A DNA stretch of 64,000 nt from Pristiophorus japonicus (lineage: Eukaryota): the NCBI RefSeq assembly GCF_044704955.1, contig NC_091994.1, positions 92,318,001 to 92,382,000 of the forward strand. The letters run 5' to 3'. Under the pieces are notes generated by a model. That model was not told the DNA's origin, ran no database searches, and saw only the letters and a program-made list of their open reading frames with translations. A program made the position numbers and the translations under genes. Below, piece by piece: positions 1-64,000 of the stretch. Every line of letters begins with the position of its first letter. The first letter of the stretch is position 1.

Positions 1-505
1 TTTTAGAGAAGAGCACAATCAACTAGCATCGAGGTGATGATCTTGCGAGCCCAGTTCTGGTGGGCTGGACGTGTCATCCGCATGGATGAGTCAAGGATCC
101 CTCGTCAGCTTTTTCACGGCGAGCTTTGTGAAGGTCGAAGGCACCAGGGGCGCCCCCGCAAGCGCTACAAAGATTGCATCAAGGCTAACCTCCAGTACTG
201 TGGCATCCAACCAAAGGACCTTGAGAATACAGCAGCTAATAAAATCTAGTGGCGAATCCTTATGAGGACTGCCTGCCAGACCTTTGAAGAAAGCCGATGT
301 CAACGCCTGCGGGACACTAGAGATAGACGACATCAGGTGGCAGTACCGCCAGCATCAGGCACATCGAACTTCCCTTGTCCAACGTGCAAGAGACTATGTG
401 CATCTAGAATTGGCCTATACAACTACTTGAAGACACATGCCATTGGTGATTAGCACATCAACGTCTTTGTTGGATACGATAGACTACCAAGACAAGACTT
501 TCAAC
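1..505 (+). mobile_element. RTE-clade LINE, 3' end of ORF2 (degenerate)
   Basis: Translations RAQFWWAGRVIRMDESRIPRQLFHGEL...GRPRKRYKD and CPTCKRLCASRIGLYNYLKTH match the RTE C-terminus with its terminal C2H2-like motif. The frame is broken near 248. Confidence 0.8.
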
Positions 506-509
506 AAGT

Positions 510-975
510 CTCGATGGGCTGAATGGTCTCCTTTTGTGCTGCATCATTCTATGATTTTCATAATGGATCGCAAGCTGGCTACAAAATAGAAAATAGAGTT
601 TTCCTAAATTCCTAGAGATATTTAAAATTATGAAAAGGGTTGATAGGGTAGATGCAGAGAAGATGTGTCTACTTGTGGGGGAAACCAAAACTAGGGGGCA
701 TAAATATAAGATAGTCATTCATAAATCCAATAGGGAATTCAGGAGAAATTTATTTACCCAGAGAATAGTTAGAATGTGGAACTCCCTACCACAAGTTGAA
801 GTGAATAAGACAGATGCATATAAGGGAAAGCTAGAAAAACACATGAGGGAGGAAGGAATAGAAGGATATGCTGATGAAGATGAAGATGGTCGGGAGGAGG
901 GTCGTATGGAGCATAAACACCGGCATAGACCAATTATGCTAATGGCTTGTTTCTGTGCTGTACATTCGATGTAAA
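510..975 (+). mobile_element. CR1 LINE 3' fragments
   Basis: ORF 630-974 encodes the CR1 ORF2 C-terminus (TRGHKYKI...RRNLFTQRIVRMWNSLP). A CR1-type tail gatgggctgaatgg...ttctatgatt lies at ~513-555. Confidence 0.8.
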
Positions 976-1184
976 TATTTGTATTAAGGGAAATACAATC
1001 AGAATAGCACTATTATCTGTTATTGTTTCCTGACCGTAAACTCCCAGACTCATCTGGTGCCACTCACATGCATCGACCCTCCCCTAGGTTTAAGGACAGG
1101 TATTGTCTCTCCACTTCTTTATTCTATTTTCTCTCCCGCGTCGTATTTCTTCATTCTCTCTCTTTCTCTGTCATAGGAATATCA

Positions 1185-2240
1185 GAACAGGAGCCCGCTC
1201 TACCAGTTTGATCTTATTTTAATCCCATTTCCCTGCCTTTTCTCCTGGTCCCTTCAGACCTTTACTTCCCAGATACCCATCTTCTGCTTAAACACCGAGG
1301 TTGGTTTGGTATCTATGACCCCCGGCCGGTATTCCCCACAGTCTTGTAACTGTTGGAAGACTTTTTCCTGGGATCGCTTTTAACTGCTTAACTTGAAATT
1401 TACGTTCGTGGCTCCCTGTTCTGGGTCTCCCTTACTGGAAACAAGAATCATACCCCATCTATGTAGTCAAGTCCTTTCATTATTTTAAACACTTGACTCA
1501 AATGTTCCTCCAAACTCCTCACCCCCAGAGGCTACAATCCAAATGTGCTCAGTCTCTCACCATAACTCCGTCCCAACAAGCCAGGGACCATCCTGTTGAA
1601 TTGTTTCTGGGCTTTATCTAAACCAGTATATTATTCCCAAATTCGGGTGCCAAGAATGAACACCATATTCCACATGAGATCTGACCAAAACTCTTTACAG
1701 TCGCTGTGATCCTTCCTTGTTTATATAGTCTAACATCTCATTAACCTTTTTGATCATTTTTTGCATTTTAGTTAGCTTTTATTGACGAATACCTGGATCT
1801 CTTCGTTCATATATCGACCCGAATGCTTCCCTATAGAGACTGCACTCCTATTGCCTATCTTGGTACATGTACTACCTCACATCTTACGTTAAACTGCATC
1901 CGCCACCGTTTGCTCACTCCTAATCTATCGCCCCCCTTTTACAATATTCTACCCTCCACAATTCTCTCGCTTCCCAGGTTAGTATCTTAGATATCCTCCT
2001 CTCTATTCCTAAAACATGCCAGCTTACAGTTCTCGCACCGTTGCCTTGTGGTCGCCAATCTGAGAAAGTTCCCTTTATCCCAACTCAATATTCCCAACCA
2101 GTTTTCTATCCATATCACGAGGCTACCTCGGTTAGCTAGCTGGACCAAACCTTCTCGCATGTATACCAAATTCCATTCATTTCCCTCCATCACCTCCTCC
2201 GCAACCCTGTTCGGACCAAGAACCCATTAGTTGGAATGAC
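1185..2240 (-). mobile_element. Old, highly degraded CR1 LINE
   Basis: Minus-strand RT remnants (WIENWL in ORF 1987-2193) and decayed similarity to the younger CR1 copies in the window. Confidence 0.55.
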
Positions 2241-2319
2241 CTCCTATCCCGTTTCATATCTTTTTGTTTGTATTTGCTCTTCTGTTTCTCTTGTTGCATT
2301 TCTTTATTCTTCCAGTCTG

Positions 2320-3130
2320 TGCCCGCCCCCGTCTGTCGCTGACATCATTGTCGGGAGCGCGCCCTGGGAGCGCGGATGCTCAGCTCTGTCCCAGTCTCTG
2401 GGATATTGAATCTTCGGTTCCATCAGATTGTGGGAAGCGGCCGTTCTCTGTGCCCCGTCCCCGGGAGACAGACAGGTAGGCAGTGTCCGGAGCGGCGGCG
2501 ATGCTCAGTCCCAAACAACGCCCTGTTTTCATGTTATTCAGGGCGAGGTCTGTCCGTTCACCTTATCGCACCTGCAGCCGACTATAAATGGCTCTTTGAG
2601 CATTTTCAGAATGTTTTGTGTTTATTGGAGCAGAGACAATAGCAGGTTGTTGTCAGAATGAAAGTGTGTGTGAGTGTGTCGCTCTGTGCTTGTCTGTCTG
2701 TGTGTGTGTGTGTGTGTCTGTCAGTGTCTGCACCTCGCTGTCTCTCTCAAGTCGGTGGACAGGAACCCAATCTGTGTCTAATTTGTTTTCTCCCAAACTG
2801 AGAAGCGGACCAAGGTGTGTTGTGTGCCGGCCGAGGTGGGGAGCGATGAACATGTATTGTGTGGTTGGGTGTGTAGAAAAGACCTTGCTGTTAAATCGCT
2901 GAATTTAGTTGCCAATAGCTTGTGTTCAGATTGGAAAAGGTGTGTTCCTGGCTTGTGTTTTCAGTGAGGTGCTCGGGATTTGTGGAGGAGCAGAAGTTCG
3001 TGCACTGTTTTAACCCTGGTGCTAGATGTGTGCGGGTATTGGTGACTGAGGGTATTGGACGGTCTGCACGGCGATTGGACTCCGCCAGTGCTTTGAACAT
3101 TTGACCAGACCCCGGGGACGAGAGCGGAGA
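2320..3130 (+). promoter_or_regulatory. Candidate DRAXIN promoter / non-coding first exon (CpG-rich)
   Basis: Locally CpG-rich unique sequence upstream of the first coding exon. Donor-like ACAG|GTAGGC at 2475/2476 and TATAAAT at 2583-2589. The first coding exon has an acceptor at 6329/6330, implying an upstream exon. Confidence 0.35.
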
Positions 3131-3644
3131 TGATGCACATGTTTAATGAGATTTATAAACAATGCCTTCTGGATCTGACACCAAGGACGTTCCTGATAGT
3201 TAATGTGCGTTTGGTTTGAAGCCGATTGTGGAGGTGATGCCGGAGAGCTGGAATTCTGCGGGTGTGTGTTGGGGGGTTGGGGGGTTGGGGGGCGGGGGGG
3301 GGGGTAACTTACTGAAGATGCTGCAAATTAATCTTGTGATGTTTGGTGTTAGAGCAGATGGGAGGTGAGAGAGTGTCTCCACGGGGAGCTACAGATAATT
3401 AACATTATCCCCGGGGGCTGGGGAGATGTCCGTTCAAGAATAGAGATGTTAAATCTGAATAATTCCTAAAGAATATAATTATCATTTCAAATCTATTACT
3501 TTCTCAACCTTTTGAACAATCACACATTTATTTCGATATAAAGCTATATTGTTGTATTGTGATTGTGTGAGGCGTGTTTTTGCAAAGCCTAATTCTCAAT
3601 CACAGTGTTTCCTTTTATTTTCCTCTATCTAACAACCCCCCGCC

Positions 3645-3965
3645 CCCTTCTCCTGAAGGTGCCTTCCTTGCTAGGGTACAGTTGCATGAATGCATTAACC
3701 AACCAAGTTGTTGTTCGCCCAGACACTGAGTGCAGACACCATATTCAGCATAGTAGGATCACCATTGACTCAAATCCTGTCCTCATCCTTTGCACGCACA
3801 CACACACATGCAATTTCCAGCGGGAGGCACTGGACGGTATTCAGGACCAGATTTCACGCCTGATTTTCCTCTCCCTAACCCCGGGGCACTAAATATCAGC
3901 CATGTGCTTATCAACAATACTGAATAATTTCCTGCAGCAATGACTCCTACAAGCTCACTCACTGC
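3645..3965 (-). mobile_element. Old SINE-like interspersed repeat, unnamed family (copy 1)
   Basis: Shares blocks (cctgaaggtgc; ttccagc..g..cactgga; ctgatttt..ccctaaccc) with copies at ~25500, ~29415, ~38095 and ~56460. Confidence 0.5.
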
Positions 3966-4002
3966 CACAATGAAACATGGAAGGAAAGAACTAGCAGGAA
4001 CT

Positions 4003-4372
4003 ACAGGGCTTGACAGGGTAGATGCAGGGAGGATGTTTCCTCTGGCTGGGCAGTCTTGAACCAGGGGTCACAGTCTCAGAATAAGGAGTCGGCTATTTAG
4101 GACTGAGATGAGGAGAAACTTCTTCGCTCAGAGGGTGGTGAATCTTTGGAATTCTCTACTGCAGAGTGCTGTGGAGGCTCAGTCTTTGAGTATATTCAAG
4201 GCAGCGATTGATAGATTTTTGGATATTAAGGGAATCAAGGGATATGGGGATAGGGAAGGAAAGTGGAGTTGAGGTAGAAGATCAGCCATGATCTAATTGA
4301 ATGTCGGAGCAGGCTCGAAGGGCAAAACAGCCTACTCCTGCTTCTAGTTCATATGTTTTTCTGTTATGTTCT
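4003..4372 (+). mobile_element. CR1 LINE 3' end
   Basis: ORF2 C-terminal remnant (agggtggtgaatctttggaattctct) followed by the CR1 3' UTR agatcagccatgatc...ggagcaggctcga...cctactcctg and a (ttatgttc)-type tail. Confidence 0.85.
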
Positions 4373-5504
4373 TATTTTATATAACACCTTTCACAACCTC
4401 AGGATGTGCCAAAGTGCTTCACAGTCAGTGAAATACTTTCAACTGTAGTCCCTATTGTAATGCAGGAAACAGATGACCATACAGGGTGATGTGTTTCAGG
4501 AGGGGACATGATGGGTTCAAAGTTACTACATTATGCACCATGTCGGTTTGTGATACCAAAAGGAGTTAGTGAGCAAAAAGCTTTGCGTTCCGCTAGAAAC
4601 ATGAAGCCACACATATCTCCTGCCAGCTGACATTGTGCCATTGCACAGGTGTGAAACCTGACCACTGCCGCTCCTCTTGGCTGGGGACTGGATGAAGTAT
4701 GGGGAAGGGGGAAGAAGTGACCGTAAGCACAAGCGATAAAAAGTCATGTCAAAAATTAAACAAATCATTTATAGAGAGGCTGCAATGCGGAGGCTTTTGC
4801 TTCACTGTTGGGATGTAGAAGCAGGCACAAGACCAACCCTGCATTACGGGTATGTTAACAATGAGAGAGAAAAATTACATTTTACCACTCGTGTCTCATG
4901 ACGTGGAAACATTATTTAATTATTGAGATTATCAGCAACAGCAAACCCACCCTCACTCTTTGAAAGAGCTAGCGCAGACTCAATGGGCTGGATGGCCTCC
5001 TTCTGTGCTGTACTATTCTATGATTGTCACTCAGTTCCTATCCCACATTCTGCCCCATCCTATCCCAGCCCTGTACAGTCTTAGACTTAGCAAAAAAAAA
5101 GCACCCCTGGCCATGCTGTTACATCAGCTTTGAATTTTTGATCTCTGGGATGGAGAAAATTCTGAATGAAATGGGAAAGAAGTGTGAGTGCAGCCCACCA
5201 TCACCCTTCACTGAGTCACAATTGACCAAGTAGATTGGGGTGGCCTGTAAATATCACAGAGCATGACGCAAGCATGATAACAGCAGATGTTTAAGTTTTG
5301 TTGATCATTTTGCCAATTTCTTCCCTTAGTCCTATTACTTTTCTGAAGGCGCCACCTATTGTTGGGATATGGGATCCAGCAGGGGTCATTGCACAATAAC
5401 CCAGTTGAATTTCCCCCTCATTGTAGCCCAGGGATGCTGAGGCAAATTGGAATGCTCCTACAATCATTTTGATTGACATGAGCTGAATCTGAATCTGAAT
5501 CAAA

Positions 5505-6103
5505 GGAAGTTATGATGAATATTTACATAACACTGGTTCGGCCTCAACTGGAGTATTGTGTCCAATTCTGGGCACCACACTTTAGGAAGGGTGTGAAGAC
5601 CTTAGCGAGAGTGCAGAAAAGATTTACGAGAATGATTCCAGGAATGAGGGACTTCAGTTACGTGGATAGACTGGAAAAGCTGGGTTTGTTCGTTCTTCTT
5701 GGAGCAGAGAAGGTTGAGAGTAGATTTGATAAAGGTGTTCAAAATCATGATGGGTCTAGACAGAGTAGATAGAGAGAAACTGTTCCTATTGGCAGAAGGG
5801 TCAAGAACCAGAGGATACAGATTTAAGGTGATTGGCAAAAGAACCAAAGATGACATAAGGAAAAACTTTTTTAATGCAGTGAGTGGTTAGGATCTGGAAT
5901 GCACTGCCTGAAAGGGTAATGGAGGCAGATTCAATCGTGACTTTCAAAGGGAATTGGATAAGTACCTGAAGAAAAGTAAATTGCAGGGGTACGTGGAAAG
6001 GGCGGGGGAGTGGGACTAGCTGAAGTACTCTTGCAGAGAGCTGACACAGGCTCAACACGCCAAATGGCCTCCTTCTATGCTATAAACATTCTATGATTCT
6101 ATG
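5505..6103 (+). mobile_element. CR1 LINE 3' fragment
   Basis: ORF 5512: [16 protein letters not shown]...QKRFTRMIPG...RLEKLGLF; tail ttctatgattctatga. Confidence 0.85.
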
Positions 6104-6347
6104 AAATAGTCGAGCATTGAATTGCAAACCCTTTCCTGCAACTGGATAGTTATGCATAGCATTTACCATCTGAACTCTTGGGGGAACTTTGATTGGTCTT
6201 TGCACACACTAAAGCTGAATATCGAAAGTGGCACTGGTGGTTAATCTGTTCCTCAATGTTGTACAGATCATGATGTAATCAGCAGTTGAAACCAAACTCT
6301 CTGGCTCACCTCACATGTTTCTTCTTCAGATTAATCGTGTGAAGAAA

Positions 6348-6819
6348 ATGGCTCACTGGCACCTCATGCCTCCTTTCCTCTTCTTCTTGGCTATTGATGG
6401 TCTGAGCCAGGTCTGTGCTCTGGAAGCTGGCACCAGAGGAAAGAAAAGCACACTGCAGCCACCAGACAGCAGCAATAATCTGAAGAGACACGAGACCTGG
6501 TCCGACCCATCCAGACCAGGCCACAAACATGGCGTACAGAGGAAGGATAAGGCCAACACCATGATAACCAGAGTGCTGGAGGCAGACAGACCAGATGAGG
6601 ACAGTGTGGGACTGGAGAGTCTGACTCCAGTGCGAGTGGAGATAGACAGTCTGGAGAGAACATCAGCAATGCAGCAGGAGAGAGTTGTAGGCCAGAGAGG
6701 TCAGTTTTATCCCCGAGAACCAGAAAATTACTCGACAGGAGAGTCTGCAAATAAGGGGAAAAAACACCACAGAGATCACAAGAAGCCAAATCGGAGAGAG
6801 CGAGCCCGACACAGTAAGG
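6348..6819 (+). CDS. DRAXIN: DRAXIN coding exon 1 ([18 protein letters not shown]...RHSKG)
   Basis: Acceptor cttcttcag at 6329, ATG 6348, hydrophobic leader, [12 protein letters not shown] motif and basic tract; donor G|GTAAGA at 6819/6820 (phase 1). Confidence 0.9.
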
Positions 6820-9800
6820 GTAAGAGGGACCTTAGAGACGACAGTGAAAAATAGGGTTATCATTTTCAATATTTTTCACGAGTAGAAAAGATTCTCTAGC
6901 ATTGGAACTAACCAGACAAACTTATTTTATAAAATATACTATTTTTAAACTACAATAATTAAATACGATTATAGAAAATCCAATTAGTCCATTGATAGCT
7001 CAAGGGTCTATAATTTTTCTTTAGATTTATTAAATAGTAAATTCAAAACTTCTATCAAGAACAATAAACTCAGAAGTGGGTCTGTGATTAATGTCCAGAG
7101 TTTGATTATTTCACAATTTTTCTATCTTGTCATGTTCCAATTGCTCAGTCTGTGCATCTTCCACCCTCCATAAACTTCAGCTCATCTAAAACTCTGCTGC
7201 CCATTCCCGCAGCATGTCCCATTCACCCATTACCCCTGTCCTCTCAGATCTACATTGTCTTCCTTGACATTTCAATTTAAAATTCGCACAGTTGTATTTA
7301 AATTCCTTCCCCTCGCCCCTCCCTACCTCTAAAACCTCCTCCAGCTCAACAACTCCTCTGACTCCAGCCTTTTGTACATTCCCCTTCTTGTCCCACCATT
7401 TGTGGCTGTGCTTTCAGCCGTTAAGATCCTATTTGCTGGAATTTCCTCTCTTAAACCCTTCTGCCTCTCCACCTCTCTCTCCTTCTTTAAGATCGGCCCT
7501 GAAACTCACCGCTTTAATCAAGGTTTTAGTCACCCCTCCTAATCTCTTCTTCTTTAGCTTACTGTCCTTTTTGTTCTTGCGTCTTTGGATGCTTTTCTAC
7601 ATTAAAGACACAATATACATGCAAGTTGTGTGTCTCTCTGCCTCTGCCTTTTTCTCTCTCCCTGTAACACTCTCTTCTGGCACCTCTTCCTGTCTTCCTC
7701 TCACTTCTCCTCTCTCTCCCTGTAACTCTCTCACTCTGCATAGTTTTCCTACTCTGGCTTCCTCTTACTCCCTCTGTCTGCCATTCTGTCTCCTCTTCTC
7801 CCCCTTCCATCTGTGCTCTCCCCATTATTCTTTGCCTCCCCTTTACCTATGTCTCTCTATCACTTCTTCCACTTTGTCTCTTTATCGCTCTTTCCCTCTC
7901 CCTCTGCCTATGTCCCTCTCCTTTGCTTTCTCCCCCCCTCTCTGCTCCTGTTGGTCTGTATCTCACTCACTCACTTATTGGATCTGACTCATTCCTTTAG
8001 GGCATGTGTTAAATATTCTCTTTCGATTGTCAATTGGGATTATCATTGTGTAAAACAAATTGTAGTTTTGGTCATAATTTTTTCCAGATTGAGCTGCCTG
8101 CACTCTATCTGCACTCGGCCTGTACCTCTCCCATCCCTGTCCAGGGATTGTTAATGGATATTCTGCACTTGAAATGTGAATAAATATGCATTTTAAAGTA
8201 AAAGTAATGTTCATCTGATGGTGTGGGACATTGACGGACCGAAGCACTGTGGTTATGTGCAGGGTGTGAGGTGTCAGCCACAGACCTAATAGTTTGGTGT
8301 AAGGACAATGGAGAACCTGTCCTCACCAGCAGAAAGGAGATCTGGAAAATGGAAGAAAACAGATTGGAGAAAAAACATAAATTAAAATGAAGGAGAATGT
8401 TCTCCCTGTGGTTTGATATAAACCTCACTTCTTTGTTCATTGTGTGAAATAATAATCTGGTTTTATGAGGAAGGTCACCTCTCCGACACCGCTTTTGAAA
8501 TTCAGTTGCATTTGGGTGATTGGAGGGGCCGATCCCTATGGAGTGACTGTAAAGCCCACAGCACAGACTCCCACCTATTGACCCTAATTTGGCACAACTG
8601 ACAGTGAGAGGCTTGAAGAAATGTCAACTGAGACAGTGTAGAAAGATTTCATTGCCTGTGACCTGCGTCTACCTGACCCTGTTATTTGGAGCAATGTGGT
8701 ATTTCCAGCACAGTCTTCCCTGCCCTTCAGAGCCGGACGTCCCTGATCACAGGACACCCTCGGGGGAAATCCAGCTCTTTGACAAGCTTTGTTCAGTCAG
8801 TGTGTAAAGATCTGTTTGTAACTGGCATTCTGGTCACACTGATCATTCTTGGCAAAACAATTTGCCTCCAAATTTCTCAGTTGTCTTGAAGGCTAGCATG
8901 TGATTAAAGCAAGAAGTTGCTCTGTAATGGCTTTTGGAAATGTATCGAGAGCACCAATAGATTGTCCAGATCTACAACTTTTATATTAGCTCAAAGCCCT
9001 CTCATAATGCCATTGAGTAACAATGAGAGAGAGGCAACCTTCTCTTCTGATAATTTGTGCCTAGGGCTGTGTGTTTTTCATGCCCTGTGTGGGTTACATG
9101 GATTGGTCGGATAGATCCTTCAAAATTAATCTAAACCGGCCAATGAATTCTCTGCTAAAATCACTGACTTCAACAGCAGGACTTTATTAAAGAGACACTG
9201 AATGGCAAGGGGTGTAAAACTGGGTATTCCCATTTCATTTTTATCGGCTCTCTGTGCCAGTACAATGTGCGCAGGGAGCCGAGAGAGTAGGCTGATCATT
9301 GGCCTAGGGGAAGGTAAACCTGGCCAGGCAGCAGCTATTCAAGGGCTACTGCTAGTCCTTAAAGGGAGTGTTTGTTTTTTGTTTCTTCACAAATCATTTA
9401 AGTTGTTAGTGCAACAGAGGTCCAAGTGTAGGAAGTGTTGCCAAGGTGGGTGAACATGGGGGTCAGGCTGTTTGGGCGGAGGTGGGGATCACACTGTTTG
9501 GACGGAGGTGGGGGGGGGGTCACACTGTTTGGACGAAGGTGGGGGGTCACACTGTTTGGACGGAGGTGGGGAGTCACACTGTTTGGGCGGAGGTGAGGAT
9601 CACACTGTTTGGATGGAGGTGGGGGGTCACACTGTTTGGACGGAGGTGGGGGGTCACACTGTTTGGATGGAGGTGGGGGGTCACACTGTTTGGATGGAGG
9701 TGGGGGGTCACACTGTTTGGATGGAGGTGGGGGGTCACACTGTTTGGGTGAAGGTCACTGTTTGGGGGGAGCTGAGGGTCACTGTTTGGGTGGAGGTGGG

Positions 9801-12800
9801 GTCACTGTTTGGGTGGAGGTGGGGTCACTGTTTGGGTGGAGTTGGGGGGTCACGTTGTTTGGGTGGAGTTGGGGGGGTCACGTTGTTTGGGTGGAGTTGG
9901 GGGTCACGTTGTTTGGGTGGAGTTGGGGGTCACGTTGTTTGGGTGGAGTTGGGGGTCACGTTGTTTGGGTGGAGTTGGGGGTCACGTTGTTTGGGTGGAG
10001 TTGGGGGTCACGTTGTTTGGGTGGAGTTGGGGGTCACGCTGTTTGGGTGGAGGTGGGGTCACGCTGTTTGGGTGGAGGTGGGGTCACGCTGTTTGGGTGG
10101 AGGTGGGGTCACGCTGTTTGGGTGGAGGTGGGGTCATGCTGTTTGGATGGAGGTGGGGTCACGCTGTTTGGGAAGAGGTGGGGGTCACGCTGTTTGGGAA
10201 GAGGTGGGGGTCACGCTGTTTGGGAGGAGGTGGGTTCACTGAGCGGAGGTGGGGTCACGCTGTTTGGGAGGAGGTGGGGGTCACTGAGCGGAGGTGGGGT
10301 CACGCTGTTTGGATGGAGGTGGGGGTCACGCTGTTTGGGGGGAGGTGGGGTCATGCTGTTTGGGGTGAGGTGGGGTCATGCTGTTTGGGGTGAGGTGGGG
10401 TCACACTGTTTGGGGGGAGGTGGGGTCACGCTGTTTGGGGGGAGGTGGGGTCACTGTTTGTTTGGGGGGAGGTGGGGTCATGCTGTTTGGGGGGAGGTGG
10501 GGGTCGCTGTTTGGGCGGAGGTGGGGTCACTGGGCGGAGGTGGGGTCACTGGGCGGAGGTGGGGGTCACTGTTTGGGCGGAGGTGGAGTCACTGGGCGGA
10601 GATGGGGGTCACTGTTTGGGCGGAGGTGGGGGTCACGCTGTTTGGGGGAGGTGGGGGTCACGCTGTTTGGGCGGAGGTGGGGTCACTGTTTGGGAGGAGG
10701 AGGGGTCACTGTTTGGGGGGAGGTGGGGTCACTGTTTTGGCAGAGGTGGGGTCACTGTTTGGGGGAGGTGGGGGTCACGCTGTTTGGGCAGAGGTGGGGT
10801 CACTGTTTGGGGGAGGTGGGGTCACTGGGCAGAGGTGGGGTCACTGTTTGGGGGGAGGTAGGGTTCACGCTGTTTGGGGAGAGGTGGGGGTCACGCTGTT
10901 TGGGGGAGGTGTGGGTCATGCTGCTTGGGGGGAGGTGCGGGTCACTGTTTGGGGGGAGGTGGGGGTCACTGTTTGGGCGGAGGTGAGGTCACTGTTTGGG
11001 GGGAGGTGGGGTCACTATTGGGGTGGAGGTGGCCCAGAGTGACCAATCTCCCATATGCTACAGAAGAAGTTTCTGGGATTCAGGAGGTGTGTCAATGTAA
11101 GTATACGTTTTTACAACATTATTACTATTGGAGCCTAGCACATCTGGCACTAACCAAAACTGAAAGCTGCAGCACCCTAAGGGACTCAGCATGCAAAGTA
11201 TGAAGACAAATGTTTCATCTTTTCTACAGACTTTATTGCAGAGAATTTCTAGGTTGCAATTTTGGAGTATGACACACAAACTTTGAAGCAGCATTGCCAT
11301 TAGAAGCGATATTGGAATGTTGTCTCACAAGGAAGGATATGAAGCAACCATGGGTGGCTGCTGGGACTCCACCAATCTCTAACATCTGAATATCATGAAC
11401 CTGCTTCCAGGAAACTGTGAGAGACACACTGTCAGTGGACCTCCCGATGAGGAGCATCTGCCCTCTCAGCTGGAAGTAGAAGATGCCACTGCATTATTTT
11501 GAAGAAGAGCAGGAGTGTTCTCCCCAGTGTCCTAGTCAATATTGATCCCTCAGTCAATATCACTAAAAACAGATTATCTGGCCATTATCTCATTGCTGTT
11601 TGTGGGAGCTTGCTGTGCACAAATTGGCTGTCACATTTCCTATATTACAACAGTGACTACACTTCAAAAGTTCTTCATTGACAGTAAAGCGCTTTGGGAT
11701 GTCCTAAGGTCGTGAAAGGTGCTATATAAATGCAAGCCTTCTTTTATAATTCAGGTGTCATCGCCCCTGAAATTGGTGTCCCTCATAAATTCATCCCCCT
11801 CATCTAAATCATGCGGCGCTGTTAGAATTCCCAAAGGGATTCCCGTCCTCAGCACTTAGTCATGCAAAGGGAACATCTTCCATAGCAACAAAACATATTG
11901 GAGGGAGCAGATGCTACAGTAGCTTCAGGCCAGGCCAGGGCAGTGCAGGTGTCATGGAGCCATTTTATGCACAGGTGAGTTCAGAGCCAGGGCGGAGCTC
12001 ACTGGAGCAACACAGCATTCAGCTAAGGACCTTATTAGCATACTATTTAAAAGGTGACAACCACTTCCCAGCAAAGCAGCCTCAGGATGGCCACTTTTTT
12101 TATTTCAATGTGAATCAGATGGTGAAGCTGCACAACCTATTTCATGACTTGTTCTCCTGGGCAGTGAGGCTCTATGCAACCAATAGAGCCTCATAAAACT
12201 GACCTTCCATCTGATTCACAATTCCTGTCTAATTTTAGACATAAATGGAGTTAGCCTGTTGCATGAAATTTGACCAAAAATCCCTTGAAATGCATGCAGC
12301 CATATTGATGATGGGTCAGTTGTGCCTCGTGCTGCCATCAAGTGCCAGTTAATGTGGTGCCTGTTCAAACTGAACAAATGATTGGGAATGTCACTGGGAG
12401 GTCTTTGGCCAGGAACGGTGTGTGGCATTGGGAGAGAGCAACAAACTGAAATTGGACATTTCCTAAATGTTTGAGTCTTGTGAAGAACATTTACGAGTGA
12501 TGGTGAATTTTCTTGTTAAATAATCCAGAGAGGAAGGACTTTGTCAGGGATCCACTTGTGTAGTGGATTGGCAGTGGTGCATTAGTCTGCGCTGTGCCTG
12601 GCTGGTGAGCAAACTCTGGAGATAGATAGATTCTTGAACGATAAGACAGTCAAGGGTTATGGGGGGCGGGCAGGGAAGTGGAGTTGAGGCCACGGTCAGA
12701 TTAGCCATGATCTTATTGAATGACGGAGCTGGCTCGAGGGGTGAAATGGCCTACTCCTTCTCCTATTTCTTATGTTCTTATGTTCTGTCTTGTGCCAATT

Positions 12801-15800
12801 GCTGCTGTCAGTACAAACAGCAAGAGGCTGTAAAGCTGTGTATCTCCGCTCTTTCCTGGGGCGGGGGGATGTGAGCCTGATCCACATTTAGTCTCTCTCC
12901 TTCAGCCTGAGCAGTGTTTTTAAACTTAATCTAGTTGTCGCATTTGAAATGCCAAATGAAGGCAGTGAGCATTGCAAATTAATTAATTTAGTTAATTATT
13001 AGTTAGCTTTCACAGCAGCGAGCAATCACAGCTCAAAGTGACAGTGAGAATAACATCCAATCAAGTGGTACAAGCTTGAAGGTACAAAATGCGTAGCAGA
13101 TCGTGCAGCTCCGTCACACCCAGCAGGTCCCTGTCACCCAGCAGATGGCTGTCACCCTGTCATACAGTCACCCAGCAGATCCCTGTCACCCAGCAGGACC
13201 CTGACACCTAGCACATCCCTATCACCTTGTCACCCTGACACCCAGCAGGTCCCTGTCACCCAGCAGGTACCTGTCACCCTGTCATACAGTCACCCAGCAG
13301 ATCCCTGTCACCCAGCAGGTCCCTGACACCCAGCAGATCCATCACCCTGTCACCCAGCAGGTCCCTGTCACCCAGCAGGTCCCTGTCACCCTGTCACCCA
13401 GCAGGTCCCTGTCACCCAGCAGGTCCCTGTCATCCAGCAGATCCCTGTCACCCAGCAGGTCCCTGACACCCAGCAGATCCGTCACCCTGACACCCAACAG
13501 ATCTCTGTCACCTTGTCACCCTGTCACCCAGCAGGTCCCTGACACCCAGCAGGTCCCTGTCACCTAGTCGGCCATGTGTTGTTTAATTGCAGCTGATTAA
13601 TCTGTCACTATATGTATCCTCTCCCTGCAGGGAAAGTGCCGGAAGCTGAGTTAATGCCGTTCTTAAAGGATCTGACACGAAGCAAAGTGATGGACGAGCA
13701 TGCCACAATGCCCCTGCCAATGTCCAGCACCATTGTGACCAGCATGTTGCTGACCACCATCACAACCGAGGAAGCACCGGCAGCAAAGCCAAGAGGCACA
13801 CGGCAACAGGTAAACCAGATTGTACCAGGTCACAAGCCGCACCCTCCAGACACCAGGAGCAGCGACTAGCAAATATTCCTCCCTTCAGCAAAGTGTAATG
13901 GAGCAGATGTTCTTTTCAGGCTAGGGTACAGGACTACAGCAAGCAGTTCCTCGTCAACCAATTAAACCATGCTGGGATTAGCAGTTCATGTTGCCACTTC
14001 AGGATATAATAAGTCTGTCCTCCCACGAGAGTCTGTGCAACTCCTGGTTCATCTTGTCAAATCACTGATGTGACACAGAGCAGCTGTGGGTAAACCATAG
14101 TCTCTCAGAGTCTTTATTATCACCAGAAAAGCCACATCAGACCTCTCAGAAAACAAACCAGAGCAAGAAGGGAATCGAATATTTACAGTTCACATTCAGG
14201 GCAACAATTGGCATCTCTTTGCTGATTATTTCATTGTCTTTCACACATTGACACCACAATTCTATTAAACACAATTATGTTGCATCTTAGAAAAATATCC
14301 CAAGGCACATCAGAAAGGAGAAAACATGGGCACAGACCATGCGTGGGGAATTAGGGGAGGTGGCCAAAGGTATAATTGAATGGTCTTGAGAAGGTGTTTT
14401 AAGGGTGGGGGGAGATGGAGGTGTTTACAGAGTGCTAGTGGGTCGTGCTGGGATAACTGAAACCTTTTGCCACCGATGGTGGGAAGGTGCACAAAGGACC
14501 AGAGTTACAGGAAATTATGGCTCAGGTCAGGCTTAAGGATGGAGAAGATTGGTTGGGGAGAGGCTGTGTGGGGATTGGTTGGGCAGATGCTGTGTAAGGA
14601 TTGGTTGGGGAGAGGCTGTGTGTGAGTTTGTTGGGGAGATGCTGTGTGTGGCTTAGTTGGAGAGTTGCTGTGTGGGGATTGGTTAGGGAGAGGCTGTGTG
14701 GGGATTGGTTGGGGAGAGCTTGTGTGAGGATTGGTTGGAGAGAGGCTGTGTGTGGATTGGTTGGACAGAGGCTGTGTATGGATTGGTTGGGGAGAGGCTA
14801 TGTGGGGATTGGTTGGGGAGAGGCTGTGTACAGATTTATAGACGAGGATGGGGATTTTGAAATAAATACGTTGTGGGATAGGGAGACAGTGTAGGTGAGC
14901 AGAGGTTAGAATGATGGGCAAGTAGACAGGGCAAGGTTGGATGTAGGTAGTTGAATTTTGCACAGGGTAGAACTTATAGAGGCCAAGAAGAGGGAAATTG
15001 AGTCTGGAGGTGACAAATATGCAGATAAAGGTTTTTGTCGCAGTGCTGGGGAGGTAGAGGTGGAGGCTGCTGATGTTGTGGAGATGAAAGTTAGGAGGTC
15101 TTGATGGTAACTGAGATGTGTGGTTTGGAGCTTAACTCTTGGTCAGATAGGATATCATGGCTGTGGTCCATCTGGTGCAGGCTGTCTGAGTGTTTAGGAG
15201 GAAGGTAGAGTCAATGACAAGGACTGAAGATAGCTGAGAAAATTGTGGCTCATTCACAACTTGATATCAGGAAATCAGACAATGTAGAAATAGTTGGTGT
15301 TGTTTTTTCATTCTCAGGACGAGGGCATCGGTAGCAAAGCTGACATTTATTTCCAGACTTTTAGAAACTGAAGTCAAATTCTCAAACTGCTAAAGTGAGA
15401 TTTGCAGTCACTTTGTGTCAGTGAGGTAAACTGACATATCTCCTGAGGGTCCCTGAGAGACACCAGGTCCCCTGTCCAAAGTCCCGAGTTGTTGGATTGT
15501 TGTTGCCTGGTGGATTATCTCCTGATGGACGTTGCTTGTTGCTACTCTCCTGTCTGGTCTCTGTACTGTTATTTCTCCCAATCTAATTGCTGTCATTTTC
15601 TTTGCTCACTCATTTCATTTTCACTCAATTGCCTTGTTCTCTCTCTCTTATTTCTTCCTTATTTTGTCTCTCAAACAATCCATTTCCTTTTATGACTCCC
15701 TATTCCATCCCCGTCTTCCTGTCCTGTTACCTCTCTGTCTCCCCTGCTCCCATCTCTGACCCTCTCATGGCTGCCCTGAGCTCGTACAGGTGGGAGCAAG

Positions 15801-18800
15801 AACAGTCGCTGAGGTAAACCCCACCCTCGACATGACGCTCTTTGATTGGACTGATTATGAAGATATGAAGCCAGATATGTGGCCTTCAACAAAAAAGAAA
15901 GGTACTGGGTGAGATGGGGTAGGGTGGTGTGGGGGCGAGCCTGTGGGTTTGGGTGAGCGTGCGGTGGGCGCGAGCATGTGAGTGCACGGGGAAGGGATAC
16001 AAGCAAGCGAGTGCATGGGGAGCATAGGGGGAGTGAGCGCGCGGTGGGGTGGGACCATGCTGGGAGAGTGAGCCTGTGGCTAGGGCGCGGGCGCATGGGG
16101 AGCATGGGGGAGTGAGCGAGTGGTGGGGTGGGACCATGCTGGGGGAGTGAGTCTGTGGGTGGGCGAGAACGTGCGTGAAGGAAGCGCAAGTGCCTGGGGA
16201 AATGCAAGCGCACAGGGTAACGAGCACATAGAGGGGCACAAGTTTGTGGGGGGTGGGGGGGGGGGAGGGGGATCGAGGAGTGAGCCTCAGCAGCCTTTTT
16301 GGGGAAAGAGTTTCAGATTTCAACTTTCCTTTGTGTGAAGAAGTGCTTCCTGACTTCATTCCTGAACGGCCTAGCTCTAATCTTATGGTTATTCCCTTTT
16401 GTTCTGAACTATCCACACCAGAGGAAATAGTTTCTCTCTATCTACCCTATCAAATCCTTTAATTATCTTAAACACCTCAATTAGATCACCACTTAATCTT
16501 CTATTTCAGTGTCAGCTATGGCTCAGTGGGTAGCACGCTTGCCTCTGAGTCAGAATGTTGTGGATTCAAGTCCCACTCCAGGGACTTGAGCACCAAAATC
16601 TAGGCTGACACTCCAGTGCAGTGCTGAGGGAGCGCTGCATTGTTGGAGGTGCTGTCTTTCAGATGAGATGTTAAACTGAGGCCCCGTTTTAACATAAGAA
16701 CATAAGAATTAGGAACAGGAGTAGGCCATCTAGTCCCTCGAGCCTGCTCCGCCATTCAACAAGATCATGGCTGATCTGGCCGTGGACTCAGCTCCACTTA
16801 CCCGCCCGCTCCCCATAACCCTTAATTCCCTTATTAGTTAAAAATCTATCTATCTGTGACTTGAATACATTCAATGAGCTAGCCTCAACTGCTTCCTTGG
16901 GCAGAGAATTCCACAGATTCACAACCCTCTGGAAGAAGAAATTCCTTCTCAACTCGGTTTTAAATTGGCTCCCCCGTATTTTGAGGCTGTGCCCCCTAGT
17001 TCAAGTCTTCCCGACCAGTGGAAGCAACCTCTCTGCCTCTATCTTGTCTATCCCTTTCATTATTTTAAATGTTTCTATAAGATCACCCCTCATCCTTCTG
17101 AACTCCAATGAGTAAAGACCCAGTCTACTCAATCTATCATCATAAGGTAACCCCCTCATCTCCAGAATCAGCCTAGTGAATCGTCTCTGTACCCCCTCCA
17201 AAGCCAGTATATCCTTCCTTAAGTAAGGCGACCAAAACTGCACGCAGTACTCCAGGTGCGGCCTCACCAATACCCTATACAGTTGCAGAAGGACCTCCCT
17301 GCTTTTGTACTCCATCCCTCTCGCAATGAAGGCCAACATTCTATTCGCCTTCCTGATTACCTGCTGCACCTGCAAACTAACTTTTTGGGATTCATGCACA
17401 AGGACCCCCAGGTCCCTCTGCACCGCAGCATGTTGTAATTTCTCCCCATTCAAATAGTATTCCCTTTTTTTGTTTTTTTTTCCAAGGTGGATGACCTCAC
17501 ACTTTCCGACATTGTATTCCATTTGCCAAACCTTAGCCCATTCGCTTAACCTATCTAAATCTCTTTGCAGCCTCTCTGTGTCCTCTACACAACCCGCTTT
17601 CCCACTAATCTTTGTGTCATCTGCAAATTTTGTTACACTACACTCTGTCCCCTCTTCCAGGTCATCTATGTATATTGTAAACAGTTGTGGTCCCAGCACC
17701 GATCCCTGTGGCACACCACTAACCACCGATTTCCAACCCGAAAAGGACCCATTTATCCCGACTCTCTGCTTTCTGTTAGCCAGCCAATTCTCTATCCATG
17801 CTAATACATTTCCACTGACCCTGCGTACCTTTATCTTCTGCAGTAACCTTTTGTGTGGCACCTTATCAAATGTCTTTTGAAAATCTAAATACACCACATC
17901 CATCGGTACACCTCTATCCACCATGCTCGTTATATCCTCAAAGAATTCCAGTAAATTAGTTAAACATGATTTCCCTTTCATGAATCCATGCTGCGTCTGC
18001 TTGATTGCACTATTCCTATCTAGATGTCCCGCTATTTCTTCCTTAAGGATAGTTTCAAGCATTTTCCCCACTACAGATGTTAAACTAACCGGCCTATAGT
18101 TACCTGCCTTTTATAGTCTGCCCCCTTTTTTAAACAGAGGCGTTACATTAGCTGCTTTCCAATCCGCTGGTACCTCCCAAGAGTCCAGACAATTTTGGTA
18201 GATTATAACGAATGCATCTGCTATAACATCCGGCATCTCTTTTAATATCCTGGGATGCATTTCATCAGGACCAGGGGACTTGTCTACCTTGAGTCCCATT
18301 AGCCTGTCCAGCACTACCCCCCTAGTAATAGTGATTGTCTCCAGGTCCTCCCTTCCCACATTCCTGTGACCAGCAATTTCTGGCATGGTTTCTGTGTCTT
18401 CCACTGTGAAGACCAAAGCAAAATAATTGTTTAAGGTCTCAGCCATTTCCACATTTCCCATTATTAAATCCCCCTTCTCATCTTCTAAGGGACCAACATT
18501 TACTTTAGTCACTCTTTTGCGTTTTATATTTCTGTAAAAGCTTTTACTATCCGTTTTTATGTTTTGCGCAAGTTTACCTTCGTAATCTATCTTTCCTTTC
18601 TTTATTGCTTTCTTAGTCATTCTTTGCTGTCGTTTAAAATTTTCCCAATCTTCTATTTTCCCACTAACCTTGGCCACCTTATACGCATTCGTTTTTAATT
18701 TGATACTCTCCTTAATTTCCTTGGTTATCCACGGCTGGTTATCCCTTCTTTTACCGCCCTCCTTTTTCATTGGAATATATTTTTGTTGAGCACTATGAAA

Positions 18801-21800
18801 GAGCTCCTTCAAAGTCCTCCACTGTTCCTCAATTGTGCCACCGTTTAGTCTGTGTTTCCAGTCTACTTTAGCCAACTCTGCCCTCATCCCACTGTAGTCC
18901 CCTTTGTTTAAGCATAGTATGCTCATATGAGACACTACTTCCTCACTCTCAATCTGTATTACAAATTCAACCATACTGTGATCACTCATTCTGAGAGGAT
19001 CTTTTACTAGGAGATCGTTTATTATTCCTGTCTCATTACACAGGACCAGATCTAAGATAGCTTGCTCCCTTGTAAGTTCTGTAACATACTGTTCTAAGAA
19101 ACAATCCCGTATGCTTTCTATGAATTCCTCCTCCAGGCTACCCCGTGCGATTTGAGTTGACCAATCGATGTGTAGGTTAAAATCTCCCATGATTACTGCC
19201 GTTCCTTTTTCACATGCCTCCATTATTTCCTTGATTATTGCCCGCCCCACCGTGAAGTTATTATTTGGGGGCTTATAAACTACACCCACCAATGACTTTT
19301 TCCCCTTACTATCTCTAATCTCCATCCACAATGATTCAACATTTTGTCCATTAGAGCCAATATCGTCTCTCACAACTGCCCTGATATCATCCTTTATTAA
19401 CAGAGCTACCCCACCTCCTTTCCCTTCTTGTCTATCTTTCCGAATCGTCAGATACCCCTGTATGTTTAATTCCCAGTCTTGGCCCCCCTGCAACCACGTT
19501 TCTGTAATGGCTACCAAATCATACCCATTTGTAATGATTTGTGCCGTCAACTCATTTACTTTATTTCGAATGCTGCGTGAGTTTAGGTAGTCTTCTCTCT
19601 CAAGTGGATGTAAAAGATCCCATGGCACTATTTCGAAGAAAAGCAGGGGAGTTATCCCCGGTGTCCTGGCCACTATTCATTCCTCAGTGAACATAACAAA
19701 AACAGATTATCTGGTCATTATCACATTGCTGTTTGTGGGAGCTTGCTTGTGCGCAAATTGGTTGCTGCGTTTCCCAAATTACAACAGTGACTGCACTCCA
19801 AAAGTACTTCATTGGCTGTAGAGTGCTTTGAGACATCCATCCGGTGGTCATGAAAAGCGCTATATAAATCCAAGACTTTCTTTCTTTCTTTCTTTCTATA
19901 CTCAAGGGAATACAATCCTATTTTATGCAAAAATATGTGATTTCTGTACTTGGACCTCTAAATTTCTCTGCTCCTCCACAGTTCCTATCTTCTTGCCACT
20001 TAGAAAATACTCTGATACATCTTTCTTAGGTCCAAAGTGGATGACCTCACACTTCCCCACACTGAACTCTATCTGCCACACTTTTGCCCACTCACTTCAT
20101 CAACTTAGTTTGTGAGGGTAGGACAGGAATGAGTAAATGCAACTTTTGCACACTAATGAAACTGTTTCCTTCCAAAGGGTTGATATTTTTATTCTGTTTC
20201 TTTCTTTTAGACAAGCGTCGTAGCAAGAACCTGAGCAACGGGAACCTCACCTCACTGGCTGAAGTGGAGCCATGTGATCATCACCTGGACTGCCTGCCTG
20301 GTACCTGTACAGTTCCTACTGGAGGGTGTTGCATGGAGCAGTCCCGTGCAATAAGCTTTTAAGTTGGTTCACGGACTCCCAGGCCGCCTGCAATTTCTGC
20401 GATCTGGAGGAGTCTGTGTTCCATGTATATGTTGAATGTGTGAGGTTGCAGCCCATATTCCATTATTTGAGGGGGCTGCTCCTCAAATTCTGGTTCCACT
20501 TCAGTCCCACGCTCCTGATCTTTGGGCACCCTGTGCGGAGGGGAGCGGGCAGGTTGGAAGGCCTCCTCGTAGGCTTGCTCCTGGGCCAAGGTGGCCATTT
20601 ACTGGTCCAGACAGCGGGTGGTCAAGGGGGTCATTCAGCCCGACTGCCTGCCTCTCTTCCGTGGATACATCCGAGCCAGGGTGTCCCTGGAGATGAAGCA
20701 TGCGGTGTCCACCGGTACGCTCACGACCTTCCGCAAGAGGTGGGCACCGGAGGGACTGGAGTGCATCATCACCCCCGGCAACCAAATTTTTATTTGACTT
20801 AAGTTGATGGTCAAATGTTAATTTGTTTATTTGTCAGTTTTAGTGCCCCTTTAATAAGGGGGCATTTGATTTACAGATCAACTAAAATATTTGTACAGTT
20901 CTTGACCAGCCTGAGGCTCTAACCCATCACTCAAAGTTCTTTAATAATGAATGCGGTTTCTCAGCCAAGCTACCAGGGCAGTCGCTCTTACAACCAGAAG
21001 TCTGACCATTGGTCTGGAGTGGTCATTTGTGGCTCTGTCTATCTTTTAGCTGTGACTCACTGACCATTAGTGGTAAAGGAGAAAAATTAGAAAATAACAA
21101 AAAAATGAGAGCAGTGGCTATCATAAATGGATGAAGCAGTTGTGGCTACGGATTGTGACCATGTTCTGACACAGTAACATGGTTACACTGCAGTCCCCTC
21201 TTCGGTCTCCTGTCCATTATTATTGTTCAGTTGAGAGAGCAATGGAGTGTGTTGTGGATATGACCTGATACTGTCACCAATGCTGCTCTTGGCTGAGGTG
21301 ATAGAGAGAGGAAAGTAAAAGAGACACAAGCAATAAGCTCTGAGCAGCAGCGACTTGGCTCAGTGGTAGCACTCTCACCTCTAGTTCAAGCACCACTCCA
21401 GAAATTTGAGTACAGAAACCAAGCTGAGGGAGTGCTGTACTGTCAGAAGTGCCATCTTTCAAATGAGATGTTAAACCATCCCCCTCAGGTGAATGTAAAA
21501 GATCCTGTGTCACTATTCAAAGAGCTGGCGAGTTCTCCCCAATAGTGGTCAATATTGATCCCTCGGAAACACCGAAACAAGTTATCTGGTCATTATCTCA
21601 TTGCGGTGCACAAATTGGCTGCCGTGTTTCCTATATTACAATGGTGACTGCACTTCAAAAATATGTCATTGGCTGTAAAGAGCTTTGGACATCCTGAGGT
21701 TGTGAAAGGCACTATATCAATGTAAGTTGCTTCTTTCTAATTGTAATTGAGCAATGATTAAGCCTTTCAGTAGCCTGGCACAGTTATCAGAAAAAACCCT

Positions 21801-24357
21801 GAAAGAGTTAATCTGATTGCTTGTTATTGCTGTGATTACTTCATCCCAGGACTATTCACTGCAGGTTTCATTCTGAACACCTCCCCCCAACCTTTCAGAC
21901 TCAGTGCAGTTAATTTAACAGAGACTAAGAAATCCAGTGGGAAACTCATTTACATTAATTGTTGAACACAATAATCTAATAGTTCAGGGAGCAGAGGGGG
22001 ATTAACTGTCAGTGCTGCAGGCAGCAAAACATTGGTACCTCAGAGCTACCAACTCGGGTGGAAAATAAAAGGACACGGGATAGTGTCCCGCCGTGCTGTG
22101 TGCCTGATGCATATTCTCTGTTCTGCTGCCATCTTTCCACAGCTGCTGTGTAATTGCTGGAGGCACTGACTGAAACAGTTATAAAACATACACCGCATGC
22201 CTGTCTTGTGATTATCTATGCGATTCCCGACGTCAAATGACTTAGAGATGGTTTGTTGGGAAGCAGAGGCTGGGAAAGCTTAACAACCTTTCCTTGTTCT
22301 GTACTTTATGAATCAAAGGGTAACCGAGAGAAGGATTTAAACAGCGGGATTCACCCAGTTCAACATCTCATCAGGGGAGCAAAGAACTGCGGCGATTGGA
22401 CATGTGGAACTGCCCATACAGGAGGGGAATTGAAACCTACATTAAAATCAAATTTAACAATCTATTCAGAACAAACATTGTCTCTGGTGAGAGTACAAGT
22501 TTTCCCTGCCATCTGGTAGGTGCAGGACTCAACTCTCTGACCAGACAGAATATACTGGCACCTAAATCAGGACCAGCTTTCCAAATTCAGCATATTCTAG
22601 GATAGACTGTCGCGGATCTCCCCCTTTCTCACTTCAGGCACGGAGGCAGAACAGAGTTACACAACAACCATTTGCATTTATATAGCACTTTTAATGTAGT
22701 AAAACATCCCAAGGCATTTCACAGGAGTGTAATCAGGCAAAAATTGACACCAAGCTACAGAGGGAGATATTAGAGCAAGTGACGAAAAGCTTGGTCAAAG
22801 AGGTAGACTTCAAGAAACATCTTAAAGGAGGAGAGAGAGGTGGAGAGGTTGAGGGAGGGAATTCCAAACCTTGGGGCCAAGAGAGCTGAAGGCTCAGCCA
22901 TCAATGGTGGGACGAAGGGAACAGGGGATACACAAGAGACCAGAATTGGAAGAGCGCAGATATCTCGGGTGGGCGGGAGGGTTAGTTATAGGGCTGGAGG
23001 CAATTACAGAGATAGAGAGGAGTGAGTTCATGGAGGGATTTGTGAACAAGGATGAGAATTTTAAAATCAAGGCGTTGCCGGAGCGGGAATCAATATAGTT
23101 CAGCGAGCACTGGGGTGGTGCTTGAACGGTCTTGATGCAAGTTAGGATGCAGGCAGCAGAGTTTTGGATGAGCTGAGGTTTAAGGAGGGTGGAAGGTGGG
23201 AGGCTGGGCCAAGAGAGTGTTGGAATAGTCTAGTCTAGAGGTAACATGGGAACGGATGAAGGTTTGAGGAGATGATGGGCTGAGGCAGGGACGGAAGTGG
23301 GCGATGTTCCAGAGGTAGAAGTTGGCAGTCTTGGGGATGCAAAGGATATGGCATCAGGTGCTCATCTCAGAGTCCAGTAGGATGCTCAAGGGTGCAAACA
23401 GCCTGCTTCAGCCTCAGACAATGGCCAAGGAGGGAAATGGAGTTGGTGGGTAGGGAATGGAATTTGTGGCGGGGACTGAAGACAATGGCTTTGGTGTTCC
23501 CAATATTTAGTTGATGGATATTTCTGCTCATCCAGGACTGAATGTCTGTGTGGTGACTGTCAGTCTGTGCAATATTTGCCTGAGCTGTATAGTGTCTGTC
23601 TGTGCCATGTCTATCTTTGTGGTGTCTGTGTCTGCCTGCCACATGTACAGCAGTTGTGATCATTTGTGCCAAAATCCCGCGATTTCATGAACTGAGCGGT
23701 TTGTGTGTCTCTTTCCCACAGGTTGGTGCTGTGATCTCCGGCAGCACATTTGCAAAGCCCACAACCGTGGCCTCAACAACAAGTGCTACGATGACTGTAT
23801 GTGTGCGGAAGGTGGGTGCTGCCTCGGGCTGCAACTCATTCATAGCCACCTAGCCTTGAGCAGTGGGCATTGGACCCGTGGGTTTAATCACCTCGCTCAC
23901 TTACTCCTCATCGGGCTCCCGGTATTGCGGATCCAAGTCAGTTGCGATGCTGAAACAGGGAGCTCGCTGCTTGGAGACAACATTGGTTCCATCCTGAGGT
24001 CGAGTTCAGTGGTGCTATTGAGAGGCAGATGTTGGTCCACGGACAGGCCGCTATTGGGGTTGGGTTGGGTTGGGGTTTGACTCTGCAGCACAAACTGTAA
24101 AGTGTGGATTGTAGATGTCAGGACAGTAAGTGGGGAAAGGGGCTCAGTCTTGTTCGAAGTGAAGTTAAAGTTGGTGACCAAGTCGGGTCTCACTGGATGA
24201 ACCCCAAGGACTGAACCCCTCTAAAGCTCGTCTGTCTTTACCAGGTTTCCGCTGTTATGCCAAGTTCCATCGGAATCGGAGAGTGACCCGAAGGCGAGGA
24301 CGCTGCGTGGAACCCGATTCCGTCAATGCAGATCACGGATCGTTTATTACGGTCTGA
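6348..24357 (+). CDS. DRAXIN: Draxin (dorsal inhibitory axon guidance protein), spliced CDS join(6348..6819,13631..13809,15790..15901,20211..20300,23722..23811,24245..24357), 351 aa
   Basis: Signal-peptide-like N-terminus, the netrin-binding motif [18 protein letters not shown], and the Cys-rich C-terminus [64 protein letters not shown]. All introns are GT-AG with matching phases; total 1056 nt. Confidence 0.96.
7165..7628 (+). mobile_element. L2-type LINE 3' fragment
   Basis: ccataaacttcagctcatctaaaactctgctgcc... ending in ctacattaaag..atatacatgcaagttg, similar to the other L2 copies in the window. Confidence 0.65.
9458..11032. repeat. G-rich minisatellite, ~19-22 bp unit GGGGTCAC(A/G)CTGTTTGGG(C/T)GGAGGT
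   Basis: Directly visible tandem array of ~1.6 kb in the DRAXIN intron. It generates the Gly/Trp/Val-rich ORFs in the track. Confidence 0.97.
11495..11745 (+). mobile_element. Deu-domain SINE (SacSINE1-like), 3' part
   Basis: gaagaagagcagg..tctcccc.gtgtcct..caatatt core and the tail aaagcgctttgggatgtcc..gtgaaaggtgctatataaatgcaag. Confidence 0.8.
12618..12785 (+). mobile_element. CR1 3' tail
   Basis: gatagatagatt...aagggttatgggg...ggcctactcc...ttcttatgttcttatgtt. Confidence 0.85.
13112..13563. repeat. Minisatellite, 18-bp unit CCCAGCAGGTCCCTGTCA with 8-bp CCCTGTCA sub-units
   Basis: Directly visible tandem array ending ~65 bp upstream of the acceptor of DRAXIN coding exon 2. Confidence 0.93.
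13631..13809 (+). CDS. DRAXIN: DRAXIN coding exon 2 ([10 protein letters not shown]...RGTRQQ)
   Basis: Acceptor ctccctgcag|, phase 1 in; donor CAG|GTAAAC, phase 0 out. S/T-rich linker as in other draxins. Confidence 0.85.
14290..15260 (-). mobile_element. Degraded L2-type LINE containing a 26-bp tandem repeat (~14545-14830, GATTGGTTGGGGAGAGGCTGTGTGGG)
   Basis: Minus ORF 14505-14963 begins [24 protein letters not shown] (L2 C-terminal motif). The tandem units are directly visible. Confidence 0.7.
15790..15901 (+). CDS. DRAXIN: DRAXIN coding exon 3 ([37 protein letters not shown]), netrin-1-binding peptide
   Basis: Not in the ORF track; translated by hand. cag| acceptor at 15789, donor G|GTACTG at 15901/15902; 112 nt, phase 0 to 1. 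Confidence 0.95.
16285..16506 (-). mobile_element. Old CR1 fragment, left part (continues at ~19896-20100)
   Basis: CR1 reverse-strand text ...ttagatcaccacttaatcttctat resumes as ttctatactcaagggaatacaa after the inserted SINE. Confidence 0.65.
16508..16688 (+). mobile_element. Deu-domain SINE, 5' half (tRNA-like head)
   Basis: A-box-like tggctcagtggg, B-box-like ggattcaagtccc, then gatgagatgttaaactgaggccccgt. Interrupted by a CR1. Confidence 0.85.
16690..19590 (-). mobile_element. Young 5'-truncated CR1 LINE with near-intact ORF2 (APE endonuclease + RT)
   Basis: ORF 18111-19673 has AITETWL, GDFN and SDHSMV; ORF 17001-18071 has VPQGSVLGP and FADDTK. The two are in frame but separated by a stop from a 3-nt insertion near 18112, with a second stop at ~17002. 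(aacataag)n tail at 16691. Confidence 0.95.
19590..19895 (+). mobile_element. Deu-domain SINE, 3' half
   Basis: Resumes with tctctcaagtggatgtaaaagatcccatggcact, the continuation seen in the intact copy at ~33320; ends in a (cttt)n tail. Confidence 0.85.
20211..20300 (+). CDS. DRAXIN: DRAXIN coding exon 4 ([30 protein letters not shown])
   Basis: tttcttttag| acceptor, G|GTACCT donor; 90 nt, phase 1-1. Confidence 0.95.
20316..20891 (+). mobile_element. Tx1-type (L1 superfamily) non-LTR retrotransposon, 5'-truncated 3' end with 10-bp TSD
   Basis: Encodes [11 protein letters not shown]...[17 protein letters not shown] (C-terminal CCHC zinc knuckle) and AIYWSR...FRKRW. TGTACAGTTC is repeated at 20306-20315 and 20892-20901. 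Confidence 0.85.
21345..21737 (+). mobile_element. Deu-domain SINE
   Basis: tRNA-like head ttggctcagtggtagcact, Deu core and L2-like tail. Confidence 0.8.
22662..23545 (-). mobile_element. L2-type LINE 3' portion
   Basis: Reverse-complement tail ttgcatttatatagcac...aaaacatcccaagg and body similar to the 31.5-32.3 kb and 44-45 kb copies. The minus ORF contains [21 protein letters not shown]. Confidence 0.75.
23722..23811 (+). CDS. DRAXIN: DRAXIN coding exon 5 ([29 protein letters not shown])
   Basis: ctttcccacag| acceptor, G|GTGGGT donor; 90 nt, phase 1-1. Confidence 0.96.
24245..24357 (+). CDS. DRAXIN: DRAXIN last coding exon ([36 protein letters not shown])
   Basis: tttaccag| acceptor and TGA at 24355-24357; closely resembles the conserved draxin C-terminus. 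Confidence 0.96.
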
Positions 24358-24544
24358 ACGGACTTCCAAAGGAATCAAGCTGTTTTGATCCAAGCAACTG
24401 ATCAAAGAAAATCCTTAACTCCATTAACAGCGGCAAAAATCTTGATGGTTCCCAAAAAAATGCCTGAGACTGTCCTGATAGATGATGCCATGTCAGCTGC
24501 TTGGAATACAGTCCTTGGCAATCATTCCTATACTTTCCACTTCT

Positions 24545-24880
24545 ACCCAACACCCCATCACTACAATCCAACAACCCCTACCCGTATCCAACAACCCCCC
24601 ACTCGTACCCAACACCCCCCCACTCGTACCCAACACCCCCCCACTCGTAGCCAACACCCCCCCACTCGTACCCAACACCCCCCCACTCGTACCCAACACC
24701 CTCCCACTCGTACCCAACAGCCCCCCACTCGTACCCAACAACCCCCCACTCGTACCCAACACTCCCCACCAGTACCCCTACTCATACCCAATAGCCCCCT
24801 CACCCGCACCCAACATCCCATCACTACAATCCCATTTCCCTGTGCATACCCAGTACCCAATACCCCATCACTACAATCTA
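24545..24880. repeat. 21-bp tandem repeat (CCCCACTCGTACCCAACACCC) bracketed by three copies of ACCCAAYAYCCCATCACTACAATC
   Basis: Directly visible, ~190 nt after the DRAXIN stop codon. Confidence 0.9.
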
Positions 24881-25499
24881 ATAGTTCACATTGCTCCATA
24901 CATCATTATTGTTACTTTAATACCCTGCCTCTCATGCCCAACACTAAAATTAAATTTGAATGCCATGTTTTATAAATATAGTTTGAATGTTATTTAGCAA
25001 AAAGATAGCTAATGTAAACTGTAGAAATAATACCTTGTATCGAATGGTTGCTTGTTATCTTTTCATGTCAACATTTACTTTCAAGGAGCCTCCCTACTGC
25101 CACCTGAAAACAGCTTTCCCTGTGACCACCTCCCAGCAACTGTTGCCCTTCTTCAAAAAGCTGCCTCTGTTGCTAACAGTCATTCTCCTCAAAACAGATG
25201 TCACATTCACCCTCTGCGTTAACTTTGTCCTCATTATGATATTGATACTGATTTAATATATTGAGATACACTGACTATCATGCAGTATTTCACCACTTTT
25301 TTTTGTATAAATACAATTAGCTCTCAAGAGATTTTTGATTTTGGTGGCAAAAGAATCAGGCTTTTAAAGCATAATCTAGGCTCTGGCCCAGTCCAAGGCT
25401 GTGATCAACTTTAATCATTGCATTGTGCACAATTAATCCAGCTGAAACTATCAGTCTAATTTTTCATCCTACCCATTTTGACTGTGTCTCCATAGATGA

Positions 25500-26180
25500 T
25501 GGTACCTGCTGGCACCTTGCCCAAGTGACTGTTTCTCATGTATGAGCCTAGACATTGATTATGAGTAGACTATTTGACTGTGGAGGGCAACAGAGTTAAG
25601 CTCAGCTCTGACCTCACCTGACAACTGGATGTAATTTTCCAGCAGGGTCACTGGATAATGAACAGGATCAGGAATACTGGCTGATATTCATTTCCCTAAC
25701 CCAGGCACACTGAGGCCAATCGTAATAGTGTAACAGTTATGGTACTGGACTAGCAACCCAAAGGTTGAATTCAACAAATCTGGTAATCCATGGGCTGACA
25801 TCACAAACATGATTGTGCAATCTGCTGGATTTTCATAAAAACCCAACTGGTTTACTAATGTCCTTCTGGGAAGGGAACCTGTTACCCTCCCCAGTCTAGC
25901 CTGCATGTGACTCCAGTTTCACACTACATGGTTTGTGCTCTCTTTATCAATTAATAAACAGATTATCTGATCATTATCCCTTTGCTGTCTGTGGGAGTTT
26001 GCTGTGCGCAAATTGGCTGCCACGTCTCCCACATTACAACAGTGACTACACTCCACAATGTACTTCATTGGCTGTAAAATGCTTTGCGATGTCTGGTGGT
26101 CATGAAAGGCATGATATAAATGCAAGTCTTTTTTTTTCTCTGAAGTGGTCCAGCCAACTACTCAGTTGTAGAACAGTCAC
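25500..26180. mobile_element. Cluster: unnamed SINE-like copy (~25500-25720, -), second SINE-like element (~25722-25940), Deu-SINE 3' fragment (~25955-26135, +)
   Basis: Blocks shared with the unnamed family, plus the Deu-SINE segment acagattatctg...gtgggag.ttgctgtgcgcaaattggctg...atataaatgcaagtc. Confidence 0.6.
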
Positions 26181-27054
26181 AACCAGAAAACCCACCACCA
26201 CCACCTCAGCACAGATTCAGAATCAATCTTGAGACAAAGGGAATTAAACAGCAGAGTATAATGGCCAGTTCCTGGGATAGCTTTCTCTTTGATTGCTTTT
26301 GATGATATTGATTAAAACTTGACAGGTTGCACCATCCAATAATGCCTATTGATCGACCTTGCTTGCACAGACTTTGTAAAAGCTCCACCATAACAACCAA
26401 TGTACAGGTGACCCTTTGGGAACACCTAGTCTTCCCTGCTTTCAGAGCACTACGATAATTTCTACTGCTGAATATATTTTAAAATTAAGCAAGTTCAGCT
26501 CAAGCTTGGTTCAAGATATTTTTCCCAGCAATGTTCTCCAAATAATTTAAGACCTTGTCATGGCTGGTGTTATTATCAGGAAAGGGTTAAAGTTTGGAAC
26601 AAAATAGAAAATAGTGAAAACATTCAGCGGGTTGGTCAACATCTGTGGAAAGAACAGAGAGTCACTGCTTCAGCTGTAGGCACTTCAGGTATGAAAAAGA
26701 GTCTGCAATTTTTTGCTCTTTGTTTAAGGGTTAAAATTAGGCCTCTGATCTTGTGTCCTGTACCTCAGATATAGAAACCATCAATTTACATGGGGATTCT
26801 CCTGACTGTCTCATGTAACATTTGATGAAAGGTCCGTGATTATCTGGAGAAATGGTTGCAACCCCAGAGTATCTGGTTAGGAGTGTGCCAGTGGTATAAA
26901 ACCCCTGCTGACGGCAATTCATTTCAGGCAGTCTCTTGTGTTTTCGTATTCTGGCAAATCAATACCAATGTCACAGGAAGGGTGGGTGGGGGATTCGGGG
27001 GATGGCGTGATGTGGGAATCTCTACCTGTGAATAACTCTGAAGCTGAGGGAAGA

Positions 27055-27670
27055 ATATCACACATTGTTATAGTTACATTGTTTTGCACATTATTATAGT
27101 TACATTGTTTGTCACATTGTGATTGTTACATTGTTTGTCACAACCATCCTGACTTGGAAATATATCACTATTTCTTCGTCGGTCGCTGGGTCAAAATCCT
27201 GGAACTCCCTCCCTAACAGCACTGTGGGAGTATCTTCACCACACAGACTGCAGCAATTCAAGAAGGGGGCTCACTACCACCTTCTCAAGGGCAATTAGAG
27301 ATGGGCAACAAATACTGGTTTTGCCTGCGACACCCACATCCCAAGAATTAATTAAAAAGCATTGCTATGGTTACATTGTTTCTCACACTTATAGTTACAT
27401 TGTTTCTCACCATTCTCACATCGTTATAGTTACAATGTTTGTCACGCACTGTTCTCACATTGTTATAGTTGCATTGTTTGCCACACTGTTAGTTACATTA
27501 TTTGTTACATTGGTACTGTCACATTTGTCATACTGTTAGTTACATTGTTTGCTACATTGTTAAAGTTATATTGTTATAGTTAACTTATTTGTTACATTGT
27601 TAGTTACATTGTTACATTGTTTCTCACACTGTTATAGTTACATTGTCACATTGTTATCGTTACATTATTG
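27055..27670. repeat. Degenerate AT-rich repeat (GTTATAGTTACATTGTTT...) interrupted by a LINE 3' end at ~27145-27358
   Basis: Repeated gttacattg motifs. The insert encodes WNSLPNSTVG...FKK...HLLKGN* and has related copies at ~27975-28165 and ~38340-38450. Confidence 0.75.
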
Positions 27671-28227
27671 TGTCATGCTGCATGTGAATTTATAGTGAAG
27701 GTGTGCATGATGAAAGGATGAAAATTTATCAGATTTTGCACTCCTTTTGTTTTCTATTTAATTTTAATGTTAAGCCTACATGAAACAAGCAAAATCTAAC
27801 AACCAATAAAAACAGTGAAATGGAAAGCCCTGACTCAGTTCATCTCCCATCTCAATTTACAACTGATTATTTCAGTCACACTACAGTTGCAGCGACAATG
27901 AATCCCATGCTGAGACACCAAGAATTGCTTCTGTCAATCATTTTTTTGTTACTCGCTCAACTGTTGGGTTGAGGTGTGTCCTTCATTTTTGCTGGATCAA
28001 AATCCTAGAATTCCCTATTCTATAGCACTGTGGGAGCACCTTCACCATGTGGACAGCAGTGATTCAAGAAGAAGGCCCACCACCACCTTCTCCGGGGAAG
28101 TAGAGCTGGGCAATAATTGCTGCCTTGCCAGTGACACCCATATTCCAACATTAATATATATTTTTTAATGTTCCACAGTGCCTTTTCCCTCCTCCCCTCC
28201 CGCTCATAGGGCTTTGGGACATTGAAA

Positions 28228-28690
28228 TCAGCCTTGGTTCAGTTGGTAGCACTCTCACCTCTGAGTCAGAAGGTTCTGTGTTCACCTCCCACTCCAGGGA
28301 TTTGAGCACATAATCGAGGCTGACACTCCTGTGCAGTATTGAGGTTCCTTTTTTTGGATGAGATGTTAAACGTAAACTTTTCTTGGATGAGATGTATGCC
28401 CTCGGGTGGACGTAAAAGATCACATGGCACTATTTTGAGGAAGAGCAAGGGAGATGTCTCCGGTGTCCTGGCCAATATTTCTCCCTCAACCAACATCATT
28501 TGAACAAAAAGGATTATCTGGTCATTATGACATTGTTGTTTGTGGGCCTTGCTGTGTGAAAATTAGCTGCCCCATTTCCTACATTACAATAGTGACCAAA
28601 CTTCAAAATTACTCAATTGGCTATAAAGTGCTTTGGGACATTCTGAGGGCATAAAAGGCACCATATAAATGAAAATTTGTATTTGTTTCT
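28228..28690 (+). mobile_element. Deu-domain SINE, near full length
   Basis: Head tggttcagttggtagcactctcacctctgagtcagaagg, Deu core and tail. Confidence 0.82.
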
Positions 28691-28944
28691 TTTTTTGACA
28701 CACAATGAATGTACAAAATCACTTATTTTTACATACTCAATTATAGCGGGCATACTGAATCTGGGTCCTACCAACTTTGGCATTATGATACTGGAGAGAT
28801 GTGTCATTGTACAAGGGATTGGCAGAAGTGTCATTGTACAAGAGATTCACGAGATATTTTTGGCTTGCAAGTGAGTAATTTTTAAAAATCAAGGCAGGGC
28901 CATAACACCTTCAAGTTTTATCATTGCATAAGATGCACACAAAC

Positions 28945-29368
28945 AGAAGAACTTGCATTCTGATAGCACTTTTCATGACCTCATGACATTGCAAAACACT
29001 TTACAGCCAATTAAGTACTTTTTAAAAGTGTAGTTAATATTATGTAGAAAAATGCAACAGCCAATTTACACAGATAAATGACCAGACAATCTGTTAGTGA
29101 TGATTCTTGAGGGAGGAATATTAGCCAGGATACCGGGGGACTCCCCTGCTCTTCAAATATTGCTATGGGATTCTTTTACATCCACCTGAGAGCTGAGACG
29201 GGACCTCGGCTTAACGTCTTATCTGAAAGATGGCACCTCCGACAGTGCAGCACTCCCTCAGCACTACACCGGTGTCAACATGGATTATGTGTTCAAGTCT
29301 CCGGAGCAAGACTTGAACCCGTGACCTTCTACTCGAGGTGAGAGCTACCATTGAGCCATGGTTGACCC
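28945..29368 (-). mobile_element. Deu-domain SINE, reverse orientation
   Basis: Reverse complement of the same head, core and tail (acttgcatt...atagc; cttttacatccacctgagag; gctacca.tgagcca). Confidence 0.8.
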
Positions 29369-29414
29369 ACTACAGTGCAGACAGCTGTGGCTATGTTCTT
29401 CACAGTTAGTATTT

Positions 29415-29710
29415 CTCCCCCCTTCCTCCCCTGAAGGTGCTGACTCTCACTGGGGTTCAGGTCCCCTCCTCTCCTGAAGGTGCTGACTCTCACTGGGGTT
29501 CAGTTCCTTGGGTGCTGATTTCCCTGTGATGTTTTGTGGTCCTTCTTCATGCGTGACTCCAGACAGGGAGTGTAGGTAGAATATCAAATCTGTTAGGACA
29601 TCAGAGCGGTGGCTGAGCTGTCCTTCATCAATTTCCACATGGTACACTTTTCAGCAACAGTCACTGGAGAAAGTTCAGGAGCAGGATTTTCCCCTTTCCT
29701 CATAGGGTAG
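29415..29710 (-). mobile_element. Unnamed SINE-like copy with an internal 31-bp direct duplication
   Basis: cctgaaggtgctgactctcactggggttcag occurs at 29430-29460 and 29473-29503. Confidence 0.55.
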
Positions 29711-30589
29711 CTCACAGCCCGCTACCTTGTTTATTTTAAAAGGTGCAGTGTATCGGAAATAAAATCTATCACGGTAACATATTTGACATACAAGAAGGTG
29801 TCATTTTATAATCATTACCGATGGCGGCAGTGGTACTTGAGTGCATATTTTGTGATATGCAATCCAGCCACAAATATTTCAATATTAATAGTCATACATT
29901 TCCAGAGTGCTTGCGCTGGGTGGTTCTTGGTTCAGTGAGGTGGTCCTGCACAGCTGGTAAATCCAGACCACCCGATTTGGATCATCCCGGTGTGGACAAG
30001 TGGCAGAAACCGCGGCAAACTGTTGAATATCACAACCACTGTGTACTCCAACTAGTGACGGCATATTGCCAACATATTTGTTTTACAACCTCACTCCATA
30101 AACATCAGTATTAAACCCAGTTAAAAAAAACCTCAAATAGAACAGCTTTATTGGGCAGCATCGATGTAACTCGATTTAAAGTTGTTTAAGCTAAGGAAAA
30201 ATCAACAGTTCTATTTTTTCTAATTAAGCATCTGATTAGTGCTGGGGGCAAAGGCAACCCAGGAAGCCTTTCACAGAGAAATACAAGGCTAGCTGGTTAC
30301 TGACTGTGTGTGATGAATATTAAGCTCATCTCATTCGCTGAGCAGCTGATCTTCACCCGCCTCACACATCGCACTCAGGGCTGGGTCAATGGTCAGCTTT
30401 GCGGCGATCGGATTTGCCATCTGCTTCATGTGTGAAATAACATGTCACAAACATTGAGGACCAAAGGGCAGAATCTTTCTGTTGCAGCAACATCTAAACC
30501 TTGGGTTCTTTCCATCTCAGTGTTATCGAGGTTTAACCCGGACAAGCCTGCTGTGCCGTTTCTGCATTCTGTCCCACAGCATTTCTCTT

Positions 30590-31090
30590 TTCTCCCGCAC
30601 TGCCACCGGGTCTGCGGAGGTCGCAGGGACCCTGCGGGGAGACTCGGGGAGCCGGGGGTACTGCGAACCTGGGGGAGGGACTCTGGGATCCAGCGGGGGT
30701 GGGGGGGGGGGTGGGGCGGCGCAGGGATCCTGGGGGAGAGGAGGGACCTTGGGCGAGAGGAGGGGCGCAGGGACCCTGGGGGAGCCGCTCCTTCTCCAGA
30801 CCGCGCGGGCCGGGTTCACGTGGCTCCGGGTCACATGGTGCAGGGTCACGTGGGTGTGTTTAAAGTTTTTGTGCGAGTGAAGAGGCGGCGATGGAGTTGC
30901 CAGCGGTTAATCTGAAGGTAGCAGCCCGGGATTGGCGATTGGGGATCAAGCGCAGGCCGCCGGGGGAGCTCTTAAAAGGCAGGGCCGTCGATCCGGTTCT
31001 TAAAGGGCCAGCCCGGAAAGTCCGACGTCGGAAAAACATCCAGAACAAGCAGGACTTTAAATAACACGGGGCGGGCGTGTCTGAGACATC
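30590..31090 (+). promoter_or_regulatory. AGTRAP CpG-island promoter with three E-boxes
   Basis: GC/CpG-rich segment spanning the start codon. CACGTG at 30817, CACATG at 30832, CACGTG at 30847. Confidence 0.75.
30891..30917 (+). CDS. AGTRAP: AGTRAP exon 1 (MELPAVNLK)
   Basis: Kozak gcgATGG, donor AAG|GTAGCA; peptide matches the mammalian N-terminus. Confidence 0.93.
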
Positions 31091-34000
31091 GCCACCCCCT
31101 CCCCCCCCCTCCTTCACTGCCCCTCCCCTCCTTTTCCTCCCCATCTACCCCTTCCCTCACTTCCCCTTTCCCTCCCCATCTGCCCCACTGTCCTCTGTCC
31201 CCTATCCCACTGCCCCACCCCCCCCCCCTTTGAGTTACAGGTTGGATTCTAATTGAGGGGATCGGGGCGGGAGTTTATATATACCCGGGAGAGAGTTACA
31301 GGCTATAATCTCGGATGCTCCATGATTCCCTGGGCATGATATTGTGGGAGATATACTTGGTATCGGGCCTGCTCATGTCTCTGGAATTGTAGAGTTTGTC
31401 TAGTTATTACAGAATGACCTTGGTTCTGTCCCCACAGATGATCATCTTCGTGCACTGGCTCCTGACAACCTGGTGAGTGATGGATTTGTTAATCCATTCA
31501 TTAAATTTCTGGTGTCCAACCAATGGAAAAATATGGCAGCACCAACAACCCAGTTGCATTTCTATAGCCCCTTTAATGTAGATAAATGTCCCACAGTGTT
31601 TCACAGAGGTGTAATCGGAAATAAATTGGTGTGACAAAGCAGATATATTGGGAGGGGTGACTAAAAACTTGGTCCAAGAGTTGGGTTTTAAAGAAGGTCT
31701 GGGGGGGGTGGGTGGTAAAAGAGAGGTCTTGCAGGAGAGGGGGGGGGGGGGGGTAAAAGAGAGGTCTTGCAGGAGAGGGGGCGGGTGGTAAAAGAGAGTT
31801 CTTGCAGGAGAGAGGGGGAGGGGGGGGATGGTAAAAGAGAGGTCTTGCAGGAGAGGCAGAGAATTACAGATTGTGAGGGCTGACGTCACATCAGTGATGG
31901 GGTGAAGCGAGATGCACAAAAGGCTAGAGCTAGTGGAATTAAAAGTTTGGGAGGGTGGAAATTGTAGGGGTAGAGGAGATTTGCAGAGATGGGGAGCGGT
32001 GAGGCCACTAGGGACTTAATGAGAATGAGAATTTTTTTATTGGGGGACTGAAATCCAATGTAGGTTAGTGAGGACAGGAGTGATATGTGAGCAGGACTTG
32101 GTGCAGAGTAGAATAAGGGCAACAGAGCCTTGGATGAGTCGAAGTTTATGGAGGGTGGAGGACGGAGGCCGGCCAGGGGAGCATTGGAATAGTCGAGCCT
32201 GGAGGTGACAAAGTCGCGGGTGAGGGTTTCAGCAAAGGTGGGCAATGTTATGGAGGTGGAAGTTTGATGGAGAGGAAGCTCAGCTATGGGTTGACTACTA
32301 TTATTCACGTGAATTTAAATGTCAATTTGTTCCTGAGATGTAGTATTTTAGGTAATTAAATCCCTTTGTGCCCAGAACACACTGCAGGAAAGACAGAGCT
32401 GAAACCGGTCACCTGTTGGAATCCCATCTATAAGATATAAATTTTCCATTTTAGCGTTTCTGTTTCGTCAACTCTCCATAGCCAGGCTACCTAACAATAT
32501 TAATGGCACCCCATATACTAAACCTGGATATGATCCTTTAAAAATGGGCCCTAATTGTGCTGTGGTTAATCTGCCACCCCAGCACTCTGAGCCATTGATT
32601 GGCAGACACTGGTCGAGACACTGAATGTTGGCTGTATCTGCAGTCTAACCTCCGTCCTCAACCCTCCAGTAATGCACGGTTTTACTAGAAACAAAATGAG
32701 AGTTTATAAAGGTGTTTTTAAAATGATGAATTTTGGGAAGAATACTGTTAAAAGATGAGCTTCAGAGGATTCTAGAATGTTTCAGCATGAGTAGAGCCAT
32801 TTATTGCTGGATGAGAATAATTAGTTCAGTTAAAGAAATGTCTTGTATTACTGTCATAACAGAGGAGGCTTGTGTACCGTAAGCCGATGACTAAGAAGGA
32901 GAGAGCGCAAGTTAAATCTTCATCTGTGTAGTTGCCTCAGCCTAGTTTATTATTTTGTAATGCTATTGAAATTTCACGAGTTCCTGTGATCTTGGGTCAG
33001 ACTGCATGGAGCAGAGAACATTTCGTGTGAGTTTCCGCAGGGGGAAGAGGGAACAGAAACTCATACAATATTATAGCTCGGAAATAGCCATTTAGCATAT
33101 TAAATAGTGTCAGTTCCACTCTCCTCGCTCATGAACACTTTTTTAATATTCCTAATTTTCAAGCAACTTTCTAATCCCCTTTGAGTCAGAAATTTGTGGG
33201 TTCAAGTCCCACTCCAGGGACTTGAGCAAAAAAAATCTAAGTTGACACTCCAGTGCAGTGCTGAGGGAATGCTGCACTGTCAGAGATAGTGGTTTTCGGA
33301 TGTGACGTTAAACCAAGGCCCCATCTGCTCTCTGAAGTGGATGTACAAGATCCCATGGCACTATTTCCAAGAAGAGTTGGGGAGTTTTCCCCGGTGTCCA
33401 GGCTAATTATCCCTCAATCAACATAACAAAAAACAGATTATCTGCTCATTATCACATTTCTGTTTGTGGTAGCTTGCTTGTGTGCAAATTGGCTGCCGCG
33501 TTTCCCACATTACAACAGTGACGACACTCCAAAAGTACTTCATTGGCTGTAAAGTGCTTTGAGACGTCTGGTGGTTGTGAAAGGCGCTATATAAATCCAA
33601 GTCTTTTTAAAAGTATTTGTGGCTTCTGCTTCAAAATTGGTTAGTGGCTGAGAATCCCATCTTCTAACCATGCTCTGTGCAAAGACATGTTTCTACTCTC
33701 CCCTTTTGGTGATTATATTAAATTTATGCCCTCTCATTATTGTCCCAGTGGAAACAGTCTCACTATCTGCCATGTCAACCCCAGTGAATCTGCTCTGCAC
33801 CTTACCTATAGTTTTTATATTCTTCCTATAATGCGGTGCCCAAAACTGTGCACAATACTCCTAACTGCAGCTTCACTAAGGTCCTGGTGAGTTCAACATT
33901 ACCTCCTTGCTTTTGTATCTTATGTCTGTAGATATGAAACCAGGGGTTCTGCTTGCCTTCTGATGCCCTTATCTACTTGCGCTGCCACCTTTTTTAATGA

Positions 34001-37000
34001 CCTGTGGGTATGAACACCAAGTTCCCTCTGCTCCTTTACTCCATTGAAGACTTTGCCCTTTAAGGTGTATTTCCTTTCCATATTCTAATTTCACATTTAT
34101 TTACACTGGACTGTATCTGCTGCCTATCTGTCCATCTATGTACTGCTCTAGTCTGCAATCTCTTCCTCCACCCCCCCACCCTCTATTTAAGAACATAAGA
34201 AATAGGAACAGGATTAGACCATATGGCCCCTCGAGCCTGCTCCGCCATTCAATAAGATCATGGCTGATCAGATCATGGACTCAGCTCCACTTCCTGCCCG
34301 CTCCCCATAACCCCTTATCCTTTAAGAAACTGTCTATTTCTGTCTTAAATTTATTCAATGTCCCAGCTTCCACAGCTCTCTGAGGCAGTGAATTCCACAG
34401 ATTTACAACCCTCTGAGAGAAGAAATTTCTCCTCATCTACGTATTAAATGGGCGGCCCCTTATTCTAAGATCATGCCCACTAGTTCTAGTCTCCCCCATC
34501 AGTGGAAACTCTGCATCCACCTTGTCAAGCCCCCTCATAATCTTATACGTTTCGATAATTCTTCTGAATTCCAATGAGTAGAGGCCCAACCTACTCAACC
34601 TTTCCTCAAGTCAAACCCCTCATCTCCAGAATCAATCTAGTGAACCTTCTCTGAATTGCCTCCAAAGCAAATATATCCTTTCGTAAATATGGAAACCAAA
34701 ACTGCACGCAGTATTCCAGGTGTGGCCTCACCAATACCCTGTATAGCTGTAGCAAGACTTCCCTGCTTTTATACTTCATTCTACTTGCAATAAAGGCCAA
34801 GATTCCATTGGTCTTCCTGATCACTTGCTGTACCTGCATACTGTCCTTTTGTGTTTCATGCACAAGTACCCCCAGGTCCCACTGTACTGCAGCACTTTGT
34901 AATCTTTCTCCATTTACATAATAACTTGTTCTTTGATTTTTTTCCTGCCAAAGTGCATGACCTCACACTTTCCAAATTATACTCCATCTGCCACATTTTT
35001 GCCCACTCACTTAGCCTATCTATGTCCTTTTGCAGATTTTTTGTGTCCTCCTCACACATTGCCTTTCCTTCCATCTTTGTATCATCAGCAAACTTGGCTA
35101 CGTTACACTCAGTTCCATCTTCCAAGTCGTTAATATAGATTGTAAATAGTTGGGGTCCCAACACTGATCCCTGCGGCACCGAATTAGTTATTGGTTGCCA
35201 GCCAGGGAATGAACCATTTGTCCCGACTCTGTTTTCTGTTAGTTAGCCAATCCTCTATCCATGCTAATATATTACCCCTGTGAACTTTTATCTTGTGCAG
35301 TAATCTTTTATGTGGCACCTTGTCAAATGTCATCAACAAACTTCAGACACTGTCTCCTCAATTCCCAAGTCCAGATATTTAGGTATGCAGTAAATAAGGG
35401 CATCCTAAACCCAGACCCCTGGGAAACACTATTCCATTTCATCCCAATCTGAGAAACTTCTTTTTATCCCTGTCCTTTGTTTTTCTTCTACTTTCCCCTT
35501 AATTTAATTTCCTATTATCTTTGCCTTATCTCTCTACGGTAGTATCTTATTAAATGCTTCTTGAAGATTAATATCCACTGAATTTCCTTTATTTATCCTC
35601 TCCTTTCTTCAAAGAATTCTCTTGAGGTTGGCCAAGCATGAGGCGTCTTTTCGGACTGTGTGCTGACTGACCCCGATTAATTCTTGTTTCTCCAAGTTGC
35701 AGTCATTTCATTCCATGCTACAGATTCTAGTATTCATCAACAACTGAAGTGCGGCTAACTCCCTGTAATGATTGGCTTGTCCCAGTCTCCTTGCTTGAAG
35801 AGGGGAGTTTGCTCAGGTGAACAGCCAGGCTTGTAGCCAAGAAGGGTTTCAAATTGACTTTTTATTTCAAAAATAAAATAAAATTATGTAATATAATGCA
35901 GAAGTTCTAATTGTTTAGACATCATAGCCTCAATTTCTATCCCTCTTTCCGCCCCCCCCCCCCCCCCGCCCCCCGCCATGGATGAGAAAGATTTGGTGGG
36001 GGTGGGAGTGGGGGGAGTTAAAATATCAGGATCGTGCACCTCCTGTGCCTATTCGCGAGCGCTGTAATATTCCTGGTGGTGATTTAGGTCCTGGACACGG
36101 CTACTGCTTGAAGTAGACTGAGCGTAATGAATGTGCAAAAGTCAAGGCCCGTTGATGTCATGGCACCACAACTTATTTTTAACCCTTATCCCAGGGAGAG
36201 TTCCACCGTCTGCCCCACTGCTGGGTTCTCACTCTGGCCATTGTCGGGTGGGCATCTACAGTCATTTTATAGAATCATAGAAATTTGCGGCACAAAAGGA
36301 GGCCATTTGGCCCATTGTGTCTGCGCCGGTCGAAAAAGAGCTATCTAGCCTAATCCAGCTTTGTAGCTCTTGGTCTGTAGCCTTGCCGGTTACGGCACTT
36401 CAAGTGCACATTCAAGTACTTTTTCAAATGTGATGAGGGTTTCTGCCTCTACCACCCTTTCAGACAGTGAGTTCCAGGCCCCCACCACCCTCTGGGTGAA
36501 AAAAATTCTCCTCAACTCCCCTCTAATGACTTTAAATCTATGCCCCTGGTTATTAACATCTCTGCTAGGGGATATAGGTCTTTCCTATGCACTCTATCTA
36601 GGCCCTTCATAATTTTATACACCTCAATTAAGTCTCCCCTCTGTTCCAAAGAAAACAACCCCAGCCTAATGAATCTTTCATCATAGCTAAAATTCTCCAG
36701 TCCTGGCAACATCCTTGTAAATCGCCTCTGTACCTTTGCTAGTGCAGTCACATCTTTCCTGTAACATGGTGACCGGATCTGTACGCAGTAAATAAGGTCT
36801 TCACGTCCATGGCCTTGCCAGGTTCTTGCCCATTTTGGGGATCCCCATTAATATCGGGGCTCCGGTCTCTGACTTGGTTAATAATCTGGTTCCCTGATGG
36901 TCGAGTTCAGGCTGTGCAAAGCCAGAAGGTCACCAGTCACTCCTGAGTTTGTGCTGAATGAATTGGAAACGGAAGGAGGTAGATTTAAAATTGCTTGAGT

Positions 37001-40000
37001 GATGTGGAAACAATTTCTGGTCAACAAATACAGATTGATGTAACTCTGAGGATATTAATAAGGATTTAATTGATTTATCCCAGGGACTGGTGGTAATTAA
37101 TCTGTACATGTGTGGTTTGCCTCTATTGTGGGCCAGGTTATGAGAATCAAGTGTGGAGGCAAAAAGGCTTTTTTTTAGCTCATTGAGCAAGGTAGGCACG
37201 ATAGTGAACTGTCGCTAACTTAATCAGCATCATAAAGACAGTACAAGCTGGTTGTGAGGCAAGTGCGTCTTCGAACAGCTGGCTAGGACAAGGTGGTGGG
37301 GGATGTGGAGGGGCCACTGTCTTGGGCACTCCTAACCTTCAGGGAGGTTTTTTTGGGGTTGTGTGAGGGTGGGGGTGGTGCAAGTCAGCTGAGATATCGT
37401 GATATTGCCTCACTGCTACTTAGAGGCCTGTTGCCTGCTTAGGAGGAAACGATTGAGTCATTCTAAGCCAATCTTGCACATCTCTCTCTCCATTTCCATT
37501 ACAAAGCAGCAGTGAGCTAGGTAGGGTTGTGTCTCCAGCACTCAGCCACAGAATGGTGCTGTGTGATTTAGGGGGCGGGGATTGTTGTTTACAGTAGGGT
37601 CGGAACTTCTTGTGGGATTCTGAACACATCCACTGGAACAAGCAGAGCATTAAAATTCCTGGGAACAACATTTTACGCAGAGCTGGAGACCGATGGGGAG
37701 GTGGAGAATCTATTGTGTTGCTTGAGCAAGATCAAGAATCTAAATATAATATTTTAAAAGCTTTCTAATTGTGCCGACACTGGGATTGTTCTACGTGCCT
37801 CAAAGAAGCTGTGACCACGAGAGAGCAGCTGATGATGGTTTTCTGTTTAACAGGGGCTTTATGTTTCCGTGGCTCTCGCAATCCTACATCTGGAATAATT
37901 ACGCTGTTCTGGCCATTGGAGTTTGGGCCATCGCTCAGCGAGACTCTGTTGATGCTCTTGGCATGGTGAGTACCTCCAGCCCAACAATTCTTTCCCAGGT
38001 GTGGATGCATCTTCCAGTTCAATGTGCTTCAGTTACATCCCCCTCCCTCCATCTTTGCTGGAATATAGTTCACAGATGCTAACCACCCCTTGATATCTCA
38101 CCCGAGTGACCATTCTTCACGCGAGTCGAGACAGCAAGTGTTAGCAAACTATTCAGAATAGGGGGAAGCCCACATGATCAGACTTGCACTTCCAGCAGCA
38201 GTCTCCGTATAGTCATCAGGAGTGGGGACGATGACTGATTTTTCCAATTTAACTCCCCCGCCCCCCCCCCCACCCAGCACCGTTGTACCTGCCCAGAAAT
38301 CAGCTACCGGGGACTGGCCGCTCAGTTGCGACAAAGACCGCTCAGCAGTTTTAGGCGGCGGCTGCCCATCAGCATCTTCTCGGGGCAACTAGGAAGGGGC
38401 AATAAATGCTGGTCTTACCAGCGCTGCCCACATCCTGAGCATCAATGAAAAAAGGAACCTGGAATCTTCCCAGTCTGTGGGTCACCTCACACTTGAGCCA
38501 TTGAACCTGTGTGACCTTTCACCCTATCCCATAACCAATTGCCAATTTGCAAGATTCTGGCTGCAGTTCAGTGAATTTGTAAGGATTAAAAAAAGATAAT
38601 TATTTCAGTAAAGCGAGGTGTGTGGGTGTTTTCTTTAGAAAGAGTAAGGGTGAGTCAGAGTATCTTTCTCTTTCTCCCCCGTTGCCCCCCTCCTCTCTCC
38701 CCCGTTGCCCCCCTCCTCTCTCCCCCATTGCCCTCCTCCTCTCTCTCCCCCGTTCTCCCCCCCTCCTCCTCTCTCTCCCCCCCCGTTCCCCCCCTCCTCC
38801 TCCTCTCCCCCCGTTCCCCCCCCTCCTCCTCTCTCTCCCCCCCGTTCCCCTCCCTCCTCCTCTCTTTCCCCCCCTCCTCCTCTCTCTCCTCTCTTTCCCC
38901 CCCCTCCTCCTCTCTCTCCCCCCCGTTCCCCCCCTCCTCTCTCTCCCCCCCGTTCCCCCCCTCCTCTCTCTCCCCCCCCCGTTCCCCCCCCTCCTCTCTC
39001 TCCCCCCGTCCCCCCCCCTCCTCTCTCTCCCCCCCCGTTCCCCCCCTCCTCTCTCTCCCCCCCCGTTCCCCCCCTCCTCTCTCTCCCCCCCATTCCCCCC
39101 TCCTCTCTCTCCCCCCCCCCCCCGTTCCCCCTCCTCCTCTCTCCCCCCTCCCGTTCCCCCACTCTTCTCTCTCCCCCCCGTTCCCCCCCTCCTCTCTCTC
39201 CCCCCCTCCCTCTCTCTCCCCCCCGTTCCCCCCTTCCTCTCTCTCCCCCCCGTTCCCCCCTTCCTCTCTCTCCCCCCCTTTCCCCCCTCCTCTCTCTCCC
39301 CCCCTTTCCCCCCCTCCTCTCTCTCCCCCCCTTTCCCCCCTCCTCTCTCTCCCCCCCGTTCCCCCCCTCCTCTCTCTCCCCCCCCGTTCCCCCCCTCCTC
39401 TCTCTCTCCCCCCGTTCCCCCCCTCCTCTCTCTCCCCCCGTTCCCCCCCTCCTCTCTCTCCCCCCCGTTCCCCCCCTCCTCTCTCTCCCCCCCGTTCCCC
39501 CCCTCCTCTCTCTCCCCCCCGTTCCCCCCCTCCTCTCTCTCCCCCCCGTTCCCCCCTCCTCTCTCTCCCCCCGTTCCCCCCCTCCTCTCTCTTCCCCCCT
39601 CCTCTCTCTCCCCCCGTTCCCCCCCTCCTCTCTCTCCCCCCCGTTCCCCCCCTCCTCTCTCTCTCCCCCCGTTCCCCCCCTCCTCTCTCTCTCCCCCCGT
39701 TCCCCCCTCCTCTCTCTCTCCCCCCGTTCCCCCCTCCTCTCTCTCTCCCCCCCGTTCCCCCCCTCCTCTCTCTCTCCCCCCGTTCCCCCCTCTCTCTCTC
39801 TCCCCCCGTCCCCCCTCCTCCCCCCCTCCTCTCTCTCTCCCCCCCGTTCCCCCCCTCCTCTCTCTCTCCCCCCCGTTCCCCCCCTCCTCTCTCTCTCCCC
39901 CCCGTTCCCCCCCTCCTCTCTCTCTCCCCCCCGTTCCCCCCCTCCTCTCTCTCTCTCCCCCCGTCCCCCTCCTCTCTCTCTCTCCCCCCCGTTCCCCCCC

Positions 40001-42890
40001 TCCTCTCTCTCTCTCCCCCCCGTACCCCCCTCCTCTCTCTCTCTCTCTCCCCCCCGTTCCCCCCTCCCTCTCTCTCTCTCCCCCCCGTTCCCCCCCTCCT
40101 CTCTCTCTCTCCCCCCCGTACCCCCCTCCTCTCTCTCTCTCTCTCCCCCCCGTTCCCCCCCTCCTCTCTCTCTCTCCCCCCCGTTCCCCCCTCCTCTCTC
40201 TCTCCCCCCCGTTCCCCCCTCCTCTCTCTCTCCCCCCCCCCGTTCCCCCCCTCCTCTCTCTCTTCCCCCCCCGTTCCCCCCCTTCTCTCTCTCTTCCCCC
40301 CGTTCCCCCCCCTCCTCTCTCTCTCCCCCCCCGTTCCCCCCTCCTCTCTCTCCCCCCCCCGTTCCCCCCCTCCTTTCTCTCCCCCCCGTTCCCCCCCTCC
40401 TCTCTCTCTCTCCCCCCCCGTTCCCCCCCTCCTCTCTCTCTCTCCCCCCGTTCCCCCCCTCCTCTCTCTCTCTCCCCCCCGTACCCCCCTCCTCTCTCTC
40501 TCTCTCTCCCCCCCCGTTCCCCCCTCCTCTCTCTCTCTCCCCCCCCCGTTCCCCCCTCCTCTCTCTCCCCCCCCCCGTTCCCCCCCTCCTCTCTCTCTCC
40601 CCCCCCCCGTTCCCCCCCTCCTCTCTCTCTTCCCCCCCGTTCCCCCCCTTCTCTCTCTCTTCCCCCCCCGTTCCCCCCCCCTCCTCCTCTCTCTCTCCCC
40701 CCCCGTTCCCCCCCTCCTCTCTCTCCCCCCCCGTTCCCCCCCTCCTTTCTCTCCACCCCCGTTCCCCCCCTCTCTCTCTCCTCCCCCCGTTCCCCCACCT
40801 CCTCACTCTCTCCATCACCCCACATGTGCTTAACCCATTTCCCATTCCTCTGAAAAGAAGTGGGAGAGATAAATTGTGAATTACAATGACTGCAGCTAGG
40901 TGGGAAATAAAGAATTGTAGCAATGGAATGAGCACAAGGCTGTGCTTGCCTCGTACTGTGATTATGTGCGTGTGATGATGCGACTGTTGGGCACGAACAG
41001 TCCAAGCACCAATCGCTAATTGCTTGAGTCCAGTGTTGTGCCTGAGGTTTAAAACACTCTCGTTCATCCTGACAGTTACAGTGAGGTCATTATCAACTGA
41101 CCAGCTCAGCAACAGGACATGTCAAAACATGTTCACATGTACACACAGTAGACATTGTGAGCAATATCCCTGAGGCAGATCTGTCGTGCTGGATTCACAG
41201 AGTTTCTTTCACCTCCTGGAATGGTCTAGCACCTCTGGGCTGTGACCCATTCTTAAACTTGGTGCACCTGGGTCAAGGATTACTGCAGAACCATGGTTGG
41301 TTAGCCTGCGAATGGTGCATCGAGTTACGAGAGTAAACGTGTGTTGGACACAGTGAGGTCTCCCTTTCGCTTTGCTAGTCCCGTGTTTAGTTCACCGTTA
41401 CCTGCTGTCATACTGGCAACCAATGTCCTGTGACTGCCTGCTAGTGATTGGATGTTGAATCTGATGTCTTACTTTTTCTTTCAGTATTTATTTGGCGTGC
41501 TGATAACAATCCTCACAGATATCATCCACATCGCGATTGGCTACAACCGTTTCGCTGCCGTGCAAAGCGACATTGCATTGAGGGACCAGTTCCGCTTCAG
41601 TGTTGGCATGGCAATTTTGAGCCTCCTTCTGAAACCGGTTTCATGTCTCTTTGTGTATCAGATGTACAAGGAACGAGGGGGTGATTGCAACTTAAACATT
41701 GGTAAGAGCCTAGCCCACCTGTACTTGTCACTATAACCCTGGGCAACAGTAGCGGGGCAAGATGATGCACTAAAGGAAACCTTGGAGCTTGATAAATCTG
41801 CACAGCGAGAAGCACCGATTTGGTGTGTTGTCTTTCCCCACCCCAGTGGCACCTGGTAGAGCAAAGGCGTTGTCATTCTGTACAAACCAGGTGACCTCCC
41901 CCTCTCCCCCCCCCCCCCCCCCCCCCCCCCCCCAAGCTCCGGAGTGGGGAGCTTCTGCCACACCCCCGCAACCTCGCTCCCCAGCATGACCTCATCTAGG
42001 AACACATGCTGCACAGCAGATGGGACAGGCTGTATCTTGGCGACAGGCGCAAGTGTAGAATTTGCAACATGCTGGATTTACCTGTGTGCTGCTGTCGTGT
42101 CCGCTGAGCAGGTTGCTCTGAGGCTGCAGCAAGTCACACACACATACACTGGGGCAAACCTCCTGCTCCCAACAGGTTGGCTGTTACAACAGCATGGGGT
42201 GCAGCACTTGGCAATTATAACGTTGTCCAACAGTAATAGCCATTTCTGTTGGGTCTATGCACCAGATTGAATTGAGCGTCAAAGACACAAATCTGATTGG
42301 AGTGAGTGAGCGCGCAGATCAGTCCGATCTGTTGGGTGGGTGGGTGGGAAGCACAGACTCTCATTGGGGTTGGGGGGGGGGGTGGGGGCGGTAGCCACAA
42401 ACACAGACTCTTGGAGACAGAGGGCTGGGGGGCATACACTCGGTGGCGGGGGGAGGAGGGGCATAGACTGAGATTGGAGAGATTCAAATCCCAACTGAGC
42501 CTAATTATGTCCTTGCCTGAGATCCACACTCTTGTTTGAAATAAGGTGAAACAATTTCATTGTGAATTTCAACAGCTATCTCCCTGTTAATAATTACATC
42601 CATGAAAATAATAAAACATTTTCTCAAATTTTGGAGTTTGACAAGTTTGGGCAAACAATGGCTGTGTCCAACGCCCCAAGCCCTCGAGAAGGTCCGTTCC
42701 GTGGGTGCAGTATTCAAGAAGCAGTGAATTCATTGTATTCATCTGGGGGAAGGGGCTATATTTTATATAACTGTGCTTAATATTCCTGTTTTATGTTGTA
42801 CGTGTTCTGTTTTGTTTCTTTAGTTACCTGCTTCTCAACCTTCCGAAGGTGTCATCAAAGCTTATGTTTGTGTTTTTCTTTCTTTCTTTC

Positions 42891-42927
<37 letters not shown>

Positions 42928-45900
42928 TCTCTCTGCTCTCTCCATCTCAGACCTGGACAGTTCCATTGACAGCAGGTTTACGTGCGATAGCGTTGAATCC
43001 ACTGCTCGCTATGGTTGCTCCTACTGAACCACCCGTCCCTGCCTCTCCTGCAGTGCGTGTCCACTCTTCCTCCCTTTGCTGCAACCCGCAGCCCTCCTGC
43101 TTTGATCGGTGATCTTCCAATAATCACATGATCCCTCCTTGGCTGCTGAAATGTTGCTGCCGTTTTTATCCTGTTATTGTTTATTTGTTCTTTGCAAAGA
43201 TCCAGATTATTTCAAGTTTGCATTTTTCATTTTTTGTATAACATTTCTGGATTTAAAAAAAATGTATTTGTTTGTTGTTCATATTCTCTTTGAAATGGAA
43301 TTTTATCAAAGCTGTGGATATTTGAATGAAGGTTTGTGGTTTGGTTGAGTACCCGTTACGAAGCTTTCCTGGAGGCCCAGTGATTGGCTGACCACATGGA
43401 TTAGAAATTCACAGGTTCAATCTTGCTCTGTGCTGAGTTTACTAATCTTAGCTGAAGCACTATAGTTTGTCTCGAGGCTCCTGTGTTGGGGAGGATGAAA
43501 TCAGATGACACTAAAATAGGAGGCATGGTGAATAATTCTGAGGACTAAAGGAAGCTGCAAGGGGATATTGATAAGATGGTGGAATGGGCAAAGAAGTGGC
43601 TGATATAATTCAATGTCAATAAGTGTCGGAGGTACATTTTGGTAAACTAATTATACTTTGAGCAAAGATATTCCCCAGCTTTGGTTCTCCAGTACCAACT
43701 ATCTCCTTAAACCCCTCTCCCCTGCTCCCTCCTCCCTTACTTCCAACAAATGTCATTAAAATTGAGACCATTCATTTAGCCTTTTCTGCTGCATCCACCT
43801 CGATCCCTGAACCCGCGTCTTTCGCTCCTTTTTCCCCTCATGCCCTTTCCGCACTCACCTTGTCCATGAAACCTACTGCTGTTCCCTTAACCCCATTCCC
43901 AGTAAACTGCTGACCACCCAACTTCCCTTCCTGGCTCCTTGCAAGTTGACGTCTAAATGGTTCCCTCCTCGGGTACTGTCTCTTTTTCCCCCCCCCCACC
44001 CCTTTTTCAAAACTGCTGTCATCACCCTCCCCCCCCCCCCCCCCCACCCCCTGAAAAAAATCACCTTTAACCCCTCTCTCTAGAAACCACCACTTTGTCT
44101 GCAACCTCCCTTTCCTCTCCAAAGTTCTTGAATGTGTTGTAGCTCCCAAATCTGTGCCCATCTTCCACGCAACTTCATGTTTGAATCTCTCCAATCCAGG
44201 GTTTCTGCCCCTTCCCCAGCACTGAAACAGCCCAAAGTGGCATGGATTTAGGTTGTGGTACTCTCTCTCTCTCTCCTCATTCTGCTCAATCTCTCTCTGC
44301 AGTCTTTGACACTGTTGACCACACTATTCTCCTCCGCTGTCCAGTTGAGTAGGGCTGCCCTTGCTTGGTTTCACTTTTGCCTCCAATCATAGCCAGAACA
44401 TCTCCAGCAATAGTATCTGTTCCTGTTCTTACACCGTTGCCTCTGGAGGCCCCCCAAGAATCTCCCCTTGACCCTCTCCTCCTCCTCATCTACATACTGT
44501 CATCCAAAGACGTGTGGTTCGCTTCCACGTATGTGTTCTCTGATGGCAGCCGACTCTACACCTCCACCACCTCTCCCGATCACTTCACTGCCTCTCTGTT
44601 GTCAAACTGCTTATCTGACATCCAGTATTGGATGAGCTGCAATTTCCCTCCAGTTAAGCAATGGGAAGACAAAAGCCATTGTCTTTAGCCTCAGCCTCAA
44701 CTTCCATACCTTTGCCACTGTTTCAGGTTGCACCTGACTTTTTAACCTCGGTGTCCTATTTGACTTCAAACTGAACTTCTGAACCCATATCCGCTCCATC
44801 ACATAGGTCGCCAACTTCCACCCTGTAACGTTGTCTGTCTCCACCCCTTCCTCAGCTCACCTGCTGCTGAAACCCTCAATCGTGCCGTTGTAACCTCCAG
44901 ACTCGATTCTTCCAACACTCTACTGGCCAGTCCCCGTGAACTTCAATTCATTCTCAACTCTTCTGCTTATACCCAATCCCACACTAAGTCCCGTTCATCC
45001 ACCATCCCTGTGCTTATTGACCTACTTTGGTTCTCATGCTCATGTTTAAATCCCTTCATGGCCATGCCCTTCACTATCTCTAATGTTCTCCAGCCATTCA
45101 AACCTCCGGGAACTCTGCGTTCCTCTGACTGGCCTATTGTGCATCCCCCTCCCTTTGCCCCATGATTGGGGGCCATGCCTTCAACCGTTTAAGCCCCACA
45201 ATCTGGAATTCTCTCCCTAAACCCCTCTGCCTCTCCACCTCCATCTTATCCTTTAAAACCTCCTTAAAATGCACTTTTTTGACCAAGTTTTTAACTCGCT
45301 CCTCCTGATATCTCCTTTGACGGTGTCAATTATTGTCTGATTACACTTCTGTGAAGTGTCTTGGGACAGTTTGCAAATTGTTGTTGATTTGTTAGAGATG
45401 TTTAAAATTATGAAGGGATGAGACAGAGTAGATAAAAACAGTTTCCAGTGATTGAGGGGCTGTAGGTAAAAGAATAAATGTGACAGAACAGAAGAAATGT
45501 ATTTTAGAGGTGAGAGGCTGTGGAATGTCAGTGAATGAAGCAGAGACAATATCAATATTTAAGGATAGATTAGATAGACAGTTGAAGGCAAAGGGAATAA
45601 AGAGAGATGGGCACAGGGCAAGAACATGGGATGAGGGTTACTACTAACTGTCTAGTTGGATCAAACAGCCTGTTTCCTTGCAGTAATTTCTATATACCTT
45701 TCTGAGACTACAAATGATTTTACTGCCCATTCCTCAGTCTGAGGTTAGACAGCTGAGCAGTTCCAAGCTCTACCAATGTTGCTTTATCAAACTCGTGCTG
45801 TAGAATTCTGGCAGCTCGCTGTGAGCTCGTGGTTGAAACCAGGTCAGTGTAGAGGTTTTCGGGTTGCACACTTTAGTTGTTTTCAGTTATTTCTGCCAAT

Positions 45901-46069
45901 GATCTGTGGGGGGGAGAGAAAATGACTTTTCTTTGAATTGTTCTGTACAGGTTTTCCAGATTTAACTGGTAGTCGCGATCGAACTTCATACCAAACGATC
46001 GATGGGCAGGCACCTGACCACCAGCCCGCTGCTTCTGCGGGGATCAAGACCCCGACCACAGTCTATTAA
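30891..46069 (+). CDS. AGTRAP: Type-1 angiotensin II receptor-associated protein, join(30891..30917,31438..31472,37854..37965,41485..41701,45951..46069), 169 aa
   Basis: MELPAVNLK|MIIFVHWLLTTW|GFMF...LAIGVWAIAQRDSVDALGM|YLFG...RFSVGMAILSLLLKP...MYKERGG|GFPDLTGSRDRTSYQTID...Y*. All junctions are GT-AG and in phase; 510 nt. Confidence 0.95.
31438..31472 (+). CDS. AGTRAP: AGTRAP exon 2 (MIIFVHWLLTTW)
   Basis: cccacag| acceptor, TG|GTGAGT donor; 35 nt. Confidence 0.93.
31540..32290 (-). mobile_element. L2-type LINE 3' portion with an internal ~4x repeat GTAAAAGAGAGGTCTTGCAGGAGAG
   Basis: Minus ORF 31886-32308 contains [23 protein letters not shown] (L2 motif). Confidence 0.8.
33182..33607 (+). 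mobile_element. Deu-domain SINE within older CR1 debris
   Basis: gggttcaagtcccactccaggg B-box region, Deu core and tail ggcgctatataaatccaagtc. Confidence 0.85.
34188..35330 (-). mobile_element. CR1 LINE 3' portion (RT)
   Basis: ORFs 34606-34863 and 34856-35179 ([27 protein letters not shown]); aagaacataag tail. Confidence 0.9.
36269..36790 (-). mobile_element. CR1 LINE 3' end
   Basis: ORF 36512-36751 VQRRFTRMLPGL...RGDLIEVYKI; atagaatcatagaa tail. Confidence 0.85.
37854..37965 (+). CDS. AGTRAP: AGTRAP exon 3
   Basis: tttaacag| acceptor, ATG|GTGAGT donor; 112 nt; LAIGVWAIAQRDSVDA. Confidence 0.95.
38663..40815. repeat. ~2.1-kb pyrimidine-rich minisatellite, ~22-27 bp unit CCCCCGTTCCCCCCCTCCTCTCTCT
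   Basis: Directly visible and almost A-free on the + strand. It produces the 700-800 aa Pro/Ser and Gly/Glu/Arg ORFs. Confidence 0.97.
41485..41701 (+). CDS. AGTRAP: AGTRAP exon 4
   Basis: tttttctttcag| acceptor, G|GTAAGA donor; 217 nt; GMAILSLLLKP...MYKERGG. Confidence 0.96.
42951..43027 (+). CDS. Possible alternative last exon of AGTRAP (DLDSSIDSRFTCDSVESTARYGCSY*)
   Basis: Long (CT)n tract plus cag| acceptor; phase-1 compatible with exon 4; open to TGA. No transcript evidence available. Confidence 0.3.
43680..45375 (+). mobile_element. Degraded L2-type LINE
   Basis: RT remnants (NLPFLSKVLE-like; DLSAVFDTVDH-like at ~44290; CLSDIQYWM) and the tail gtgaagtgtcttgggac. Confidence 0.75.
45951..46069 (+). 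CDS. AGTRAP: AGTRAP last exon (GFPDLTGSRDRTSYQTIDGQAPDHQPAASAGIKTPTTVY*)
   Basis: ttctgtacag| acceptor; DR.SYQTID motif as in the mammalian cytoplasmic tail; TAA at 46067-46069. Confidence 0.92.
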
Positions 46070-46312
46070 TGATCAAGCTGTAAGGTGCCACTGCATGGAA
46101 GCCTGTATAAACGCCTTGTGCCTTAGATTCAGTAACCACCTGCTCGTGTGTGTGTGTGGTGTGTTGGTGAGTGAATGTGTCCGGGTTCTGTGCCAATGTC
46201 CTTTCCTGTTCCAGATGGTGAGGTTGCTATCGTGACTGCCCAGGAGGCACAAAGTTGCCTGGAGTTGGAGGCTGCAGATTGTTGCACTTAAGGAAATTCT
46301 GGCCCTGGTGAA

Positions 46313-46825
46313 TTCAAAGGTCACAGATGTGGCAAACAAGCAAGTCTTTCTACTGCTTCCCAACCAGGATCCAGTTGCACTCGGGCCACTATCTAGGCTT
46401 GCAACACTTGTAAAGTACCTCAGCTTGCAAGAATCATAGCCAATACCAGTCACCTCTGCCTCTTAAGGTACCAGTGGTTATTGGGACATAGCAGTTGAAT
46501 GGCTGTTTATTATTTTCAGGGGATTGCAGTCCTGGCTGAATACAAGACGCAGAGTGAAAGCTGTTGCCAGCTCTCCAGATATATAAAGGCACTGCTCAGC
46601 GCAGTAACAGTGAGCCATAATGACCAAAGGGTTGAAGGTGATTTGCCTCAAACCCTGACTAAAACTACCTCAGGAGGCAGAGGTGACTGGTATTGGCTCT
46701 GATTCTTGCAAGCTGAGATACTTTACAAGTGTTGCAAGCCTAGATAGTGGCCCCTGAGTGCAACTGGATCCTGGTTGGGAAGCAGTAGAAAGACTTGCTT
46801 GTTTGCCACATCTGTGACCTTTGAA
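46313..46825. repeat. Long inverted repeat: arms 46313-46470 and 46666-46825, 195-nt spacer
   Basis: ttcaaaggtcacagatgtggcaaacaagcaag...cacctctgcctc is the reverse complement of gaggcagaggtg...cttgcttgtttgccacatctgtgacctttgaa. By eye there are four substitutions and one 2-nt indel. Confidence 0.95.
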
Positions 46826-47712
46826 AAATGAGATTCAGGATGGGAAGAGTCTGCCTGCTTTATATTGAATTGCAGGTATTACTGGCTGACTGCACTCTAC
46901 AATATAAAAGGGCCACTAGTCACCCACCAACAGGGACCTCCCCACCAGCAGCTCACTGGATTACTGCTATGTTTTAACTCCTGAAACTTGTGGCTGTGTT
47001 AGAATTTACACTAATATCTAACTTCATGCTTCCGCTTTCTTGCTCACAAGCTATTTGAAATTTTGTAGCTCCAGTAATTTTGTCTTCGTGGAAACACCCT
47101 CCGAGATTTGGCAGAGTGGATAAGAGGTTTAATGCTGCTCTGAATTCGACTACTGTCAGAATTCTGTGCTCCCAGACTCCACAGCCAGAGGTGCTCTGTT
47201 GGACCGGTATAAAAGCTGCTCAACTGCTGGTTTTCAGGGGGACACAGAAGAGTGGCACCAAGTGACCAGCCCTGTCCTCCCCTCTCCAGGAAAGTGATTC
47301 AGGAACTTGCTATTTGGGAATTGAAGGCACAAACCTGTGTTGCACACAGTACATTGCATCTCTCTCCATCACCGCCCCCAACCCCCCCACAATGCTCGAT
47401 GAATTGTGTAGCCCATGTGGAATGGTGCAGATTTGATGGGCTGATAGAATGTTACAGCACAGAAACAGTTCAGAGAGTAAACAGCGCTCTAGTTTGCTGT
47501 GGGCCTGGAAACAGTTCAGACTGCAGGAAGGGATCGCTTCTCGTGGTTTCGCTTTCCATTTCCAAAAGCAGACTGGACAAAGATTATATTTGCATTTGTA
47601 AATTCCACATTCCAGAAAAGCATTTCTGTAATGCCAAAGTTGGTGTGTAAATGGGCTCTTAATTTCTATTAACTAGCAAGTAGCTTGATCTTGCAATATA
47701 GCACAATTGCTG

Positions 47713-48087
47713 AATAAAGGAAAGTGACTGAGACCAGTGCAAGCAGTTGTTGGAGAACTGCTGCTGTTGCCTGTGGAAATGGCGGAGGGTTAACAGCTTT
47801 TCCACAAAGATCATTTTTTTCTGTCCCACTCTCGGGCTGGTTGCTTGCCTTAGCATGTGATCCTATCACCATGGAAACAGGAACCAGATATCAATCTTGG
47901 GCTCGCTGTGTGGTTGAACATTTAAATCCTGATATGTTATTCTGCTCAATTTTGTGCCATTTGTTCTGATTTTGGTGCCTCGTTATTGTCAGCATCCTGA
48001 ATGGTATGATTGTGAAATGTATCATTTATTATTGCCAATAAAATCCATTAACATGGACAGACTGCAGTAAGCATATCTCTGAATAAA
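47713..48087 (+). terminator. Candidate AGTRAP polyadenylation signals
   Basis: AATAAA at 47713, 48037 and 48082; the first canonical hexamers I saw after the stop codon. Confidence 0.45.
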
Positions 48088-49473
48088 GGCTACTAAATAC
48101 AGATGCACTGCAACATGGTTTAAACAGAGACAGTTGGCAACATGGAATGAAGGCATTCTGATTCTTTTCCAATGAACAAAAGCAGCTGAATTTTAGGAAA
48201 CCTCAACAATACCAGTGAGAATTTGCTGATCGTGATTTAAAAAAAAAATAAAAGATACATGTAGGCAGTCACCTTGCTACTAGTATCCATGTCTGCACGA
48301 GCCACAATACTGGATACTGTCTCTGCATGTTGGGAACAAGTGCAGCAACGACCTGTCCAACAGATTACTTCAAGTCAAATACTAAACCACAGATTCAAGG
48401 TCATCCAATCACAAGTCTTCAGTTATTTCCCAACAGTAGCTTTGAGGCTGGCTTTTGCAATCATCTTAACCGCATCCTCTTGCAACACACACACACCCAA
48501 CTCCCTGGCACTGAAACATCTCTGCCACCCACACCTTGCTCATCACTCACTGTAACTGCGGGAGATCTAATTTCTCTCATAATTCCTCACTTAACTCATC
48601 CGTAATGAATGATGCAGAAAATGTGACTAAACGTCCCTGCGTGTTATTTCTGGCTCCACTGCTAATTTGGATGTGTATGTTATATATTTATCTGGAATTT
48701 TAAAGCAACAGTAGCAGGAATATAGCAACTTTCCCCCACAGCCACACGCTCAGAACACTTCTGCACGACTCCTCAATCTGTGATTTCCTCTACTGGAGCA
48801 TTGGGTGCAGCTTAATACCAGGGGGCTGTTGACATGTTACACAATCTGATGTGGGGCAGATGTGATTCCCTTAATAGTCATCCTTTCATTAAACCCACTC
48901 CTCTAACCTGGGCTTTGGTCAGCTGGCTGATACTGAGTACAAGGCAGTTGCCCCTCAATATAGTTTCTCTTTGTAAGTTTCTAAAATCCCCAGGGAAACT
49001 CGAGAGAGTCAATGAACACTCACGGAGCCGATCATCAAAGCTGCTGTTCCTAGGGAGAGATTTGAGTTCGCTAGGGATTTTTTAGTTTATTTGAGAATTC
49101 CTTGCAGCAGCTGGTAACAGTTACATGATTCCTTGCACATAGTTCTGACCCTTGATTTTATTGACCTGCCACATGTGCTAAGTTCCCCAGTACTCTTTCC
49201 AATGACCCTGTGTGTGAGAACGATGCTCTCTTTTCAAGTAATGTTCTCTCCCAGTGGATTTCCTTGTGCCATATCCCATCTTCTATGTCGTGGCAAAGTT
49301 AAAGGCAGAAGGTATTCAGAAACAGTTTGGGCCAGGATGTGGGAAATTAGTCGGACTTCCCGTTTCTAATTTGCTTATTTTCTCTGTTCTTTTATTGATC
49401 AATTTTTGTGTTCCACACAGTGAGGGTTGTTTAGTTTGGAGAATGGAAGGCTGTATAACTCCAGTTCCAGTTT

Positions 49474-52400
49474 TGAGTGATCATCGCATATTTGAATTTC
49501 AAATTCATTTGGAGGATGAGAAAGTTGGATCTCAAATCAGCGTCCTAAGCTTAAATAAAGGAGACTACAAAGGTATGAGGGCAGAGTTGGCTAAAGTGGA
49601 CTGGGAAAATAGATTAAAGTGTAGGATGGTTGATGAACAGTGGCGTACATTGAAGGAGATAGTTCACAACTCTCAAGAAAAATATATTCTAGTGAGGAGG
49701 AAAGGTGTAAAAGAAAAGACAGTCATCCGTGGCGAACTAAAGAAATAAAGGATGGTATCCAATTTAAAAACAAGGGCATGTAAAGTGGCTAAAACCAGTG
49801 GGAGGTCAGAAGATTGGGAAGCTTTTAAAAAAACTCAGCAAAGAATGACTAAAAAAATTATTAAGAAAGGGAAGATAGATTATGAAAGTAAACTAGTATG
49901 AAATATAAAAACAGATAGCAAGAGTTTCTATATAAAAAGGAAAAGAGTGGCTAAAGTAAATGTTGGTCCCTTGGAGGACGAAACCAGGGAATTAATAATG
50001 GGAAACATGGAGATGGCAGAAACTCTAAACAAATATTTTGTATCAGTCTTTAGGGTAGAGGGCACTAACAATATCCCAACAGTGGATAGTCAAGGAGCTA
50101 TGGGGGGGGGGGGGGGGGGAAACTTAACACAATCACAATCACTAAGGAGGTGGTACTCAGTAAGATAATGGGACTAAAGGTGGATAAATCCCCTGGACCT
50201 GATGGCTTGCATCCTAGGGTCTTAAGAGAAGTAGCGGCAGGGATAATGGATGCATTGGTTGTAATTTACCAACATTCGCTGGATTCTGGGGAGGTCCCAG
50301 CAGATTGGAAAACCACAAATGTAACGCCCCTATTTAAAAAAGGAGGCAGACAAAAAGCAAGAAACTATAGATTAGTTAGCCTAACATCTGTGGTTGGGAA
50401 AATGTTGGGAGTCCATTATTAAAGAAGCACTAGCAGGACAGTTGGAAAAACATAATTCAGTCAGGCATGGTCAGCATAGATTTATGAAAGGGAAATGTTT
50501 GTCAAATTTGCTGGAATTCTTTGAGGATGTAATGAACAGGGTGGATAAAGGGGAACCAGTGAATGTGGTGTATTTGGACTTCCAGAAGGCATTTGACAAG
50601 GTGCCACATAAAAGATTACTGCACAAAATAAAAGTTCACGGGGTTGGGGGTAGTAAGAAAGCAATAAAGAAAGGAAAGATAGATTACGAAGGTAAACTTG
50701 CGCAACATATAAAAACGGATAGTAAAAGCTTTTACAGATATATAAAACGGAAAAGAGTGACTAAAGTAAATGTTGGTCCCTTAGAAGATGAGAAGGGGGA
50801 TTTAATAATGGGAAATGTGGAAATGGCTGAGACCTTAAACAATTATTTTGCTTCGGTCTTCACAGTGGAAGACACAGAAACTATGCCAGAAATTGCTGGT
50901 CACGGGAATGTGGGAAGGGAGGACCTGGAGACAATCACTATCACTAGGTGGGTAGTGCTGGATAGGCTAATGGGACACAAAGTAGACAAGTCCCCTGGTC
51001 CTGATGAAGTGCATCCCAGGGTATTAAAAGAGATGGCGGAAGTTATAGCAGATGCATTCGTTATAATCTACCAAAATTCTCTGGACTCTGGGGAGGTACC
51101 ATCGGATTGGAAAGCAGCTAATGTAATGCCTCTGTTTGAAAAAGGGGGCAGACAAAAGGCAGGTAACTATAGGCCGGTTAGTTTAACATCTGTAGTGGGG
51201 AAAATGCTTGAAACTATCATTAAGGAAGAAATAGCGGGACATCTAGATAGGAATAGTGCAATCAAGCAGACACAGCATGGATTCATGAAGGGGAAATCAT
51301 GTTTAATTTACTGGAATTCTTTGAGGATATAAAGAGCATGGTGGATAGAGGTGTACCGATGGATGTAGTGTATTTAGATTTTCAAAAGGCATTCGATAAG
51401 GTGCCACACAAAAGGTTACTGAAGAAGATAAAGGTATGTGGGGTCAGTGGAAATGTATTAGCATGGATAGAGAATTGGCTGGCTAACAGAAAGCAGAGAG
51501 TCGGGATAAATGGGTCCTTTTCGGGTTGGAAATCGGTGGTTAGTGGTGTGCCACAGGAATCGGTGCTGGGACCACAACTGTTTACAATATACATAGATGG
51601 CCTGGAAGAGGGGACAGAGTGTAGTGTAACAAAATTTGCAGATGACACAAAGATTAGTGGGAAAGCGGGTTGTGTAGAGGACACAGAGAGGCTGCAAAGA
51701 GATTTAGATAGGTTAAGCGAATGGGCTAAGGTTTGGCAGATGGAATACAATGCCGGAAAGTGTCAGGTCATCCACCTTGGGGGGGGGGGGGGAAACAAAA
51801 AGAGGGAATACAATTTGAATGGGGAGAAATTACAACATGCTGCGGTGCAGAGGGACCTGGGGGTCCTTGTGCATGAATCCCAAAAAGTTAGTTTGCAGGT
51901 GCAGCAGGTAATCAGGAAGGTGAATGGAATGTTGGCCTTCATTGCGAGAGGGATGGAGTACAAAAGCAGGGAGGTCCTTCTGCAACTGTATAGGGTATTG
52001 GTGAGGCCGCACCTGGAGTACTGCGTGCAGTTTTGGTCGCTTTACTTAAGGAAGGATATACTGGCTTTGGAGGGGGTACAGAGACAATTCACTAGGCTGA
52101 TTCCGGAGATGAGGGGGTTACCTTATGATGATAGATTGAGTAGACTGGGTCTTTACTCGTCGGAGTTCAGAAGGATAAGGGGTGATCTTATAGAAACATT
52201 TAAAATAATGAAAGGGATAGACAAGATAGAGGCAGAGAGGTTGTTTCCACTGGTCGGGGAGACTAGAACTAGGGGGCACAGCCTCAAAATACGGGGGAGC
52301 CAATTTAAAACTGAGTTGAGAAGGAATTTCTTCTTCCAGAGGGTTGTGAATCTGTGGAATTCTCTGCCCAAGGAAGCAGCTGAGGCTAGCTCATTGAATG

Positions 52401-53692
52401 TATTCAAGTCACAGATAGATAGATTTTTGACCAATAAGGGAATTAAGGGTTATGGGGAGCGGGCGGGTAAGTGGAGCTGAGTCCACGGCCAGATCAGCCA
52501 TGATCTTGTTGAATGGCGGAGCAGGCTCAAGGGGCTAGATGGCCTACTCCTGTTCCTAATTCTTATGTTCTTAATATCTTATGTATATTAGCATGAATAG
52601 AGGATTGGCTAACTAACAGAAAACAGAGAGTCGGGATAAATGGTTCATTCTCTGGTTGGCAACCAGTAACTAGTGGGGTGCCGCAGGGATCAGTACTGGG
52701 ACCCCAACTATGTACAATCTATATTAATGACTTGGAAGAAGGGACCGAATGAAATGTAGTCAAGTTTGCTGACGATACAAAGATGGGAGGAAAAGCAATG
52801 TGTGAGGAGGACACACAAAATCTGCAAAAGGACATAGACAGGCTAAGTGAGTGGGTAAAATTTGGCAGATGGAGTATAATGTTGGAAAGTGTGAGGTCAT
52901 GCATTTTGGCAGAAAAAAAATCAAAGAGCAAGTTATTTAAATGGAGAAAAATTGCCAAGTGCTGCAGTACAGCAGGACCTGCAGGTACTTGTGTGTGAAA
53001 CATAAAAGGTTAGTATGCAGGTACAGCAAGTGATCAGGAAGGCCAATGGAATCCTGGCCTTTATTGCAAAGGGGATGGAGTATAAAAGCAAGGAAGTCTT
53101 AGTACAGTTATACAAGGTATTGGTGAGACCACACTTCGAATACTGCATGCAGTTTTGGTTTCCATCTTTAAGAAACGATATACTTGCTTTGGACGCAGTT
53201 CGGAGAAGGTTCACTAGGTTGATTCCGGAGTTGAGGGGGTTGACTTATGAGGAAAGCTTGAGTAGGTTGGGCCTCTACTCATTGGAATTCAGAAGAATGA
53301 GAGGTCTTCTTATCGAAACGAATAAGATTATGAGGGGGCTTGACAAGGTGGATGCAGAGAGGATGTTTCCACTGATAGGGGAGACGATAACTAGGAGGCA
53401 TAATCTTAGAATAAGGGGCTGCGCATTAAAACTGAGATGAGGAGGAATTTCTTTCAGAGGGTTGTAAATCTGTGGAATTCGCTGCCTCAGACTACTGTGG
53501 AAGCTGGGACATTGAATGGATTTAAGACAGAAATAAACAGTTTCTTAACTGATAAGGGAATAAGGGGTTATGGAGAACGGGCAGGGAAGTGGACCTGAGT
53601 CCATGATCGGATCAACCATAATTGTATTAAATGGTGGAGCAGGCTCGAGGGGAAGTATGGCTTACTCCTGCTCCTATTTCTTATGTTCTTAT
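49474..53692 (+). mobile_element. CR1 LINE (host copy) interrupted by a second CR1 at ~50654-52582
   Basis: ORF2 pieces SDHRIFEFQI, KSPGPDGLHP, YLDFQKAFDKVPH; resumes after the insert with gtatattagc...; 3' tail ttcttatgttctta at ~53680. Confidence 0.92.
50654..52582 (+). mobile_element. Young CR1 nested inside CR1; same subfamily as 16690-19590
   Basis: Protein nearly identical to the minus-strand copy at 16.7-18.6 kb ([29 protein letters not shown]); has its own 3' tail at ~52560. Confidence 0.92.
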
Positions 53693-54294
53693 ATTTGGTA
53701 TATTCCCACCTTATGTGCACTTTGTAGCAGAGTCAAATCTAAAGTTATGAGGAGAAGTTGATAAGCTGAACTTTCTCAGGGGAGGGAAGGTTAAAGGGGC
53801 ATAGTTCAGGTTCCCTGTCTCTGCATCAAGGACTCCTTGGTCACTGCTGAGAGTTTGTTTAGACTAATGTGGTGTCGTTGGGTGAGCCAATGGGAGAATT
53901 ATCTGCAGGTGGAAAGCGATGGGTACTGTGTATTTAGATCCAAGGTCGTCTAGCCGTGCACTAAGGCTTAAAAACCAGACATTTACAATATGTAAGATGC
54001 GAAATAAAGCAACCTCTGCACTGACCCATCAAACATCCAGGTTGTGCACTGAAGGCGTGGTGAATGTTTGGATTCCCCCATTGCATTCAATAGTTCATTT
54101 GCACAATGAGCAGAGGTGAAAGGTCACTGTTTAACCCAGTCCCTCAATCAATCCCTCTGCTGCCCCCCAAAGTACCCAGAGTTACTGTTCTTTGTATGGA
54201 ACAAATTATTTAGCTGACGGTCAAAGAATGAACTGTGGGTTTAGGCTGATGAGAGGAAATCTAGTATACAGCAATGCATATGGAGGTGAAGGAA

Positions 54295-54474
54295 ACGCCT
54301 GGCCAGAGGCCCCGCCTCCAGATCGGAGACCCGCCCACCAATAGGCTGGTGCCCCGCCCCCGGGCACAGGCCACGCCTCTTGCAGCTCAAAAGCGCCGGA
54401 ATCCCGTCCCGGAGCTCTCGCGAGACCTGGCGCGCCGAATCCAAACCGCAGCCAAACGGCGAGGCGGGAAGAAG
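54295..54474 (+). promoter_or_regulatory. Candidate C1orf167 promoter and non-coding exon 1
   Basis: CpG-rich patch with GC boxes (ccccgcctcc, ccgccc, ccccgcccc), CCAAT near 54338 and a strong donor AAG|GTGAGA at 54474/54475. Confidence 0.55.
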
Positions 54475-56459
54475 GTGAGAGGGTGGAGGAGGGAGTGAAG
54501 AGGGGATTGGATTTGGGAATGGGAGAAGGGAGGAACTGGGAGGGGAGAGAATGAAAGGGGAGGGGGAAATCATTGAAGGGGAGGGAATGAGGGGGAAATG
54601 AAAGGCGTGATTGGAGGATGAGGGAAAGGGGTTTTGGGGATGAGGGGGAGGCGTTTGGCAATGGGAGAAGGGAGGAAATGAACAGGGAATGAAGGGCGAG
54701 GGGATTGGGGAATGAGGGGAAATGGAGAGGAAGAGATGAGGGGAGGAAATGATGGGGAGGTGCGGGAATAAGGGGAAGGAGGAAATAAGCGGGAATGGGA
54801 TGGAATAAGAGGGGAAGGAATGAGGGGGTCGGGAATGAAGGAGAGCGGAGGGGGTGGGGAATGAAGGACAGCGGATGAGGAGGAGGGAGAGGGGAATGGA
54901 TGGGAGGAAATAAGAAGGAGGGGATTTAGAAATGGAATGAGGAGGGAGATGATTTGGGAATGAGGAGAGGGTTTGAAGGGGGAATGAGGGAGGGGGTATA
55001 GGATGAGAGGATTGGCAGGTAGAGAGTGAGAGGAGCAATACCTTCCACTCAGCCCTACACCTGAACTGTGTGGGGACAGAGTGGTATTGGTATCACGATG
55101 ATTCAGCAGCTTCTTATGTTGGGTTGGGGAACATCATGGAAAAAAGGGGGGACGAGGGGGAGGGTGGGTGGTTGAAGAAAAAGAGTGAGGTGCACTGCGC
55201 GTTTTGTCTGTGACAAATTTATTGAGTTATGTGTGACAGATGTCAGGTCAGATTAGCAGACAAACTGGTCTGTGAGCTACAAGCGCTGTAATGGGGCTAA
55301 GTACATTACTGTAGTAATGAGACACAGACCAAGGATTGGCCTGTACAGAAACACACTGACCCTTGTCACAAGCCACAGGCCAGTCATGTGATCCTCTTAA
55401 GATTAAGGCGCAGAGATAGAGTTATCGGGAGAGGAGCTGTGCTGTGCAGTGATCATGATCAGCAGGACATTTTTATCTCCTTTTTTGTTCTATTACAAGA
55501 ATTGCTGTGTTTCTTTCAAACCATCTCATTAGGACCACCAGCCAACGGAAGGGAAGAAGCAGCTGAACCACAATGTACCGTATGTAACTGTTCCTAAATG
55601 TGTTTGTAATGTCTGCACCCTGAATTAGAAACTATAAAGTGCTGTTATAGGTTTTGTAATAATCTGTGTTGTGTGGGCATATTGTCATGTGGTGTGTTTT
55701 TTTTTCAGTTCTGAGTTTGTTGGATCGATTTTTTTTTAAGCAATTCCAATGATCTTTATCTCTTGTTGGCTGCTGATCACCCACGGCCTATTGCAGCAGG
55801 GAGAATGCACAGTGCTTGTGGCAGAGTGCCTGCACACTGTTGAGGCACAATGCATGCTCTGAGCAACAGACAATGCAAATTCACCAGTCCCACACACAGA
55901 AAACTTGTTCCACATGTGCTATGTCTTATAGCAGACTGCAAACTACAGAAAGCTGGCAGTCCAGGGCTTGAACTCCCTTACTGGGTGCTCAGCACTTGGG
56001 ATAGCAGCCTCTCCATCGGTTTTCTTCTTTTCCTTCAAACTCCCCCTTTTTTTCGGACTCTGAGGAGTTAACTGTTGGTGAGAACTATGAGGAGCGAGAT
56101 TGTGTGAGGAGGAAGAGTCTGAGAGAGGAGAGGAGGGAGATTGTGAGGAGGAGGGTGAGATTTTGCCAAACATGTCTCTGAAGTGGAACAGGCAATTAAT
56201 GAAATTTACGCATACTGATGTTTCAGTATAAAACCACTTAAAAAGTTACGTGCAAATACATCCTCACAAAAAAACCAGTGCTACGTTGTAGTCACGCTGA
56301 AAAGTTCCAGGAAACTCTGGGCCATTGGCCATTTTGGGTCACTATAGCAGGAGACAAAGATGCTGGTTGGGCAGATAAGGGAATTGATGAAGAAATGTGT
56401 AAATTGCTCGCATGGAATGGAGGCGGTCTTGTGATGATTTTTTAAAAGAAAGTTGTTCC

Positions 56460-56800
56460 TTCAATGGCTGAATGGCTAATTGCACTGCCTGGTGTGTTAC
56501 TGAGTTACACAGCCTGGTCTGTGCTTCCATAGCTAATCTCATGGTACAATTGGCTGAAGCACCTTGGGCTGAGAGAAAAATCAAACCAGGGTCCTGCTCC
56601 TGATGTTTAGCCCGTGTCCCTTGCTGAAAGTGTACTGTTTGGACATCAGGTAAGGACAATTCTGGGCTCAGTTATGATGCTTTCTATGGTTGAATATCAT
56701 GCTGGCATTCACTCTCTAGGTTCATCCATGAAGAATAGGCATTGGGTTAGGTACTGAAGACTGGCCAGTGAAACTCGCACTCCAGCAAGATTCAGCACCT
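56460..56800 (+). mobile_element. Unnamed SINE-like copy (opposite orientation to the other copies)
   Basis: ccaggg.cctgctcctgat...aggacaa...catgaagaat...cagcaaga.tcagcacctt is the reverse complement of blocks in the other copies. Confidence 0.5.
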
Positions 56801-57355
56801 TGAATTTTCAGAGTGGAAGGTCATGTCCTGATGGTTTATTAACGTTTCCAGTTTCTCTCCAGTTTCAGCTCTCTGGAATTAGAGACAGAGATTCAGACAG
56901 AGCTCTCTCTGTTTGCATAGAGCAAATTATTTGTGAAGTACAGCTTCTGATTAAATTTAAGGACACTGCTGAATTATCGCAGTGATGCCGAAGGTTTTTT
57001 TTTCATGAAATTCACCAGTGATTTGTACAAATGGTGCTCTCTGATGACTCGGTGTGTGATTGGCTAACTTAGGACTCCGCTGTGGCTGTGAGTTTGGATT
57101 GGGCCCTGTTTCTAATCCATCTGAGTGAAACGTATGCAAAAAAACCTCACATTAAGCCAATTCTAGATTTCCTTTATCCATAAGTCCTCTTAACTTGATA
57201 ATTGTGTTTGGCTGCCAACAAGTGTGTGTTGCAAGGACTATGATGTGTACGCTGATATTCAGTTTGAAGGTTGTTCTTTGAGTGTGTTTGAAGTTTAAAG
57301 TTTTCAAATCTGTTGGTGTTTTCTAGATTACAAAAAAATCCAGGAGAATCTGAAG

Positions 57356-59203
57356 ATGGGAGTTTGTGCAGAGAGTCATGGGTTAACAGCTGAACTCTGT
57401 CACACTCCACCCCTGAGATCAGCTTGTAATGGAAAGTTCAGACAGAGCACTGAGCGACCTTGGTTAGAGAGCAGTACCAGGCACAGTACAAAACATGTGG
57501 GCTGCAGGAAGAAGATGCACAGCTATCGACTGGTACAAACTAACTTGGCCTACACCTCTGAGAGCCTTGGGCAGCCAATGAAGTCTTTACTGCCAGCAAC
57601 GGTTTCATGCCACGGACAGCAGTCCAATGTAGAGCACCACAGACACAAGTATAGCTCCCGAGACCCAATCAATGGTAGAGGCAGCTCAAACTTTATCTCT
57701 CTTCTTGTGGAATCCAAACATTTAGCGAGAGAGCGGAGATGCTATTTACGGGATTCAGGTACAGTTATTGGTATCGATCCCAATCAGAGCTCTGATGAGG
57801 TTAAGAGAGAGACGAGCAAGAAACAGAAAAAATACTTTTTGCACGAGGAAGAGAATTTGCCTCCAGTACAGTTAAGCAATCAGGAGGCTGATGGTGACAG
57901 TCACGTAAAGGTCCCTGAGAATCACTACGACTCATTGATTCTTGGTTCTCCCAATCATTCTCTTACTCTAGGAGATCTTGGGAATGTCTGTCGACCATCG
58001 TTAGACGGGCAGTCCAACACCTTGCGCTCCATTCTGAAATCATCCCAAACATCTGCAAGCCTACATCGCTCGATGCTCAGCCTAGGTGATAGCAACTACA
58101 AGACAAAGCGTGTTTCAAGCAAAGCTGCAAGCATCAGTCCGTTGAAGTTTCTGACCCATTTTCCTTGTAACTATTTGAATCTGCCATCTGGAGATGAAAG
58201 AGAGGAATGGTCAGGAAGAACTCATCCAGATGTTTGGAAACGCCGAGATGTTCCAAAAATACCGGACTTTGACCCCTCTGTTATACATAATAACTATAAG
58301 TTTTCATATCCTGTGTGGGATACATGTCCACGGGCTTCAAGCACCGAGTGTCGGGCATGTCCTCCTGGGTTAATGTGTGTTTGCAGCAGATGTGAGCATG
58401 CTGACAATTGCATGACCTATACTGAAGCAGAGGTTTCTATGGATGACTATCACAGTCTCTCTCAGTTTACCGATCCTGGCAGAAAGTCTGTGTCATTGAC
58501 AGGTTCACTGAGGTTACCTGATAAGGACGTGAAGGATTTCCATCACTCTCACTGTGTTGTGTGTCACAGAAGTGCAGACCTTTTACGTAACTTTCCCATA
58601 AAGTCTACAAACTTGTCTGACCGTGTGACTAAAATGCAGACTGATGAGGGAGTACCAGTAGATGGAGAACAGTCAGGTACCGAAGATCCCTTCTCAAACA
58701 CTACGGAAAACAGGAAAGATTTATCAGACAAGTACTCAGATCATCTTCTGCACTCCAGCATGAAATGTCAAGCAAAGTCCGGTTACCCTGTCATCGTCGG
58801 TAACATTTACACCAAACAGCACAGAACTCCAGATGTTTTGTGGCTACAAGAGTCTGCCCAGTGCCCAGCTTGTGCGGGTCTCCCCCTGACACACAACCAG
58901 AGCAATCCTTCCCAGGGAAATCTCCGCAGCGAGGCACAGGAAGAGGAAACATCTGATCTGGGGTCTACAGGGGTTGGAAGCATGGCACTGAGAATCAGAC
59001 CAGTCTCTGGTTATTCTAGAAATTCCACCTCTCAGAAAGGAGAGGAACCCAACAACGGAGCAATCTTCAATATGAAATCTGAGGGTTCCAGCCATTCTCT
59101 CAGCTGGGAACATGGGCCAATGCTAATGGAAGCTTTAGGCAGCAACGTTTCTACAAAACAGCTCCTGCAAACCTCTCCACTGAGGGACAACCAGCAGCTG
59201 CAG
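57356..59203 (+). CDS. C1orf167: Large first coding exon of a C1orf167-like gene (616 codons; gene continues downstream)
   Basis: Unique non-repetitive ORF; acceptor ttctag| at 57326, donor CAG|GTAAGA at 59203/59204. RLVQTNLA...LG...QQSN resembles the human C1orf167 N-terminal region, and the position after DRAXIN-AGTRAP matches human synteny. Confidence 0.75.
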
Positions 59204-59646
59204 GTAAGAAGCTCACAATAAATATACAACCGAGGCATGAACCTGCCCGAACCAGCTGCCTCAATGCTGTCCATGTGCTGGAAGAACTTACTAGCCCTTC
59301 AAGCACTGAACCCTTCACTGTCTAATTAATCAAATCCATATTATGTACAAGACTATGCGTTATTGCTGAATCCACTGGAAGTATCAAGTGATGTGGTTTA
59401 GTAACAGAGCACTCTTTTTCAATAGAGGTTCTGAGTTTAGTTGACTCTGATATTTAGTTGCTTTAAGTGAGTTATTTATTGGCTATGCTGCTGGATAAAA
59501 TGTCAGGGCGTCAATCTTGTGGGTGTGGCGAGACATACAAAACCTGTTCACCTTGATCACAGCAGCCCACATTTGATCATTATATTAGATAGGAGTGTTA
59601 TCAGGAGCTGGGGAGCATACTGCAAATTGGACTGCTAAGCCGCCTT

Positions 59647-60150
59647 AGAATTATAGAGTCTTGCAGCACAGAAGGAAGCCATTTTGCCTACTGTGCCTGT
59701 GCCAGCTCCTTGGAAGAGCTATCCAATTAGTCCCACTCCCTTGCTCTTTTCCCATAGCCCTGCAAATGTTTCCTCTTTATCCAATTCCCTTTTGAATGTT
59801 GCTATTTAATCTGCTTCAGTGCATTCCAAATCATAACTCAATGTGTAAAAACTCTCCATGTCGTCTCTGGTTCTTTTGCCAATTACCTTAAATCTGTGTA
59901 CTTTGGTTACCGAGATTTCTGCCACTAGAAACAGTATCTTCTTTACTCTTATCAAAACCCTTCATGAATTTGAATACCTTTATTAAGTCTCCCCTTGATC
60001 TCTTCTGCTCTAAGGAGAACAATCCCAGCCTCTCTAGTCTCTCCACGCAACTGAAGTCCCGCATCCCTGGTACCATTTTAGTAAACTTCCTCTTTAAGGC
60101 CATGACATTCTTCCTAAGGTGTGGTGCCCAGAATTGAACACAATTCTCCA
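59647..60150 (-). mobile_element. CR1 LINE 3' end
   Basis: ORF 59888-60151 CVQFWAPHLRK...RGDLIKVFK. Confidence 0.85.
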
Positions 60151-60970
60151 CCTTGATTGGAGAAAGCAGGATGACAGAATCTATGTAGTAGGGATGTAAA
60201 TTGGATGCGGGCTTTGAACAAAATGGCGATATTTTATGTTTAGACCTAAGAAACAGGGGAGCACTAAATTCTTCAACAATGAACCAAAATCGATCTGTAT
60301 AGTTCTTACTAAATGGAGCAATGGAGGTAACAGCTTACAGAGCAAGTGAATGTCCTTGGCCCTTAAATGATGCCCAAACATTTTAATTAGGTTTAAGATC
60401 TCAAAGTTCAGAGCCAACTAGAGCTCATAAGCTGAATTGCAGATTGTATGTTGTGCCTGTGCCACCATGTGAGATTTAGGTTGTATTGTGGGTGAGTGGA
60501 AGGAGCACAGCCTGGCTGGCTGGTGAACAGATGTGGTGCCTTTAAACATGTGTTATCAGCATTAAAAGACTCTGAAAAATGCCTTTGAGGTCTGACGGTG
60601 TACTTGTTAAATATATGCTGTTAAACATAAAAACATATCGTGGAAAATGTAATGACATCAGTCTTTTATTCTTAAGTACGCATCCAGCAGCAAATTAATA
60701 ATCAGTACAAAGTTCTCGAATTTAGATACAGGTGGAATGGATCTGCACAAAAACATTTTCTTCTGATTTAAAAAAAATACATGTTTTTCGGATTTGCGGG
60801 AAAAAAAATGACAGAAGAAAGAGGGAGAGGGGAAGTGGCTGCCTGTCTGATGTGTTCATGAAATGAGTGCGACAATATCTGCGGATATTTGCGATCCTGA
60901 CTTAACAAATGTGAATGTGGCTTTGTCTCAAACTGTTGAACAGCTTGATTTGGTGTCTTTTGTTTGACAG

Positions 60971-61026
60971 AGTACGGAGCCTCGAGGATTTCCTTTGGAT
61001 GGTAGGACAAAGCGACCAGTGGAAAG
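60971..61026 (+). CDS. Possible next small C1orf167 exon (STEPRGFPLDGRTKRPVE)
   Basis: gtcttttgtttgacag| acceptor, open in phase 0, donor AAG|GTACAG. No homology support. Confidence 0.25.
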
Positions 61027-61254
61027 GTACAGCATTATGTGGGGAGCGGGTGAAAGATATTTGAAGCTGTTTGATCGGATTTCACTTTGTTTCCGTCACC
61101 ATCAAAACAGTCAAAACAAAATTAAGTTGAATCTGGAAACAGAACTGCAGCATCGTCTATAACGTTGGGTGGAAATGGTGCTTCAAAAGAACGATTTAAA
61201 AAGATTTTGTATTTGGCATCGTGCACTCCTCTTAAAAGCTGCATATTGGCATAA

Positions 61255-61637
61255 TATGGACTTCCAGAAGGTATTCGATAAGGTTCCACATAAGAGACTG
61301 CTAGCTAAAATTAAAACTCATGGAATTGATGTTGATTTATTGACCTGGTTAGGAGATTGGTTAGGTGGTAGAAGGCAGAGAGTACGGATAATAGGTATGT
61401 ACTTGAATTGGAAGGAAGTGACTAATAGTGTCCCACAAGTATCTCAGCTGGGGCCTCATCTATTCACTATGTTTATTAATGAATTAGGTAACACAATAGA
61501 CAGCCATATATACAAGTTTGTCGATGACACAAAGATTGGTGGTATAGTAAGTAGTGCAGATGGGAGCATAAAATTACAAAGAGACATTGGTAGATTAAGT
61601 GAGTGGGTAAAACTGTGGCAGATGGATTTCAATGCCG
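61255..61637 (+). mobile_element. CR1 RT internal fragment
   Basis: [15 protein letters not shown]...VPQVSQLGP...FVDDTK...WQMDFN. Confidence 0.85.
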
Positions 61638-61639
61638 GT

Positions 61640-64000
61640 TAAGAACATAAGAAATAGAAGCAGGAGTAGGCCATTTTGCCCCTCGAGCCTGTTCCGCCAT
61701 TCAATAAGATCATGGTTGATCTGATCATGGGCTGAAGTCCACTTCCCTGCCTGCTCCCCGTAACCCTTTACTCCCTTATCACTCAAAAATCTGTCTACCT
61801 CCACCTTAAATATATTCAATGACCCAGCCTCCAAGGCTCTCTGGGACACAGAATTGCACAGATTTACAATCCTCTGAGAAGAAATTTCATCTCATCTCAG
61901 TTTTAAATGTGCGACTCCTTATTCTGAAACTATGCCCGCTAGTTCTAGATTTCCCCCATGAGTGGAAACATTCTCTCTGCGTCTACCTTGTCGAGTCCCC
62001 TCATTATCTTTTATGTTTCAATAAGATCATCTCTCATTCTTCTAAACTCCAATGAGTATAGGCCCTACCTACTCAATCTATCTTCATAAGTCAAACCCTT
62101 CATCTAGGGAATCAACCTAGTGAACCTTCTCTGAATTGTCTCCAATGCAAGTATATAATTCCTAAAATAAGGGAACCAAAACAGTACGCAGTACTCCAGA
62201 TGTAGCCTCACCAATACCTTGTACAGTTGTGGCAGGACTTCTCTGCTTTTATACTCCATCCCCCTTGCAATAAAGGCCAAAATTCCATTTGCCTTCCTGA
62301 TTACTTGCTGTACCTGCATACTTACTTTTTGTGTTTCATGCACAAGGACCCCCAGGTCCCTCTGTACTGCAGCATTTTGTAATTTTTCTGCATTTAAATT
62401 ATAATTTGCTTTTTTAATTTTTTCTGCCAAAGTGGATAACCTCATACTTTCCCACATTATACTCCATCTGCCAAATTTTTGCCCACTCACTTAGCTTGTC
62501 TATATCCCTTTGCAGATTTGTTGTGTCCTCCCCACAACTTGCTTTTCCACCCATCTTTATCATCAGCAAACCTGGCTACATTACACCCGGTCCCTTCATC
62601 CAAATCATTAATATATTGTAAATAGTTGAGGACCCAGCACTGATCCCTGCGGTACCCCACTAGTCACTGTTTACCAACCGGAAAATGACACGTTTATCCC
62701 GACTCTCGGTTTTCTGTTAGTTAGCCAATCCTCAATCCATGCTAATATATTACCCTCAACCCCATGAACTTTTACCTTGTGCAGTAACCTTTTATGTGGC
62801 ACATTAGCCTTCTGGAAGTCCAAATACACCTCATCTACTGGTTCCCCCTCTTATCCACCCTGCTTGTTACATCCTGAAAGAACTCCAGCAAATTTGTCAA
62901 ACATGTTTTCCCTCTCATAAAACCTTGCCGACTCTGCTTAATTGAATTATGCTTTTCCAAATGTACTGCATCCTTAATAATGGATTCCAGCATTGTCCCA
63001 ATGACAGATGTTAGACTAACTGGTCTATGGTTTCCTGCTTTCTGTCTGCCTCCTTTTTTAAATAGGGGCGTTACATTTGCGGTTTTCCAATCTGCTGGGA
63101 CCTCCCCAGAGTCCAGGGAATTTTGGTAGATTACAACCAATGCATCTACTATTTCTGCAGCCACTTCTTTTAAGACCCTAGGATGCAAGCCATCAGGTCC
63201 AGGGGACTTGTCCACCTTTAGTCCCATTATTTTACTGAGTACTACTTCTTTAGTGATAGTGATTATTTTAAGTTCCTCCCTCCCTATAGCCCCTTGATTA
63301 TCCATTATTGGGATGTTTTTAGTGTCTTCTACCGTGAGGACTATACAAAATATTTGTTCAAAGTCTCTGCTATTTCCTTGTTCCCTATTATTACTTCCCT
63401 CTAAGGGACCAACATTTACTTTAGCCACGCTCTTCCTTTTTATATATCTGTAGAAACATAAGAACATAAGAAATAGGAGCAGGAGTAGACCATTTGGCCC
63501 CTCGAGCCTGCTCCGCCAGCTCTTACTATCTGTTTTTATATTTCTTTCTAGTTTACTTTCATAATCTATCTTCCCTCTCTTTATTTTTTTTTTAGTCGTT
63601 CTTTGTTGGTTTTTAAAAGTTTCCCAATCCTCTGGCCTCCCACTAGTCTTGGCCACTTTGTATGCCATTGTTTTCAATTTGATGCCATCCTTTATTTACT
63701 TAGTTAGCCATGGATAGTTATCCCTTCTCTTAAAGTCTTTCCTTCTCATTGGAATATATTTTTGTTGAGAGTTATGAAATATCTCCTTAAATGTCTGCCA
63801 TTGCTCATCAACCGTCCCACACTTTAATCTATTTTCCCAGTCCACCTTAGCCAACTCTGCCTTCATACCTTTGTAGGCTCCTTTATTTAAGCTTAGGACA
63901 CTGGTTTGGGATCTAACTTTCTCACCCTCGAACTGAATTTGAAATTCAACCATGCTATGATCACACTTTCCTAGAGGATCCTTTACTAGGAGATCATTTA
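61640..64000 (-). mobile_element. CR1 LINE running beyond the window end, with a 63-nt CR1-tail insertion at 63456-63518
   Basis: ORFs 62104-62490, 62835-63677 and 63696-63953 encode ORF2 parts; aagaacataag tail at 61641. Confidence 0.93.

What the first reader, a model, noticed from the sequence alone, without database searches (positions are those of the whole stretch)
46313..46825. ~160-bp near-perfect hairpin of apparently unique sequence in the AGTRAP 3' UTR
Seen: arms 46313-46470 and 46666-46825 are reverse complements with four substitutions and one 2-nt indel, separated by 195 nt. They start 244 nt after the stop codon and lie before the first AATAAA (47713). The arms do not resemble any repeat family seen in this window, and I see no clear TSD. 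Established: long 3' UTR duplexes are substrates for ADAR editing, Staufen, Dicer (hairpin endo-siRNAs) and dsRNA sensors. Inference: either a functional dsRNA element, a recent fold-back duplication or an unrecognised MITE. This is the best candidate for something undescribed in the window.
Basis: partly seen in the sequence, partly recalled or inferred. Interest (0 to 1): 0.7.

Follow-up and report, generated by a model that had tools for sequence, protein, structure and literature searches.

The report
Hyper-edited hairpin in shark AGTRAP mRNA
The mRNA tail of a shark's AGTRAP gene carries a one-off mirror-image repeat predicted to fold into a 158-base-pair double helix, and RNA data show dense A-to-G changes confined to its two arms, likely ADAR editing of a tolerated by-product of an old DNA copying slip rather than a new kind of element.

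Summary
In detail: arms 46313-46470 and 46666-46825 pair at 154 of 158 positions, with a 195-nt spacer. DNA contigs support all four junctions. The arm and spacer match only this locus in the 5.9-Gb genome, and no repeat family, TIR family or credible TSD was found. The gene is shark AGTRAP.

Three spliced public runs, all from one study, cover both arms and continue to the second AATAAA (48037). They show A>G at 20 of 83 arm adenosines, against 0 of 423 in the rest of the UTR and none in DNA. G is depleted 5' of the changed sites, as expected for ADAR.

This is an expressed, non-repetitive, near-perfect 3' UTR duplex, likely hyper-edited by ADAR. It likely arose by a local inverted duplication. 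The class is known and rare (PMC7006430, PMC11838218); I found no report for this gene. Function, conservation and small RNAs are untested. The scan noted a related 3' fold-back hairpin in another genome (e1-9064968). New member of a known kind; interest 0.36.

The parts
37855..37966 (+). AGTRAP coding exon (approximate ends)
   Evidence: PF06396 hit; 100% identical to P0001 residues 22-58
41485..41701 (+). AGTRAP penultimate coding exon
   Evidence: PF06396 hit; 72 of 72 residues identical to a shark AGTRAP record; AG/GT ends; spliced to 45951 in runs X5-X7
45951..46069 (+). coding part of the last exon, stop TAA at 46067-46069
   Evidence: splice joint 41700->45950, GT..AG, in X5-X7 and absent from DNA run X1
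46070..48053 (+). 3' UTR of about 2.0 kb; the 3' end is approximate
   Evidence: covered by contigs of X5-X7 up to 48038-48053
46313..46470 (+). left arm; 13 listed A>G sites (46388-46433) plus 8 more read from loose ends (46334-46352); short palindromes centred on both of its junctions
46471..46665 (+). 195-nt spacer, single locus, 0 of 57 A changed
46666..46825 (+). right arm; 7 listed A>G sites (46710, 46711, 46718, 46720, 46725, 46727, 46781)
47713..47718 (+). first AATAAA; RNA contigs continue past it
48037..48042 (+). second AATAAA, likely the main poly(A) signal
   Evidence: RNA contigs of X5-X7 end at 48044, 48038 and 48053 while DNA goes on; one study only

Best explanation
A single-locus 158-bp inverted repeat lies in the expressed 3' UTR of shark AGTRAP and is predicted to fold into a near-perfect duplex; RNA contigs show dense A-to-G changes confined to its arms, likely ADAR hyper-editing of a hairpin that likely arose by a local inverted duplication and is likely tolerated rather than selected.
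(2) Shown: spliced runs cover both arms and the spacer. (3) Shown: A>G clusters on the mRNA strand in both arms and nowhere else in the UTR. (4) Inferred, about 0.95: these are inosines made by an ADAR on the intramolecular stem. (5) Inferred, about 0.8: one arm was copied from the other by template switching or a templated repair insertion. The junction palindromes weakly point to the left arm as the inserted copy. (6) Inferred, about 0.7: editing breaks the 70-bp perfect run into runs of at most 25 bp, which would blunt MDA5/PKR-type sensing and let the hairpin persist without a function of its own.
For: Geometry and energy. Single locus: 2 hits for the arm (the arms themselves) and 1 for the spacer. 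No repeat family: best nhmmer E 1.5 in 1 Mb, against 93 and 74 hits at E<0.01 for two positive controls; 0 hits at E<1e-3 from 234 repeat-tile profiles over 45901-48300, against 40 in the adjacent intron. Expression: GT..AG joint in X5-X7, absent in DNA run X1. Editing: 20 A>G sites, seen in X5 (20 of 20), X6 (17) and X7 (19); none in DNA run X3 at the 19 of 20 sites it covers, and none in X1 at the 8 sites listed there. Changed: 20 of 83 arm A against 0 of 423 other UTR A (Fisher p 2e-17, sites not independent). Loose ends are hyper-edited, with 4 of 4 to 7 of 8 A read as G (table 7, compared by eye). 5' G context: 1 of 17 changed against 27 of 66 with loose-end sites (p 0.008), or 19 of 66 with table sites only (p 0.059), matching the upstream-G depletion in PMC5625713. 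A_deamin matches lie on six contigs and RIG-I_C matches at three loci. Watson-Crick pairs would fall from 154 to 128 of 158 and the longest run from 70 to 25 bp if all sites were edited in one molecule.
Against: Runs X5-X7 are not on record as RNA; this is inferred from splicing. They come from one study and have no matched DNA, so any single site could be a SNP; 46391, 46412 and 46413 read G in all laid depth of all three runs. Only contigs were available: no editing level, no strand, and no record spans exon plus both arms. A46718>G coincides with an arm difference and could be a misplaced left-arm contig. In the identical outer 70 bp, assigning a change to an arm assumes sense-strand A>G. 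Modelling I as G changes the MFE little (-356.5 to -352.1), so destabilisation rests on the established weakness of I-U pairs. Near-perfect duplexes are strongly depleted from mRNAs (PMC7006430), so persistence for possibly 1e7 generations or more is not obviously neutral. No orthologous UTR was obtained, so the origin and the lack of function are untested.
Confidence: 0.68

Rival explanations
1. Selected cis-regulatory duplex: the stem, whatever its origin, is kept because ADAR or Staufen binding or inosine content tunes AGTRAP mRNA stability, export or translation.
For: It sits in the mature 3' UTR and is densely edited in 3 of 3 runs. It persists although near-perfect mRNA duplexes are rare: 246 in 724,071 genes of 49 organisms (PMC7006430). 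It may be old. Mammalian Atrap is controlled through its 3' UTR by miR-125 (PMC10755798, passages). The outer 70 bp hold no difference.
Against: Three of the four substitutions and the indel break pairing, and none is compensatory. The clean outer 70 bp is borderline (about 0.05 by my estimate for 5 random changes). No run from another organism was listed, which says nothing either way. No Rfam match.
Confidence: 0.17
2. Orphan or very low-copy MITE or fold-back transposon: the arms are 160-bp TIRs of an element whose family is lost or too diverged to find. It would still be edited.
For: TIR-spacer-TIR layout of 513 nt; palindromic repeat-like elements occur in this genome; palindromic Harbinger MITEs are major ADAR targets in frog (PMC5625713).
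Against: No second copy of arm or spacer in the genome. The terminal 22-mer with up to 2 mismatches has 2 other sites, neither of which extends into an element. No family hit in 1 Mb. No TSD beyond AA. TIRs only 2.5% apart would normally leave recognisable siblings.
Confidence: 0.1
3. Hairpin endo-siRNA precursor: Dicer cuts the stem into 21-22-nt RNAs that act on AGTRAP itself or in trans.
For: 70 bp of perfect duplex is a feasible Dicer substrate (established knowledge).
Against: No other locus matches the arm, so there is no trans target with long complementarity. RNA contigs cover both sides of the hairpin at similar depth (weak). Heavy editing generally antagonises Dicer (recalled). No small-RNA data were examined.
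Confidence: 0.04
4. Assembly artefact (false fold-back).
For: The DNA runs X1 and X3 are of sample S1, which may be the source of the assembly.
Against: DNA contigs cover all four junctions without differences. In the second study, X5 contig 46446-46709 bridges left arm, spacer and right arm. The arms differ at 5 places. Arm-restricted A>G in both arms needs a real duplex.
Confidence: 0.01

Closest known systems
Edited non-repetitive intramolecular dsRNAs / editing-enriched regions (human dsRNAscan set, PMC11838218; passages read)
   Same: Unique-sequence arms, editing on both arms; length near the median of 144 bp for the 4,597 edited non-repetitive human dsRNAs.
   Different: Much tighter: 97.5% Watson-Crick and 70 contiguous bp, against medians of 87.5% paired and 30 bp; spacer 195 nt against 509. 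It lies in a mature 3' UTR of a shark.
Almost perfect inverted duplicated sequences in mRNA (Barak et al. 2020, PMC7006430; parts 1-2 of 5 read)
   Same: Over 40 bp and over 96% identity (96.25%), in mRNA and heavily edited; the paper counts only 246 such in 49 organisms.
   Different: Shorter than the >300-bp class that the paper treats as the prime MDA5 risk; not repeat-derived.
Inverted Alu and B1/B2 pairs in mammalian 3' UTRs edited by ADAR1 (PMC13508285; passages read)
   Same: Intramolecular 3' UTR duplex with clustered A-to-I editing; works alike.
   Different: The arms are not SINEs and are nearly identical; single locus.
Palindromic Harbinger MITE of Xenopus and hyper-editing in elephant shark (Porath et al. 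2017, PMC5625713; passages read)
   Same: Self-contained hairpin of about 200-500 nt that is hyper-edited; hyper-editing is already shown in a cartilaginous fish (200,171 sites, 81% in repeats).
   Different: No repeat family, no TSD.
Template-switch-created hairpins (PMC8794818; passages read)
   Same: A reverse-complement copy of nearby sequence creates a perfect stem in one step, and later switches can keep it paired.
   Different: The events counted there are short rRNA stems; a 158-nt copy is longer, and no ancestral state was available to test the four switch points.

Membership tests
ADAR-edited non-repetitive 3' UTR dsRNA (EER) | long intramolecular duplex predicted in the transcript | tested here: met
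ADAR-edited non-repetitive 3' UTR dsRNA (EER) | both arms within the expressed 3' UTR | tested here: met
   spliced runs cover 45951-48040 including both arms; no single record spans all of it
ADAR-edited non-repetitive 3' UTR dsRNA (EER) | clustered A>G (at least 3 per 50 nt) on both arms, absent from DNA | tested here: met
   13 sites in 46 nt on the left and 6 in 18 nt on the right; none in DNA runs X1 and X3, which are not matched to the RNA donors
ADAR-edited non-repetitive 3' UTR dsRNA (EER) | ADAR neighbour preference (5' G depleted) | tested here: met
   1 of 17 against 27 of 66, p 0.008; p 0.059 with table sites only
ADAR-edited non-repetitive 3' UTR dsRNA (EER) | arms not derived from a repeat | tested here: met
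   limited by seed-based genome search and a 1-Mb sample
ADAR-edited non-repetitive 3' UTR dsRNA (EER) | changes depend on ADAR or are inosine | not testable with these tools
   needs inosine chemistry or ADAR loss
MITE / fold-back DNA transposon | terminal inverted repeats around a short non-coding core | tested here: met
MITE / fold-back DNA transposon | dispersed copies sharing the termini | tested here: not met
MITE / fold-back DNA transposon | target-site duplication of a superfamily type | tested here: not met
   only AA at the exact ends
MITE / fold-back DNA transposon | empty site in a relative or another allele | not testable with these tools
   no relatives held; no shark orthologue
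Hairpin endo-siRNA locus | phased 21-22-nt small RNAs from the stem | not testable with these tools
   no small-RNA run listed
Hairpin endo-siRNA locus | complementary target gene elsewhere | tested here: not met
   the arm has no other genomic match
Known structured RNA family (Rfam) | match at gathering score | tested here: not met
   0 matches in the 64-kb window

The most novel reading that the evidence does not exclude
The hairpin is an old, selected, repeat-independent regulatory duplex shared across sharks. Nearly every AGTRAP mRNA is hyper-edited in it, making it a single-copy, uniquely mappable 'critical' ADAR substrate that ties the editing state to AGTRAP output or to innate dsRNA sensing in cartilaginous fish.
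Probability: 0.15. Interest if true: 0.62.

Novelty: new member of a known kind. Interest (0 to 1): 0.36.

Why it matters
Near-perfect duplexes are largely purged from mature mRNAs, most strongly when they are not made of repeats (PMC7006430). This is a clear exception: unique sequence, expressed and densely edited. Because it maps to one locus, it is a handy natural reporter of ADAR activity in sharks, where I found no single 3' UTR substrate described. It also gives a case for asking whether editing lets such a duplex escape purifying selection. If the stem proved conserved with compensatory changes, it would be a new regulatory element in a renin-angiotensin gene. As it stands it adds a member to a known class.

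Tried and rejected
- No RNA holder is listed as RNA on record; runs X5-X7 were judged RNA from the splice joint alone.
- The spacer gave weak nhmmer hits (E 0.1-0.55) at the same query range in four places. All four belong to one abundant family, and a 63-sequence profile of that family found nothing in 45901-48300 at E<10. Rejected as chance.
- Two 2-mismatch matches to the arm terminus do not extend.
- No TSD beyond AA. No Rfam family. Only short stop-to-stop frames in the UTR, none pursued. The bacterial promoter/terminator scan is irrelevant to a vertebrate.
- No joint that skips or inverts the hairpin was listed in X5-X7 or X3.
- Orthologous UTRs: the genome search holds no relatives; the metagenome scan gave one distant homologue, 30% identical (L114); our findings gave 0 look-alikes. 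Conservation is untested.
- Idea that the 2-nt indel removed a miR-125 seed match from the left arm: the seed is recalled, and the RF00052 search found nothing and rang in no control genome. Left as an untested curiosity.
- An antisense transcript as the pairing partner is rejected: changes stop at the arm limits (0 of 57 spacer A) and, in contigs placeable by arm differences, are all A>G on the + strand.
- Literature: 'AGTRAP' with 'A-to-I editing' gave 1 unrelated paper; searches listed nothing on this hairpin. I read no supplements; the elephant shark site lists of PMC5625713 could hold the orthologous region.

Full report
Observation. The inverted repeat is at the stated coordinates: 154 of 158 positions pair, with four substitutions, one 2-nt indel and a 195-nt spacer. 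The substitutions give two A-C mismatches, one U-C mismatch and one G-U pair; perfect runs are 70, 35, 18 and 25 bp. The region folds at -369.8 kcal/mol, z -29 against 100 shuffles. In 100 sampled 10-kb stretches there were 37 inverted repeats of at least 40 bp and 80% identity within 2 kb. Six of the 37 had arms with no other match in the sample, and only one of the 37 reached 100 bp at 95%, a pair of high-copy repeats. The feature is far beyond chance and unusual for this genome.

Host gene. PF06396 (AGTRAP) matches two exons in the window and nowhere else in the genome. The exon at 41485-41701 is identical over 72 of 72 residues to an AGTRAP record annotated from the sawshark Pristiophorus japonicus, and the next named hits are other cartilaginous fishes at 74-85%. 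The last exon starts at 45951 and stops at 46069.

Is it real DNA? Short-read contigs of run X1 cover 45397-46342, 46388-46748 and 46796-47090 with no differences; X3 gives the same pieces, with one SNP. These breaks are what a k-mer assembly of an inverted repeat gives, and the pieces span all four junctions. X1 and X3 are of sample S1, which may be the source of the assembly, but a contig of X5, from a second study, also bridges left arm, spacer and right arm (46446-46709).

Is it in the mRNA? Runs X5, X6 and X7 (samples S2-S4, one study) are not on record as RNA. Each has a contig joining 41700 to 45950 across a GT..AG intron, absent from the DNA run, so I treat them as RNA. Their contigs cover the last exon, both arms, the spacer and the UTR to 48044, 48038 and 48053, past the first AATAAA (47713) and at the second (48037). 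No single record spans exon and both arms.

Editing. At a 1% threshold, one search lists 20 A>G places in these runs, 13 in the left arm and 7 in the right; X5 shows 20 of 20, X6 17 and X7 19. DNA run X3 shows none at the 19 sites it covers. The only other substitutions listed in the three runs are T>C at 46962 (also in DNA) and C>T at 47102, both outside the hairpin. That is 20 of 83 arm adenosines against 0 of 423 in the rest of the UTR, including 0 of 57 in the spacer. Loose contig ends, compared by eye, differ from the genome only by A>G, at 4 of 4 to 7 of 8 adenosines, and add 8 sites at 46334-46352. One loose end placed on the right arm shows the mirror T>C changes, as expected in the identical outer 70 bp. 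The long contigs also break next to adenosines (46316, 46445, 46672, 46710, 46791), which hints at more sites. Adenosines with a 5' G are spared: 1 of 17 against 27 of 66 (p 0.008), or 19 of 66 with table sites only (p 0.059). This fits the upstream-G depletion reported across metazoans (PMC5625713, passages). The one exception, A46718, faces a C and is also where a misplaced left-arm contig would read G. The genome holds A_deamin matches on six contigs and RIG-I_C matches at three loci; I did not assign them to genes.

Limits of the editing evidence. There is no matched DNA for S2-S4, so single sites that read G in all laid depth (46391, 46412, 46413) could be SNPs. The pattern as a whole cannot be: one change type, one strand, only in paired bases, in many combinations. 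Contigs give no editing level, strand or tissue.

Origin. The arm finds only the two arms and the spacer only itself in 5.9 Gb; this search is seed-based and skips very common words. The terminal 22-mer with up to two mismatches finds two other sites, which do not extend. In a 1-Mb sample the arm's best nhmmer E-value is 1.5, while two control repeats give 93 and 74 hits. Profiles of 234 repeat tiles give 0 hits at E<1e-3 in 45901-48300 and 40 in the adjacent intron. One Mb samples a family of about 6,000 copies once on average, so a small, old family could be missed. There is no TSD beyond AA. A local inverted duplication is therefore the best origin; template switching is known to create perfect stems in one step (PMC8794818, passages). 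Both junctions of the left arm, and neither of the right, are centred on short palindromes (half-lengths 4 and 3; background 0.25% and 1.4% of UTR positions). This was noticed after the fact. It weakly suggests that the left arm is a templated insertion at a break with fold-back ends. Four substitutions equal 1.3% per arm, or 1.8e7 generations (0.5-4.6e7 from counting error alone) at the epaulette shark rate of 7e-10 (PMC10587355, passages; that rate has a tenfold interval). The duplication need not be recent.

How it likely works. The UTR folds into a 158-bp stem (predicted). An ADAR deaminates many adenosines in both arms (inferred from the A>G pattern). If all 28 sites were edited in one molecule, Watson-Crick pairs would drop from 154 to 128 and the longest run from 70 to 25 bp; co-occurrence at that scale is not shown. 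A G-for-I folding proxy barely changes the energy, so the destabilising effect rests on established knowledge of I-U pairs. Editing would reduce sensing by MDA5 or PKR and so let the hairpin persist (inferred). Nothing here shows an effect on AGTRAP output. None of the arm differences is compensatory, and no orthologous UTR could be obtained.

Comparison with what is known. It works like an inverted-SINE pair in a mammalian 3' UTR (PMC13508285, passages) but is not one. It meets the tested features of edited non-repetitive intramolecular dsRNAs, of which 4,597 are predicted in human, with medians of 144 bp, 87.5% paired and 30 contiguous bp (PMC11838218, passages); this one is at the tight extreme. 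Barak et al. count 246 almost perfect inverted duplications in the mRNAs of 724,071 genes from 49 organisms and find depletion stronger for non-repeat ones (PMC7006430, parts 1-2 of 5); this hairpin is in that class but below their 300-bp risk length. Hyper-editing is already known in elephant shark (PMC5625713). It fails the MITE tests for family and TSD. Searches listed no report of this hairpin or of AGTRAP 3' UTR editing; I read no supplements. Earlier scan notes describe a 3' fold-back hairpin in another genome and a small inverted copy in a ferritin UTR of this genome; I did not check them.

Verdict. Real, expressed, single-locus and very likely ADAR-hyper-edited; a rare but known kind of RNA structure with no demonstrated function. 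New member of a known kind, interest 0.36. The reading that it is a conserved regulatory ADAR substrate has probability about 0.15 and would deserve about 0.62.

Noticed in passing
window 46930-47091; L007:1501-1662 (G000:C6:46499232-46499393): A 162-nt piece of the AGTRAP 3' UTR just downstream of the hairpin has one 91%-identical copy on another chromosome, in DNA with no repeat hits around it. Possibly an old templated insertion; it does not include the arms.
   Followed up: partly
window 46309-46316 and 46467-46472: Short palindromes are centred on both junctions of the left arm and on neither junction of the right arm; they resemble fold-back or P-nucleotide ends. Post hoc.
   Followed up: partly
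window 51456-52573 and 52586-53691; also 16695-18615 and 50654-52573: Two opposite-facing copies of a long repeat, 76% identical and 12 nt apart, lie about 3.4 kb beyond the poly(A) site; a 1.9-kb 96%-identical inverted pair lies 32 kb apart. Read-through RNA could form more dsRNA.
   Followed up: no
L103:5310-5513 (G000:C18, near 70.005 Mb): Another inverted repeat with no other match in the sample: 50 bp, 98% identical, 104-nt spacer. Unique fold-backs recur in this genome.
   Followed up: partly
window 46382-46383 and 46752-46753: The 2-nt indel removes from the left arm what would be a miR-125 seed match (seed recalled); miR-125 represses mammalian Atrap through its 3' UTR (PMC10755798). 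Could be chance; not confirmed.
   Followed up: partly
window 9457-11032 and 38667-40813: Two long imperfect tandem arrays of 1.6 and 2.1 kb, the second inside an AGTRAP intron.
   Followed up: no
window 46962 and 47102: Likely SNPs in the 3' UTR: T>C in X7 and DNA run X3, and C>T in X5 and X6.
   Followed up: no
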